Shown: positions 1-60,750 of the stretch, in pieces
How positions within the stretch are numbered: position 1 is the first letter of the stretch
Layout of the letters: each line of letters opens with the position of its first letter
From: a virus
Direction: 5' to 3' (one strand)
Length of the DNA stretch: 60,750 bases
Virus record (IMG/VR): IMGVR_UViG_3300045988_100865
Location: 1-60,750 of that record
Position numbers and translations under genes: made by a program
The notes under the pieces: model-generated
What the model was told of the DNA's origin: nothing
Databases searched by the model: none
The model's input: only the letters and a program-made list of their open reading frames with translations

Positions 1-55
1 ATATTGATGGAGCACTACAAGCTCTTGTGAACAGTGTAGCTAATTTTATGGCAGG
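1..55. repeat. 55-nt direct repeat with the window end (1-55 = 60696-60750); circular closure or assembly overlap
   Basis: Both copies read atattgatggagcactacaagctcttgtgaacagtgtagctaattttatggcagg, compared by eye. Confidence 0.95.
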
Positions 56-440
56 TATATATGTTCCTATTCCTAAGTCAGTTGGTGGTAAAGGAAAAGG
101 CAAAGGTGTTAAGAAACAGTTTGGAGGTATTATCCCTGAGTATCACTCTGATGGTGATATTATTGGAGTTAACTGGACACCAAGAGGAACTGATACTGTG
201 CCTACTATGCTTACCCCTGGTGAGTATGTCTTGCGTAAGAAAGCTGTAGAGAGTCTAGGCTTAAACTTCCTGAATAATCTTAACAGTTATGGCAATAAAG
301 CCTTGCAAAGTAGCTCAGGACAGACTATAATTAATAATGTATACAACACAAATAATGCTAAGATCAGTCAAAATATTGACAATAAATCTCAGTACTTAAA
401 TGGGTTGTTTGGAATTGACAGATTGATGAGGTATGTTTAA
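1..440 (+). CDS. tape measure protein, C-terminal end (continues the ORF that runs off the window at 60750)
   Basis: The frame of the open ORF from 56300 maps through the 55-nt overlap onto listed ORF 27..440. Stop TAA at 438-440. Confidence 0.85.
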   Translation, partial: IDGALQALVNSVANFMAGIYVPIPKSVGGKGKGKGVKKQFGGIIPEYHSDGDIIGVNWTPRGTDTVPTMLTPGEYVLRKKAVESLGLNFLNNLNSYGNKALQSSSGQTIINNVYNTNNAKISQNIDNKSQYLNGLFGIDRLMRYV

Positions 441-1549
441 TGTTTAGATGTGATGAAAACTTCACCCAACCTAAACGCTACATCCAATTTAATGACCTTG
501 TGTTCCTTGGTAGAAAATCTATTGATGAGCAGACAGAAAGTATTAGTTTGCGTGAGAATAAAACCTCACGCACTTTTACTAATGGGTCTTATGTTGGTAA
601 CACTAGTAAGATGTCTCTTGTGGACTCTAACACAATCTCATTGCAGATAGCACTTAAGACACATGATTGGTCAGAAGAGCATGTTCAAGCTCATTATGAC
701 TTCATTATGGAGCAATTAATGACACCAGGTAAGCTGTGGGCTGTACAAACAGGTCTACAGCTTGTGTGGTGCAATGCTTATGTCACAAGTATTCAGAATA
801 ACAAACAGTGGGTACTTACAGATGATGATTATCTTGTGTTTAAGGTTGAGTTTGATAACCCAGACGGTGTGTGGTATAAGGCTGATGATGATAAGACATT
901 CTTAGAGCCTTATGATAACTGTGACTTCTTAGATATGAAAGCTAGTTGTTTAGGTAAGTCAAGGCATTGCTGTAATGGACTACCTAACTGTAATAACTAC
1001 TGTGAGTGCTGTGAGAGTGATTGTTGTGAAATGGATGGGATGATTGATCTCTGTACAGCACAGACAAATGTAGAGTTCATGAATGACTTCTTTGAAGAAT
1101 GTAACTCTAAGTGGAGAGTAGTTTATAACTGTTCTAAATGTAAGAAGGATGGTAAAGGTCTTCAATGCATGTACAAGAATGTTATCTGTGATACTTGTGT
1201 AAATGAAGTCTTAAATGGAGAGTTCTTATCTACTACTGTTCTTGATAGTCACAAGTGGAGTATTGCCATTGAGGGAGACTTTAAAGATCCTATTGTAAGG
1301 ATCAATGATATTGACTTCAAGATTCAAGGAGAGTACTCAGGTGTTCTTACAGCTAACTACAAGGGTGAGCTTAAATATGCTAAGTCTTGGGAATGTTTAG
1401 AGTTCAACTATAAGGATATTTCTCTTTCTGTTCTTAGACTATGTGCTGAGTTACCTTATATCAAGAAAGGTCTCAATACTGTGTCAGTAAGTGGTGTAGA
1501 GAGTGATACAGCCTGTATTTATATAGATTATGAGAGTGTAACAGTATGA
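440..1549 (+). CDS. distal-tail (Dit)-position protein with a Cys-dense insertion
   Basis: ATG overlaps the TMP stop (TAATG). It is the first gene after the TMP. Residues 161-253 hold 17 Cys (..CCNGLPNCNNYCECCESDCCEMDG..). The function call rests on position only. Confidence 0.5.
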   Translation: MFRCDENFTQPKRYIQFNDLVFLGRKSIDEQTESISLRENKTSRTFTNGSYVGNTSKMSLVDSNTISLQIALKTHDWSEEHVQAHYDFIMEQLMTPGKLWAVQTGLQLVWCNAYVTSIQNNKQWVLTDDDYLVFKVEFDNPDGVWYKADDDKTFLEPYDNCDFLDMKASCLGKSRHCCNGLPNCNNYCECCESDCCEMDGMIDLCTAQTNVEFMNDFFEECNSKWRVVYNCSKCKKDGKGLQCMYKNVICDTCVNEVLNGEFLSTTVLDSHKWSIAIEGDFKDPIVRINDIDFKIQGEYSGVLTANYKGELKYAKSWECLEFNYKDISLSVLRLCAELPYIKKGLNTVSVSGVESDTACIYIDYESVTV

Positions 1550-2823
1550 TTGGTTATATTATTAATAGTGAGGCATCAGGAAGAAAGTCAGTTATTATAC
1601 CTAAGGATGATTTCTTAAGTGATATTCAGGTACAATATGGCTTAATGGAAGTACCTTCTATCAATTTAACCCTTCCACTAAAGTATAATAAATTACTAAG
1701 TGGTAATTCTCATATCATTATAAAAACTGATGATTGGAAGTATGAAGGGTATGTAGGTGATAAGACCAGTAATTATCTTACAAGCACAGTAGAAGTTAAG
1801 ACATCACATGTGATTGGTAGACTTGGTAAAAGAACCCTTCCTACTAATGTTACTGTGAAGGCAAGATCTGTAGTATCAGCTGTAGAGCAAGCTATGGGAT
1901 ATTGGTCTAATGAAGCACACAAGGATGATCTACTTAATGAGTTCAAGGTCAAATATCTAGATGATTATGCTGAAAAGAACCTAATTGAGTATGAGTTTTC
2001 AAGAGAAACATTCCTTGAATTTCTTACTAAAGTATGTGAGAAGACTACTTCCCTTTATTGGAGAATTAATAGGTATGACCCTTACCTTATTGAATTTGGT
2101 ATCTTTGGGATTAAGAGAGATATCCTAATAAATGAGTATAATTATTTAGTATCACTGGATAATGTATCTGAGAACTATGAAGACACAATCAACATTGCTG
2201 TAGCTATGTCAGATAAGTCAGACTCAGGTGCAAGCTCATTAACGCTTAGAGACATCTTTTACAATCCTAAGTTCATGCTAGAAGGATTCCCTGTGATTAA
2301 GACAGGTAATAAGGTAAACTCACAGCGTTCTTATGACTATCCACAGCTTCCTGTGTTTGCACCTGAAATCATTGGTGATGAATTTGCTATTCTTGATGAA
2401 GAAGGTATTGCTTTAGAAGCAGGAGAGCTTTATTGGGGTACTGTGACTGATAATGATACACAGTCAATAGCAGAAGATAACAAAGAGATTACTGATGCAG
2501 ATAGGCTAAGAGCTACAGAACAGCTCTATAGGACAGCTATTAGACGATTAAAGAACTCTCGTAGGAAAGTTATCTATACCATGACTGTAGAGCCTCTAAA
2601 GAAGCACACAGTGCAAGCTGGTGATAGGGTATTGTTTACCCTTAATGCAGGAGTTTGGGAGCTTACAGCGTGTTCTAAGTACTATGAGAAGGTGCTAAAG
2701 GAGAGTAACTGGTTCTTTGTGACTAAGATTACTGATCTATACCAAGTAGGAAGCTCTCATGTACAGCAATTAGAGTTGTCTAAGTATTTGTACAGTGATA
2801 GAGACATCATTGTGAATCAATAG
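1546..2823 (+). CDS. tail-associated / baseplate (Tal-position) protein
   Basis: ATGA overlap with the upstream gene. Second gene after the TMP, 425 aa. Position-based call. Confidence 0.45.
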   Translation: MIGYIINSEASGRKSVIIPKDDFLSDIQVQYGLMEVPSINLTLPLKYNKLLSGNSHIIIKTDDWKYEGYVGDKTSNYLTSTVEVKTSHVIGRLGKRTLPTNVTVKARSVVSAVEQAMGYWSNEAHKDDLLNEFKVKYLDDYAEKNLIEYEFSRETFLEFLTKVCEKTTSLYWRINRYDPYLIEFGIFGIKRDILINEYNYLVSLDNVSENYEDTINIAVAMSDKSDSGASSLTLRDIFYNPKFMLEGFPVIKTGNKVNSQRSYDYPQLPVFAPEIIGDEFAILDEEGIALEAGELYWGTVTDNDTQSIAEDNKEITDADRLRATEQLYRTAIRRLKNSRRKVIYTMTVEPLKKHTVQAGDRVLFTLNAGVWELTACSKYYEKVLKESNWFFVTKITDLYQVGSSHVQQLELSKYLYSDRDIIVNQ

Positions 2824-2831
2824 GAGGAGAG

Positions 2832-4073
2832 ATGGTAGATTATCTAAATAAATTAGTAAATACTGTTAGTAGAACTAAGTCTAGGGTAATACAACAATCA
2901 AAACAGCGTAGAGGAGGGGTAACTGACCTCTATGCTCTTGACTATGTTGACTCTCTTTCTACTGCTTCCTCCTGTGCTCCTTATTCAGATGATAGTATTG
3001 AAGGTTCAGAGAGTGATGATATTGAAACAAGAGTGAAAACATTTGTTAGATCTATCAAGAAAGAGATCCCTGAAGCTAAAGCACAAGGTGTTTCAGCTAT
3101 CATTGGTTATTTTGTGAGAGAGTCTAATGTAACTGCTAGAAGATATGAAGCTGACTATGCTACAGGTAAGCAATATGACAAGATGGCACAAGAACCTACA
3201 GCAGAAAACCTCTTAGGTTCTTGGCAAGCTTTTGCAAGTCTCTACAAATACCCACTTAATGAACCTGGATATAACGTAGGTGGTAAGCACTGGATTGGTC
3301 TAGGATTAGGTCAGTGGACAGGCCCAAGAGCTAAAGCACTCTATGAGTTTGCTAGAGCTAGAAACAGTAATATCTTTACCTTTAACACACAAGTAGCCTT
3401 CATGATGAGTGAAGAGACATTGAAGAATGTAGTTAAGGAAGTTGCTTCTAGTGATGGGGATATTGCACAGCTTACAGCACGTTTCCTTAAAGACTGGGGA
3501 GGTGTTGAAGGAAATGCCTTACAAGAGCGTATTGATGGAGCTAATAAATACTTTGAAGTTGTTAAAAAGGCTCTTGAAAGCAAGGATGAATCACCTAAAG
3601 AGAAGAATGATTCTAAAGGTGAGACTGTTGTGATTGATAGATCCAAAGGATCAGCACAGTTTAGAGTTCTTGTGCCTAGTGACTTAGACAGATTTCAAAG
3701 ATGGTTCTTGAAGTTCATTGTGAAGATGGATGTATCTAATTGTGAGGACAAAAAAGCTGTTCCACTATCAGATGTTCACTTAGTTGTTAGTGCTAAGAAT
3801 GAAGCTACAGGAGAAGATTCTGAAATTGAGCTGACTGAGATCTTTAGAAGACAATGGGGTTGTAATTGGATTGGTGATGATTCTAGTGGTGAAGGTATCT
3901 TCCCTAATAGTAACCCAATGGAAGGTTATGACTTAATGTATTCTGCATGGTATTTGAATGATTCACAGAGAAGTGCTTTGTTCAGTGCAGGTGAAAAGAT
4001 CTTTACTGTGTATGCATTAGGGGAAGCACAGATTACACTAAGAAACTTCCTCAAATTCAGTCACATCAACTAG
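2832..4073 (+). CDS. virion-associated peptidoglycan hydrolase (phage tail lysozyme-like)
   Basis: RBS GGAGGAG lies upstream. The motif HWIGLGLGQWTGPRAKALYEFARARN resembles the phage tail lysozyme family signature (G-L-G-x-x-Q-W-T). Confidence 0.6.
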   Translation: MVDYLNKLVNTVSRTKSRVIQQSKQRRGGVTDLYALDYVDSLSTASSCAPYSDDSIEGSESDDIETRVKTFVRSIKKEIPEAKAQGVSAIIGYFVRESNVTARRYEADYATGKQYDKMAQEPTAENLLGSWQAFASLYKYPLNEPGYNVGGKHWIGLGLGQWTGPRAKALYEFARARNSNIFTFNTQVAFMMSEETLKNVVKEVASSDGDIAQLTARFLKDWGGVEGNALQERIDGANKYFEVVKKALESKDESPKEKNDSKGETVVIDRSKGSAQFRVLVPSDLDRFQRWFLKFIVKMDVSNCEDKKAVPLSDVHLVVSAKNEATGEDSEIELTEIFRRQWGCNWIGDDSSGEGIFPNSNPMEGYDLMYSAWYLNDSQRSALFSAGEKIFTVYALGEAQITLRNFLKFSHIN

Positions 4074-4081
4074 GAGAACTA

Positions 4082-4300
4082 ATGAACATTATAGTAACAA
4101 GGCTATATAATAAATACAAGAATAAGCTAAACCAGCTCCACAGCATGGAAGCTAAACAGTTTAAACTTGAAGCACACTTAGAAACTCACCCTACTGATTA
4201 TCAATCTGTGATCCAAAATGAGATCCTTAAGAGTGATATTCAGAGGGTAGAGTATGCTTTAAAAGAAATTGAAAGGAAGATGGAGTACTATGGAGAATAA
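4082..4300 (+). CDS. hypothetical protein (72 aa)
   Basis: Listed ORF with RBS AGGAGAAC upstream, co-oriented in the tail module. Confidence 0.5.
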   Translation: MNIIVTRLYNKYKNKLNQLHSMEAKQFKLEAHLETHPTDYQSVIQNEILKSDIQRVEYALKEIERKMEYYGE

Positions 4301-4301
4301 A

Positions 4302-4568
4302 ATGTTTCTCGTGAAACGTATGAGAGATAGAATTTTGGTCGAATCTGCTGTTGAGCATTTCTTTAAACAGGTTTATAAGAATCATGACTATGGAGGTGCA
4401 AGAGAGTGGATGGACAATGATTATCTTGAGCTTACACTAGAAAAATATTCTATTTTCTGTAGGAAAAAAGATAACATTATTACTCTTGATAATGAAGAGT
4501 TCTACTATGATCTCTCCTACATAACAGGGTTGTGTTCAAGTTTACTGAAGGATAAGATTGAGGTATAA
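4302..4568 (+). CDS. hypothetical protein
   Basis: Listed ORF 4269..4568. In-frame ATGs at 4290 and 4302 sit next to the upstream stop, so the exact start is uncertain. Confidence 0.5.
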   Translation: MFLVKRMRDRILVESAVEHFFKQVYKNHDYGGAREWMDNDYLELTLEKYSIFCRKKDNIITLDNEEFYYDLSYITGLCSSLLKDKIEV

Positions 4569-4573
4569 TTGAT

Positions 4574-5629
4574 ATGACAAATGCTTACCAAGTTGCACAG
4601 CGAGTAGTAGGTCAATCCATTGATGTTGATGGATTTCCTGCATTTCAACCTTATCAATGTGTTGACCTTGTTAACTGGGTTGCTCAACAATTTGGTGGAA
4701 GACTGAAGGGTAATGGTAACCAAATTGGTATAGCTAATGATGTCAGTAGCTTTGCTGATGTTATCCCTTACTCTAATGAGTCACAATTACAAGTGGGTGA
4801 TATTATCTCTACTAATGAACCAGCATCTTCTTATGGACACACACTTGTGTATGGTGGAGGTGGAGTGAATAATGCTAGAGTTATTGAGCAAAACTTCAAT
4901 GGTATCACTCATGTTATTGAGCACACAAGAAGCATTACAGGATATGGATCCACTATTCTTAGGATTGTAAGAATTAGAGGACAAGATAACTATACTCCTG
5001 ATGGATCTAGTGGTACTAATGCTAGTAGCTCTAAGAAGAGTGGTGGAGTACAAAGAACTTTCTATGAGATTGTTGTCGATAAGGTAGAAGGTATTAAAGG
5101 TAATGGTGACAATACTGTGCTAGATACCTTCTATAAATGTAACAAGATAACAGGTAGGATTAATGGTGAATGGCTTATTTATGATAAGTATAATGGTACT
5201 GTAGGATACTTACCTAAGTCTGCTGTGAAAGAGAAGACTGAGTACTCCAAGCAAGATAAAGAGCCTAAAAAGAAAGAAGTTGAGAAGGCTAATGGCTATG
5301 ACAAGTTCTCTGATAAGACTAGTGATGGTTTAGATCAGTCAGGTACTCAACAAATTTATACTTTGGCTCAATTTATATCACTAGGTAGAGTAGAATACAG
5401 TGGTTATGAATGGACATATTCATCAGGTAATAGCTTTCCTACTAGTGTAAATGTAAATAAGAGCTATAATGCTTATGGCTTCCTTTCAGACCAAGATGGT
5501 TATATTATCCTTTCTGTGCCTTCTTCTTGGGGTGATGTGAAGGGTAGACTATATGATACTCCTTTTGGTTTTAAAGGTAAAGCTTACTTAACAAATGAGA
5601 AAACATCTATTGATGTTTATGTAAGATAG
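4574..5629 (+). CDS. virion-associated CHAP-domain peptidoglycan hydrolase
   Basis: The N-terminal ..[13 protein letters not shown].. (Cys) and ..[10 protein letters not shown].. (His) spacing is typical of CHAP amidase/endopeptidase domains. The gene lies in the tail module, away from the holin. Confidence 0.7.
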
Positions 5630-5637
5630 GAGAATAC

Positions 5638-7419
5638 ATGGCTTATAAATTAGCTGAAGAGGATAAGCTCTGTGGAGTTATCTATCCAACTTATGAGGGT
5701 TTTAGCCCTATTCCTAAAGTCACCTGTGATATGTTAGAATCTAAGTGTGACCAAACAATTATTGTTAAATGTGGAGATAAAACAGAAGAAGATAAGAAAG
5801 ATCCTGAATCACAAAGTGGAAGTGCTTCTGCATCTGTTTCTGAAAGCACTTCAATGTCGACTAGTACATCAATGTCAACTAGTGATTCTGCATCTCAATC
5901 AGAGTCTAAGAGTGAATCTACAAGTAATAGTGTAAGTTCAAGTGAATCTACATCAGTAAGTGATTCAGCTAGTGTTAGTGAGTCTACATCTTATTCTGTT
6001 AGTGCTTCACAATCTACTAGTGATTCAACTTCACAATCTGACAGTACATCTGTATCAGAAAGTGAAAGTACTACAACTTCACAATCAAATAGTACTAGTG
6101 AATCTACTTCTCAATCAAGTTCCGTAAGTACAAGTGATTCTACATCTCAGTCAACTAGTGAATCTACTAGTGCTAGTGAGTCAAATTTAACAAGTAATAG
6201 TTCTTCAGAATCACAATCTGCTTCAGAAAGTACTTCAATTACAGAAAGCACAAGCAACTCTGAAAGTAAATCAGAATCTACTAGTGTGAGTGAATCTAAA
6301 TCAGTTAGTGATAGTGCTTCTGGCTCTCAATCTATTAGCAACTCTACTTCTGTGAGTGATAGTGTTTCAACTTCAGAATCTACTTCACAAAGTACAAGCA
6401 ATTCTGTGTCTAACTCAGAAAGCAAGTCAGAATCAACTAGTATGAGTAATTCAGCAAGTACAAGTACTTCATCATCAAGTGAGTCTAAGTCTGATAGTGC
6501 TTCTAACAGTGAATCTAAATCAGATAGTACTTTATTAAGTCAATCTGAATCTAAATCAGATAGTACATCTAATTCACAATCTGATAGTGCAAGTACATCT
6601 GATTCTACTTCAACTAGCACATCTGTGTCAGATAGTCAGTCTGAATCTAAGAGTAATTCAACCAGTACATCAGCAAGTGATTCTACTTCTGTAAGTACAT
6701 CAACTTCTACTAGTACAAGCACTTCTGATTCTATGAGCACTAGTACATCTAATAGTACATCACAATCAATGAGTACTTCAACCTCAGAGTCAGTTAGTAC
6801 TTCAGAATCTACTACAAGTATTAGTAACTCACAAAGTGAAAGTAATCTTGTTTCAACTAGCGAGTCTAAATCTGAAAGCATCTCTGCAAGTGGGTCTACT
6901 AGCTTAAGTAACTCTACATCTACAAGTAATAGTGTAACTACTTCATTAAGCACTACAGAGGCTTTAAGTGAATCAGAATTAGCTTCTGCTTCCTTATCAG
7001 AGTTATCATCTGAAGAATTTATTGCTCATTCTAATGAAATCAATACTATTAATGATAACCTTAGAGGAGCAACTGAAATATTAAATACTATGTTATATGG
7101 TAATATTTATGTACGTAGAGGAAATCCTTATACACCTATGTATCTTAAGGAAACTGTTTTAAACTATTTAGCTTTATCTTCTTATAGTAATAATGAAAGT
7201 AAGAGATACCTTAGTGAAAACTTAACAGTTAATGATGTACATATTGATCCTAAGTATAAGATGGATAGTGGACATGAACCTCAACAAGTACCATTAGTGT
7301 TTGATATTACACTTCCTTGGGGAGGTAAGAGAACCTTGGTAGTACCTACTAATGTTATCTATATGGATGAAGATATTGAGAAACCTGAACCTAATCCATA
7401 TATAGAAGGTCATACTTAA
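5638..7419 (+). CDS. serine-rich repeat fibre-like protein
   Basis: 593 aa. About 420 central residues are S-x-S-x repeats (SESTS, SDSAS, SKSES), flanked by non-repetitive N- and C-terminal domains. Confidence 0.75.
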
Positions 7420-7452
7420 GCTGAACCTACTCCAGCTGAACCTGATAAGATA

Positions 7453-7830
7453 TTGAGGGATAAAAGAGCTGTTAGATTGGCAGATAAATTGGGAGCCTTT
7501 GACTACAATTATGGTATAGTCGCAACTGATGGTGATAAAATTAGTTATATTAAGGATAAGGATGGAAGATATGTTACTAAAGATACTTTTAACTCCTATG
7601 TAAATACCCCTGAATTTATTAGTAACTTAGAGAACTACTTAAATAATGGTGCTACAGATGAATATAAACTTAAAGTAACAAAGGTAAATGGGTTTATAAA
7701 TGGTACTGATGGTAGTTTTTATCATGGTGATGAGTCTATCTTTAGTGTAGGTATTAGGGTACAGTATCCTGATGGAGATATAGGTTCTCATGTAATTTAT
7801 TTACATTCAGTATGGATTGATACCATATAG
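7453..7830 (+). CDS. hypothetical protein; same frame as the serine-rich gene, separated from it by one TAA
   Basis: The listed ORF starts at TTG with no SD upstream. 7420-7452 is open in the same frame (AEPTPAEPDKI). Confidence 0.45.
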   Translation: MRDKRAVRLADKLGAFDYNYGIVATDGDKISYIKDKDGRYVTKDTFNSYVNTPEFISNLENYLNNGATDEYKLKVTKVNGFINGTDGSFYHGDESIFSVGIRVQYPDGDIGSHVIYLHSVWIDTI

Positions 7831-7838
7831 GAGGTAAT

Positions 7839-8180
7839 ATGGATCACATTATTATTAGAATACTAGACGACCAAACAGTAATCTCAAGTATCACACTTGT
7901 GATCACTACAGCCTGTGGTTTAGGTGTTGCTTGGTTGAATAGTAAGAGAAAACAATTGGTAGAGTTATCTAAAGGTGCTAAGAGGGCTAGTCTTAGATCT
8001 GAGTACCTTAATATCTATAACTCTACAGAGTTCACATGGCAAGAGAAGTGGGATATGACTGAACCACTTGTGAAGGAGTACTTTGAAGAGCTAAATGGTA
8101 ATCATTACATTCATGGATTGAATGAGAAGATGAGAAAACATGTAGAAGAGGAAAAGGCAATTGGTAAAGATAGTAATTGA
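7839..8180 (+). CDS. membrane protein (one N-terminal TM helix)
   Basis: RBS GGAGG upstream. Hydrophobic stretch VISSITLVITTACGLGVAWL. Confidence 0.55.
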   Translation: MDHIIIRILDDQTVISSITLVITTACGLGVAWLNSKRKQLVELSKGAKRASLRSEYLNIYNSTEFTWQEKWDMTEPLVKEYFEELNGNHYIHGLNEKMRKHVEEEKAIGKDSN

Positions 8181-9264
8181 TAAGAGCTGTTTAACCAACA
8201 AAGGTGAAAGTACTTATGATGATACAGAAGTACTTAACAGACTCAAAGCCTTAGAAAATAGAACAGACAACTTTGTGAAAGAAGTTACTGTGTCTAGAGA
8301 TGGTAGTAAAGTTAAACTTACTTACACTAGAGTTGATGGATCATCTAGTGAAGTAGAGTTTGAGGATAAGGATACTATATCTGTTGCTTATGATGATACA
8401 GCTCTTAAGGAAAGAGTTCAAGCATTAGAAGCAAAAGAAGACAAGGACACAGTGTATGATGACAGTGCTTTAAAGACTAGAGTAGAGGCTCTAGAGAATA
8501 AGCCTGACAAAGATACTGTGTATGATGATACAGAGCTTAAAGCAAAAGTAACAGCCCTTGAGAGCAAAGTAGATAATGATACTATTTATGATGATAGTGC
8601 ATTAAAGGCTAGGGTTACAGCACTAGAGGCTAAAGAGGATAGTGATAAACAAACACTTAACCTCACAGGAGACGAGTTATCTATTTCTAATGGAAATTCT
8701 GTGACTCTACCAGTAGGTGTAGGTAAAGAGTTTGTAGTAACTAGTGATACTGAAGGAGTTGTAGTTACTAAAACTGAAGAAGGTAACACAGTAACACACA
8801 ATGTAAATCTAGATGGTGCTTTAGAGAAGTATTACAAGAAAGCTGAGACTTACACAAAGAAAGAAGTGGATAGCCTATTAGGGGAACAGGAAGAAAAGGC
8901 AACTGATCTTACTGTGTATAAAGGTACTTTCACAGATAGAAATAGAGTAAGAGAAGGTGATTATGACACACCAGTATCACCTAGGGTTACCCTTACTTAC
9001 TCAAGCTCTACTGGTGTAGGTATCTTCAAGATCGACTTTAAGGTAATGTCAAAGGTTGGATGGAGAGATGTTATTGCAAAACTACCTCCTGAAGCTCCTG
9101 TTCCTGCTGAACTAATTGAGACTCAGGTTTGGATTGGTAATAACTTTACCTCTGTATGGATCAATAAGAACTCTAGAGATGTTCAGATCTTTGGTGTATC
9201 TGATCCTAATTTGTTTAATAAACGTATCATTATATCAATTCCAGGTATCTTTAAGAAAGCATAA
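8161..9264 (+). CDS. tail fibre-like protein with tandem YDD-x-LK-x-RV-x-ALE repeats
   Basis: Four tandem ~19-aa repeats (KDTVYDDSALKTRVEALENKPD-like). The N-terminal ~90 aa are homologous to residues 71-160 of ORF 13546..15192. TTG start follows GAGGA. Confidence 0.6.
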   Translation: MVKIVIDKSCLTNKGESTYDDTEVLNRLKALENRTDNFVKEVTVSRDGSKVKLTYTRVDGSSSEVEFEDKDTISVAYDDTALKERVQALEAKEDKDTVYDDSALKTRVEALENKPDKDTVYDDTELKAKVTALESKVDNDTIYDDSALKARVTALEAKEDSDKQTLNLTGDELSISNGNSVTLPVGVGKEFVVTSDTEGVVVTKTEEGNTVTHNVNLDGALEKYYKKAETYTKKEVDSLLGEQEEKATDLTVYKGTFTDRNRVREGDYDTPVSPRVTLTYSSSTGVGIFKIDFKVMSKVGWRDVIAKLPPEAPVPAELIETQVWIGNNFTSVWINKNSRDVQIFGVSDPNLFNKRIIISIPGIFKKA

Positions 9265-9278
9265 TAAGGAGGAAACTT

Positions 9279-9482
9279 ATGTTAACAAATAAACAATATG
9301 ACTTGTATAAAAAACTTGTGACTGTAGTTGCACCAGCCTTAATCACTTTGATTACAGGTTTAGGGGCATTATACAAGTTTGACTCTACTGCTATCACAGG
9401 TACTCTAGCATTGCTTACCACATTTGCTGGTACCGTGCTAGGTATCTCAAGCAAGAAATATAATGAAAACTCAGGTGAATAG
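9279..9482 (+). CDS. holin (two TM helices)
   Basis: 67 aa with two hydrophobic helices and a charged C-terminus. RBS AAGGAGG upstream. Sits immediately upstream of the endolysin. Confidence 0.75.
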   Translation: MLTNKQYDLYKKLVTVVAPALITLITGLGALYKFDSTAITGTLALLTTFAGTVLGISSKKYNENSGE

Positions 9483-9484
9483 TT

Positions 9485-10837
9485 ATGAGTTATCAAGACT
9501 TTAAGAACTCTCACATTGGAAAGGGCTATGACATTGATGGTTGGTTTTCTTTCCAATGCTGGGATTTATATGCAGAATACTGTAGATGGTTAGGTGTACC
9601 ACATGCTAACTGTACTGATAGTGGTTATGCTAGTGATCTGTGGACACAAAGACACTCTAATGGTATTCTTAACTACTTTGATGAAGTAGAAGTAATGCAA
9701 CCAGGAGATGTAGCTATCTTTAAAGTTACATCATCTACTCCATATACACACGTAGCTATCTTTGATAGTGATGCAGGGAATGGTTATGGTAATTTCTTAG
9801 GACAAAACCAAGGTGCTCCTAATGGTGTAACTAACATTGTAAGATTACCTTACTCAGCTACATATCCTACAGCCTTTAGACCTAAGTCTACTTTATCAGC
9901 ACCTACAGAAGAAGGATCATCTAATGTAGTAAGTGGTATGAAGAAGAATGATTATTTCATTGATGTATCAGCTTATCAAGCAGGTGACTTAACAGCTATC
10001 TGTAATGCTAGTGGTACAAGAAATACCATCATTAAAGTATCTGAAGGTACTGGTTGGTTGTCTCCTGTAGCAACTCAACAAACTAATACAAGTAACTGTG
10101 TAGGTTATTATCACTTTGCGCGGTTTGGTGGTGATGTAGGTACAGCACAGGCTGAAGCAAACTACTTCATTAGTAACCTTCCTTCACACCCTAGATACCT
10201 TGTGTGTGACTATGAAGATGGTGCTAGTGGTAATGTACAGGCTAATACAAACGCTGTACTAGCTTTTATGGATGTATGTAAGCAAGCAGGCTTTGAGCCT
10301 ATTTACTATAGCTACAAGCCTTACACACTTGCTCATGTATATGTAGATCAGATCACAGCTAAATACCCTAATAGCTTGTGGATTGCTGCTTACCCTAACT
10401 ATGAAGTTACTCCTGATCCTTATTGGGGTGTATATCCTGATATGCCTCACATGAGATGGTGGCAATTTACATCTACTGGTATTGCTGGTGGATTAGATAA
10501 AAATATTGTGTTGATTGATGATGAAGGATCATCATTTAGTAAAGAAGAAGAGGATGAAGAAATGAATTTTGTTGTAAGAAGTAATAGTGGTACTCAAGGT
10601 TATTTGGCTGTTGTGAATGGTCGTGTGTTTGGTATTGGTGATATTGAAACTGTAACACAATTACAGGGAGCAGGAGCTAAACACCTAAACCTTCCAGATG
10701 CTGACTTTAATCGTTTCCTTGAAAGTCAATCAAGAGATTCAGAAGTGATTAAACAAGCTATCTCTGAAGCTAATGCTCAAGTAGTGGAAGCTTTGGAAAA
10801 GATTAAAGCTACTGCTGTAGAAGCTAAAGAAGACTAA
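9485..10837 (+). CDS. endolysin: N-terminal CHAP, central GH25 muramidase, C-terminal domain of unknown type
   Basis: CHAP: ..SFQCWDLY.. and ..PYTHVAIF... GH25: ..IDVSAYQ.., ..GYYHFARF.., ..LVCDYED.., ..RWWQFTSTG..LDKN... Confidence 0.9.
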   Translation: MSYQDFKNSHIGKGYDIDGWFSFQCWDLYAEYCRWLGVPHANCTDSGYASDLWTQRHSNGILNYFDEVEVMQPGDVAIFKVTSSTPYTHVAIFDSDAGNGYGNFLGQNQGAPNGVTNIVRLPYSATYPTAFRPKSTLSAPTEEGSSNVVSGMKKNDYFIDVSAYQAGDLTAICNASGTRNTIIKVSEGTGWLSPVATQQTNTSNCVGYYHFARFGGDVGTAQAEANYFISNLPSHPRYLVCDYEDGASGNVQANTNAVLAFMDVCKQAGFEPIYYSYKPYTLAHVYVDQITAKYPNSLWIAAYPNYEVTPDPYWGVYPDMPHMRWWQFTSTGIAGGLDKNIVLIDDEGSSFSKEEEDEEMNFVVRSNSGTQGYLAVVNGRVFGIGDIETVTQLQGAGAKHLNLPDADFNRFLESQSRDSEVIKQAISEANAQVVEALEKIKATAVEAKED

Positions 10838-10864
10838 TAGCTTAAACCACTTATTGTTTGGTTA

Positions 10865-10896
10865 AGGGGAGGGGTATATCCCCTCCCTATTTTATT
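10865..10896 (+). terminator. intrinsic terminator after the lysis cassette
   Basis: aggggagggg-tatat-cccctccct, a 9-10 bp GC stem followed by attttatt. Confidence 0.8.
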
Positions 10897-10905
10897 GGAG
10901 GAACT

Positions 10906-11781
10906 ATGGAAGACATTTGTAAACAAAAGGACTGCTCCTGTGAGAATGTAGGTATTGGAGACTGTACCAAGCTACAAGAGCTTAATGACCTTCAAATTAG
11001 ACCTAAAATGAGGGCTATTCTAAAAGCTGAATGGTGTAATCTACCTGAGGCTATTAGAAGAGGCTTCTATGGTGTGTGGTGTGTTCTTAAAAACATTATC
11101 AACCAACTATGCTACATCTTAAGTAAGCTAGAGTGCTTAGAGTCTAAAGTAGATAAGCTGTGCTCTATTGCTAAGTGTCAAGATGAGAGAATCACAGGTC
11201 TTGTGGAACATATTAAAGGTAAAATGCTTGAGAATGTTGTCTTTGGTATGAAAGGTGTAGGTACATCTACTAATGCTTCAGGTAATGGAGATACTTTCAC
11301 TTCTGTGTCTGTTAAACAAAATGGTGAATTTACTATTGTATGGAATATGGTATCTGGTGGTGGAGAAGTAGGTAGAGGTACAATTACAGGTAGAGTATCA
11401 CACATGTACACCATGAATGATGATGGCACTATTAAAGCCCATATATCTAGAGTTGACTTTGATCAAGTTAGATATGTAGGTGATGGTGGTAATCATGGAA
11501 ACAATGCTACTTTCTCTATCATGGATACTAATGGTAGAACTGTGTGGACTAAATCTTATCAAGTAGGTTCAAGCTTCACTGATAAACCTGGATCTATCTC
11601 TATTGGTAAAGAAGCAATCCTTCAACCACAAGGAGGTAATACAGGGGATCTATTGCTATTCAAGACACTTGACCAGTGGTATTTTGACCCTACAGCAAGT
11701 GATGTGAGAGCTACCTATGTAAATAACAACTCACCTCTCCCTAAAGTTGAAGGTTGTGTTATCGACTGTGATAACTGCTAG
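10906..11781 (+). CDS. Cys-rich N-module protein 1 (adhesin/fibre-like, family unknown)
   Basis: ATG 10906 follows GGAGG. The listed TTG start at 10858 lies inside the terminator hairpin. N-terminus CSCENVGIGDC..LPEAIRRGFYGVWCVLKNIINQLC..; C-terminus EGCVIDCDNC. Confidence 0.7.
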   Translation: MEDICKQKDCSCENVGIGDCTKLQELNDLQIRPKMRAILKAEWCNLPEAIRRGFYGVWCVLKNIINQLCYILSKLECLESKVDKLCSIAKCQDERITGLVEHIKGKMLENVVFGMKGVGTSTNASGNGDTFTSVSVKQNGEFTIVWNMVSGGGEVGRGTITGRVSHMYTMNDDGTIKAHISRVDFDQVRYVGDGGNHGNNATFSIMDTNGRTVWTKSYQVGSSFTDKPGSISIGKEAILQPQGGNTGDLLLFKTLDQWYFDPTASDVRATYVNNNSPLPKVEGCVIDCDNC

Positions 11782-11789
11782 GAGGCACT

Positions 11790-13073
11790 ATGTTTGAATA
11801 TTGTCCTAATTGCAGATGTAGAATAAAGTTCTATAAAGCTCATGAATGTGAGAAGATGAAGCATGACCTAGCTGACTCTGTGAAGTTGACTGGTGATGCT
11901 ATTGCTAATGGAGAAGAGTGTAAAGTAAAAGAAAATACAGCACATGGTTTCTTCAGAATATGGTGCAATATCAAGAACATTATTGAGATCATCTGTGATA
12001 TAATTAAACGTATGAAGTGCTTACAGCGTAAAGCACAAAAGGTTTGTGAAGTACAGCACTGTTTAGCTGAGAGAATTGAAAGTGTCAATAGATTTATTGG
12101 TGTTTACAACTCGGATCAAGCTAATAAACCTTCACCTGATCAATCAGATTGGGAGGCTAACAAGAAGAGACTTGAATCTGATTATCAAACTAGTCTAAAT
12201 GGATACAATGCTAGAAAAACTGAATATGATAGAGCTTTACAGGCTTACAATGATAGCAACTCAAACTATGCTTCTGCTATTGCTTCTTATAATGCTAGAA
12301 AAGCTGAATATGATAGAAAAAAACGTGAATATGAATCAGGTAACTCATCACAGCAAGGTAGTCAAGGTCAATGGCAAGAGGCTTGGGGTACATTTGCTAA
12401 ATCAGGTCAACCTTATGACGTAGCTATGGGAGGTTCTCCTAATGGATCTATCCACGGTTTAGACCTTTCTATAGCCCATAATGCTGGTAAAGGTAGAGGT
12501 GTGTTCTTCAAAAGCTTAAACAATGAAGGTACATCTGTTGAGATGAAGTTAGACCTTATAGGATATTCTTATGAAGGTAGGGGTTCATCAATTAAGAATG
12601 GTTATTATGTTCCTTTTGGAGGTACCTATGATTGGTACTTAGATTACTATGTATCTACCGATGGTGGTAACAGCTATACACCTGTAGAAACAGGAGTACT
12701 ACTAGCAAAACACGGAGATTCTCAAAATCTTGCTTATGGGGCTAATTGGCAAGCTTCCACAATTAACTGGTCTAAAACCATTAACTTACCTAGCAACTTC
12801 ACTCATCTTAAAACTGAAGTGCGTGGAGATATACCAGGAGAAAGACACCAAAATGTGTACACAAGAGAACAGATTGTGAGAAAACCTTTCCCTCCATTCA
12901 CTGAACAACCCCCTGTGAATAATGCTAGAAGACCTGAACCATTTACTGAACAACCTCCTCAAAAACCTACTATTCCCCCAAAACCTGAAAAGAAAGTAGA
13001 AACTATTCCTCTTATTAAGGGTGGATGTGACTTGATGGGTTGTAAGTTTGATTGCTTTATTGATAATAAATAG
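11790..13073 (+). CDS. Cys-rich N-module protein 2 (Y-x-A-R-K-x-E-Y-D-R repeat, beta-rich domain, Pro-rich tail)
   Basis: N-terminus CPNCRC..AHGFFRIWCNIKNIIEIIC..; C-terminus GGCDLMGCKFDCFIDNK. RBS AGGAGG upstream. Confidence 0.7.
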   Translation: MFEYCPNCRCRIKFYKAHECEKMKHDLADSVKLTGDAIANGEECKVKENTAHGFFRIWCNIKNIIEIICDIIKRMKCLQRKAQKVCEVQHCLAERIESVNRFIGVYNSDQANKPSPDQSDWEANKKRLESDYQTSLNGYNARKTEYDRALQAYNDSNSNYASAIASYNARKAEYDRKKREYESGNSSQQGSQGQWQEAWGTFAKSGQPYDVAMGGSPNGSIHGLDLSIAHNAGKGRGVFFKSLNNEGTSVEMKLDLIGYSYEGRGSSIKNGYYVPFGGTYDWYLDYYVSTDGGNSYTPVETGVLLAKHGDSQNLAYGANWQASTINWSKTINLPSNFTHLKTEVRGDIPGERHQNVYTREQIVRKPFPPFTEQPPVNNARRPEPFTEQPPQKPTIPPKPEKKVETIPLIKGGCDLMGCKFDCFIDNK

Positions 13074-13081
13074 GAGAAAAT

Positions 13082-13546
13082 ATGTCAGATTGTATTAACT
13101 GTCAATGTGAAGAGATTGTTGTAGGTAAAACAGCCTGTGACTCTCTTAAGAAACAGAATGACGACAGAATTAAATTACACTCCCTTGTGCTGAGGGATAC
13201 AACACTTTGTGACCTACCTGAGCAGACATCTAAAGCTTTTTATTCACAGTGGTGTTTTAATAAGAATGTCACTAATCAACTGTGCTGGTTGGCTAATAAT
13301 AGCTCAGGTTATGATGATGCTGATCTTAAAGCTGAAAATGCAAAGCTTAAGGGTGCTCTAATGAAGATTATTAACAACTTAACTGCTAGTGGAGCTTGGC
13401 AAGGAGGTCTTGAAGGAGACTTTGTGCCTAACAGAAATATTGCTACTGGTAATATTAACTTGTTCTCTAACACAGTTGATAGTGACTTCTTTATCCGTAC
13501 TAATAATGGACAAACAGAAAATGACTTGGCAGGAGGTATTAATTAA
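13082..13546 (+). CDS. Cys-rich N-module protein 3 (short; C-terminal module shared with the next gene)
   Basis: N-terminus CINCQCEE..LPEQTSKAFYSQWCFNKNVTNQLC... The C-terminal 60 aa are homologous to the C-terminus of ORF 13546..15192 (..NIATGNINLF..FIRTNNG.TENDLAGGIN). Confidence 0.7.
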   Translation: MSDCINCQCEEIVVGKTACDSLKKQNDDRIKLHSLVLRDTTLCDLPEQTSKAFYSQWCFNKNVTNQLCWLANNSSGYDDADLKAENAKLKGALMKIINNLTASGAWQGGLEGDFVPNRNIATGNINLFSNTVDSDFFIRTNNGQTENDLAGGIN

Positions 13547-15192
13547 TGGGATGCACAACTTGTAGTGGAAACCCTAATACATGGTGTACTCAGTGTATGC
13601 CTGCTGAAGACACTTGGGTAGCTCCTGTGGATAAGCTTCCTGATGTGTTCATGGGTGATAGAGACCACATGTATCTTCTTCCTAATGGAGACCTTTATAT
13701 CCTTTCTCCTGATAGAACTAGATGGATAAAGGTTAATGGTCAAGGTGGAGGAGTTACCTATGATGATACTGCTGTGATTAATAGGCTAAAAGCACTAGAG
13801 GGTAAAACAGATAACTTTATCTCATCTGTAGGTGTATCAAGAAATGGTAACAGGATAAAACTTACTTATACATTAGTAGATGGTACTGTTAAAGAGGTAG
13901 AATTTGAAGATAAGGACACTGTAGCCTTAGCCTATGATGATTCTTCTCTAAGAAATAGGATAAAAGCACTAGAAGATAAGCCTGACAATGATAGGCAGAC
14001 TCTAACCTTTACTGAAGGTAATAGAAACCTATCTATTAGTAATGGAAACTCAGTAACACTCCCTAATGACAAACAGACCATTTCTAAGCAGGGTAACAAG
14101 CTAGTATTATCAAATGGTGGAGGAGAGGTTGACCTACCTACACCTAAAGATTCTGTGCCTTATGATGATTCTGCATTGAAAGCTAGAGTAACAGCTCTTG
14201 AAGCTAGACCAGACAATGACAAGCAGACTCTTTCTTTTGATAAGAACACAAGAAACCTCACAATTTCTAATGGGAATACTGTAACTTTACCTGAAGAGCC
14301 TACTGAGGGTGGGGATAACTTAATCTGTAACTCTTCCTTCCCTGAGAATACAAATGGTTGGGGATATTGGACTTCTGATCAAAGAAATGCTAAACTATCA
14401 GCCTCTAAGCACCCTTTCTATTACAATAATAATGCTAATATGTTTGTGCTTACAAATGACTCAAGAGATCCTGTCCCTACAGCATCACAAAGGTTTAATG
14501 TCAAGCGCAATACAGAGTACTCCTTGAACCTTTCTACTTTTGCTACAGATAATCTTAAAGGTGTTACACTATACTTCTTAGGTAGACAAAAAGGACAAAA
14601 AGAACCTTTCACAAATGTAGTAACCCTCAAGGATACAACAAGTTCACCTTCCACAACTGGATTGGCTAGTTATCATCTAACATTTAACACAGGTGATAGT
14701 GATGAAGGCTATATCCGTATTGATAACAAAGGTACAAATGATACAAGTCCTTCATTATTATTCTTTGGTGATGTAGATGTATATGAAGGTACTGCTAAAA
14801 GACCTTGGAGACCTTCACTTAAATGTGCTATTGATAGCTTAAATAGTAAGCAAGATAATGATAGACAAACATTATCACTAGCAGGTAACACACTATCTAT
14901 TAGTAATGGAAACTCTGTGAACTTACCTCAGTATGTATCACCACAGGACTTTAACAACCTTAAGAATGAGTACAACATGCTAAAAGGTGCTTTCACAACT
15001 CTTCTTCAAAACCTTAAGAACTCAGGGGCTTGGAATCAAACAGGTAACACTATCTTTGAAGGTTCTCTAAGACCTGATAGAAACATTGCTACAGGTAACA
15101 TTAACCTCTTTGGTGGAACTGTTGATGGTAATGCCTTTATTAGAACTAACAATGGCAAGACTGAGAATGACCTTGCAGGAGGTATCAACTAA
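13546..15192 (+). CDS. mosaic fibre / receptor-binding-like protein with a CBM-like central domain
   Basis: ATG overlaps the upstream stop (TAATG). N-terminus CTTCSGNPNTWCTQC. Shares modules with 8161..9264 and 13082..13546. Central ..NLICNSSFPENTNGWGYW.. resembles carbohydrate-binding module starts. Confidence 0.7.
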   Translation: MGCTTCSGNPNTWCTQCMPAEDTWVAPVDKLPDVFMGDRDHMYLLPNGDLYILSPDRTRWIKVNGQGGGVTYDDTAVINRLKALEGKTDNFISSVGVSRNGNRIKLTYTLVDGTVKEVEFEDKDTVALAYDDSSLRNRIKALEDKPDNDRQTLTFTEGNRNLSISNGNSVTLPNDKQTISKQGNKLVLSNGGGEVDLPTPKDSVPYDDSALKARVTALEARPDNDKQTLSFDKNTRNLTISNGNTVTLPEEPTEGGDNLICNSSFPENTNGWGYWTSDQRNAKLSASKHPFYYNNNANMFVLTNDSRDPVPTASQRFNVKRNTEYSLNLSTFATDNLKGVTLYFLGRQKGQKEPFTNVVTLKDTTSSPSTTGLASYHLTFNTGDSDEGYIRIDNKGTNDTSPSLLFFGDVDVYEGTAKRPWRPSLKCAIDSLNSKQDNDRQTLSLAGNTLSISNGNSVNLPQYVSPQDFNNLKNEYNMLKGAFTTLLQNLKNSGAWNQTGNTIFEGSLRPDRNIATGNINLFGGTVDGNAFIRTNNGKTENDLAGGIN

Positions 15193-16592
15193 TGGCAGAC
15201 CAAATTACACTTAATAATGAACAGATTGCTAAAGTAAGACAAGTCCTCAAGTTAAATATGTACTATTCTGAAGAAGGTGTTGAAGTAACTTCTGAAGGTA
15301 ATCATTTTACTATTAAGTCTCCTATGACAATTCCTGTAAATGGAGTTGAAACACCTATTGGTTATATAAGTACTGAAGGTGCTGTGTTTTATGATCTTAC
15401 TGTTGAAAATGGTGTAATAAAGCTAAAAAATGTCAAGGTAAGAATAAAAAATGTAAACTACAGAAGAGCAAATAATAGATCTATTACTGGAGTACCTGCA
15501 CAATACAAAATCAGAGTAAATGGTTATAATAATATCATCTATGATAAGTCTTATCCCCCAGGAGGTGGTGAATGGACTGATAACCTTAACAAGGACATTC
15601 CTATTAATGATGTAGACATCTCAGTAAAGCGTTATGAACTTAAGTATAGTGCAATAGATATTAATGATTCATGGGTATACAATCCTACATATGGACAAGT
15701 ATCTTTTAGTTTGACTGTACCTGATAGAAACATCCTTAAAATACCTAAAGCACCAACTGAGGGTACACTTGTAATTAAGTATAAAAATGATGTTACAGGT
15801 GAGGTATTATATACTACTAGTGAAACAGTACAAGGTAACACTAATCATTCCCATACTGCTCCTGAGATTTTTAAAGCTACCTATAAGCTCATTGGGAACA
15901 AGACTCAAATTAGGATGGTTCCTGCTGGGGATACACAAGAGATGGTATTCAGATACAATCCCATCTATGGTCAAACTGTGAAGTATATTGATAAGGATAC
16001 AGGACAAGAGATTAGAACTAAAAGTTACACTCCTGTGACATATGGAGATCCTTTTAGACAAGACCCTCCTTCTATCCAAGGTTACAGGCTTGTACCAGGT
16101 CAGAACCCTATTAATGTACCTAGAGTTACTGGAACAGGAGACTACTCATTTAGATATGAGAAGATACCCACTACTGCTAATGTTATTGTTAAGCATCTTA
16201 ATAAGGCTAATAATCAACCACTACGGGATGATGTAACACTAAGCAATCAAACTATAGGAAGTAATGTAAATTACAACCCTCCTGCTATCACTAACTTTTC
16301 TCCTGAGAGAACAACCTATACTCACACTGTAGTTGAAGGTAATAATGTTATCACTGTGTACTACACAGAAAATGCTAAGATTAGGCCATGGGCTATTAGA
16401 AAGTCTAACACATGGAAGTCTCTCAACACCACAAAACAGTGGATGAAGATTAGAAGAAATGCTAATCAGAACTATTGGGATACTAAACCTAATGCTGAAA
16501 TCTATGAGGCTGATACAGGAAAAGAAAACTACTCACCATCACGTATTCGTAAGGGTGGTAAGTGGAAAGCACAAGGAAAGATAGGTAACTAA
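15192..16592 (+). CDS. MucBP-like repeat protein
   Basis: Three successive ~70-aa units follow the MucBP pattern (V.Y.D..TG..I......G......P..I.GY.L........F.Y). TAATG coupling to both neighbours. Confidence 0.6.
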   Translation: MADQITLNNEQIAKVRQVLKLNMYYSEEGVEVTSEGNHFTIKSPMTIPVNGVETPIGYISTEGAVFYDLTVENGVIKLKNVKVRIKNVNYRRANNRSITGVPAQYKIRVNGYNNIIYDKSYPPGGGEWTDNLNKDIPINDVDISVKRYELKYSAIDINDSWVYNPTYGQVSFSLTVPDRNILKIPKAPTEGTLVIKYKNDVTGEVLYTTSETVQGNTNHSHTAPEIFKATYKLIGNKTQIRMVPAGDTQEMVFRYNPIYGQTVKYIDKDTGQEIRTKSYTPVTYGDPFRQDPPSIQGYRLVPGQNPINVPRVTGTGDYSFRYEKIPTTANVIVKHLNKANNQPLRDDVTLSNQTIGSNVNYNPPAITNFSPERTTYTHTVVEGNNVITVYYTENAKIRPWAIRKSNTWKSLNTTKQWMKIRRNANQNYWDTKPNAEIYEADTGKENYSPSRIRKGGKWKAQGKIGN

Positions 16593-17443
16593 TGGCTATT
16601 GATGATAAGAAAACTAGACTGAATGAAGCAACATTTACTAGTTATGGGGATAACCCTAAAGATCATTGCTGGTATGATGAGTGTGACTGTGATGAAATTC
16701 CTGTTGCAGATTGTCAAAGACTAGTAGAAGAAAATAACAAAGGTGTAGGACGGTTTACATGTATGGCTGAAAGTCAGAAATGCTACAATCCTAAGTTCTT
16801 CAGCTCATTTATGAAGAAGCTTGCTTGTCAATTAAACCACTACATTCAAAATATCTGTGCATTATGGGATATGGTACAATGTATGGCTGAGTATCTTTCA
16901 AAAATGGGAGATACTGGTACTGTACAGGTAAATTATGCAAGAAACTCAGCTGTATCTTCTGCTGACTTCTATCACCCTATCACAGATAGTTATGACTTAG
17001 ACCTCTATATGGACTCAACTACAGGTGTTGTAGCTGGTGAGTCAGATGATGGAAGAAGAAAGCAAACTGACCGTAAGTATCGTGCTTATATCAGATGGTG
17101 TGCTGATGGTACTACTCTAAATCCTGCTCAGGATAATACAATGGAGTTTGTAGTATACCACTCAGGAGAACAGTATACTGAAGACCTTAAAAAGAACCGT
17201 GGTGTACACTGGCAAATGACTGGTGTATCAGATGGTGCTATGGAAATGTCAGACAGTATTATTGTTCCTGCTGGACAACATATCAAGCTTAGAGTAGAAC
17301 CTGCTAATTCATCTTCAGGTGTCTTCCGTGTTCACCAATTCAAGGTAGAATATACTCCTGTAATGGATGCTCATGATCTGCCTGATTGCTTGAAACTCAC
17401 AGAGCTCCCTAAAGATGATTGTAACTGTGACAAGAAGAAATAA
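16592..17443 (+). CDS. Cys-rich N-module protein 4
   Basis: N-terminus CWYDECDCDEIPVADC..FFSSFMKKLACQLNHYIQNIC..; C-terminus LPDCLKLTELPKDDCNCDKKK. Confidence 0.7.
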   Translation: MAIDDKKTRLNEATFTSYGDNPKDHCWYDECDCDEIPVADCQRLVEENNKGVGRFTCMAESQKCYNPKFFSSFMKKLACQLNHYIQNICALWDMVQCMAEYLSKMGDTGTVQVNYARNSAVSSADFYHPITDSYDLDLYMDSTTGVVAGESDDGRRKQTDRKYRAYIRWCADGTTLNPAQDNTMEFVVYHSGEQYTEDLKKNRGVHWQMTGVSDGAMEMSDSIIVPAGQHIKLRVEPANSSSGVFRVHQFKVEYTPVMDAHDLPDCLKLTELPKDDCNCDKKK

Positions 17444-17473
17444 AAAGAGAGCATTTAAGCTCTCTTTATTTTT
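17444..17473. terminator. bidirectional intrinsic terminator between the convergent late and early arms
   Basis: aaagagagc-atttaa-gctctcttt, a 9-bp stem with A/T runs on both sides. Confidence 0.8.
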
Positions 17474-17774
17474 CTTTATTCTTATGCTTCTTCAGTCTCT
17501 TATATAAAGCTTGAGGTGTAGACAAACCAAGAATGGTCTGTGTATACTCAATGTAACCTGAGTAGAGCATTTCATAATAAAGAAGGTTCTGCTGTGTACG
17601 AATCTTCTTTTTCTTTGCTCTCATAGCATTTCGTTCTCTTGTGCTATGGGACTTCTTAATAAGCTCTGTAAGTCTATTAAACTCTCTTTCAAGCTTAATA
17701 TACTCATCAGATGCTTTAGCGGGTGATGATTTAGGCTCTTCAGCCAACTTTACATTTTCAATCTTAACTTTCAT
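17466..17774 (-). CDS. hypothetical basic protein
   Basis: Listed ORF 17466..17795. The in-frame ATG at 17774 (MKVKIENV..) is more likely. Last gene of the leftward arm. Confidence 0.5.
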   Translation of the reverse strand: MKVKIENVKLAEEPKSSPAKASDEYIKLEREFNRLTELIKKSHSTRERNAMRAKKKKIRTQQNLLYYEMLYSGYIEYTQTILGLSTPQALYKRLKKHKNKEK

Positions 17775-17967
17775 AAGACCACAATTCCTCTCCACAATTT
17801 TTTATATAAATAGTTATATCACCTTTTTGAACCCTTGTGATTTTAGAGTCTCCAATCCATTCCTTAATGAATTTTTGTCTTCTCTTAAATCCACAAATGG
17901 TTTCATCAAAGTAACAATTTCCAAGTTCATCAATCAGTTTTACTTGATAAACCTTTATAAAATTCAT
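17764..17967 (-). CDS. hypothetical protein (67 aa)
   Basis: Listed ORF, co-oriented, overlaps both neighbours. Confidence 0.45.
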   Translation of the reverse strand: MNFIKVYQVKLIDELGNCYFDETICGFKRRQKFIKEWIGDSKITRVQKGDITIYIKNCGEELWSYES

Positions 17968-18820
17968 ACATACTCCTTGAAATGACTATATTATTAGTCT
18001 TAGGTTGTGTCTTCCTAGGATACCTAATCTTACACTTACCTATACTATACTTATAGTAAGATAGCAACATATGACCTACATCATTAATAGTAATGATTCT
18101 TTCTTTGTTATCAGCAAAGGCTTGATCAGCATACCATTCCATAATCTCCTGTGCAAACTCATAGTACTCACTAGCACTAAACCTATCTCCTCCTGTGAGA
18201 ATAAGATACATCTTTCTCATAGTCTCTGTAAAGCCTTTTATAAGATCAATTTCTATATGAAGCTCATTGATATAGGAAATGTCTGTAGCCAAGTTATAAG
18301 CTGTGAAGCTATTGATACCATAAACGTTACACTGTAAGTTATAATATTTAAATATCTCACTACACTTCCATTTATAGAAAAGATCCTCAGGAAGATTATC
18401 AATAAAATCAGCACAGGAAGCTAAGAAGTTTTCTCCTCTACTTAGTCCACTAGCTGGTAGATGGATCACAGAAGACCCATAATTAGGAGCTAACTTAAAC
18501 TTAGATGAATTAAGCTTCTTAGCTATCTTCTCAAGTTCATGTATTGTCACAACATCATTAATGCTAGTAAGCCTTCTGATGTACTTCTCATCACCTATAA
18601 GGCGATATACAAAAACAGTAAGTATTTTATCCCTCACAGGTACTTTTACTGTGTTAAGCGTTCGTATGAACATCTGAGACATATCATCAAGGTACTTAAG
18701 ATTATTAGGTAGATCCATATTATACAGATCTCCTTTAGTCTTATTACCTATACCATATTTATTCTCAAAAGCATCTCTACGCTTTAAAATATAGAGTTTA
18801 AACTCATCAACTTTATTCAT
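17930..18820 (-). CDS. hypothetical protein (296 aa)
   Basis: RBS AAAGGAG upstream. No family assigned with confidence (see findings). Confidence 0.6.
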   Translation of the reverse strand: MNKVDEFKLYILKRRDAFENKYGIGNKTKGDLYNMDLPNNLKYLDDMSQMFIRTLNTVKVPVRDKILTVFVYRLIGDEKYIRRLTSINDVVTIHELEKIAKKLNSSKFKLAPNYGSSVIHLPASGLSRGENFLASCADFIDNLPEDLFYKWKCSEIFKYYNLQCNVYGINSFTAYNLATDISYINELHIEIDLIKGFTETMRKMYLILTGGDRFSASEYYEFAQEIMEWYADQAFADNKERIITINDVGHMLLSYYKYSIGKCKIRYPRKTQPKTNNIVISRSMYEFYKGLSSKTD

Positions 18821-19054
18821 ATTTACTCCTTTAAGAAGCCTAGTTGTCAGGGTATAGTAGAAAATATTGAAAGGTTAATAGTGAGTAATGGATAGGGACA
18901 CAACTAGGCTTTTTAAAAGTGTAAATACCTTATAGAAGGTAGTTAGGTTGAATATATCACTAGCTGGCAATATTCAAATAAAACGCAATCAAAACATAAA
19001 TATAAGGAGACACCTAACTACCTTTTATAAGGTATCCACAAAGGATACCATTAA

Positions 19055-19483
19055 TTACTCTGCATCAGACCAATCATCATCTTCTGCTAATGACCCATCT
19101 TCAGCTTCATCTTCTTCATCCAATGCAAAAATATCATACACATTGAATTGTCGTTTACCTTTATATGGATCACTTTCTTTGATCTCAACTCCCATGTACT
19201 TACCTACAATATCATCTGTGTCAATATTTTCTTCCTTAGGGTCAAGACCTACAGCTTCAATGATCTTGTAAAGCTGTTCTTGTCCATAATTGTTATCACG
19301 GATGAATAGGTTGAACATTGTAAGGTTTTTCCCAAAGTTGCCACGAAGGACAAATTTGTAGAAAATTGCTCCTGTGTTTTTGTTAGTTCCCTGCTCTACA
19401 GATTCTACAAGTACTTCATACTTGCCTGGGGTGTAGATAAATTCACGTACTTCTGGTTCTTTTGGTGTTAATGAAATTTTCAT
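19055..19483 (-). CDS. SSB-like protein with acidic C-terminal tail
   Basis: 142 aa ending ..EEDEAEDGSLAEDDDWSDAE. Lies directly downstream of the Sak4-like ATPase, a common pairing. Assignment is tentative. Confidence 0.45.
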   Translation of the reverse strand: MKISLTPKEPEVREFIYTPGKYEVLVESVEQGTNKNTGAIFYKFVLRGNFGKNLTMFNLFIRDNNYGQEQLYKIIEAVGLDPKEENIDTDDIVGKYMGVEIKESDPYKGKRQFNVYDIFALDEEDEAEDGSLAEDDDWSDAE

Positions 19484-19486
19484 TTT

Positions 19487-20254
19487 TTATTCTCCTTTAG
19501 TTTCTTCTTTTGTTTCTTTTTCTTTAGCTTCCTTAGCTTGAGTTGTTCCATCTGTGTAACCTACAATAGTTTCCCAAGTAGGGTTAGTTACAGTTTCAGG
19601 AATTGCAAGTCCAGGCTTGCGAGTTACTTTTAAGTTGTATGCAGGGTTACCTGACAAGCGTACTTGATAGAAGTCCTTAGTCTTCTTAACACCTTTAACA
19701 ACTTTTGATTTAGTAATGCGCTCTGTGTGTCCAATCACACGGCTTGATGCTGTAAGGTACTTACCAACACTTTCCATCAAGTTAGGGATGATAGATGCTG
19801 GAATATTCTCATCTACAACATCTTCAAGGTTAACTGATTTTTGTTGACAGATAACATATACATTCTTACCTGCATAAGACAATGAAACAAGGTCGTCAAT
19901 AAGTCCTTTAAGGGTAGTTGATGCTTCACCATACATAGGAAGAGTCATTTTCTTACTTGATGCCTCTTCCATGATGTGTTTATAAAGCAACTCTTGGACA
20001 CCTGTGAAGTGATCCACAGCAATGCTATCAAAGTCCTTAGCATAAGTCATAGCTTTCAGTACATCATCCCATGTGTGACATTCTGCTACTGCAAAACGCT
20101 CATCAGGAGATACTGAAGCCAATCCACGGTCAGTATCAATTACCAATACATTCCCTGGGAGTGTGTTGATGAAGGTCGTCTTGGACGATCCTGGCTCACC
20201 ATAGAATGTGGTTAGTGTGTGTAGTTTAATTTTAGTTAGTTTTTGTAATTTCAT
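19487..20254 (-). CDS. Sak4-like RecA-fold ATPase (recombination)
   Basis: Walker A YGEPGSSKTTF near the N-terminus. About 250 aa, the usual size for phage AAA_24/Sak4 proteins. Confidence 0.65.
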   Translation of the reverse strand: MKLQKLTKIKLHTLTTFYGEPGSSKTTFINTLPGNVLVIDTDRGLASVSPDERFAVAECHTWDDVLKAMTYAKDFDSIAVDHFTGVQELLYKHIMEEASSKKMTLPMYGEASTTLKGLIDDLVSLSYAGKNVYVICQQKSVNLEDVVDENIPASIIPNLMESVGKYLTASSRVIGHTERITKSKVVKGVKKTKDFYQVRLSGNPAYNLKVTRKPGLAIPETVTNPTWETIVGYTDGTTQAKEAKEKETKEETKGE

Positions 20255-20260
20255 TTGTTC

Positions 20261-20782
20261 CTACTTTCCTGTGCTTCCATAACCACCACGGTTTTCATTA
20301 CCTAAGTGGTAAACTTCTTTAAAATAAATATTAGGTTGGTTTTCAATAATTCTGAATTGACACAAGCGCTGTCCTTCTTCAATAAGTCCATCACGTGTAG
20401 CATAGAACTTAGCTCCCCAATAGTCTTCATCACCACAGTAAGAGTTATCAATAACTCCTACACCATTTGTGAGAAGCAAGCCTGTGTTTTGAAATAGGCT
20501 TGATCTTGGTGCAATATGAGCTTCATAGTAAGGAGGTAACTCCATAGCTACTCCAAAGTCAACCTGAACTAGATCACCTTTCTTGTAAACAATACTTTTA
20601 GGTGAAGCTAGGTCAATCCAATCACCTTTTGTGAGATACACAAGGTGCGCTACATTGTCTTTATACTTAATTTTAACTGTTTTCTTACTTGTCTTCTCAA
20701 AGAAGTAGTAAAGATCTAAGAGAAAGTTAAGTAGTAGCAAGATAAAAATTAATAATTGTGCGTTAGTCACTTTCATCTCCAT
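20261..20782 (-). CDS. dut: dUTPase with an N-terminal hydrophobic extension
   Basis: Motifs APRSSL, GVIDNSYCGD, RLCQFRI and GGYGSTGK. The N-terminal 30 aa (LLIFILLLLNFLLDLYYFF) are hydrophobic. Confidence 0.85.
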   Translation of the reverse strand: MEMKVTNAQLLIFILLLLNFLLDLYYFFEKTSKKTVKIKYKDNVAHLVYLTKGDWIDLASPKSIVYKKGDLVQVDFGVAMELPPYYEAHIAPRSSLFQNTGLLLTNGVGVIDNSYCGDEDYWGAKFYATRDGLIEEGQRLCQFRIIENQPNIYFKEVYHLGNENRGGYGSTGK

Positions 20783-21152
20783 ATTCTGTTTTAATCAGGT
20801 AGTTAATAGCAATCTCCATATCACTAATAGCTACCTTATATAATTCTTCATGTGTTGTTTGCACAGATGTGTTTACAATGAATCTCTGAGTATCACTCAT
20901 ACTTTCAAGTAACCAATCATATGCAAAGAACTCAGTTTCAGTAAAGTAGAGAGCTTCCTGAGGAGTATTCTTCATTTTATCTAAAAACACAAGAGCCTTT
21001 TTAAGATCCTCTACTCCATTTTTGTCTTTATATCGCCACACATACTTAACAGCAGAAGCTACTAGTGGATTGAGACCAGCTACAATCCAAAAATCCCAGC
21101 ACTCTAGCTTATTACCTGTGTAACGCTTAGGGTTTACAATATCTTCTTTCAT
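20763..21152 (-). CDS. DUF3310-like phage protein
   Basis: ..ECWDFW..GLNPLVASAVKYVWRYKDKNGVEDLKKALVFLDK.. matches the DUF3310 pattern. The start is probably ATG 21152 (the listed ORF begins at TTG 21185). Confidence 0.6.
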   Translation of the reverse strand: MKEDIVNPKRYTGNKLECWDFWIVAGLNPLVASAVKYVWRYKDKNGVEDLKKALVFLDKMKNTPQEALYFTETEFFAYDWLLESMSDTQRFIVNTSVQTTHEELYKVAISDMEIAINYLIKTEYGDESD

Positions 21153-21259
21153 CTTTTCACCATGACATAATGAAGTTCCATACAATAGCTATTAATTTAA
21201 CTGTGATAGCTAGTAAAGCTACTGAGACTACAGCACATCCCATTAGAGATATTAAATCT

Positions 21260-21529
21260 TTAATTTCCTTTAGGAGTTTCATCTGCAAACCTCTTAATAG
21301 CTAGTTTCAACTCATTGCACTCTTCTTCTTTTGTAAGAAGTTCAACATAACGGATAGGTGTAAGTTGTACTGATGTAACTCCATCAATACCTTCAATAAG
21401 TTTTAGTTTTGTACCTTTTATAGTTGTATATTTATCTTCTCTATCCCATTTTCCAATGAAATAACCAATAAACACTGCTAGAAATGCACAAACAACACAT
21501 AAAAAGATACAAGCATCATTAGTAACCAT
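21260..21529 (-). CDS. membrane protein (89 aa)
   Basis: N-terminal TM helix ACIFLCVVCAFLAVFIGYFIG. ATGA-type coupling with the DHFR gene. Confidence 0.55.
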   Translation of the reverse strand: MVTNDACIFLCVVCAFLAVFIGYFIGKWDREDKYTTIKGTKLKLIEGIDGVTSVQLTPIRYVELLTKEEECNELKLAIKRFADETPKGN

Positions 21530-22017
21530 TATTTCACCTTATAATGTTTCACTGTGAAACCATCACCTTTCATTGTAACTACTACATTCTCTTCAGTGAG
21601 CTTATTCTCTAGACCATTATAGTAAGTGTCTCCTTCATACTCACCTTCAACTGTGCTTACAACAGCTTCCTCACACCAAGGCTCAAAAGTCTTATAAGTC
21701 ATAGCTCCACCAATGATCCAAAGATCTAGGCTAGAGTTCTCATAGATATCAATGACTTCTTCTGCTGTGTGAGCAATGTAAACATCTTCATGATCATATC
21801 CTTCAATATCATCATGTGTTGTTAGAACAATATTGTGACGATTCTTTAGTGGTTTACATCCTAATGAGTACCATGTATTTCTACCCATTACAACTATCCC
21901 ACCAGTTGTCTGATTCTTAAAGTAGTTCAGATCCTCTCGGTTATGCCATGGAATCTTTCCTTTACTTCCAATCAAACCATTAGCATCCTGTGCCCAAATG
22001 AACCTAATCATAGCCAT
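21529..22017 (-). CDS. folA: dihydrofolate reductase
   Basis: IWAQDANGLIGSKGKIPWHNREDLNYFKNQTTGGIVVMGRNTWYSL..PLKNRHNIVLT is the canonical DHFR N-terminal signature. Confidence 0.9.
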   Translation of the reverse strand: MAMIRFIWAQDANGLIGSKGKIPWHNREDLNYFKNQTTGGIVVMGRNTWYSLGCKPLKNRHNIVLTTHDDIEGYDHEDVYIAHTAEEVIDIYENSSLDLWIIGGAMTYKTFEPWCEEAVVSTVEGEYEGDTYYNGLENKLTEENVVVTMKGDGFTVKHYKVK

Positions 22018-22074
22018 ACTCCTTTTTGTGTATTATTGGAATTACCCAACAAACTTATTCTATCATTTTAAGGT

Positions 22075-22887
22075 TTAACTGTCAACCCCTTTTTCAAAAT
22101 TTTTTTCGATAAATTCATCTAGATCTTCCATCATCTCACCAATATAGACTTTATAGAGGTAATCATAGGCATCAGGCTTATGTCCACTCTTTCCTGGAAT
22201 GTATAGCTTAAAGTCTGGATTAGATTCAATCATATCTACAAGCTGTACAAACTGCTCAAAGAAGTTCTGTGTACGGTATTCATTATACACAAGACGGATA
22301 GTCTTTCTCTTGTAGTTTCTACCTGTGACCTTAAGCTTAGGGTTCACACAATCAAAGATCATATCACGTACATTGTAACCTAGCTGTGAGTACACATACA
22401 TGTACATGTTTCCTTGTAGGCTATATCTATACTCATCTTCAGTAGGAGCTGTAGAGTGAGTTTTATAGTCAACAATAGTTACAGTTCCATCATCATTCTG
22501 AATAACAGCATCAATGATACCTGTGAACTCATGTCCATTAGGTAGGTCAAAGAATACTTGATGCTCAGTCTCAATGACTTTTTCAAAATCTACAGGCTCA
22601 CCTTCAGAAAGGTAGCGATCAATAGCAAGTTCACCTGATAGCTTAGCTTCCTCAAGAAAACCTGACTCTGCATAGATCTCACGTAGTTTAGCATATAGAT
22701 CTTCCTGAGTCATTTTACCTTTACTTTGTGCTAGAAGCTCCATTCCTCTATGGAAGTATGTTCCACGATCCATGTACTGTGTTACTTCAGGATCTTGTTT
22801 TTCCTTGTAGCCTGCTAGGTATTTACACCAATGCTTCCAAGGATTATCTAAGAATGTCTTTACACGACTTACACTATAAGTTGTCAT
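22075..22887 (-). CDS. PD-(D/E)XK family nuclease (RecB/Cas4-like exonuclease)
   Basis: ..GIIDAVIQNDDGTVTIVDYKT.. fits the D..(D/E)xK core. Confidence 0.65.
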   Translation of the reverse strand: MTTYSVSRVKTFLDNPWKHWCKYLAGYKEKQDPEVTQYMDRGTYFHRGMELLAQSKGKMTQEDLYAKLREIYAESGFLEEAKLSGELAIDRYLSEGEPVDFEKVIETEHQVFFDLPNGHEFTGIIDAVIQNDDGTVTIVDYKTHSTAPTEDEYRYSLQGNMYMYVYSQLGYNVRDMIFDCVNPKLKVTGRNYKRKTIRLVYNEYRTQNFFEQFVQLVDMIESNPDFKLYIPGKSGHKPDAYDYLYKVYIGEMMEDLDEFIEKNFEKGVDS

Positions 22888-23138
22888 TATCCACCTCTAC
22901 TTACCCTATTTTCTAAATAATAAACCATGTCCTTAAATCTCATATCAAGCGAATATACCTTGCTATTAAGCTCCTCATGAGTCTTTTTTAGCTCACCCTT
23001 AAGTTTACCCACCTGATAGTCTAAACGCTCAATTTGAGCCTTCTGTGAGGTCACAGTGGTATAATAGCAGGCGGTCAATAATAGGAAACCAAAAATCAAG
23101 GAATATTTAATAATTTTTTCTATCATAAGGTCTACCAC
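22887..23138 (-). CDS. membrane / coiled-coil protein (83 aa)
   Basis: TM helix YSLIFGFLLLTACYY followed by a coiled-coil-like segment. Confidence 0.5.
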   Translation of the reverse strand: MVDLMIEKIIKYSLIFGFLLLTACYYTTVTSQKAQIERLDYQVGKLKGELKKTHEELNSKVYSLDMRFKDMVYYLENRVSRGG

Positions 23139-23790
23139 TAGGCTTTCTATGTTTGATTAAAAACTTACTATTCTTCACTCCTTGAGGTTTAAAATGAGAA
23201 ACTTTTAACATTTCCTGAGTAATAAATGTACTATATTCAGGGTACTTCTCACTTAATTCCTTTGTGTTATTACTAGTTACTGTATTGATATTTTGCACAA
23301 GAGACCATCCTGTAGAGCCATCATCATTTTTAGTAAGGTAGTATCCATTAGGTAGTTTAATCATATACATGAGATCATCTTTCACTGTTTTCCATTTTCC
23401 TCTAAGGATAGCCTTCACCATACGCTCAAGCTGTTTATTAGTTTCTTCCTTAGATTGTGATCCATTTTTAGTAAGTAGTTGTCTCCAAAAATGATTATCA
23501 CCAGCCTTATCACTATTAAGAGCATAGTTTAAATATGAGATACGATTTACTTTATCAGGAAAAGTTTCAATAGATCCATCTGTGATAAAGTAAGCTTCAT
23601 CTTTTGTAAGTTCAATTAAATCTTCAGGCTTTTTATCCACAAGATTTACAATCTTCTCTTTCACTAAGTTAGGTATTTCACCTCCATGTAAAATCTTATC
23701 AAGATAGTACTGTGAGATACCTAACTCATTACAAAGTTTTGATTTACTTTTAGTTTTTAAAATATCTTCAATAATTTCTTTATAGTTCAT
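23107..23790 (-). CDS. HTH-containing protein
   Basis: ATG 23790 follows AAGGAAA and clears the upstream gene end (the listed start at 23850 overlaps it). HTH-like ..LCNELGISQYYLDKIL... Confidence 0.5.
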   Translation of the reverse strand: MNYKEIIEDILKTKSKSKLCNELGISQYYLDKILHGGEIPNLVKEKIVNLVDKKPEDLIELTKDEAYFITDGSIETFPDKVNRISYLNYALNSDKAGDNHFWRQLLTKNGSQSKEETNKQLERMVKAILRGKWKTVKDDLMYMIKLPNGYYLTKNDDGSTGWSLVQNINTVTSNNTKELSEKYPEYSTFITQEMLKVSHFKPQGVKNSKFLIKHRKPSGRPYDRKNY

Positions 23791-23816
23791 AATTTTCCTT
23801 ACAGGATGGTAATTAC

Positions 23817-24311
23817 TTACCATCCTCCTTTTAATTGGTCTGTTAAGCAAGCACTACAAGGAGTAACCTCATAACCTAAAAACAATGCTAAAACTTGATT
23901 AGTTACACGTGACTGTTCAAGGAAAGCAAACTTATATTTATCATTAGCTAGGTCTACTTGCCAAGCCTCAAAGGCTGTGATTGTAGCCACAAGAACATGT
24001 TTCAGAAGACACCACATATCAGGATTGCCTTTTTCATTTGCTTGTGACTTAAGCAATAGCATAGCATTTCTACGTTCTGCTGTAGTTGATTGTAAGAGCT
24101 GTGTTAGTTGGTATACTTTGTCTCTTGTATCAATAATAGCAATTTTATCTTCCTCAGTTTGAAACTCAGGATTGTCTAGGTTATACCAATATTTAATCTG
24201 ATCCTCATATTTACGAATAAGGATCTCTAAGTGGTATTCACTAGCCCCTAAGTGCATAATGTTAGTAATAATATCTTCAGTGATTCCCACTGAGCTGTCT
24301 TTATTAAGCAT
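23817..24311 (-). CDS. hypothetical protein (164 aa)
   Basis: RBS AGGAGGAGA upstream, co-oriented. Confidence 0.55.
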   Translation of the reverse strand: MLNKDSSVGITEDIITNIMHLGASEYHLEILIRKYEDQIKYWYNLDNPEFQTEEDKIAIIDTRDKVYQLTQLLQSTTAERRNAMLLLKSQANEKGNPDMWCLLKHVLVATITAFEAWQVDLANDKYKFAFLEQSRVTNQVLALFLGYEVTPCSACLTDQLKGGW

Positions 24312-24319
24312 TTCTCCTC

Positions 24320-24478
24320 CTAAAATATGTTATCTAAATCCATTTTATAGCGAATGAAGTAAGTGCTTTTAGTCTTTTTATGCATTTCTTCATAAAACTT
24401 CTCAGCTTCCTCATAAGTGTTAAAAGAATACACTTTCTCTAGCTTACTATCAAAAAGCATTAATACATTATAAGTCAT
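24320..24478 (-). CDS. small hypothetical protein (52 aa; not in the ORF track)
   Basis: ATG 24478 overlaps the upstream stop (ATGA). Reads MTYNVLMLFDSKLEKVYSFNTYEEAEKFYEEMHKKTKSTYFIRYKMDLDNIF. It fills the gap between two genes. Confidence 0.5.
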   Translation of the reverse strand: MTYNVLMLFDSKLEKVYSFNTYEEAEKFYEEMHKKTKSTYFIRYKMDLDNIF

Positions 24479-24969
24479 TCTGAAAAACCATTATCAATAA
24501 TTTCTAGTATCTTTTCCTTTAACCAGTCAGGAACAGCACCATCAATCACAGGATAATGTACAATTCTCCTTTCTATCTGCTTAGGTTCATCAACCATTAC
24601 ATGAGTAAAACAACAAGACTGTGATATATAGTCTGTAACAGTCTTGTAAGCATTACTAAATCTACGGTACATGTAATCTACCTCTTCAGGTAGTCCGTGT
24701 TTAGTCTTAAAGATCAGATCAAAGCTATTCATCTTAGACACAGGTTGCCCATAGTGTTTCCTAATATGTCTCAGACCATTGAAGAAATCATCCATTACAT
24801 ATACAGTACCCCTGATTGAAATAGTATACAAGTCTTCCCAATCATTCTGTTTGTCTATGTAGTGCTCAGGGTCAACCTTAAAAAACATGCGATTAGCCTC
24901 TCTGATCTCTTTATATTCATCAAGCCTGTACGCAGGCTTATCTAAGATTATCATTCTTATCCTCCCCAT
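24475..24969 (-). CDS. hypothetical protein (164 aa)
   Basis: Overlaps the end of the polymerase gene, co-oriented. Confidence 0.55.
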   Translation of the reverse strand: MGRIRMIILDKPAYRLDEYKEIREANRMFFKVDPEHYIDKQNDWEDLYTISIRGTVYVMDDFFNGLRHIRKHYGQPVSKMNSFDLIFKTKHGLPEEVDYMYRRFSNAYKTVTDYISQSCCFTHVMVDEPKQIERRIVHYPVIDGAVPDWLKEKILEIIDNGFSE

Positions 24970-26697
24970 GCTTGTGCAACTTCAGCATCAGCAATAATTG
25001 GTATTGGTACATCAATACCATCAAGAATAGATGGATGCTCCATTGCATACTTCAACTTAGGTACTACTTCATCAACATAATCATCTTTTATCTCAAAGAG
25101 AATAGCATCATGCACAGAACCTAATACAATACATCTATCATGGTCAATTTCTTTACTGAACACAATATCAGCTAAAGCACTAGTACACATGTCTGAAGCA
25201 AAGCCTTGTACTCCTGAGTTTATGGATTGTCTCTCAGCCTGTCCTCTTAGCTTAAAGTTGCTAGAGTTGATGTTAGGCAAGAAGCGTTTACGTCCTATAG
25301 GAGACCATGTATAACCGTTTGCTCTTGCAAACTCCACACAGTTCTTGTGCCATTCTATTAGTGTAGGATATGAATTGAAAAAGTTCTCACGTAGGTGTTC
25401 ACAGTCCTCTAAAGTAAGACTTAATCCATACGATTTCACATAGTCTACGAATGTTTTTGCACTCATTCCGTATAAAAAACCAAAATTACAGCTCTTACTG
25501 TAGGTACGTTTCCTCTTTTGCTCTTGAGGGCTTAACCCTGAAGTATCACCAAATAATAGTGTAGTAGTCTTACTATGTAAGTCACTTCCTGACTGATAGG
25601 CATGTTGCATGTTCTCATCTCCTGAAAAGATAGATGCTACACGCAATTCAACTTGTGATAGGTCACAGTTTCCTTGTATAGATACTTTCCCATTGTGTCT
25701 AATCACTACTGTTCCCTTAGGCATAGTCACACAATATACATCCTGGATAGTAGGCTTGGTAAAATCAACCACTTCACCACTCATGAATGTGTGAGGATCA
25801 TTTCTGTGTCTCTTATAGGAAAGATAATATACACGACTGTGTTTTCCATTAGTGACTTTCTTGTTATGGTCATCAATCCTTATAGTTGACTTTTTACCTT
25901 GAAGATTACACATTAGTTGAACAACCTCAGCAGTTTCTTTCATACAGGTTGTAAACCTTACTGTCTGCTTTCCTCTAGCTACTGTGTAAGTTGCATCCCA
26001 ATATTGTACTTCATCTAAGAAAGCTTTAATATCAAGATTATGAATACAGTTCATTGTAAGCTTCTTATCTCTATCTACAAAACCTTTTAGAAGATGATCT
26101 GTACGCTTACCTATATAGAAGTTGTAATTTACTACCCCATTACTCCTTATAATCTTACTGAATGAATATTCAATTCCTAGCATATTTAAAATATACTTAC
26201 AACGCTCAACCTTTCTCTCTTTGGAGAAGCAGAAAGTTACATAACCTTTCTCAGATTTACTTCCATCTGCTGTAAACATTGCAATATACCTAGACTGAAA
26301 TTCATTAGAAGCTCCATTATGGTAGAAGCCTGCATTAATGAAAGCGTTACCTCTAGAAAACCTTACATCCTTGAACTTATGTTTAGCTACATCATAATCT
26401 TTACCCCACACAGTGAGCATATTATGATTAGCTGTAGCACATAGTGAAGTATGTCTATCCTCATAGGAGAATGTTTCTCTATCCTTATGATGAATATACT
26501 GAAGAGGCTTTTCAAAAGTTATCTCTCTACTTTCTGTATCATACTGAGCTACTTTGAGTGATTTATCTAAAGAATCTAATCTTTGCCATCCTCTTTCAGT
26601 AAGCACTTCTGTATCTCCACTGAAACATTCAAGTATCTTCCATCCAGGTCTAGCTTCAATCAAATTTCTTACATTTTTATCCTGGGGGATCTGCTGT
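24957..26697 (-). CDS. family-A DNA polymerase, exon 2 (contains an in-frame intein)
   Basis: The frame is open upstream of the listed TTG start and reads QQIPQDKNVRNLIEARPGWKILE. After the intein come CDLSQVELRVASIFSGDENM (motif A), RTYSKSCNFGFLYGMS (motif B) and VLGSVHDAILFE (motif C). Confidence 0.85.
25668..26627 (-). mobile_element. intein (320 aa) with a LAGLIDADG-type endonuclease domain, inserted beside the motif A catalytic Asp
   Basis: Starts CFSGDTEVLT (block A). Block B is ..ATANHNML.. (TxxH). DOD-like motifs YIAMFTADGS and AFLDEVQYWDAT. Ends ..VYCVTMPKGTVVIRHNGKVSIQGN, followed by +1 Cys. Flanks rejoin as GWKILE/CDLSQVELR. Confidence 0.8.
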
Positions 26698-36163: not shown

Positions 36164-36270
36164 TCCGTAAATCATTCATGTTCTATTAAAATAGGGTTTG
36201 TCATTTCATTTATGTATAGCTAATGAGTTTTAGAAGAAATATCACAAATTAATAAATTAGGTTTAGCCTA

Positions 36271-36298
36271 TTGACTTTTAATTTATTTGTGTTATAAT
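36271..36298 (+). promoter_or_regulatory. consensus extended -10 promoter with no downstream ORF
   Basis: TTGACT (36271-36276), 16 nt ending in TGT, TATAAT (36293-36298). Confidence 0.65.
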
Positions 36299-36304
36299 AG
36301 ATAC

Positions 36305-36376
36305 ATAGCTCAAAAAGCTATACTCCATTTCTATGTAAGGGAAGAGATCTACTTTTTGTAGGTCTCTTTTCTTTTT
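36305..36376 (+). ncRNA. candidate ~70-nt small RNA (promoter-to-terminator unit)
   Basis: Lies between the promoter above and an 11-bp hairpin (36342-36352 / 36358-36368, loop ttttt) followed by ttcttttt. There is no ORF. A small internal hairpin reads tagc-tcaaaaa-gcta. Confidence 0.4.
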
Positions 36377-37508
36377 ATCCTTTTAGTATGTAATAAGCAT
36401 CATCAACATCAACATGAATATTTTTAAGTGTATCAGCTGTTCCAAACTTAGGATAACCAGAACCCTCTGCCATATTTGCGAAAAAATGATAACCGCAAGC
36501 TTCTAAAGCTTTTGTTTCTACTCTCATTCCTTCAATTTGATTGAAATCCTCAAATTTTCTTTTAAAAATATAGCACATAATAGCTTTTGTGAAAGAATAA
36601 CCACTTTTTGCCATTTCATCATTTCCAAAGTTTGTGTAAGTACCTGAAAAGGTTATATCTTGATCATTTTTGTAGTAATAAATCCTTGCAGAAGGCACTA
36701 AATCACCTTCTTCATTTAAACAGTAAAATTTTAGCATTTTAAATCCTACAGCCTTTAGAATTTCAGGTGTTTGCCATCCTGAAAGTGCTTTTCTGTGACA
36801 AGAACCTGCAAAAGACCACTTTTTTGAAATATCCTTAATTTCATCATCAAGATAGTCATATAACAAGGTTCTGTAGAGGTATCCTCTGTGAAAATTAGGC
36901 TTTCCTGTATAGTAATTATCAAACCATGCTTTCACTTCTCCCCAAATGACCAAATCTTGCTCTCTAAAGGCTATATTTTGTCTTGTAAGCTGTTTTTTAA
37001 GACTAGGGGTATTATACCCTTCAGTGTAAGAAAAATCGCTGTAATAGCTTTCTATGAGCTTTCTGAACGTTATTGGTTCATACCTATCATTTTTATCTTG
37101 ATTCTTAAAGAACTTTAAGGATTCTTCCTTCTTAAATTCTATTAATTGCTCTTTAATATCTCGTATTGTTGTAAAAGCTACCTCATTAGTTCTTACAACG
37201 TTATCACCAAATGTTTTTAATTTTATATTTGTGTAATTTTCTTTCAAGAAAGGTTTGATAATATGTTCATAGCTATTTAGCACATTTAAGATACCTCTAT
37301 CTATTACATGACCTACTAATTTATTCCTAATTAGTAAATCACAAAGGGGATCTATATAAGACTTTCCTATCGACTCCTTTAAAGCCAATTCCTGAACTTT
37401 TTTAAGTGCTTTTAAGTATTTGTAACCTTTCAATTCTTCAGGATTTAAGTTTTCCTGTAAGTATTTCAAAGTTTCTGTGTAACTCCCATTGATTTTAACT
37501 TTATTCAT
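36375..37508 (-). CDS. hypothetical protein (377 aa)
   Basis: Listed ORF, co-oriented. No family recognised. Confidence 0.6.
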   Translation of the reverse strand: MNKVKINGSYTETLKYLQENLNPEELKGYKYLKALKKVQELALKESIGKSYIDPLCDLLIRNKLVGHVIDRGILNVLNSYEHIIKPFLKENYTNIKLKTFGDNVVRTNEVAFTTIRDIKEQLIEFKKEESLKFFKNQDKNDRYEPITFRKLIESYYSDFSYTEGYNTPSLKKQLTRQNIAFREQDLVIWGEVKAWFDNYYTGKPNFHRGYLYRTLLYDYLDDEIKDISKKWSFAGSCHRKALSGWQTPEILKAVGFKMLKFYCLNEEGDLVPSARIYYYKNDQDITFSGTYTNFGNDEMAKSGYSFTKAIMCYIFKRKFEDFNQIEGMRVETKALEACGYHFFANMAEGSGYPKFGTADTLKNIHVDVDDAYYILKG

Positions 37509-37839
37509 AGAGGCTTAACCCCCTGACTCCTACTAAAATATCCTTTAAGTAAAATTTCCTTCCTGTGATCAGGACACCTTTAGTAATTCCTTTTTTCTTC
37601 AGGGCTTCAGCTGTGATCTTGCTTACAATAATGTATTGGTTATTATCAATTAAGCTCTTAATCACAGGTAAAGGATCAGTGATAGTATAATCAATAATAT
37701 CAATAGGTACACCTTCCAGCTCTTTGATAGTCTTGTAGCTTGTGTAAGCCCTTAAAGTAAGCTTACTTTTTGGGATAATCTTATAAATATTCCCTTTGTG
37801 ATCACAGATATTAATGTTATGACCTGTAAGATTAATCAT
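37501..37839 (-). CDS. hypothetical protein (112 aa)
   Basis: Listed ORF, overlaps both neighbours. Confidence 0.55.
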   Translation of the reverse strand: MINLTGHNINICDHKGNIYKIIPKSKLTLRAYTSYKTIKELEGVPIDIIDYTITDPLPVIKSLIDNNQYIIVSKITAEALKKKGITKGVLITGRKFYLKDILVGVRGLSLYE

Positions 37840-38119
37840 TCAGACCCCCTATATAAAATTTTAAGTTTTCAGGGATAAGTAATGGCTTATCTAAATTTTC
37901 ATTAATGTAACCTAGACGAATATCACCATCTACTTTATTCAGAATGTAGTATTCACTATCTTGTGAGTAAGCTTTTAAGAGAATAACCCTATCTCCATCC
38001 TTAAAATGCCCCCAATCACAGCCGACAGTGTAAACACCGATGAAATCAAGATAAGGATCATGAAAGTAAGCATTTTGCTCAATGAACTCTACAACCTTAT
38101 TAACAGTTTTTTTAATCAT
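37832..38119 (-). CDS. hypothetical protein
   Basis: ATG 38119 forms an ATGA overlap with the upstream stop (the listed ORF starts at 38167). Confidence 0.5.
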   Translation of the reverse strand: MIKKTVNKVVEFIEQNAYFHDPYLDFIGVYTVGCDWGHFKDGDRVILLKAYSQDSEYYILNKVDGDIRLGYINENLDKPLLIPENLKFYIGGLND

Positions 38120-38310
38120 AGCTTGTGAGCCTCGCTGGTAATATCCACAAAAGTCCAAAAGAACCAAATAGCACTATAAAACACAAGAGAAAGCTTATAT
38201 GAGTAGTCCATAGTAGGACAAAGAGTCATAGCAAGCATTACAAGAATATTTCCATAGTAAATAAATAATTTCTTAAAGTTAATTTTTTTACGTTTTTTAG
38301 TGTTTTTCAT
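38116..38310 (-). CDS. small membrane protein (64 aa, two hydrophobic segments)
   Basis: RBS AGGAGAA upstream. Hydrophobic segments ..ILVMLAMTLCP.. and ..LSLVFYSAIWFFW... Confidence 0.5.
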   Translation of the reverse strand: MKNTKKRKKINFKKLFIYYGNILVMLAMTLCPTMDYSYKLSLVFYSAIWFFWTFVDITSEAHKL

Positions 38311-38333
38311 TTTAATTCTCCTATGATTTTAAT

Positions 38334-38723
38334 TTAATGTGAAGGTTTTAATAATCCTTCATGTTCTAGTAAGTCTTCATCTGTTGTGATTGTATTTCTA
38401 TCAGTGTAAAATTGTTCCCCAATCTTATATAGATCGTAATCACTAGCATTTACCTTGATAGTATCAGTTTTTTCTTTACTTGAGTTCCAAATAATAAACT
38501 CTAAATACTTCCCATCAGTAGTCTTTCCCATGATCTGACGTTCTACAGGTTCACCTTCATGCTTTACTACTTCTTCTTTTGGTTCATTTCGCCTATAAAT
38601 ATCGGCTATTTTGCTTCCTGTGTTGAATATACCTAAAATAAAGAAAGTAGAAGCAAAGATAAGAACACAAAGGACGTTAAGCAATAATCTATTAAATTTA
38701 TAAATATTCATTTTTATCCTCAT
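38334..38723 (-). CDS. membrane-anchored/secreted protein, paralog of 38723..39016
   Basis: N-terminal TM helix. IMGKTTDGKYLEFIIWNS..ASDYDLYKIGEQFYTD compares with ILGKTDDGEYLQFILWDA..SDDYDLYKVGESFDTD in the paralog. Confidence 0.6.
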   Translation of the reverse strand: MRIKMNIYKFNRLLLNVLCVLIFASTFFILGIFNTGSKIADIYRRNEPKEEVVKHEGEPVERQIMGKTTDGKYLEFIIWNSSKEKTDTIKVNASDYDLYKIGEQFYTDRNTITTDEDLLEHEGLLKPSH

Positions 38724-39016
38724 TATCTATATGCTGGTGTGAATGTATCAGTATCAAAGCTTTCACCTACTTTGTAAAGATCATAATCATCTGATGTTAC
38801 TCTAGTTTTATATTTTGATTGTGTTTTAGCATCCCACAGAATGAACTGTAAGTATTCACCATCATCAGTTTTTCCTAGAATTTCCTTATCTGAATGATTA
38901 TTTACTGTGGTTACTTCATAATTAGTAACTTGTGCTGGTTTTAATACTTGTGAAAGTGTGAAAATGCCCAAGCCTAACACACAAGTTAGAAATATTGTTA
39001 AAAGTAATTTTTTCAT
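38723..39016 (-). CDS. membrane-anchored/secreted protein, paralog of 38334..38723
   Basis: Signal/TM MKKLLLTIFLTCVLGLGIF. Conserved core shared with the downstream paralog. Confidence 0.6.
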   Translation of the reverse strand: MKKLLLTIFLTCVLGLGIFTLSQVLKPAQVTNYEVTTVNNHSDKEILGKTDDGEYLQFILWDAKTQSKYKTRVTSDDYDLYKVGESFDTDTFTPAYR

Positions 39017-39077
39017 GATTATTCTCCTTTAAATACATTCTAACCAAGATTGGAAATTCTCTTTGGCGAGTGTAATA

Positions 39078-39320
39078 TTAATTTTCAAACCATCTTCTCA
39101 GGATAGCCAAGAAGCTGTTTTTATCCACAGAAGAGGCTATTTTCTTACCATAATGTTCTAGGATATAGAGATCAGCTTCCTGACCCTCTAGAGCACTGTA
39201 AAGCTTCACATAAGCGTGTATGTTATTGTTAGTCACAAGAAGAATTTCACTTTCATTTGTGACCTTAACTTTTTCTTTAGTGATTGATACTTTAAGCATA
39301 TTGATTATACCACTCTTCAT
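39078..39320 (-). CDS. hypothetical protein (80 aa)
   Basis: Listed ORF, overlaps the upstream gene. Confidence 0.5.
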   Translation of the reverse strand: MKSGIINMLKVSITKEKVKVTNESEILLVTNNNIHAYVKLYSALEGQEADLYILEHYGKKIASSVDKNSFLAILRRWFEN

Positions 39321-39558
39321 CAGTCATCTTGTGATATCCTCTAGCTTCCATTTGATCTCTCATTTTTCTGATATCTCTTTGAAGCATATTCATTGAGTGG
39401 ATGTATTCGGCTTTGTGTAAACTTACTACAGTACTATGAGATTGTCCATAGAAGAAAGTACCATTCTCATGGTCAATCATGATAAACAAACGATACCCGT
39501 AAGTACTCATCTTTGAAGCGAATAGTTCAGCGTTTTGATATTGAAATTTGTAGTCCAT
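39292..39558 (-). CDS. hypothetical protein (88 aa), first gene of the leftward early operon
   Basis: RBS AAGGAGG upstream. About 146 nt downstream of the early promoter. Confidence 0.6.
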   Translation of the reverse strand: MDYKFQYQNAELFASKMSTYGYRLFIMIDHENGTFFYGQSHSTVVSLHKAEYIHSMNMLQRDIRKMRDQMEARGYHKMTDEEWYNQYA

Positions 39559-39710
39559 TTTGACTACCTCCTTGTTTTTAATAGTGAGATAATTGAGCTT
39601 TGCTCAATTTTTGGCTTGTCTCATAAGTCCTATGTTCCTTATCCTCAAAGGAAGTAGTAACTTAACTTTTGATAGCTCCTAGGTTGTATCTCTCTCAACC
39701 TTATGTAACT

Positions 39711-39739
39711 ATTATATCAGGTAATGAAATAAAAGTCAA
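39711..39739 (-). promoter_or_regulatory. leftward early promoter (consensus, extended -10)
   Basis: Minus strand TTGACT (39739-39734), 17 nt ending in TGA, TATAAT (39716-39711). Confidence 0.7.
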
Positions 39740-39829
39740 CCCTTTTTTAACAAAAATTTCATTATTTTTTAAAATTCTTAGCTTTTTTATGATTATATTT
39801 ATTTTTAGTGTAATCATTCTAATCAATGA

Positions 39830-40310
39830 GAATGAAAGAAATAAAAGAAAGAATGAAAGAAATGAAAGTAAGTAATCACTTGTAAAGTTAACCATTTTAT
39901 TATCTAATGCACTAAAGCACAGTAATGTAGTAATGTAGTGTTTATTGTAAGTAATCATAAGCAATTAATCAGTAATGCACAGTACAGTACACAATGTACT
40001 TAATGCACAAGAGAGTATATATTTGTAAAGGATGGTGACCTTCTTAATGAAGTAATCAATAGTATGCATTGTATTATTGATTATGTAGCTATGGTTGAAT
40101 GTAAAGTAATCATGTACTATTAGTAACTACAGCTCTTCCTGCTGTCTGTATAGTGTACGTACAGTAGTATCAATGGTTATGGTATGGTATTGTATGCTTA
40201 TAGGGTTATGATATGGTAGTATGGTATGATAGTGTAGAGTGTACAGTTAGACGGTGTAATGAATGTTGTTAATAATTGTTGTTAACATTTGTTAACATTT
40301 TTATTTTACC
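39830..40310. repeat. non-coding region dense in short direct repeats (iteron-like families)
   Basis: AATGAAAGAAAT x2. AGTAATCA x4 (about 39870, 39950, 40051, 40104). TAATGCAC x3 (about 39905, 39973, 40001). GGTATG-type repeats at 40170-40235. GTTAACATTT x2 in tandem (40281-40300). No credible ORF. Confidence 0.6.
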
Positions 40311-40350
40311 TTTTCATTAGCTAAAGAAATGGGTTGATTTTAGGCAATTC

Positions 40351-40386
40351 AAAAGGAGGGTGAAAAGGAGGGTGAAAAGGAGGGTA
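40351..40386. repeat. perfect tandem repeat (AAAAGGAGGGTG) x3, last unit ending in A
   Basis: Units at 40351-40362, 40363-40374 and 40375-40386. A further GGAGG-rich block gaggaggctgggaggagggcagga lies at 40426-40449. Confidence 0.9.
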
Positions 40387-40562
40387 ATTTAAAAAAGTAA
40401 AATTTCCTTAGGTTGATTAAAAAATGAGGAGGCTGGGAGGAGGGCAGGATTTCCCTATTCACGACAATAAAATATTAGGTTAAAAAGAGGTTTAAAATCC
40501 TCTAGTCCTTAGAGCCTCAATGGTTTACATGCTTCCCTATTGACCAGCATAAATTTAATGTA

Positions 40563-40595
40563 ATAAAAAAGGGTTAGCATACTTAACTGCTAACC
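40563..40595 (-). terminator. intrinsic terminator of gene 40603..41568
   Basis: ggttagca-8 nt-tgctaacc, followed on the minus strand by CTTTTTTAT. Confidence 0.8.
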
Positions 40596-40602
40596 TAGTT
40601 GA

Positions 40603-41568
40603 TTAGAAGGAAGGGCTATCCTCTGTTTCTTTTAAGAATTTACTTGACTTAATGGTTAATGACCTAGAAGGGCTACCATGACCCACTTCACCATAGTAAG
40701 GGTTACTAATATACTTCTCAAGGCTAAGGATGAGTGCATTGAAGAGGAATCTCTTGTGTCCAAATCCTGTGAGCTTACAGATTAGTTCCATACGAGGAGT
40801 AAATAGGTCTGACTTAATGTTAAAGCAAGCATAGTACTCTATAGGCTTCATATTGTGCTTTGTAAGCCATTCATCTAGTGTTTGAAGCTTATCCTTCATG
40901 ATTAGCTTTTTAGAGGTATACTGAACAAATCTAGGCATAAAGCGATACTTTTCAGGTATACCTTCTGTGCCAAAGTAGTGGTTAAGGTAGCGTACATAAA
41001 TGTCTCTTACTCTTTCAGATCCTCTATTGTTAAAGGCTACAAACTTACCATAAGCCCTAGGGCTGATTACTTTCTTGTAGAAAAGCATATCCTGTGATGA
41101 TTTAGGCATAAAAAGCTTACGGTCTAGTGAAAGAAAGAATTTAAATGACACAGGATTGTAGAATACATAGTCACTAATGGCTATCTTGTAAAAATAGTTA
41201 TATTTGGCACTGTAGAGGAAATTGGCTGCTGCTTGTGAACCATTTTCTTTATACACAAGGTCTATCAGCTCTGTGCCTTTAAATGGCTTGCTCATTAGGT
41301 CAAAATAAAGCTTTCCTAGCTCACTGTGGCTTAATTCATCTGTGCACAGGTGATAGTAGTCTTTAAGAGGTCTATTAGAGTATTCTATCTCTGTGATCTC
41401 ATCTCCATAGTGTAATTTTACAAAATCTTTTACATTTTCTTTTAGGCTTGCATTTGCTACATTCTTTCCTTCCAATTTCACTGCTGTGTTGAAATATTCC
41501 TCAGATATTATATTATTTCCTTTGCTTCTTACTTTACCAAAATATAACTCAAAAATTTTACTGTACAT
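40603..41568 (-). CDS. hypothetical protein (321 aa), monocistronic unit
   Basis: It has its own consensus promoter (41598-41626), RBS AAAGGAG and terminator. No family recognised. Confidence 0.65.
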   Translation of the reverse strand: MYSKIFELYFGKVRSKGNNIISEEYFNTAVKLEGKNVANASLKENVKDFVKLHYGDEITEIEYSNRPLKDYYHLCTDELSHSELGKLYFDLMSKPFKGTELIDLVYKENGSQAAANFLYSAKYNYFYKIAISDYVFYNPVSFKFFLSLDRKLFMPKSSQDMLFYKKVISPRAYGKFVAFNNRGSERVRDIYVRYLNHYFGTEGIPEKYRFMPRFVQYTSKKLIMKDKLQTLDEWLTKHNMKPIEYYACFNIKSDLFTPRMELICKLTGFGHKRFLFNALILSLEKYISNPYYGEVGHGSPSRSLTIKSSKFLKETEDSPSF

Positions 41569-41597
41569 TTATATACTCCTTTTGTGATTTATGAAAA

Positions 41598-41626
41598 ATT
41601 ATAACACTTTAAGCAACAATAGTCAA
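41598..41626 (-). promoter_or_regulatory. consensus extended -10 promoter for 40603..41568
   Basis: Minus strand TTGACT (41626-41621), 17 nt ending in TGT, TATAAT (41603-41598). Confidence 0.7.
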
Positions 41627-41749
41627 TACTTTCTTATTTTACTAAAATTATTTACCTATCTGTGCATAAATGAAATTAACAACCCTGTTTTAATTGTTCA
41701 CAAATGATTTACAAATATAATTTATCCTTAACATTAATATAATTTATAG

Positions 41750-41807
41750 TTATGTACTTAAGTACTTAAGTATTAATCATTATGTACTTAAGGTTATGTA
41801 CTTAAGG
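41750..41807. repeat. operator-like repeats: GTACTTAAG x4, including the palindrome GTACTTAAGTAC and the tandem 14-mer TTATGTACTTAAGG x2
   Basis: Copies at 41754-41762, 41762-41770, 41784-41792 and 41798-41806. Tandem 14-mers at 41780-41793 and 41794-41807. Confidence 0.7.
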
Positions 41808-41873
41808 TTAATAATTAAGTTAAATTATATTTGTAATTCATATATGTACAGATAAAGAATAAGAAAAGGGTTG

Positions 41874-41902
41874 TTGACAGATTTCCATTCTTGTGGTAAG
41901 AT
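41874..41902 (+). promoter_or_regulatory. rightward promoter next to the RuvC-like gene
   Basis: TTGACA (41874-41879), 17 nt ending in TGG, TAAGAT (41897-41902). The ATG lies only 8 nt further on. Confidence 0.5.
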
Positions 41903-41909
41903 ATTAACC

Positions 41910-42368
41910 ATGAAAATTCTAAGTCTAGATCTAAGCACAAAAAGTTCAGGGTTTGCAGTATTTGAGGATGAGGTTTTGGTTGATTATGGTGTGATTAAAA
42001 ACACCGATAAAGACATTCTTGTGAGAGGCAATTACATGGCAGAGTTTGTGAGATTACTCTGTGAGAAATATGGCAAGTTTGATCTTGTGGGAATTGAAGA
42101 ATTAAAAGTTTTAAGTAATCAATCCACCCTTGTGAAATTAGCACAGGTGCAAGGTATGGTTTTGAGAGAGCTAAAAGACCAAGTGGTTAAGTTTGTAATG
42201 CCTACTGTGTGGAGAAAGAGTTTTGAGTTAAATGGCAAGAGAGCTGAGGCTAAAGCTAAGGCTATTAAGCTTTGTAATGAGCTAGGTTATGAAGTTGAAT
42301 GTGATGATGATGCAGAAGCAATACTTTTAGGAATTTATTTTCAAAATGTGTTGACAGATAAACCATAA
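41910..42368 (+). CDS. RuvC-like Holliday junction resolvase
   Basis: MKILSLDLSTKSSGFAVF.. (catalytic Asp context) and C-terminal ..DDDAEAILLG... The listed TTG start at 41871 lies inside the promoter -35. Confidence 0.7.
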   Translation: MKILSLDLSTKSSGFAVFEDEVLVDYGVIKNTDKDILVRGNYMAEFVRLLCEKYGKFDLVGIEELKVLSNQSTLVKLAQVQGMVLRELKDQVVKFVMPTVWRKSFELNGKRAEAKAKAIKLCNELGYEVECDDDAEAILLGIYFQNVLTDKP

Positions 42369-42385
42369 TCTGATATACTAATAAT

Positions 42386-42422
42386 CAAGACAACATCTAC
42401 CCCTTTCATGTTGTCCTTGTTT
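42386..42422 (+). terminator. hairpin/terminator after the RuvC-like gene
   Basis: caagacaacat-11 nt-atgttgtc(c)ttg with one bulge and a short T run. A second 8-bp hairpin lies at 42431-42460. Confidence 0.45.
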
Positions 42423-42537
42423 CATGAGTTGTGAGTGGTTTTGTTTCATTTCCCACTCACTTATGCCTCTGTAGCCAAGTGATAAGGCAATCCAGTAAAC
42501 AAAAATACAAAACTTAATATTTATGTAGGAGGCAGTT

Positions 42538-42720
42538 GTGGTGCGTTACTATAATGAGAACTATGTTGTGAATGAATATGGTGAACTTACTACTAATCAA
42601 CCTATAGTGAAGCTAGCTTCTAAGTATGGTGTTAGTGATAGTGCTTATAGAAAGTGGTTGACTAAAAGAGGACTACCTGCTAAACTTAAAGATATTAAGT
42701 TATTCATTTCGAGTGTATAG
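42538..42720 (+). CDS. 60-aa HTH-like protein encoded inside the tRNA insert
   Basis: GTG start 5 nt after AGGAGG. ..IVKLASKYGVSDSAYRKWLTKRGLP.. looks like a helix-turn-helix. Its last 10 nt overlap the nested tRNA. Confidence 0.45.
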   Translation: MVRYYNENYVVNEYGELTTNQPIVKLASKYGVSDSAYRKWLTKRGLPAKLKDIKLFISSV

Positions 42721-42784
42721 CCAAGTGGTTTAAGGTGGTGAGCCGCAACCTCATTATTCAGGGGTTCGAATCCCCTTACACTCT
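42711..42784 (+). tRNA. tRNA, anticodon GCA (Cys) with an unusual C at position 33
   Basis: Acceptor GAGTGTA/TACACTC. D arm GCC-..-GGT. Anticodon stem GTGAG/CTCAT with loop CCGCAAC. Variable region TATTC. T arm AGGGG-TTCGAAT-CCCCT. Confidence 0.7.
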
Positions 42785-42871
42785 TAGTTTACTGGATGAG
42801 CGCAGGTTTGAATCCTGTCAGGGGCTTGTCATGATTGGTATTCATGTCTCCTATGGGCTTTATGCCCTTTA

Positions 42872-42956
42872 GCACAGCGTAACCACACAGGTCTTCTAAA
42901 CCTGTCTCATAAAACTGTGGGAAGGACGAGTTGAGGTTCAATTCCTCCGCTGTGCA
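42872..42956 (+). tRNA. aberrant tRNA-like element with a UCU (Arg) anticodon-type hairpin
   Basis: Acceptor GCACAGC/GCTGTGC. T arm GAGG-TTCAATT-CCTC. Hairpin CAGGT-CTTCTAA-ACCTG. Only 8-9 nt sit where a D arm should be, and 27 nt lie between the hairpin and the T arm. Confidence 0.4.
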
Positions 42957-42981
42957 TATCAAATTTTGGAGGTTTGCTAGT

Positions 42982-43365
42982 ATGGCTAGAACTGGTAAAC
43001 TTTACTCTGAAACAATGCGAGAGCTCAGTCTTTTGGATGAGGAATCACTACAGCTTTATCAAATGCGTTGGGGGCTAGTTGACGTGGATGAAGTTTTGGT
43101 GAGCAAGGTAGGCTTTGAAGCTTTCAGTGCTATTCCTCCTGCAACTCCTGTGGCTAAAAATGCTATGCTTCAAATTATGGCTAGTTTTGAAGATAGCTAT
43201 GAGCGTAAGGAATGGGCTGATCGTATTGAGGGTAAAGCTACACAAACTACTGTCAATGTCAATCATGACACAAAAGATGGTGTTGATGAGCTTAAGAACT
43301 ACACCAAGGCTAAATTGGATGAGTTATTTGGAGACATGAATGACGAAGACAAACCCAAGGGATAA
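42982..43365 (+). CDS. terS: putative small terminase subunit
   Basis: ATG 42982 follows GGAGG (the listed TTG start at 42931 overlaps the tRNA-like element). Position-based call. Confidence 0.45.
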   Translation: MARTGKLYSETMRELSLLDEESLQLYQMRWGLVDVDEVLVSKVGFEAFSAIPPATPVAKNAMLQIMASFEDSYERKEWADRIEGKATQTTVNVNHDTKDGVDELKNYTKAKLDELFGDMNDEDKPKG

Positions 43366-44020
43366 AGTTTTTGATAAATACTATCCTGACTTGCTTAGTC
43401 TCCTAGAGGACTTTGCATCTTCTGTGATTTATGATGGTGACTATATAACTTCTGAGGATGCTGTGATTGATTACCTTGTGGATATGTACTCACAGACATT
43501 CCTTGATGAGATTGATTATATCTTGGATGCATTAGGCTATAACATCTACCCACAAGACTTAATCAACTTGAGAAATGGTGTAGATACTTCAGCTTTTGTG
43601 AGAAGTAATCGTGGAAGACTTAGAGAAATCCTTAATGGTCATGTTAAAGACCTTAAGAAACTTGTGAATGACAACAAAGACACACAGAGCAAAGATGATA
43701 TTTATAAATCCTATTGGTCTAATATAGACCGTCTTGCTTTAAGTGAGACACAGATGGGTATTGAAAAGGCTTCTGTGCAAAGTGCTAAGTTGTTTGGAGA
43801 CATTACAGGTGAACAACTCCTAAAAACTTGGAACGCTGTAGGTGATAAGCATACATGTCCTATCTGTAGGGCTATGGATGGTACTACAATCCCTGTGGAA
43901 GAGAGTTTTCAGTCTGTAGCTCCTTCAGTTCAGATCTCAGAAAGCCTTGATTACACAGGAGGAGATACAGTTTATGCACATCCAAGATGCAGATGTTGGG
44001 TTACTTACTCAAAAGCGTAA
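43340..44020 (+). CDS. head morphogenesis protein (SPP1 gp7 / Mu F-like)
   Basis: C-terminal signature ..HTCPICRAMDGTTIPVEE.. and ..AHPRCRCWVTY... Confidence 0.75.
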   Translation: MTKTNPRDKVFDKYYPDLLSLLEDFASSVIYDGDYITSEDAVIDYLVDMYSQTFLDEIDYILDALGYNIYPQDLINLRNGVDTSAFVRSNRGRLREILNGHVKDLKKLVNDNKDTQSKDDIYKSYWSNIDRLALSETQMGIEKASVQSAKLFGDITGEQLLKTWNAVGDKHTCPICRAMDGTTIPVEESFQSVAPSVQISESLDYTGGDTVYAHPRCRCWVTYSKA

Positions 44021-45614
44021 GGTTTTATCCAACAAGGAGAAGTTATCAATCCTCTTAGACCAAGCAACTCCACATGATCAGCTTAAAGATGCTGTGAAGG
44101 GTAAAATACCAAAGCATTTCAAGCGTAACACCATTCGTGAAAGACTAGGTTTTGATAAAGAGTTAGAATACTACAAGCTTGGGTTCACCACAGCACTATC
44201 TGAGTTTAACTTAGAGCTATGGTGGTCTCAAGCTGTGCAATTTGGAGCATTTCTTAGTGGTGACTTTAAAACTGGTTACTGTGTAGCTACTCCTCGGTAT
44301 GGTAAGTCATTCCTCTGTGGAATTATGTCAAACCATTTTGCCTATGAAGGTGAAAATTGCTATGCTGTAGGTTCTACACAAGAGTATTCAGGAATTATCA
44401 TCCAGCATGCAAGAGAAATCCTTGTAAATGCTCACCCTGATGTGAAAGCTATGCTATCCTTTGATGAAAAGGATGTCACAGCTGTTGATAAGCGATTGAA
44501 ACGTGGTCTATCATCATTCTCAAGTGAAGGTTTCACTTTCAGGAATGGTGGTAAGCTAGAAGGTCTATCAGCTGGTAGTAACTATACTGACCCATCTAAG
44601 ATTCACGTAATTGGTCGTGGTGGTAACATGTTTGGAGATGAAGCCTCTGACATTTCACCTATTGCTCTTGGACACATGGGTCGTAGGGAATTTGAATCAG
44701 ATGATGGACGTAAGTTGATTATGTACTTAATCTCTAACCCTCGGTCATTAAATAGCTTTTATGACTTTATGACAAATGATGATATTGCTGATGATGAGTT
44801 TGTCATGTGGCTAGATGTTGTAACAGCTATGGAAGAGGGTAGTATAAAGTACACCAAAGATGAGCTTATGAAGTCTCAGTTCACCATCACAGAGGACTCC
44901 ATTAGAGAAAACCTTTTGTGTGAGTTTCCGACTGAGAGATCATCATTCTTTGATGCATCACCTGATATTCTTGATAGCTTTAACATGAATCAGGAAGGTT
45001 TAGAGTTCTTCCTTGGTGTAGATAGTGCCTATAAGGGTGCTGATAGCATCCAGGTAACCATATCTTCTGTGGACAAGAATAATCACTTCACAGCTATTGA
45101 TACCATGGATATTAAGCCTGCTGAGTGGATTGATGGTATCACAGCAATTGAGATTGTTAACAAGATTGTGACTATAGCAAACCAGCTAAATGTAAAAGCT
45201 ATCGGTATAGATGCTGGTGGTGGAGCACACATTGTACAGCCTCTCAAGATGAGAAGGTTATCAGGACAGCTAAAATGCCCTGTGTATGATATTAACTTTG
45301 GTGGTAAGCCTACTGAGATTAAGATTATTGGGAAAGATCCTAGTGCTGAATATGCCTTTAACAGAAGAGCAGAAATGCATTTAATGCTAAGAGGTATGAT
45401 GGAAGCACAGAGGGTTTCCTTTGTGAGAAAAGTTTGGGATGCTATTTCTAGACAAATGTCCTTTGTGTCTGAAGTTCAAAGACCAGAGGATAGGAAAGTT
45501 AAAATCAGACCTAAAGCAGAGATTAAGAAGCTATTAAGACAATCACCAGATGAGCTTGATAGTGTTTTACTTTCTCTCCATGTAGCTGAATTGTATTACC
45601 TTGGAGGGTCTTAA
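43974..45614 (+). CDS. terL: large terminase subunit
   Basis: ATG 43974 follows AGGAGGA. Walker A-like ..VATPRYGKSFLCG... Size and position upstream of the portal fit. Confidence 0.75.
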   Translation: MHIQDADVGLLTQKRKVLSNKEKLSILLDQATPHDQLKDAVKGKIPKHFKRNTIRERLGFDKELEYYKLGFTTALSEFNLELWWSQAVQFGAFLSGDFKTGYCVATPRYGKSFLCGIMSNHFAYEGENCYAVGSTQEYSGIIIQHAREILVNAHPDVKAMLSFDEKDVTAVDKRLKRGLSSFSSEGFTFRNGGKLEGLSAGSNYTDPSKIHVIGRGGNMFGDEASDISPIALGHMGRREFESDDGRKLIMYLISNPRSLNSFYDFMTNDDIADDEFVMWLDVVTAMEEGSIKYTKDELMKSQFTITEDSIRENLLCEFPTERSSFFDASPDILDSFNMNQEGLEFFLGVDSAYKGADSIQVTISSVDKNNHFTAIDTMDIKPAEWIDGITAIEIVNKIVTIANQLNVKAIGIDAGGGAHIVQPLKMRRLSGQLKCPVYDINFGGKPTEIKIIGKDPSAEYAFNRRAEMHLMLRGMMEAQRVSFVRKVWDAISRQMSFVSEVQRPEDRKVKIRPKAEIKKLLRQSPDELDSVLLSLHVAELYYLGGS

Positions 45615-46957
45615 TGACTTGTGGAAAATGTAAGAGAGATGATTGTGGTGGTCAATGTGCAATGGATCAGGCATTCCTTGCAGATTACAAGGATAGACTA
45701 ATCTATTCAAGCACAGGATTCAGAGGAACTTCTATCAATGAAAATCTTGAAGAAATTGAGCAATTGGCTCTTGATCTTCCAGATGTTGATTATATCCTAG
45801 ACAATATTGTCAATTATATGTTTACCAACTCCCTTACCACAGATGATTATGGCAAGGACAAGATCTTATTTGATTTTCTTCAGGGTAAGAACTTCAATGG
45901 TGAACGTAATTATGATGTACTTAAGCAGATAGCTAAAGGTTATAGAAAATATGGTTATTATGGACTTCTATCCACAAAAGAAGGTCTTGTAGGTATTCAT
46001 CCTAAAGATATTCTAGCTTGTGTGATTGATTATCCTAAGATGCCTGTGCTTAGACAAAACCTAACCTATCTGATTAAGAAGGGTGACTACTACAGAACAC
46101 CTTATGTACAGAAAACAGGGAATCCTAGAATAGCAAGTGACTATTCAGAAGAGGATATTAATGCAATCCTAAAAGACCCTGAAGCATATAAAAATGATGT
46201 AATGGTTGTAACCAGTGAAGAGTTCTCTTGTGTAAGACTAGACACATCACAAGTATTCTGTATGAGTCCAATGCTCAAAGATAGAAAACGTGTTGAGCTT
46301 ATCCTCAATATTCTCAACCGTATGAACTATGATATTTCAAGAAATGGTATTGGTACAATTGCTTTACAAGCTAAAGATACCCTTGAAGAACAAATTGAGG
46401 AAAGTGTAGAGCAAGGATCTGCTTTCTCTAGTGGAGAATTGCTTGATATGGGTAGAACAGCTAAGGCTGAACGTACTCAGAAGATTGTGGAAGACATGAA
46501 CGCTTTTGCTGAGAAGCTATCTGAGACTGAGTTCAATGACGCTATTGTGTACTCAGGAAATTTCCAAAATCTTGAACAGTTAGAGCGTGATACAAAAGCA
46601 ACTGACTTCCTGGATTACTTATCACAGTATGTTCCAGCTATTATCTGTCAGATGTTTGGTGTACCAGCTAGATTATTTGACTTAAATAAGACAGTATCTA
46701 ACATTGGTACATATAGTATCATTGATAATGCTATGAAGAACACAATTATCCCTATGAGAGAGCATTTCTTAGGACAAATTGTAGGTCTATTACAGCATGC
46801 AACTGGCCTTAAAGAGCACATTAAGTTTGATAGCTATGAGTTTGCTAATAGCTACAACTACAATAACGACATTTACATTTTGGATGTTTATGAACGTTTG
46901 AAGAATATTGATGAACAAATGGCTGAGGCTTACTTAGCTAAAAACCTGATTGTGTAA
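45614..46957 (+). CDS. portal protein
   Basis: 447 aa, TAATG-coupled to terL. N-terminus carries CGKCKRDDCGGQC. The call rests on position and size. Confidence 0.65.
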   Translation: MTCGKCKRDDCGGQCAMDQAFLADYKDRLIYSSTGFRGTSINENLEEIEQLALDLPDVDYILDNIVNYMFTNSLTTDDYGKDKILFDFLQGKNFNGERNYDVLKQIAKGYRKYGYYGLLSTKEGLVGIHPKDILACVIDYPKMPVLRQNLTYLIKKGDYYRTPYVQKTGNPRIASDYSEEDINAILKDPEAYKNDVMVVTSEEFSCVRLDTSQVFCMSPMLKDRKRVELILNILNRMNYDISRNGIGTIALQAKDTLEEQIEESVEQGSAFSSGELLDMGRTAKAERTQKIVEDMNAFAEKLSETEFNDAIVYSGNFQNLEQLERDTKATDFLDYLSQYVPAIICQMFGVPARLFDLNKTVSNIGTYSIIDNAMKNTIIPMREHFLGQIVGLLQHATGLKEHIKFDSYEFANSYNYNNDIYILDVYERLKNIDEQMAEAYLAKNLIV

Positions 46958-46967
46958 GGAGTATAAG

Positions 46968-47513
46968 ATGTCAGACAAGATTATGACAATTGAAGAGCTT
47001 GCAAAGATGCAGGATAAAGTCATTGAGGCAACTAAAACAGATGCACCTGTGGCTATTGAAACACCCACATCAAACATTGTGAATGGAGATTCAACTAAAG
47101 TAGGTTCTATTGATCCAAAGAACTACACAGTAGAGTTATGGCTCCCTGTGACTAAAGAAACTCCTAAAGATGCTGAATTGGTTATGGATGGTACAGCATA
47201 TAGACAGTTTGTTAATGCAGATCAGAAGTTCATTACAGCACGTATTGCACGTAAGGTACGTAACTATGCATCTACAATCACTTTAGCCTTTACAAACTTC
47301 AAGGAAGATGGAGATTCAGAAATCTACACTGTGGATGATCTCCTTAAGGTCTATGAAGTGTTTGATGATAATGTTATTGATGCTTGTGAGAAGCTTGTGA
47401 GTGTTGTTTTAGGTATTCCTGAGCATCTTATGCAATATATCACTGATACATCATTGATGGAAACTTGCACAAAGATTATCAATAACAATCCATCATTTTT
47501 TCAAGCTAGTTAG
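46968..47513 (+). CDS. hypothetical head-module protein
   Basis: ATG 46968 follows AAGGAG. Confidence 0.55.
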   Translation: MSDKIMTIEELAKMQDKVIEATKTDAPVAIETPTSNIVNGDSTKVGSIDPKNYTVELWLPVTKETPKDAELVMDGTAYRQFVNADQKFITARIARKVRNYASTITLAFTNFKEDGDSEIYTVDDLLKVYEVFDDNVIDACEKLVSVVLGIPEHLMQYITDTSLMETCTKIINNNPSFFQAS

Positions 47514-47541
47514 TTATCTAGTTAGGTATAACTGGGCTTGG

Positions 47542-47937
47542 GTGAATGGAAAAATCAAAGAGAAGGACGACTACAAAGGACTTGCATATGAGGACTATGT
47601 AGCAGTTACTCTTGATGATATTGAGGAGAAAGTACTTGCTGTAGTGAAAGAATATAGCATGGACTACAGCTATGTCACAGATCAGATGTATTACCCTGAT
47701 GTTACTGTGTATTATGCAAAAATGGCTAATAACAATGCCTTCAAGAGTTATAATGACTATCTAAACTTAGATGAACAGTCACAAGGGAAGTATGTTACTG
47801 ATTGGGGTGTACCTGAGCCTTATGTTTATGAGATTATTACACCTGACAAGCAACAAAAAGCAATAGAAGCTAAAAATAAACCTAGTACAAATACCCTTAA
47901 GGATATGTACAGGCATGGAGGAAGATTAAATGACTGA
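47542..47937 (+). CDS. hypothetical protein (131 aa)
   Basis: Listed ORF with a GTG start and no clear RBS. Confidence 0.45.
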   Translation: MNGKIKEKDDYKGLAYEDYVAVTLDDIEEKVLAVVKEYSMDYSYVTDQMYYPDVTVYYAKMANNNAFKSYNDYLNLDEQSQGKYVTDWGVPEPYVYEIITPDKQQKAIEAKNKPSTNTLKDMYRHGGRLND

Positions 47938-48502
47938 AGTACTTAGTGATGTACTTGGATTCTTAGATACTAAGCGTAAAGAAATTATACCTGAGTATGT
48001 ACGCAATGGAAAACCTGTGTACACACTTCGTAAATATGCAAACTTAACTGACCTTGATGCAGAAGTGCTTATCAATGGTGGTACAGAGAATGTAGCACAA
48101 AAGATCCCAACTATTGGTGTATCAGGTAATATGCTACGTACTCCTCGTACATCATACGCTGTGAATGTTGAAATTGCATTTGACAATCGTGTGAAGATTG
48201 TAGATCAAGAAGTTTCTGAGGGTAAGACAGAGAAAGTTTATACTTTTGTTGTTGACCAACGTGCTTTGATGGAACAATCATCAGGACATATCTATGCAAA
48301 CTACATTGTAGGCTTTGTAGTAGGTAAAGGTAAAGGTGGTAAGCCTGAAGTCCGTGGAACTGTCCATATCAAGGAAGATGAGTTTATCAATGACTTTGAT
48401 GCTACTTTTGATCCATTTGAGATGGAAGCTATCATGGATCTCATTAACCATTACAAGCTAGAGCATGGTACAGCTAAGGTTATTGATACCATCAAGTTTT
48501 AA
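47930..48502 (+). CDS. hypothetical protein (190 aa)
   Basis: RBS GGAGGAAG upstream, followed by a terminator. Confidence 0.55.
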   Translation: MTEVLSDVLGFLDTKRKEIIPEYVRNGKPVYTLRKYANLTDLDAEVLINGGTENVAQKIPTIGVSGNMLRTPRTSYAVNVEIAFDNRVKIVDQEVSEGKTEKVYTFVVDQRALMEQSSGHIYANYIVGFVVGKGKGGKPEVRGTVHIKEDEFINDFDATFDPFEMEAIMDLINHYKLEHGTAKVIDTIKF

Positions 48503-48511
48503 TTTAGTTGT

Positions 48512-48546
48512 GGTAGGGTTGACTCCCTACCTCTTTTTGTTATAAT
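48512..48546 (+). promoter_or_regulatory. terminator hairpin whose loop is the -35 of a consensus promoter
   Basis: GGTAGGG-TTGACT-CCCTACC followed by tcttttt. TTGACT (48519-48524), 16 nt ending in TGT, TATAAT (48541-48546). Confidence 0.65.
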
Positions 48547-48580
48547 GTGAATATAATTATGCAAGGAAGGAGCACATTTA

Positions 48581-48865
48581 ATGGCTACTATTAAAGTTCC
48601 TAAAATGAACCTCAAGATTGAAGTTGCAGGGGAAACTAAAACTTTCAAGTCACCTCTTGCTGAAACAATCTTAGCTCAAGTAAGACGAGTAGTTGTAGGG
48701 CATGAACAGATTCAATACTATGATGTTGATGAAAACAAGTTCAAGTCATTCACTTATTGCTGTGGTGATAAGTATGAATTTAATTACGAACTTGAAGAAG
48801 TTCCACTTAAAGACACTGAATTTGACTGTTATGGCTTCCCTATCACTTATGCAGGAGATAAATAA
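48581..48865 (+). CDS. hypothetical protein (94 aa)
   Basis: RBS AAGGAAGGAG upstream. First gene after the promoter at 48519. Confidence 0.55.
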   Translation: MATIKVPKMNLKIEVAGETKTFKSPLAETILAQVRRVVVGHEQIQYYDVDENKFKSFTYCCGDKYEFNYELEEVPLKDTEFDCYGFPITYAGDK

Positions 48866-49008
48866 TGACAGAAGTAAAAACAGTAGGACAAACCTATCAA
48901 GAGTTTATGCGTGAAGTACGTGCTAAACAATTTGGTAGAGAGTCTGAAGTTATTTCTTCTATCACTGAAGGCACAACTGTTGAAGTTGTAGATGCAAAGA
49001 AGGGATAA
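48865..49008 (+). CDS. small hypothetical protein (47 aa; not in the ORF track)
   Basis: TAATG coupling with the upstream gene. Reads MTEVKTVGQTYQEFMREVRAKQFGRESEVISSITEGTTVEVVDAKKG. Confidence 0.45.
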   Translation: MTEVKTVGQTYQEFMREVRAKQFGRESEVISSITEGTTVEVVDAKKG

Positions 49009-49011
49009 GTC

Positions 49012-49338
49012 GTGAGTAAATTTAGAGTATCAAGATTCTTGAAACGTGATCTAGTTGCTAGAGTAAGTTTCTTGAATGACAAAGGTATTATTCAAAACTC
49101 ACGTAAGTTCTTTGAATTTTATCCTGGAGACAACCAAGAGAGTGAAGGTTGGTATGAAACTACTGATGAAGTTCTCTTGGCTAGTCTCAAGGATCAAACA
49201 GAACAACTACCTTTCTCACCTGAGACAGAGGCAGGATTGAAACAGGATAATGTTCCTTATGAATATGCCTACTGTGCCTCATGTGGTGGCAAGAAAGTAA
49301 GAAAACTTAAATATAATTTGTTTGAGGTTATTGAATAA
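49012..49338 (+). CDS. hypothetical protein (108 aa)
   Basis: GTG start follows AAGGGA. TAATG coupling to the next gene. Confidence 0.5.
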   Translation: MSKFRVSRFLKRDLVARVSFLNDKGIIQNSRKFFEFYPGDNQESEGWYETTDEVLLASLKDQTEQLPFSPETEAGLKQDNVPYEYAYCASCGGKKVRKLKYNLFEVIE

Positions 49339-50501
49339 TGCACATCAAGACACAGATTGCAGGTAAGATTATGAATGAAATCAATGATTATCTCAAAAGA
49401 AAAGATACTCTTGATAACCTTCTAAACTTATCTCAAGAGAGCACAGAAAAAGAGTGCCTATCTGTGGATAAGGTTGATAATAGTGATGGTTATATGACCC
49501 TTTTGTCTGAAGGATCAGTGTTATATCAGGATGGTACAATTAGACTTTACTTGTGTAAGGGTACTTTAAAGAACTGGTATGATAGCATTGATGAGACATT
49601 TGAAGGGTATGTATCAACTGGTCATATAGATCTCAATAGTTATCCTGTTAGAGAAGGTTATTTCAGAAAGAATGATCTTAAATTAGTTCAGGATGAAAAT
49701 GGTAGATATGACCTGCTAGTTAAGCCTCATGTGAATACAAAACTAAGCAACGTTAAGGACATGATCCTTCAAGATGAGCCTTTTGCAATATCTTCTGAGT
49801 TCTTGTGGTATCACAAAGAAATTGGTGATGAAGACATTGAAGAATATGCAAAACTCATTGCTTACAATGTTGAGCATGGTGGTGATATTGATGTACCTAT
49901 CACAGATAAGGTAGAAATTACAGGATTCTCCTTTGTGGGTAATCCTGGTAATGCTAAGAGTGGTGGATATGATCCATCCTTACTAGTAAGAAATGAGGAA
50001 GAACACTTGAAGAATAAAGAAATTCTTGAAAAAGTACTTGCTCACCTTTCAGCTCAAGTAGAACCTGAAGAAGTGAAAGAGGAAGTAGTTCCTGAAGAAA
50101 CTCCTGTGGTTGAAGAAGAGCCTAAAGCTGAAGAAGCTGAAGAAAAGGTAGAGAAAGTAGAAGAAGAGCCTAAAGCTGAAGAAGCTGAAGAAAAGGTAGA
50201 GAAAGTAGAAGAGGAGCCAAAAGCTGAGGAAGAAGAAGCTAAAACTGAAGATTCTGAAGCATTGGCTAAAGCTATCGAAGCTATTGAGTCATTAACAGCT
50301 GAAGTTGAAGCACTTAAGGCTGAGATTGCTTCTAAAGATGCTATTATTGCAGAAAAAGAAGCTAATGAAGAAGCTGTTGAAGGTCAACTTTCTAAATTGT
50401 CAGTATTGCTTGAAAAAGCAAACCCTGTGGTTGAGAAAGCTTCAAAAGTAGAAGAAAAACCTGTGAACCGTTTTGGACGAGTTCGCTTTGGAGGACAATA
50501 A
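49338..50501 (+). CDS. capsid scaffolding protein (possibly a GPO-type protease-scaffold)
   Basis: Immediately upstream of the major capsid gene. The acidic coiled-coil C-terminal half has a tandem EEEPKAEEAEEKVEKV repeat. Its N-terminal half loosely resembles P2 gpO (GYVSTGHIDL, FAISSEF). Confidence 0.5.
   Translation: MHIKTQIAGKIMNEINDYLKRKDTLDNLLNLSQESTEKECLSVDKVDNSDGYMTLLSEGSVLYQDGTIRLYLCKGTLKNWYDSIDETFEGYVSTGHIDLNSYPVREGYFRKNDLKLVQDENGRYDLLVKPHVNTKLSNVKDMILQDEPFAISSEFLWYHKEIGDEDIEEYAKLIAYNVEHGGDIDVPITDKVEITGFSFVGNPGNAKSGGYDPSLLVRNEEEHLKNKEILEKVLAHLSAQVEPEEVKEEVVPEETPVVEEEPKAEEAEEKVEKVEEEPKAEEAEEKVEKVEEEPKAEEEEAKTEDSEALAKAIEAIESLTAEVEALKAEIASKDAIIAEKEANEEAVEGQLSKLSVLLEKANPVVEKASKVEEKPVNRFGRVRFGGQ
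50112..50240 (+). repeat. 48-nt tandem repeat (2 exact copies and 1 degenerate) inside the scaffold gene
   Basis: 50112-50159 and 50160-50207 are identical (gaagaagagcctaaagctgaagaagctgaagaaaaggtagagaaagta). A third, partial copy follows. Confidence 0.85.
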
Positions 50502-50502
50502 A

Positions 50503-51690
50503 TTGAGTAAAGTAAATTTTGATATTTTGCTTGGTGAAGCTATTGACAACTTGTATGAGCGCACTAAAGCCCAACTAGCTAACAAAGAAAACTTCACCAT
50601 TGAAGATGGTAAGATTCCTTTTGGTATCTCACGTGACTGGTCTAAAGCTCAACCTTCACTTCGTGAAGTTGGTATGGATGATGAGTTGGTAAACGATATT
50701 CTTAAACGTTTTGAACAATCATCTTTTGGAGCTTTGCGTCAAGCTAAAAATGGTGACTGGATCATGGAAGGTATCACATGGGGTACTAAAGCACCTGACT
50801 TTGCTAACGATACTTCAGATGCCTGCTGTTTCACTGAGAAATTCACTATGCAAGCAACTGGTGATGCTACGCCTGTACGTTACCTATGTTTCAAGGACTG
50901 TGAAACTCGTCTTGACCGTTTAATGAAAGACAAAATGCACTTCAAACAAGGAGATCTTATCAATATCTTCCAACGTTTGGGTATGTCTTATGAAGAAGCT
51001 GAACAATTCATGGCATGGTACACATTTGCCTTTATCGTTCAACGTCATATCGTTCAAGGTATGTTGAACTTCCAAGGTCAAGGTCTTCGTCCATTCGCTG
51101 GTGTGGCTGAAATGATGTCTCACCCAGGAGTTACTCCTATTGATGCTTCAGGATCCATCATTGGTGCTTTCCGTCAAGTAGCTTGCTACCTAGATGTATT
51201 AAACAACCAATCTGCACGTTACAAGATCTATGTTCACCCACTTACACTTCGTGGAATCAAATCTGAAATCGTTCCTGGTAAAGATGGTAAACTTCCTCAA
51301 GGTTGGTCTGTAAACGGTGAGTCTATCTCATTCCGTGGTATTCCATTCGGTGTATCTTACCACTTGCCTTATGACCTTGAAAAGACTATGACTGGTGAAG
51401 CTTACGTGATTGACTTGTCTAGAGTTGAAGCTTTGACTCAATATGACTTGTTTGTACCGCAATCTTCTATCTACACTCAACGTACAGAAGATACTACTAA
51501 ACCAGGATGTGAAGTGATCTGTGATAAGTATGAAAACTTCGGTTTGGTACATACTAACTCACCAATCTCTCACTTGTTGATTGCAAACATTCCATTGGAT
51601 CAAACTTGCCCTGCTGTGGTATTTGAGCGTATTCAAGGACTTCTTACAGGACTTAACCCATTCCCAATGGCAACTATTCCAGCAAAATAA
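50503..51690 (+). CDS. major capsid protein
   Basis: TTG 50503 lies 8 nt after GGAGGA (the listed TTG at 50473 overlaps the scaffold gene). About 396 aa. Codon usage shifts to CGT/GGT/TTC, unlike neighbouring genes. Position follows the scaffold. Confidence 0.7.
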   Translation: MSKVNFDILLGEAIDNLYERTKAQLANKENFTIEDGKIPFGISRDWSKAQPSLREVGMDDELVNDILKRFEQSSFGALRQAKNGDWIMEGITWGTKAPDFANDTSDACCFTEKFTMQATGDATPVRYLCFKDCETRLDRLMKDKMHFKQGDLINIFQRLGMSYEEAEQFMAWYTFAFIVQRHIVQGMLNFQGQGLRPFAGVAEMMSHPGVTPIDASGSIIGAFRQVACYLDVLNNQSARYKIYVHPLTLRGIKSEIVPGKDGKLPQGWSVNGESISFRGIPFGVSYHLPYDLEKTMTGEAYVIDLSRVEALTQYDLFVPQSSIYTQRTEDTTKPGCEVICDKYENFGLVHTNSPISHLLIANIPLDQTCPAVVFERIQGLLTGLNPFPMATIPAK

Positions 51691-51701
51691 GGAGACAGTA
51701 A

Positions 51702-52490
51702 ATGCAACCTGAATTGGAATTAATTAAAATCACCAATAAACTTCAAGAGAAGTGTGGTTGCTTTGACTGTGATGATGGAGCAACTATGCAACGGTACATG
51801 GAGAGCTTTCTCCGTGTACTCGCTCGCTTGTTCTGCTGGACTGATGGTGAGTGTGCTACTATTCTGAAGAGTAGAAGACATGAAGTTATACCTATCACTG
51901 AGTTTGAACTATGTGGCTGTGATGCACTAGTTGAGATTAAGCCTTATTACTATAAGGGGTTCGATCCTAATTCACTCAAGGTCTACTTACAGAAACGTAA
52001 AGGCTTGGAGAGAGAAGAATATGAACTTGATACTACAAAGTATAACTGGTCCTTTGTGGATGGTACATTACTGATTAATGTTACAGACGAACTCAGCCCT
52101 TGCTGTAAATGCTGTGACCCTTGCTCTTGTGAGGCTCAGTATAAGATCATCCTAGACTATGAAGCAGGATACACCTCTGAAAGTCTACCTGACTGTATCT
52201 ATGAGGCTATGTGTCACTTCATGAATATCTTCATTGCTTATCAGAATAAATGTGGCTCAATTGATGAGTGTGCTAATATGGACAGATTAGCTGTAGGAGC
52301 TGTGCTTAAGCAGAAATCAGTAGACTATATCGTAAGAGAATGGACTATTGACGATGGAAGCATTGATAGGTTCTATGTTAAGCTAATTAATAAATGGACT
52401 TTAGCCACTCTCAGCTCACTATCACTGTGTAAGAAAGTTTACACAGAGAATCTATACTTAACTATTGGGAGAAGAAAAGAATGCAAGTAA
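51702..52490 (+). CDS. Cys-rich head/connector-module protein
   Basis: About 19 Cys in 262 aa (CGCFDCDDG, LCGCD, SPCCKCCDPCSCE). RBS AAGGAGA upstream. Confidence 0.55.
   Translation: MQPELELIKITNKLQEKCGCFDCDDGATMQRYMESFLRVLARLFCWTDGECATILKSRRHEVIPITEFELCGCDALVEIKPYYYKGFDPNSLKVYLQKRKGLEREEYELDTTKYNWSFVDGTLLINVTDELSPCCKCCDPCSCEAQYKIILDYEAGYTSESLPDCIYEAMCHFMNIFIAYQNKCGSIDECANMDRLAVGAVLKQKSVDYIVREWTIDDGSIDRFYVKLINKWTLATLSSLSLCKKVYTENLYLTIGRRKECK

Positions 52491-60750: not shown

Follow-up and report, generated by a model that had tools for sequence, protein, structure and literature searches.

Genes behind the lysis cassette of a probable P087-related Streptococcus phage as candidates for virion appendages with conserved anchors and exchangeable heads

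What do the six genes (g1 to g6) that follow holin and endolysin in a viral genome encode, and do their products belong to the virus particle? The window analyzed is a stretch of 60,750 nucleotides (IMG/VR record IMGVR_UViG_3300045988_100865, positions 1 to 60,750), and the phage is probably a virulent, P087-related Streptococcus siphophage. A first-pass annotation made from the sequence took the genes for an island at the usual moron position of temperate phages, carrying swappable adhesin or receptor-binding heads on a Cys-rich adaptor. Sequence comparisons make it rather likely that g1 to g6 are instead the displaced distal part of the tail/baseplate gene set and encode virion appendages with a conserved anchor and an exchangeable head. 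They would form a battery of receptor-binding proteins and fibres with three anchor types: a Cys module (g1, g2, g3, and g6), a four-Cys N-domain (g4), and a C-terminal domain of 70 amino acids (g5). The heads would bind glycans on the streptococcal surface.

Organization and conservation of the locus

The six genes are tightly coupled, as had been stated, with spacings of 8, 8, -1, -1, and -1 nt (Table 1), and the ribosome-binding site GGAGGAA lies 2 nt 5' of the g1 start codon (ATG 10906). Both reported terminators exist. The stem preceding g1 (10866-10888) has 9 bp, 7 of them G-C, and a T-run comes after it. With g1 beginning 10 nt downstream and no promoter-like site found between the two, this terminator probably acts as an attenuator, and it could place the block under separate, weaker regulation. 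A similar hairpin is located 3' of the lysin gene in relative L004, and relatives L001 and L006 leave no space for one. Signal peptides, membrane segments, and LPXTG motifs are absent from g1 to g6. A complete LPXTG collagen-binding adhesin gene is present in the early arm of the same phage.

Table 1. Features of the g1-to-g6 locus and of other genes discussed
Feature	Position	Strand	Remarks
Dit, distal tail protein, Cys-rich	440-1549	+	22 Cys, 18 within ~95-aa insertion
Upstream fibre gene, tail module, before holin	8161-9264	+	50% identical to g4 aa 68-249
Terminator-like hairpin and T-run, intrinsic, endolysin/g1 gap	10866-10896	+	
g1	10906-11781	+	ORF, 291 aa
g1 long-form Cys module	10906-11184	+	aa 1-93
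g1 head, BspA variable (V) domain fold	11233-11730	+	aa 110-275
g1 C-terminal Cys tail, CxxxCxxC	11755-11778	+	C284, C288, C291
g2	11790-13073	+	ORF, 427 aa
g2 long-form Cys module	11790-12065	+	aa 1-92
g2 Ala/Tyr-rich helical repeats	12141-12332	+	aa 118-181
g2 globular head, unplaced	between helical repeats and Pro-rich stretch	+	
g2 Pro-rich stretch	12882-12995	+	aa 365-402
g2 C-terminal Cys tail	13020-13070	+	C413, C418, C422
g3	13082-13546	+	ORF, 154 aa
g3 short-form Cys module	13082-13291	+	aa 1-70; 7 Cys
g3 Cp-1-type appendage tip	13313-13543	+	aa 78-154
g4	13546-15192	+	ORF, 548 aa
g4 N-domain	13546-13740	+	aa 1-65; C3, C6, C14, C17
g4 fibre repeats, common to upstream fibre	13747-14292	+	aa 68-249
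g4 PblB-type receptor-binding region	14305-14916	+	aa 254-457; PHROG match
g4 Cp-1-type tip	14944-15189	+	aa 467-548
g5	15192-16592	+	ORF, 466 aa
g5 MucBP repeats, best stretch	15975-16124	+	aa 262-311
g5 conserved C-terminal 70-aa domain	16377-16589	+	aa 396-466
g6	16592-17443	+	ORF, 283 aa
g6 Cys module	16658-16906	+	aa 23-105
g6 C-terminal Cys tail	17387-17428	+	C266, C277, C279
Two-way terminator hairpin, end of late arm and convergent early arm	17444-17467	.	
tRNA-Cys(GCA)	42711-42784	+	phage's sole tRNA gene, just 5' of late operon

Related IMG/VR loci reaching the holin (n = 55) were retrieved by g6, which makes the conservation of g6 itself among them circular. Gene order is the same in all 55 and the anchors are kept in 52 to 55, whereas the heads are kept less often (g1 in 43, g2 in 30, the N-part of g5 in 27, and the g4 binding domain in 2). 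Each operon has three or four module paralogues, always co-occurring and in fixed order. No fibre or receptor-binding gene precedes the holin gene in relatives L004 and L006, and the block holds the sole receptor-binding candidates of some relatives.

The conserved order and the retained anchors speak against a moron island. The block also lacks a promoter-like site of its own and begins 5 nt after the holin gene in one relative. The nearest cultured phages, the Lactococcus P087 group (Teubervirus), have annotated structural proteins at this spot (P087 gp86-88, 3' of the endolysin gene), but these labels belong to genes not homologous to g1 to g6, the only match being AM6_088 versus g4 (E 0.013). 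A temperate phage is not supported either: no integrase was found among ten scanned ORFs and no prophage copy in 185,579 species genomes.

The Cys-rich module and the attached heads

The module noticed at first pass at the start of g1, g2, g3, and g6 is real, with similarity well above chance by BLASTP (g1-g2, 1e-14; g1-g3, 1e-12; g2-g3, 7e-8; g1-g6, 4e-7). It comprises 70 to 95 amino acids, among them seven near-invariant Cys, and its copies in the paralogues show low identity to one another (19 to 30%). Its Cys occupy the same positions in g1 and g2 (5, 8/10, 10/12, 20, 44, 59, 69, 77, 86, and 91), these positions minus 1 in g3, up to C68, and positions 26, 31, 33, 41, 64, 79, 89, and 97 in g6, in which a 22-aa leader precedes the module. 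The g1 module consists of a CxxxxCxC knuckle, C20, a helix (20-40), C44, and a long heptad helix. Cys make up 3.0 to 4.6% of the four module proteins versus 1.3% of the remaining phage proteins. As the first-pass annotation had suspected, the module has no family match in Pfam, PHROGs, or PDB, which supports its being a member of no described family. Searched exhaustively, a set of 1.84 billion proteins yielded only 59 cluster representatives (E<=1e-3), and the module was not found in any cultured-phage record searched. Among the representatives it is fused to BspA_v, GbpC, a Cp-1-type tip, and several unplaced domains; some members occur singly on other architectures, and the module is not always N-terminal, a point missed earlier. 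These diverse fusions, with anchors that outlast heads across the 55 loci, bear out the idea of swappable heads on a common Cys-rich adaptor.

The domains between the Cys parts do differ, as had been claimed, but the CBM-like and MucBP-like ones sit in g4 and g5, which have no module. The g1 head is, by sequence and predicted structure, the lectin-type V domain of streptococcal AgI/II adhesins (BspA, SspB, P1/SpaP; GbpC): it matches Pfam PF18220 (4.5e-11, 43.2 bits, cut-off 25) and PDB 5dz8 (phmmer, 1e-15; Foldseek, 4e-11 on an AF2 model with a pLDDT of about 90). In g2, an Ala/Tyr-rich helix, a globular head, and a Pro-rich part mirror the A-V-P order of AgI/II proteins; its match to Adhesin_P1_N (0.004) is under the cut-off, and family members at the g2 position in relatives carry GbpC-type V domains. 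The middle of g6 is an unplaced beta-rich domain. Unlike AgI/II adhesins, g1 to g6 lack a C-domain, as they lack a signal peptide and LPXTG motif, and they are phage-encoded cytoplasmic proteins.

The g3 protein lacks helix-extension and C-terminal Cys and has a short coiled coil between module and tip. Its tip and that of g4 are 46 to 62% identical to the appendage protein (ORF16) of Cp-1/Cp-7/SOCP and to tail-fibre C-termini of S. equinus podophages; the common part is the C-terminal 75 aa, a coiled coil plus ...NIATGNINLF...TENDLAGGI. The N-terminal attachment domain of the podophage proteins is Cys free, and g3 has the Cys module instead.

The two further anchor types escaped the first-pass annotation. 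g4 is a fibre without Cys module whose N-domain matches P087 gp81/AM6_083, and it is tied to the tail genes because its repeats resemble the upstream fibre. Its binding region matches the PHROG "PblB-type receptor binding" (1.5e-20); like PblA/PblB of phage SM1, g4 is a fibre protein of a streptococcal phage with properties resembling those of adhesins, and one internal region of g4 is all they share. g5 is Cys free, and its C-domain matches EF62phi_0043, which lies within the structural genes of Enterococcus phage EF62phi.

A Cys-stapled stalk base as a candidate anchor

The C-terminal Cys clusters of g1, g2, and g6 had been noticed before; their covariation with Cys on the module helix had not. 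Among 41 representatives, which are not phylogenetically independent, proteins with at least two Cys in the 31-aa stretch following C69 tend to have at least two within their final 25 aa as well (counts, 15/2/2/22; Fisher p=2.5e-7). Numbers match between helix and tail, three with three in eight cases and two with two in six. Tip-bearing members have neither set, and in P0131 and P0134, natural variants that lack a head, module and tail are both present. C20 and C69 are jointly lost in P0153, P0165, P0175, and AM6_081 and never singly, except in P0179, where the Cys is displaced by one residue. The heptad a/d positions are 80 to 100% hydrophobic, and on the long helix of g1 (from residue 43) C59, C69, C77, C86, and C91 fall at f, b, c, e, and c. 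AF2 models place helices at 20-40 and 43-109 in g1 and at 18-39 and 42-73 in g3, with low confidence for the module in monomer models (pLDDT 56-74). The one-to-one covariation of outer-face Cys of the predicted coiled coil with C-terminal clusters is new here.

This covariation and the joint loss of C20 and C69 point to a Cys-stapled stalk base. The module would form the base of a coiled-coil stalk, with the CxxCxC knuckle and first helix folded back on the long heptad helix and held on it by Cys pairs (C20-C69 and others). A long-form chain would run out to a lectin-type head and come back, and the C-terminal tail would be stapled one-to-one to three outward Cys higher on the same helix (in g1, C91, C86, and C77 with C284, C288, and C291), bringing both chain ends to the base of the stalk, an arrangement like that of the AgI/II A-V-P hairpin. 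The AgI/II base differs in being an intertwined A/P stalk that runs into the wall anchor. The putative clasp is drawn from covariation; AlphaFold monomer models did not place the tail confidently on the helix. The stapled base would dock on the particle, possibly on Dit, which is likewise Cys-rich and which we infer as a candidate hub for the modules.

Placement on the particle and related systems

P087, of the same clade (TerL, 26%; Dit, 25%; Tal, 31%), encodes a distant homologue of the module in gp79 (= AM6 ORF81), whose N-terminal 80 to 100 aa align with it (family HMM, 24.9 bits, E 1e-6 among 1017 ORFs; hhalign between families, 91%, E 1.1e-6 over 90 columns, seven controls <7%). gp79 retains C5, C10, C12, C44, C59, and a C-x2-N-x-N-L-I motif and lacks C20 and C69, the helix-extension Cys, and the C-terminal Cys tail. 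Labeled hypothetical, it is a single-copy gene with an unrelated head, located before the lysis genes and adjoining the receptor-binding protein gene gp78 in the baseplate gene block (PMC5371800). The modular baseplate proteins with which lactococcal siphophages (TP901-1, Tuc2009, p2; BppU/BppA/BppL) bind their receptors follow the same logic, with a conserved N-terminal plug for the baseplate and C-terminal carbohydrate-binding heads swapped among phages. No sequence or fold match to them was found in Pfam, PHROGs, or PDB, and the present anchor differs in being Cys-rich and helical, with the long-form C-terminus back at the anchor and genes after the lysis cassette.

We infer that the proteins are part of the virion, and likewise their oligomeric state, docking partner, ligand, and Cys chemistry (disulfide after release versus metal); several alternatives bear on these points. 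It is possible, if less probable, that the appendages use their Cys clusters to bind metal, in Zn(Cys)4 knuckles or clasps or in an Fe-S cluster, and not as disulfide staples. Disulfides do not form in the reducing cytoplasm, where these proteins are made, so stapling would be delayed to release or metal bound instead. Lambda gpL-type tail-tip proteins hold an Fe-S cluster. Four ligands are available both in the CxxCxC...C knuckle and in a 2+2 set (C86 and C91 with C284 and C288), the g4 N-domain reads CxxC...CxxC, and the odd core number of seven Cys is not explained by simple pairing. Nevertheless, Cys gain and loss are strictly paired (3 with 3, 2 with 2, and C20 with C69), a signature of disulfide partners, since a Zn(Cys)4 site would not survive losing two of its ligands. 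Pfam models for zinc fingers and Fe-S sites give no match, and an extensive virion disulfide network is known from phage Milano (PMC10811340). Co-assembly of the four paralogues through their common helix, giving a single mixed stalk with several heads, would account for their constant co-occurrence in one operon and fixed order, and their low identity is as expected of specific hetero-pairing; the differing helix lengths of short and long forms and the members found singly elsewhere make it very improbable relative to separate homo-oligomers.

Attachment at the head-tail junction (collar/whiskers or neck-passage structure) instead of the baseplate is rather unlikely. The appendages would then dock on the Cys-rich head-tail adaptor (51702-52490; 19 Cys). 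In P087, the protein encoded at the corresponding place after the lysin, gp86, carries the annotation "putative neck-passage structure protein," and the g3/g4 tip derives from Cp-1-type appendages; those of phi29-like phages are attached at the collar. However, Dit is also Cys-rich, the only detectable P087 homologues (gp79 for the module and gp81 for the g4 N-domain) lie among baseplate genes beside the receptor-binding protein, and a junction site would leave relatives without any baseplate receptor-binding protein. It is improbable that g1 to g6 are not particle components but soluble adhesins freed at lysis, or particle proteins with such a second role, coating bacteria or host surfaces and altering adhesion or aggregation as a moron-like benefit. 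PblA/PblB of S. mitis phage SM1 are a described precedent for this role, and the streptococcal adhesin domains of the heads (BspA_v, GbpC, MucBP), the PblB-type match of g4, the early-arm collagen-binding adhesin gene, and the position after the lysis genes and behind a terminator are in line with it. Against it are the obligatory, syntenic block, without its own promoter-like site, in all 55 relatives, anchors with homologues among the tail-module proteins of P087 and podophages, and relatives with no other receptor-binding candidates.

A common, so far undescribed Cys-rich stalk base on which four of the proteins carry different sugar-binding heads, some of them copied from surface adhesins of streptococci, would be an apparently new way for a phage to attach interchangeable heads for host recognition to its particle.

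A cysteine-rich module in the genes behind the lysis cassette

The N-terminal regions of four proteins (g1, g2, g3, and g6) encoded among the six open reading frames 3' of the lysis genes (g1 to g6) are homologous, as the first-pass annotation had claimed (g1-g2, 1e-14; g1-g3, 1e-12; g1-g6, 4e-7), and their cysteine positions are superimposable. All four contain the seven-cysteine pattern C-x2-4-C-x-C ... C ... C ... (W)C-x2-(K)N-x5-C within ~70 aa and score 105 to 144 bits with the family HMM. The remaining elements described for the six-gene block were likewise recovered, although the CBM-like and MucBP domains that had been placed between Cys-rich parts actually belong to g4 and g5, both of which lack this module.

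That the module could not be assigned to any known family was confirmed by the lack of matches in Pfam, PHROGs, and the PDB. PDB sequence searches with the module profile, g2, g4, g5, and g6 gave nothing usable, tblastn with g1 gave no phage match, and comparison of the block DNA with 50,697 phage records yielded no megablast match and only short g4 patches by blastn. No account of the module or of the lineage was found in the literature. A word-indexed search recovered 55 module relatives, and HMMER, run exhaustively against 1.84 billion cluster representatives, recovered 59. The commonest type is g3-like, with 152 to 188 aa, and is carried on contigs of 58 to 64 kb or of ~120 kb, the latter being apparent head-to-tail dimers.

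Among family representatives, the module is fused to BspA_v, to GbpC, to the Cp-1-type appendage C-terminal domain (the tip), and to several unplaced domains. BspA_v and GbpC are both V domains of antigen I/II (AgI/II) adhesins. The module can also lie elsewhere than at the N terminus: the order is head, Pro-linker, module, tip in P0156 and P0161, and BspA_v domains flank the module on both sides in P0177. A beta-rich insertion of ~120 aa separates the CxxCxC knuckle from C20 in P0149 and in a 660-aa protein of the related locus L006 (8007-9989), and the latter has its entire module near the C terminus, after a g2-type head and MucBP repeats. The anchor domain is previously undescribed, and the lineage carries at least six kinds of head on it, including AgI/II lectin domains.

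A link to cultured phages is provided by the Lactococcus P087 group, in which the module family matches the N terminus of gp79 (AM6_081) with an HMM E value of 1e-6 among 1017 ORFs. Alignment by hhalign gave 91% (E, 1.1e-6), while seven negative controls remained at <7%. A search for AM6_081 homologues returned only close relatives (68-100% identity). The gp79 gene adjoins that of gp78 (AM6_080), the P087 receptor-binding protein (PMC5371800). Similarity of the module to the gp78 N terminus appeared plausible by eye (FIEYTRCLIRNII) and was not established by hhalign (0.4% with four sequences and 6.4% with the family). Similarity to the g4 N-domain, the p593 N terminus, Dit, AM6_079, AM6_082, and AM6_083 was rejected (all <1.1% by hhalign).

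AlphaFold2 placed a helical hairpin in the module (residues 20-40 and 43-109 of g1; 18-39 and 42-73 of g3), with low confidence as a monomer. In g1, the head was modeled confidently (pLDDT ~90), the module had a pLDDT of 56 to 74, and the tail was below 55; the g3 model, from a 36-row alignment, had a mean pLDDT of 57 and a disordered tip. The models of the g1 module and of g3 being poor, the predicted fold is described here only as two helices. A structure search, which had been suggested as a check, was informative for the head, since Foldseek comparison of the g1 model with PDB and BFVD matched the head and gave no match via the module.

Cysteine covariation and the putative stalk base

Seven core cysteines (5, 10, 12, 20, 44, 59, and 69 in g1 numbering) are all present in 41 of 57 aligned representatives. 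C20 and C69 are absent jointly in P0153, P0165, P0175, and AM6_081 and are never lost singly, except that the Cys position is displaced by one residue in P0179; C44 at times lies ~11 residues further upstream. Additional helix cysteines (77, 86, and 91) are confined to proteins ending in a Cys cluster, i.e., the long form of the module, and their number equals that of the tail cysteines: three with three in eight representatives and two with two in six. Both are absent from tip-bearing proteins. The association between helix and tail cysteines (15/2/2/22; Fisher P = 2.5e-7, with shared ancestry ignored) is also visible in alignments A3 and A4. In the window, g1 and g2 each have three extension and three tail cysteines, while g3, the short form, has none of either. 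The equal-count rule fits g6 only partly, with one extension Cys (C97) and three tail cysteines plus two extra ones. In the headless natural variants P0134 (120 aa) and P0131 (189 aa) of g1/g2, exactly the head is lost, and the module and C-terminal Cys tail are kept.

The helix starting at approximately residue 57 has a clean heptad pattern with 80 to 100% hydrophobic residues at a/d, and all of its cysteines fall at f, b, c, e, and c, on the outer side. From the end of the g1 head (273) to C284 there are 11 residues, and from C91 to the head there are 20 helical residues, corresponding by our own arithmetic to ~35 Å and ~30 Å, respectively; the tail can therefore return antiparallel and meet C91, C86, and C77 in order.

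Such pairwise gain and loss is how disulfide partners behave. The cysteines could instead form metal sites, which is possible because the module proteins are synthesized in the reducing cytoplasm. Cysteines disappear two at a time and not four at a time, and Pfam and PDB searches matched no known metal-binding family (zinc finger/zinc ribbon or lambda gpL-like Fe-S). In the disulfide model, the Cys module would form the stapled base of a coiled-coil stalk, and in the long form the chain would come back from the head, with the C-terminal Cys tail fastened on the outer face of the stalk. Dit or the head-tail adaptor would be candidate docking partners. In AgI/II adhesins, the A helix pairs with the P helix, and both ends lie at the stalk base.

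Exchangeable heads, gene order, and host

The window is a complete phage contig, assembled as a circle as judged from an identical 55-nt terminal repeat, with the tape-measure ORF crossing its ends (see the table below). Packaging, head, and tail genes occupy a plus-strand late arm, which continues through Dit, a Tal-like protein, a tail lysozyme, and a CHAP protein to a fiber gene and the lysis genes; replication genes form a minus-strand arm. Among cultured phages, the Lactococcus P087 group (Teubervirus) is closest, TerL, Dit, and Tal being 25-31% identical at the protein level. We infer a Streptococcus host from the Dp-1 holin and a PlyCB-like trace in the lysin, from choline-binding and zoocin-TRD domains carried by relatives, and from DNA and protein patches common with phages of S. 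thermophilus, S. pneumoniae, and S. mitis. The species-genome collection revealed no host genome, as the sole match to g3 there was the tip domain in a Ligilactobacillus MAG. The lineage is widespread, uncultured, and apparently human associated.

Features of the phage contig and their coordinates
Feature	Position (nt)	Strand	Description
Terminal repeat	1-55 and 60696-60750		55 nt, identical
Tape-measure ORF	56300 to end, then 27-440		
Dit	440-1549	+	22 Cys
593-aa protein	5638-7419	+	Tail module
~113-aa protein	7839-8180		Homologues: L004, 6756-7112; L006, 5827-6168
Fiber	8161-9264	+	After CHAP protein
Holin	9279-9482	+	Dp-1 type
Lysin	9485-10837	+	CHAP+GH25
g1	10906-11781	+	Module, BspA V head
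g2	11790-13073	+	Module
g3	13082-13546	+	Module (short form), tip
g4	13546-15192	+	Tip
g5	15192-16592	+	
g6	16592-17443	+	Module
Region with kinase match	17930-18820	-	Weak 5-hmdU DNA kinase match
DNA polymerase A	24957-28895	-	Two ORFs: exo/N-part, 27720-28895; C-part, 24957-26663
LAGLIDADG-type domains	26771-27499		In and between polymerase ORFs
Surface adhesin	31456-32904	-	Early/replication arm
tRNA-Cys(GCA)	42711-42784	+	Just before late operon
Portal N terminus	45614-45660		
Head-tail adaptor	51702-52490		19 Cys
166-aa protein	53208-53708		8 Cys
451-aa virion protein	54930-56285		10 Cys

The head of g1 was identified as a BspA V domain (PF18220, 43.2 bits against a cutoff of 25; PDB 5dz8, 1e-15; Foldseek, 4e-11). 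In g2, an Ala/Tyr-rich helical repeat is followed by an unplaced globular domain, a Pro-rich stretch (read from the sequence), and the Cys tail, i.e., the A-V-P order of AgI/II adhesins. This is resemblance rather than membership, because the match to the A-region Pfam family, Adhesin_P1_N, is below cutoff (17.8 versus 27.1 bits); a membership test for the AgI/II C-domain gave no match. Furthermore, AgI/II adhesins have a signal peptide and a C-terminal LPXTG wall anchor, whereas g1 to g6 have no signal peptide, membrane segment, or LPXTG motif (maximum Kyte-Doolittle 19-aa mean, 1.2). The lectin domains among the heads stem from AgI/II adhesins of the hosts themselves.

The tip lies at the extreme C terminus of g3 (aa 78-153) and g4 (aa 467-548) and consists of a coiled coil and NIATGNINLF...TENDLAGGI. 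These C-terminal ~75 aa share 46-62% identity (tblastn, 2e-20 to 4e-20) with the C termini of the Cp-1, Cp-7, and SOCP "appendage" proteins and of S. equinus podophage tail fibers, and phrog_17155 and phrog_7547 also match. Residues 68-249 of g4 are 50% identical to the pre-holin fiber, and the middle of g4 gave matches to PblB-type and S. thermophilus antireceptor regions. Matches were also obtained for the N-domain of g4, to P087 gp81 (AM6_083), and for the C-terminal 70 aa of g5, to EF62phi_0043; gp81 and EF62phi_0043 are both encoded within tail/structural blocks. In P087, three genes 3' of the endolysin are annotated "structural protein," one of the three as a putative neck-passage structure.

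Gene order was compared in 77 IMG/VR loci fetched with g6 and thus ascertained through that gene, 55 of which reach the holin. All 55 share the order holin, module, module, module plus tip, g4 N-domain to tip, g5 C-domain, and module plus g6 head. The earlier reading of swappable heads on a common adaptor is supported and extended by these loci, in which anchors are retained (g1, g2, g3, and g4 in 55/55; g5 C-domain in 52/55) and heads are replaced (g1 head kept in 43, g2 head in 30, g5 N-part in 27, and g4 binding domain in 2). At 90% identity, g4 and g5 of the window are singletons, while g1 and g6 fall in clusters of 1413 and 651 sequences. In L004 and L006, only small ORFs lie between the CHAP gene and the holin, and all lectin-type proteins follow the lysin.

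The block had also been interpreted as a moron island, for which an own promoter, variable presence, and a temperate carrier would be expected. Despite the flanking terminators, neither the 17 nt from the hairpin to g1 nor the sequence nearby contains anything promoter-like; the block is present in the same order in every holin-reaching locus; and no integrase was found among the ten large early ORFs scanned, nor any prophage copy in the species-genome collection. The moron reading is therefore rejected, and the block probably consists of structural (appendage) genes. Anchor homology to tail-module proteins, together with synteny with P087 structural genes, points indirectly to g1 to g6 as putative virion structural proteins. 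The terminator before g1, with its hairpin at 10866-10888, is real, and a comparable hairpin follows the lysin in L004; the g1 homologue of L001 begins 5 nt after the holin. The terminator is most simply read as attenuating read-through into genes of minor particle proteins.

Unlike g1 to g6, a complete Gram-positive surface adhesin gene on the minus strand looks like a true moron, and the infected cell would display its product. The adhesin combines Big_8 (3.6e-14) and Cna-type Collagen_bind (1.3e-11) domains with a signal peptide, a Pro-rich spacer, an LPQTG sortase motif, a membrane segment, and a KKKEN tail, and it is devoid of Cys.

Several other genes are of interest. The 593-aa tail-module protein carries four Cys in its N-terminal part and a small globular domain at the C terminus; ~450 aa consist of SxSxS serine-rich repeats that recall the serine-rich-repeat adhesins of streptococci. 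The protein matched no family, and its L001 counterpart has only the first 38 aa in common. The conserved ~113-aa protein, with one N-terminal hydrophobic segment and the motif LRNEYLxIYNS...LNGNHYIH, adjoins the holin directly upstream in relatives and possibly belongs to the lysis cassette; in the window, a fiber gene is inserted between them. DNA polymerase A is split, and the LAGLIDADG-type domains in and between its ORFs suggest an intron- or intein-type interruption. A match to the 5-hmdU DNA kinase helical domain (5.6e-5, below cutoff), also flagged in L006, and the dUTPase, DHFR, and thymidylate synthase of relatives hint at thymidine hypermodification.

Cysteine in the particle and implications

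Cysteine is abundant elsewhere in the particle. Eighteen of the Dit cysteines lie in one ~95-aa insertion (aa ~161-253; CDFLDMKASCLGKSRHCCNGLPNCNNYCECCESDCCEMDG...), which is conserved in L004 and L006; Dit of the P087 group has 9 Cys. Those of the head-tail adaptor include CGCFDC, CGC, and CCKCCDPCSC, and the portal N terminus reads CGKCKRDDCGGQC. The sole tRNA gene of the phage is a tRNA-Cys, which P087-group phages carry too, and P087 has an expressed cysK (bioRxiv 10.1101/2021.01.05.425418). Together, tRNA-Cys and cysK are consistent with an unusual cysteine demand in the P087-related clade.

A wider reading joins these elements into a particle-wide cysteine chemistry, in which Cys-rich plugs lock onto the Dit and head-tail adaptor hubs, tRNA-Cys and, in P087, CysK provide support, and the heads bind human glycoproteins. 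Locking would occur by disulfide exchange or common metal ions, only in the oxidizing, H2O2-rich oral environment, and the AgI/II V and MucBP heads would bind salivary or mucosal glycoproteins and bacterial walls, placing the phage in the pellicle like its hosts. As a whole, this joint reading seems unlikely.

The narrower proposal is that each of g1 to g6 would be an appendage in which a conserved anchor bears an exchangeable binding head, with three anchor types across the block, the Cys module being one. Modular receptor-binding proteins set phage host range and are the parts that are re-engineered; the same known principle would operate here on an undescribed, putatively Cys-stapled anchor domain. 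The one-to-one cysteine covariation leads to a concrete, testable model, a hairpin protein with both ends stapled on the exterior of a coiled coil, for which the gp79 link offers a cultured system. The block would be a further case in the small set of phages that apparently rely on cysteine chemistry for particle architecture, with relevance to phage structural biology and host-range engineering.
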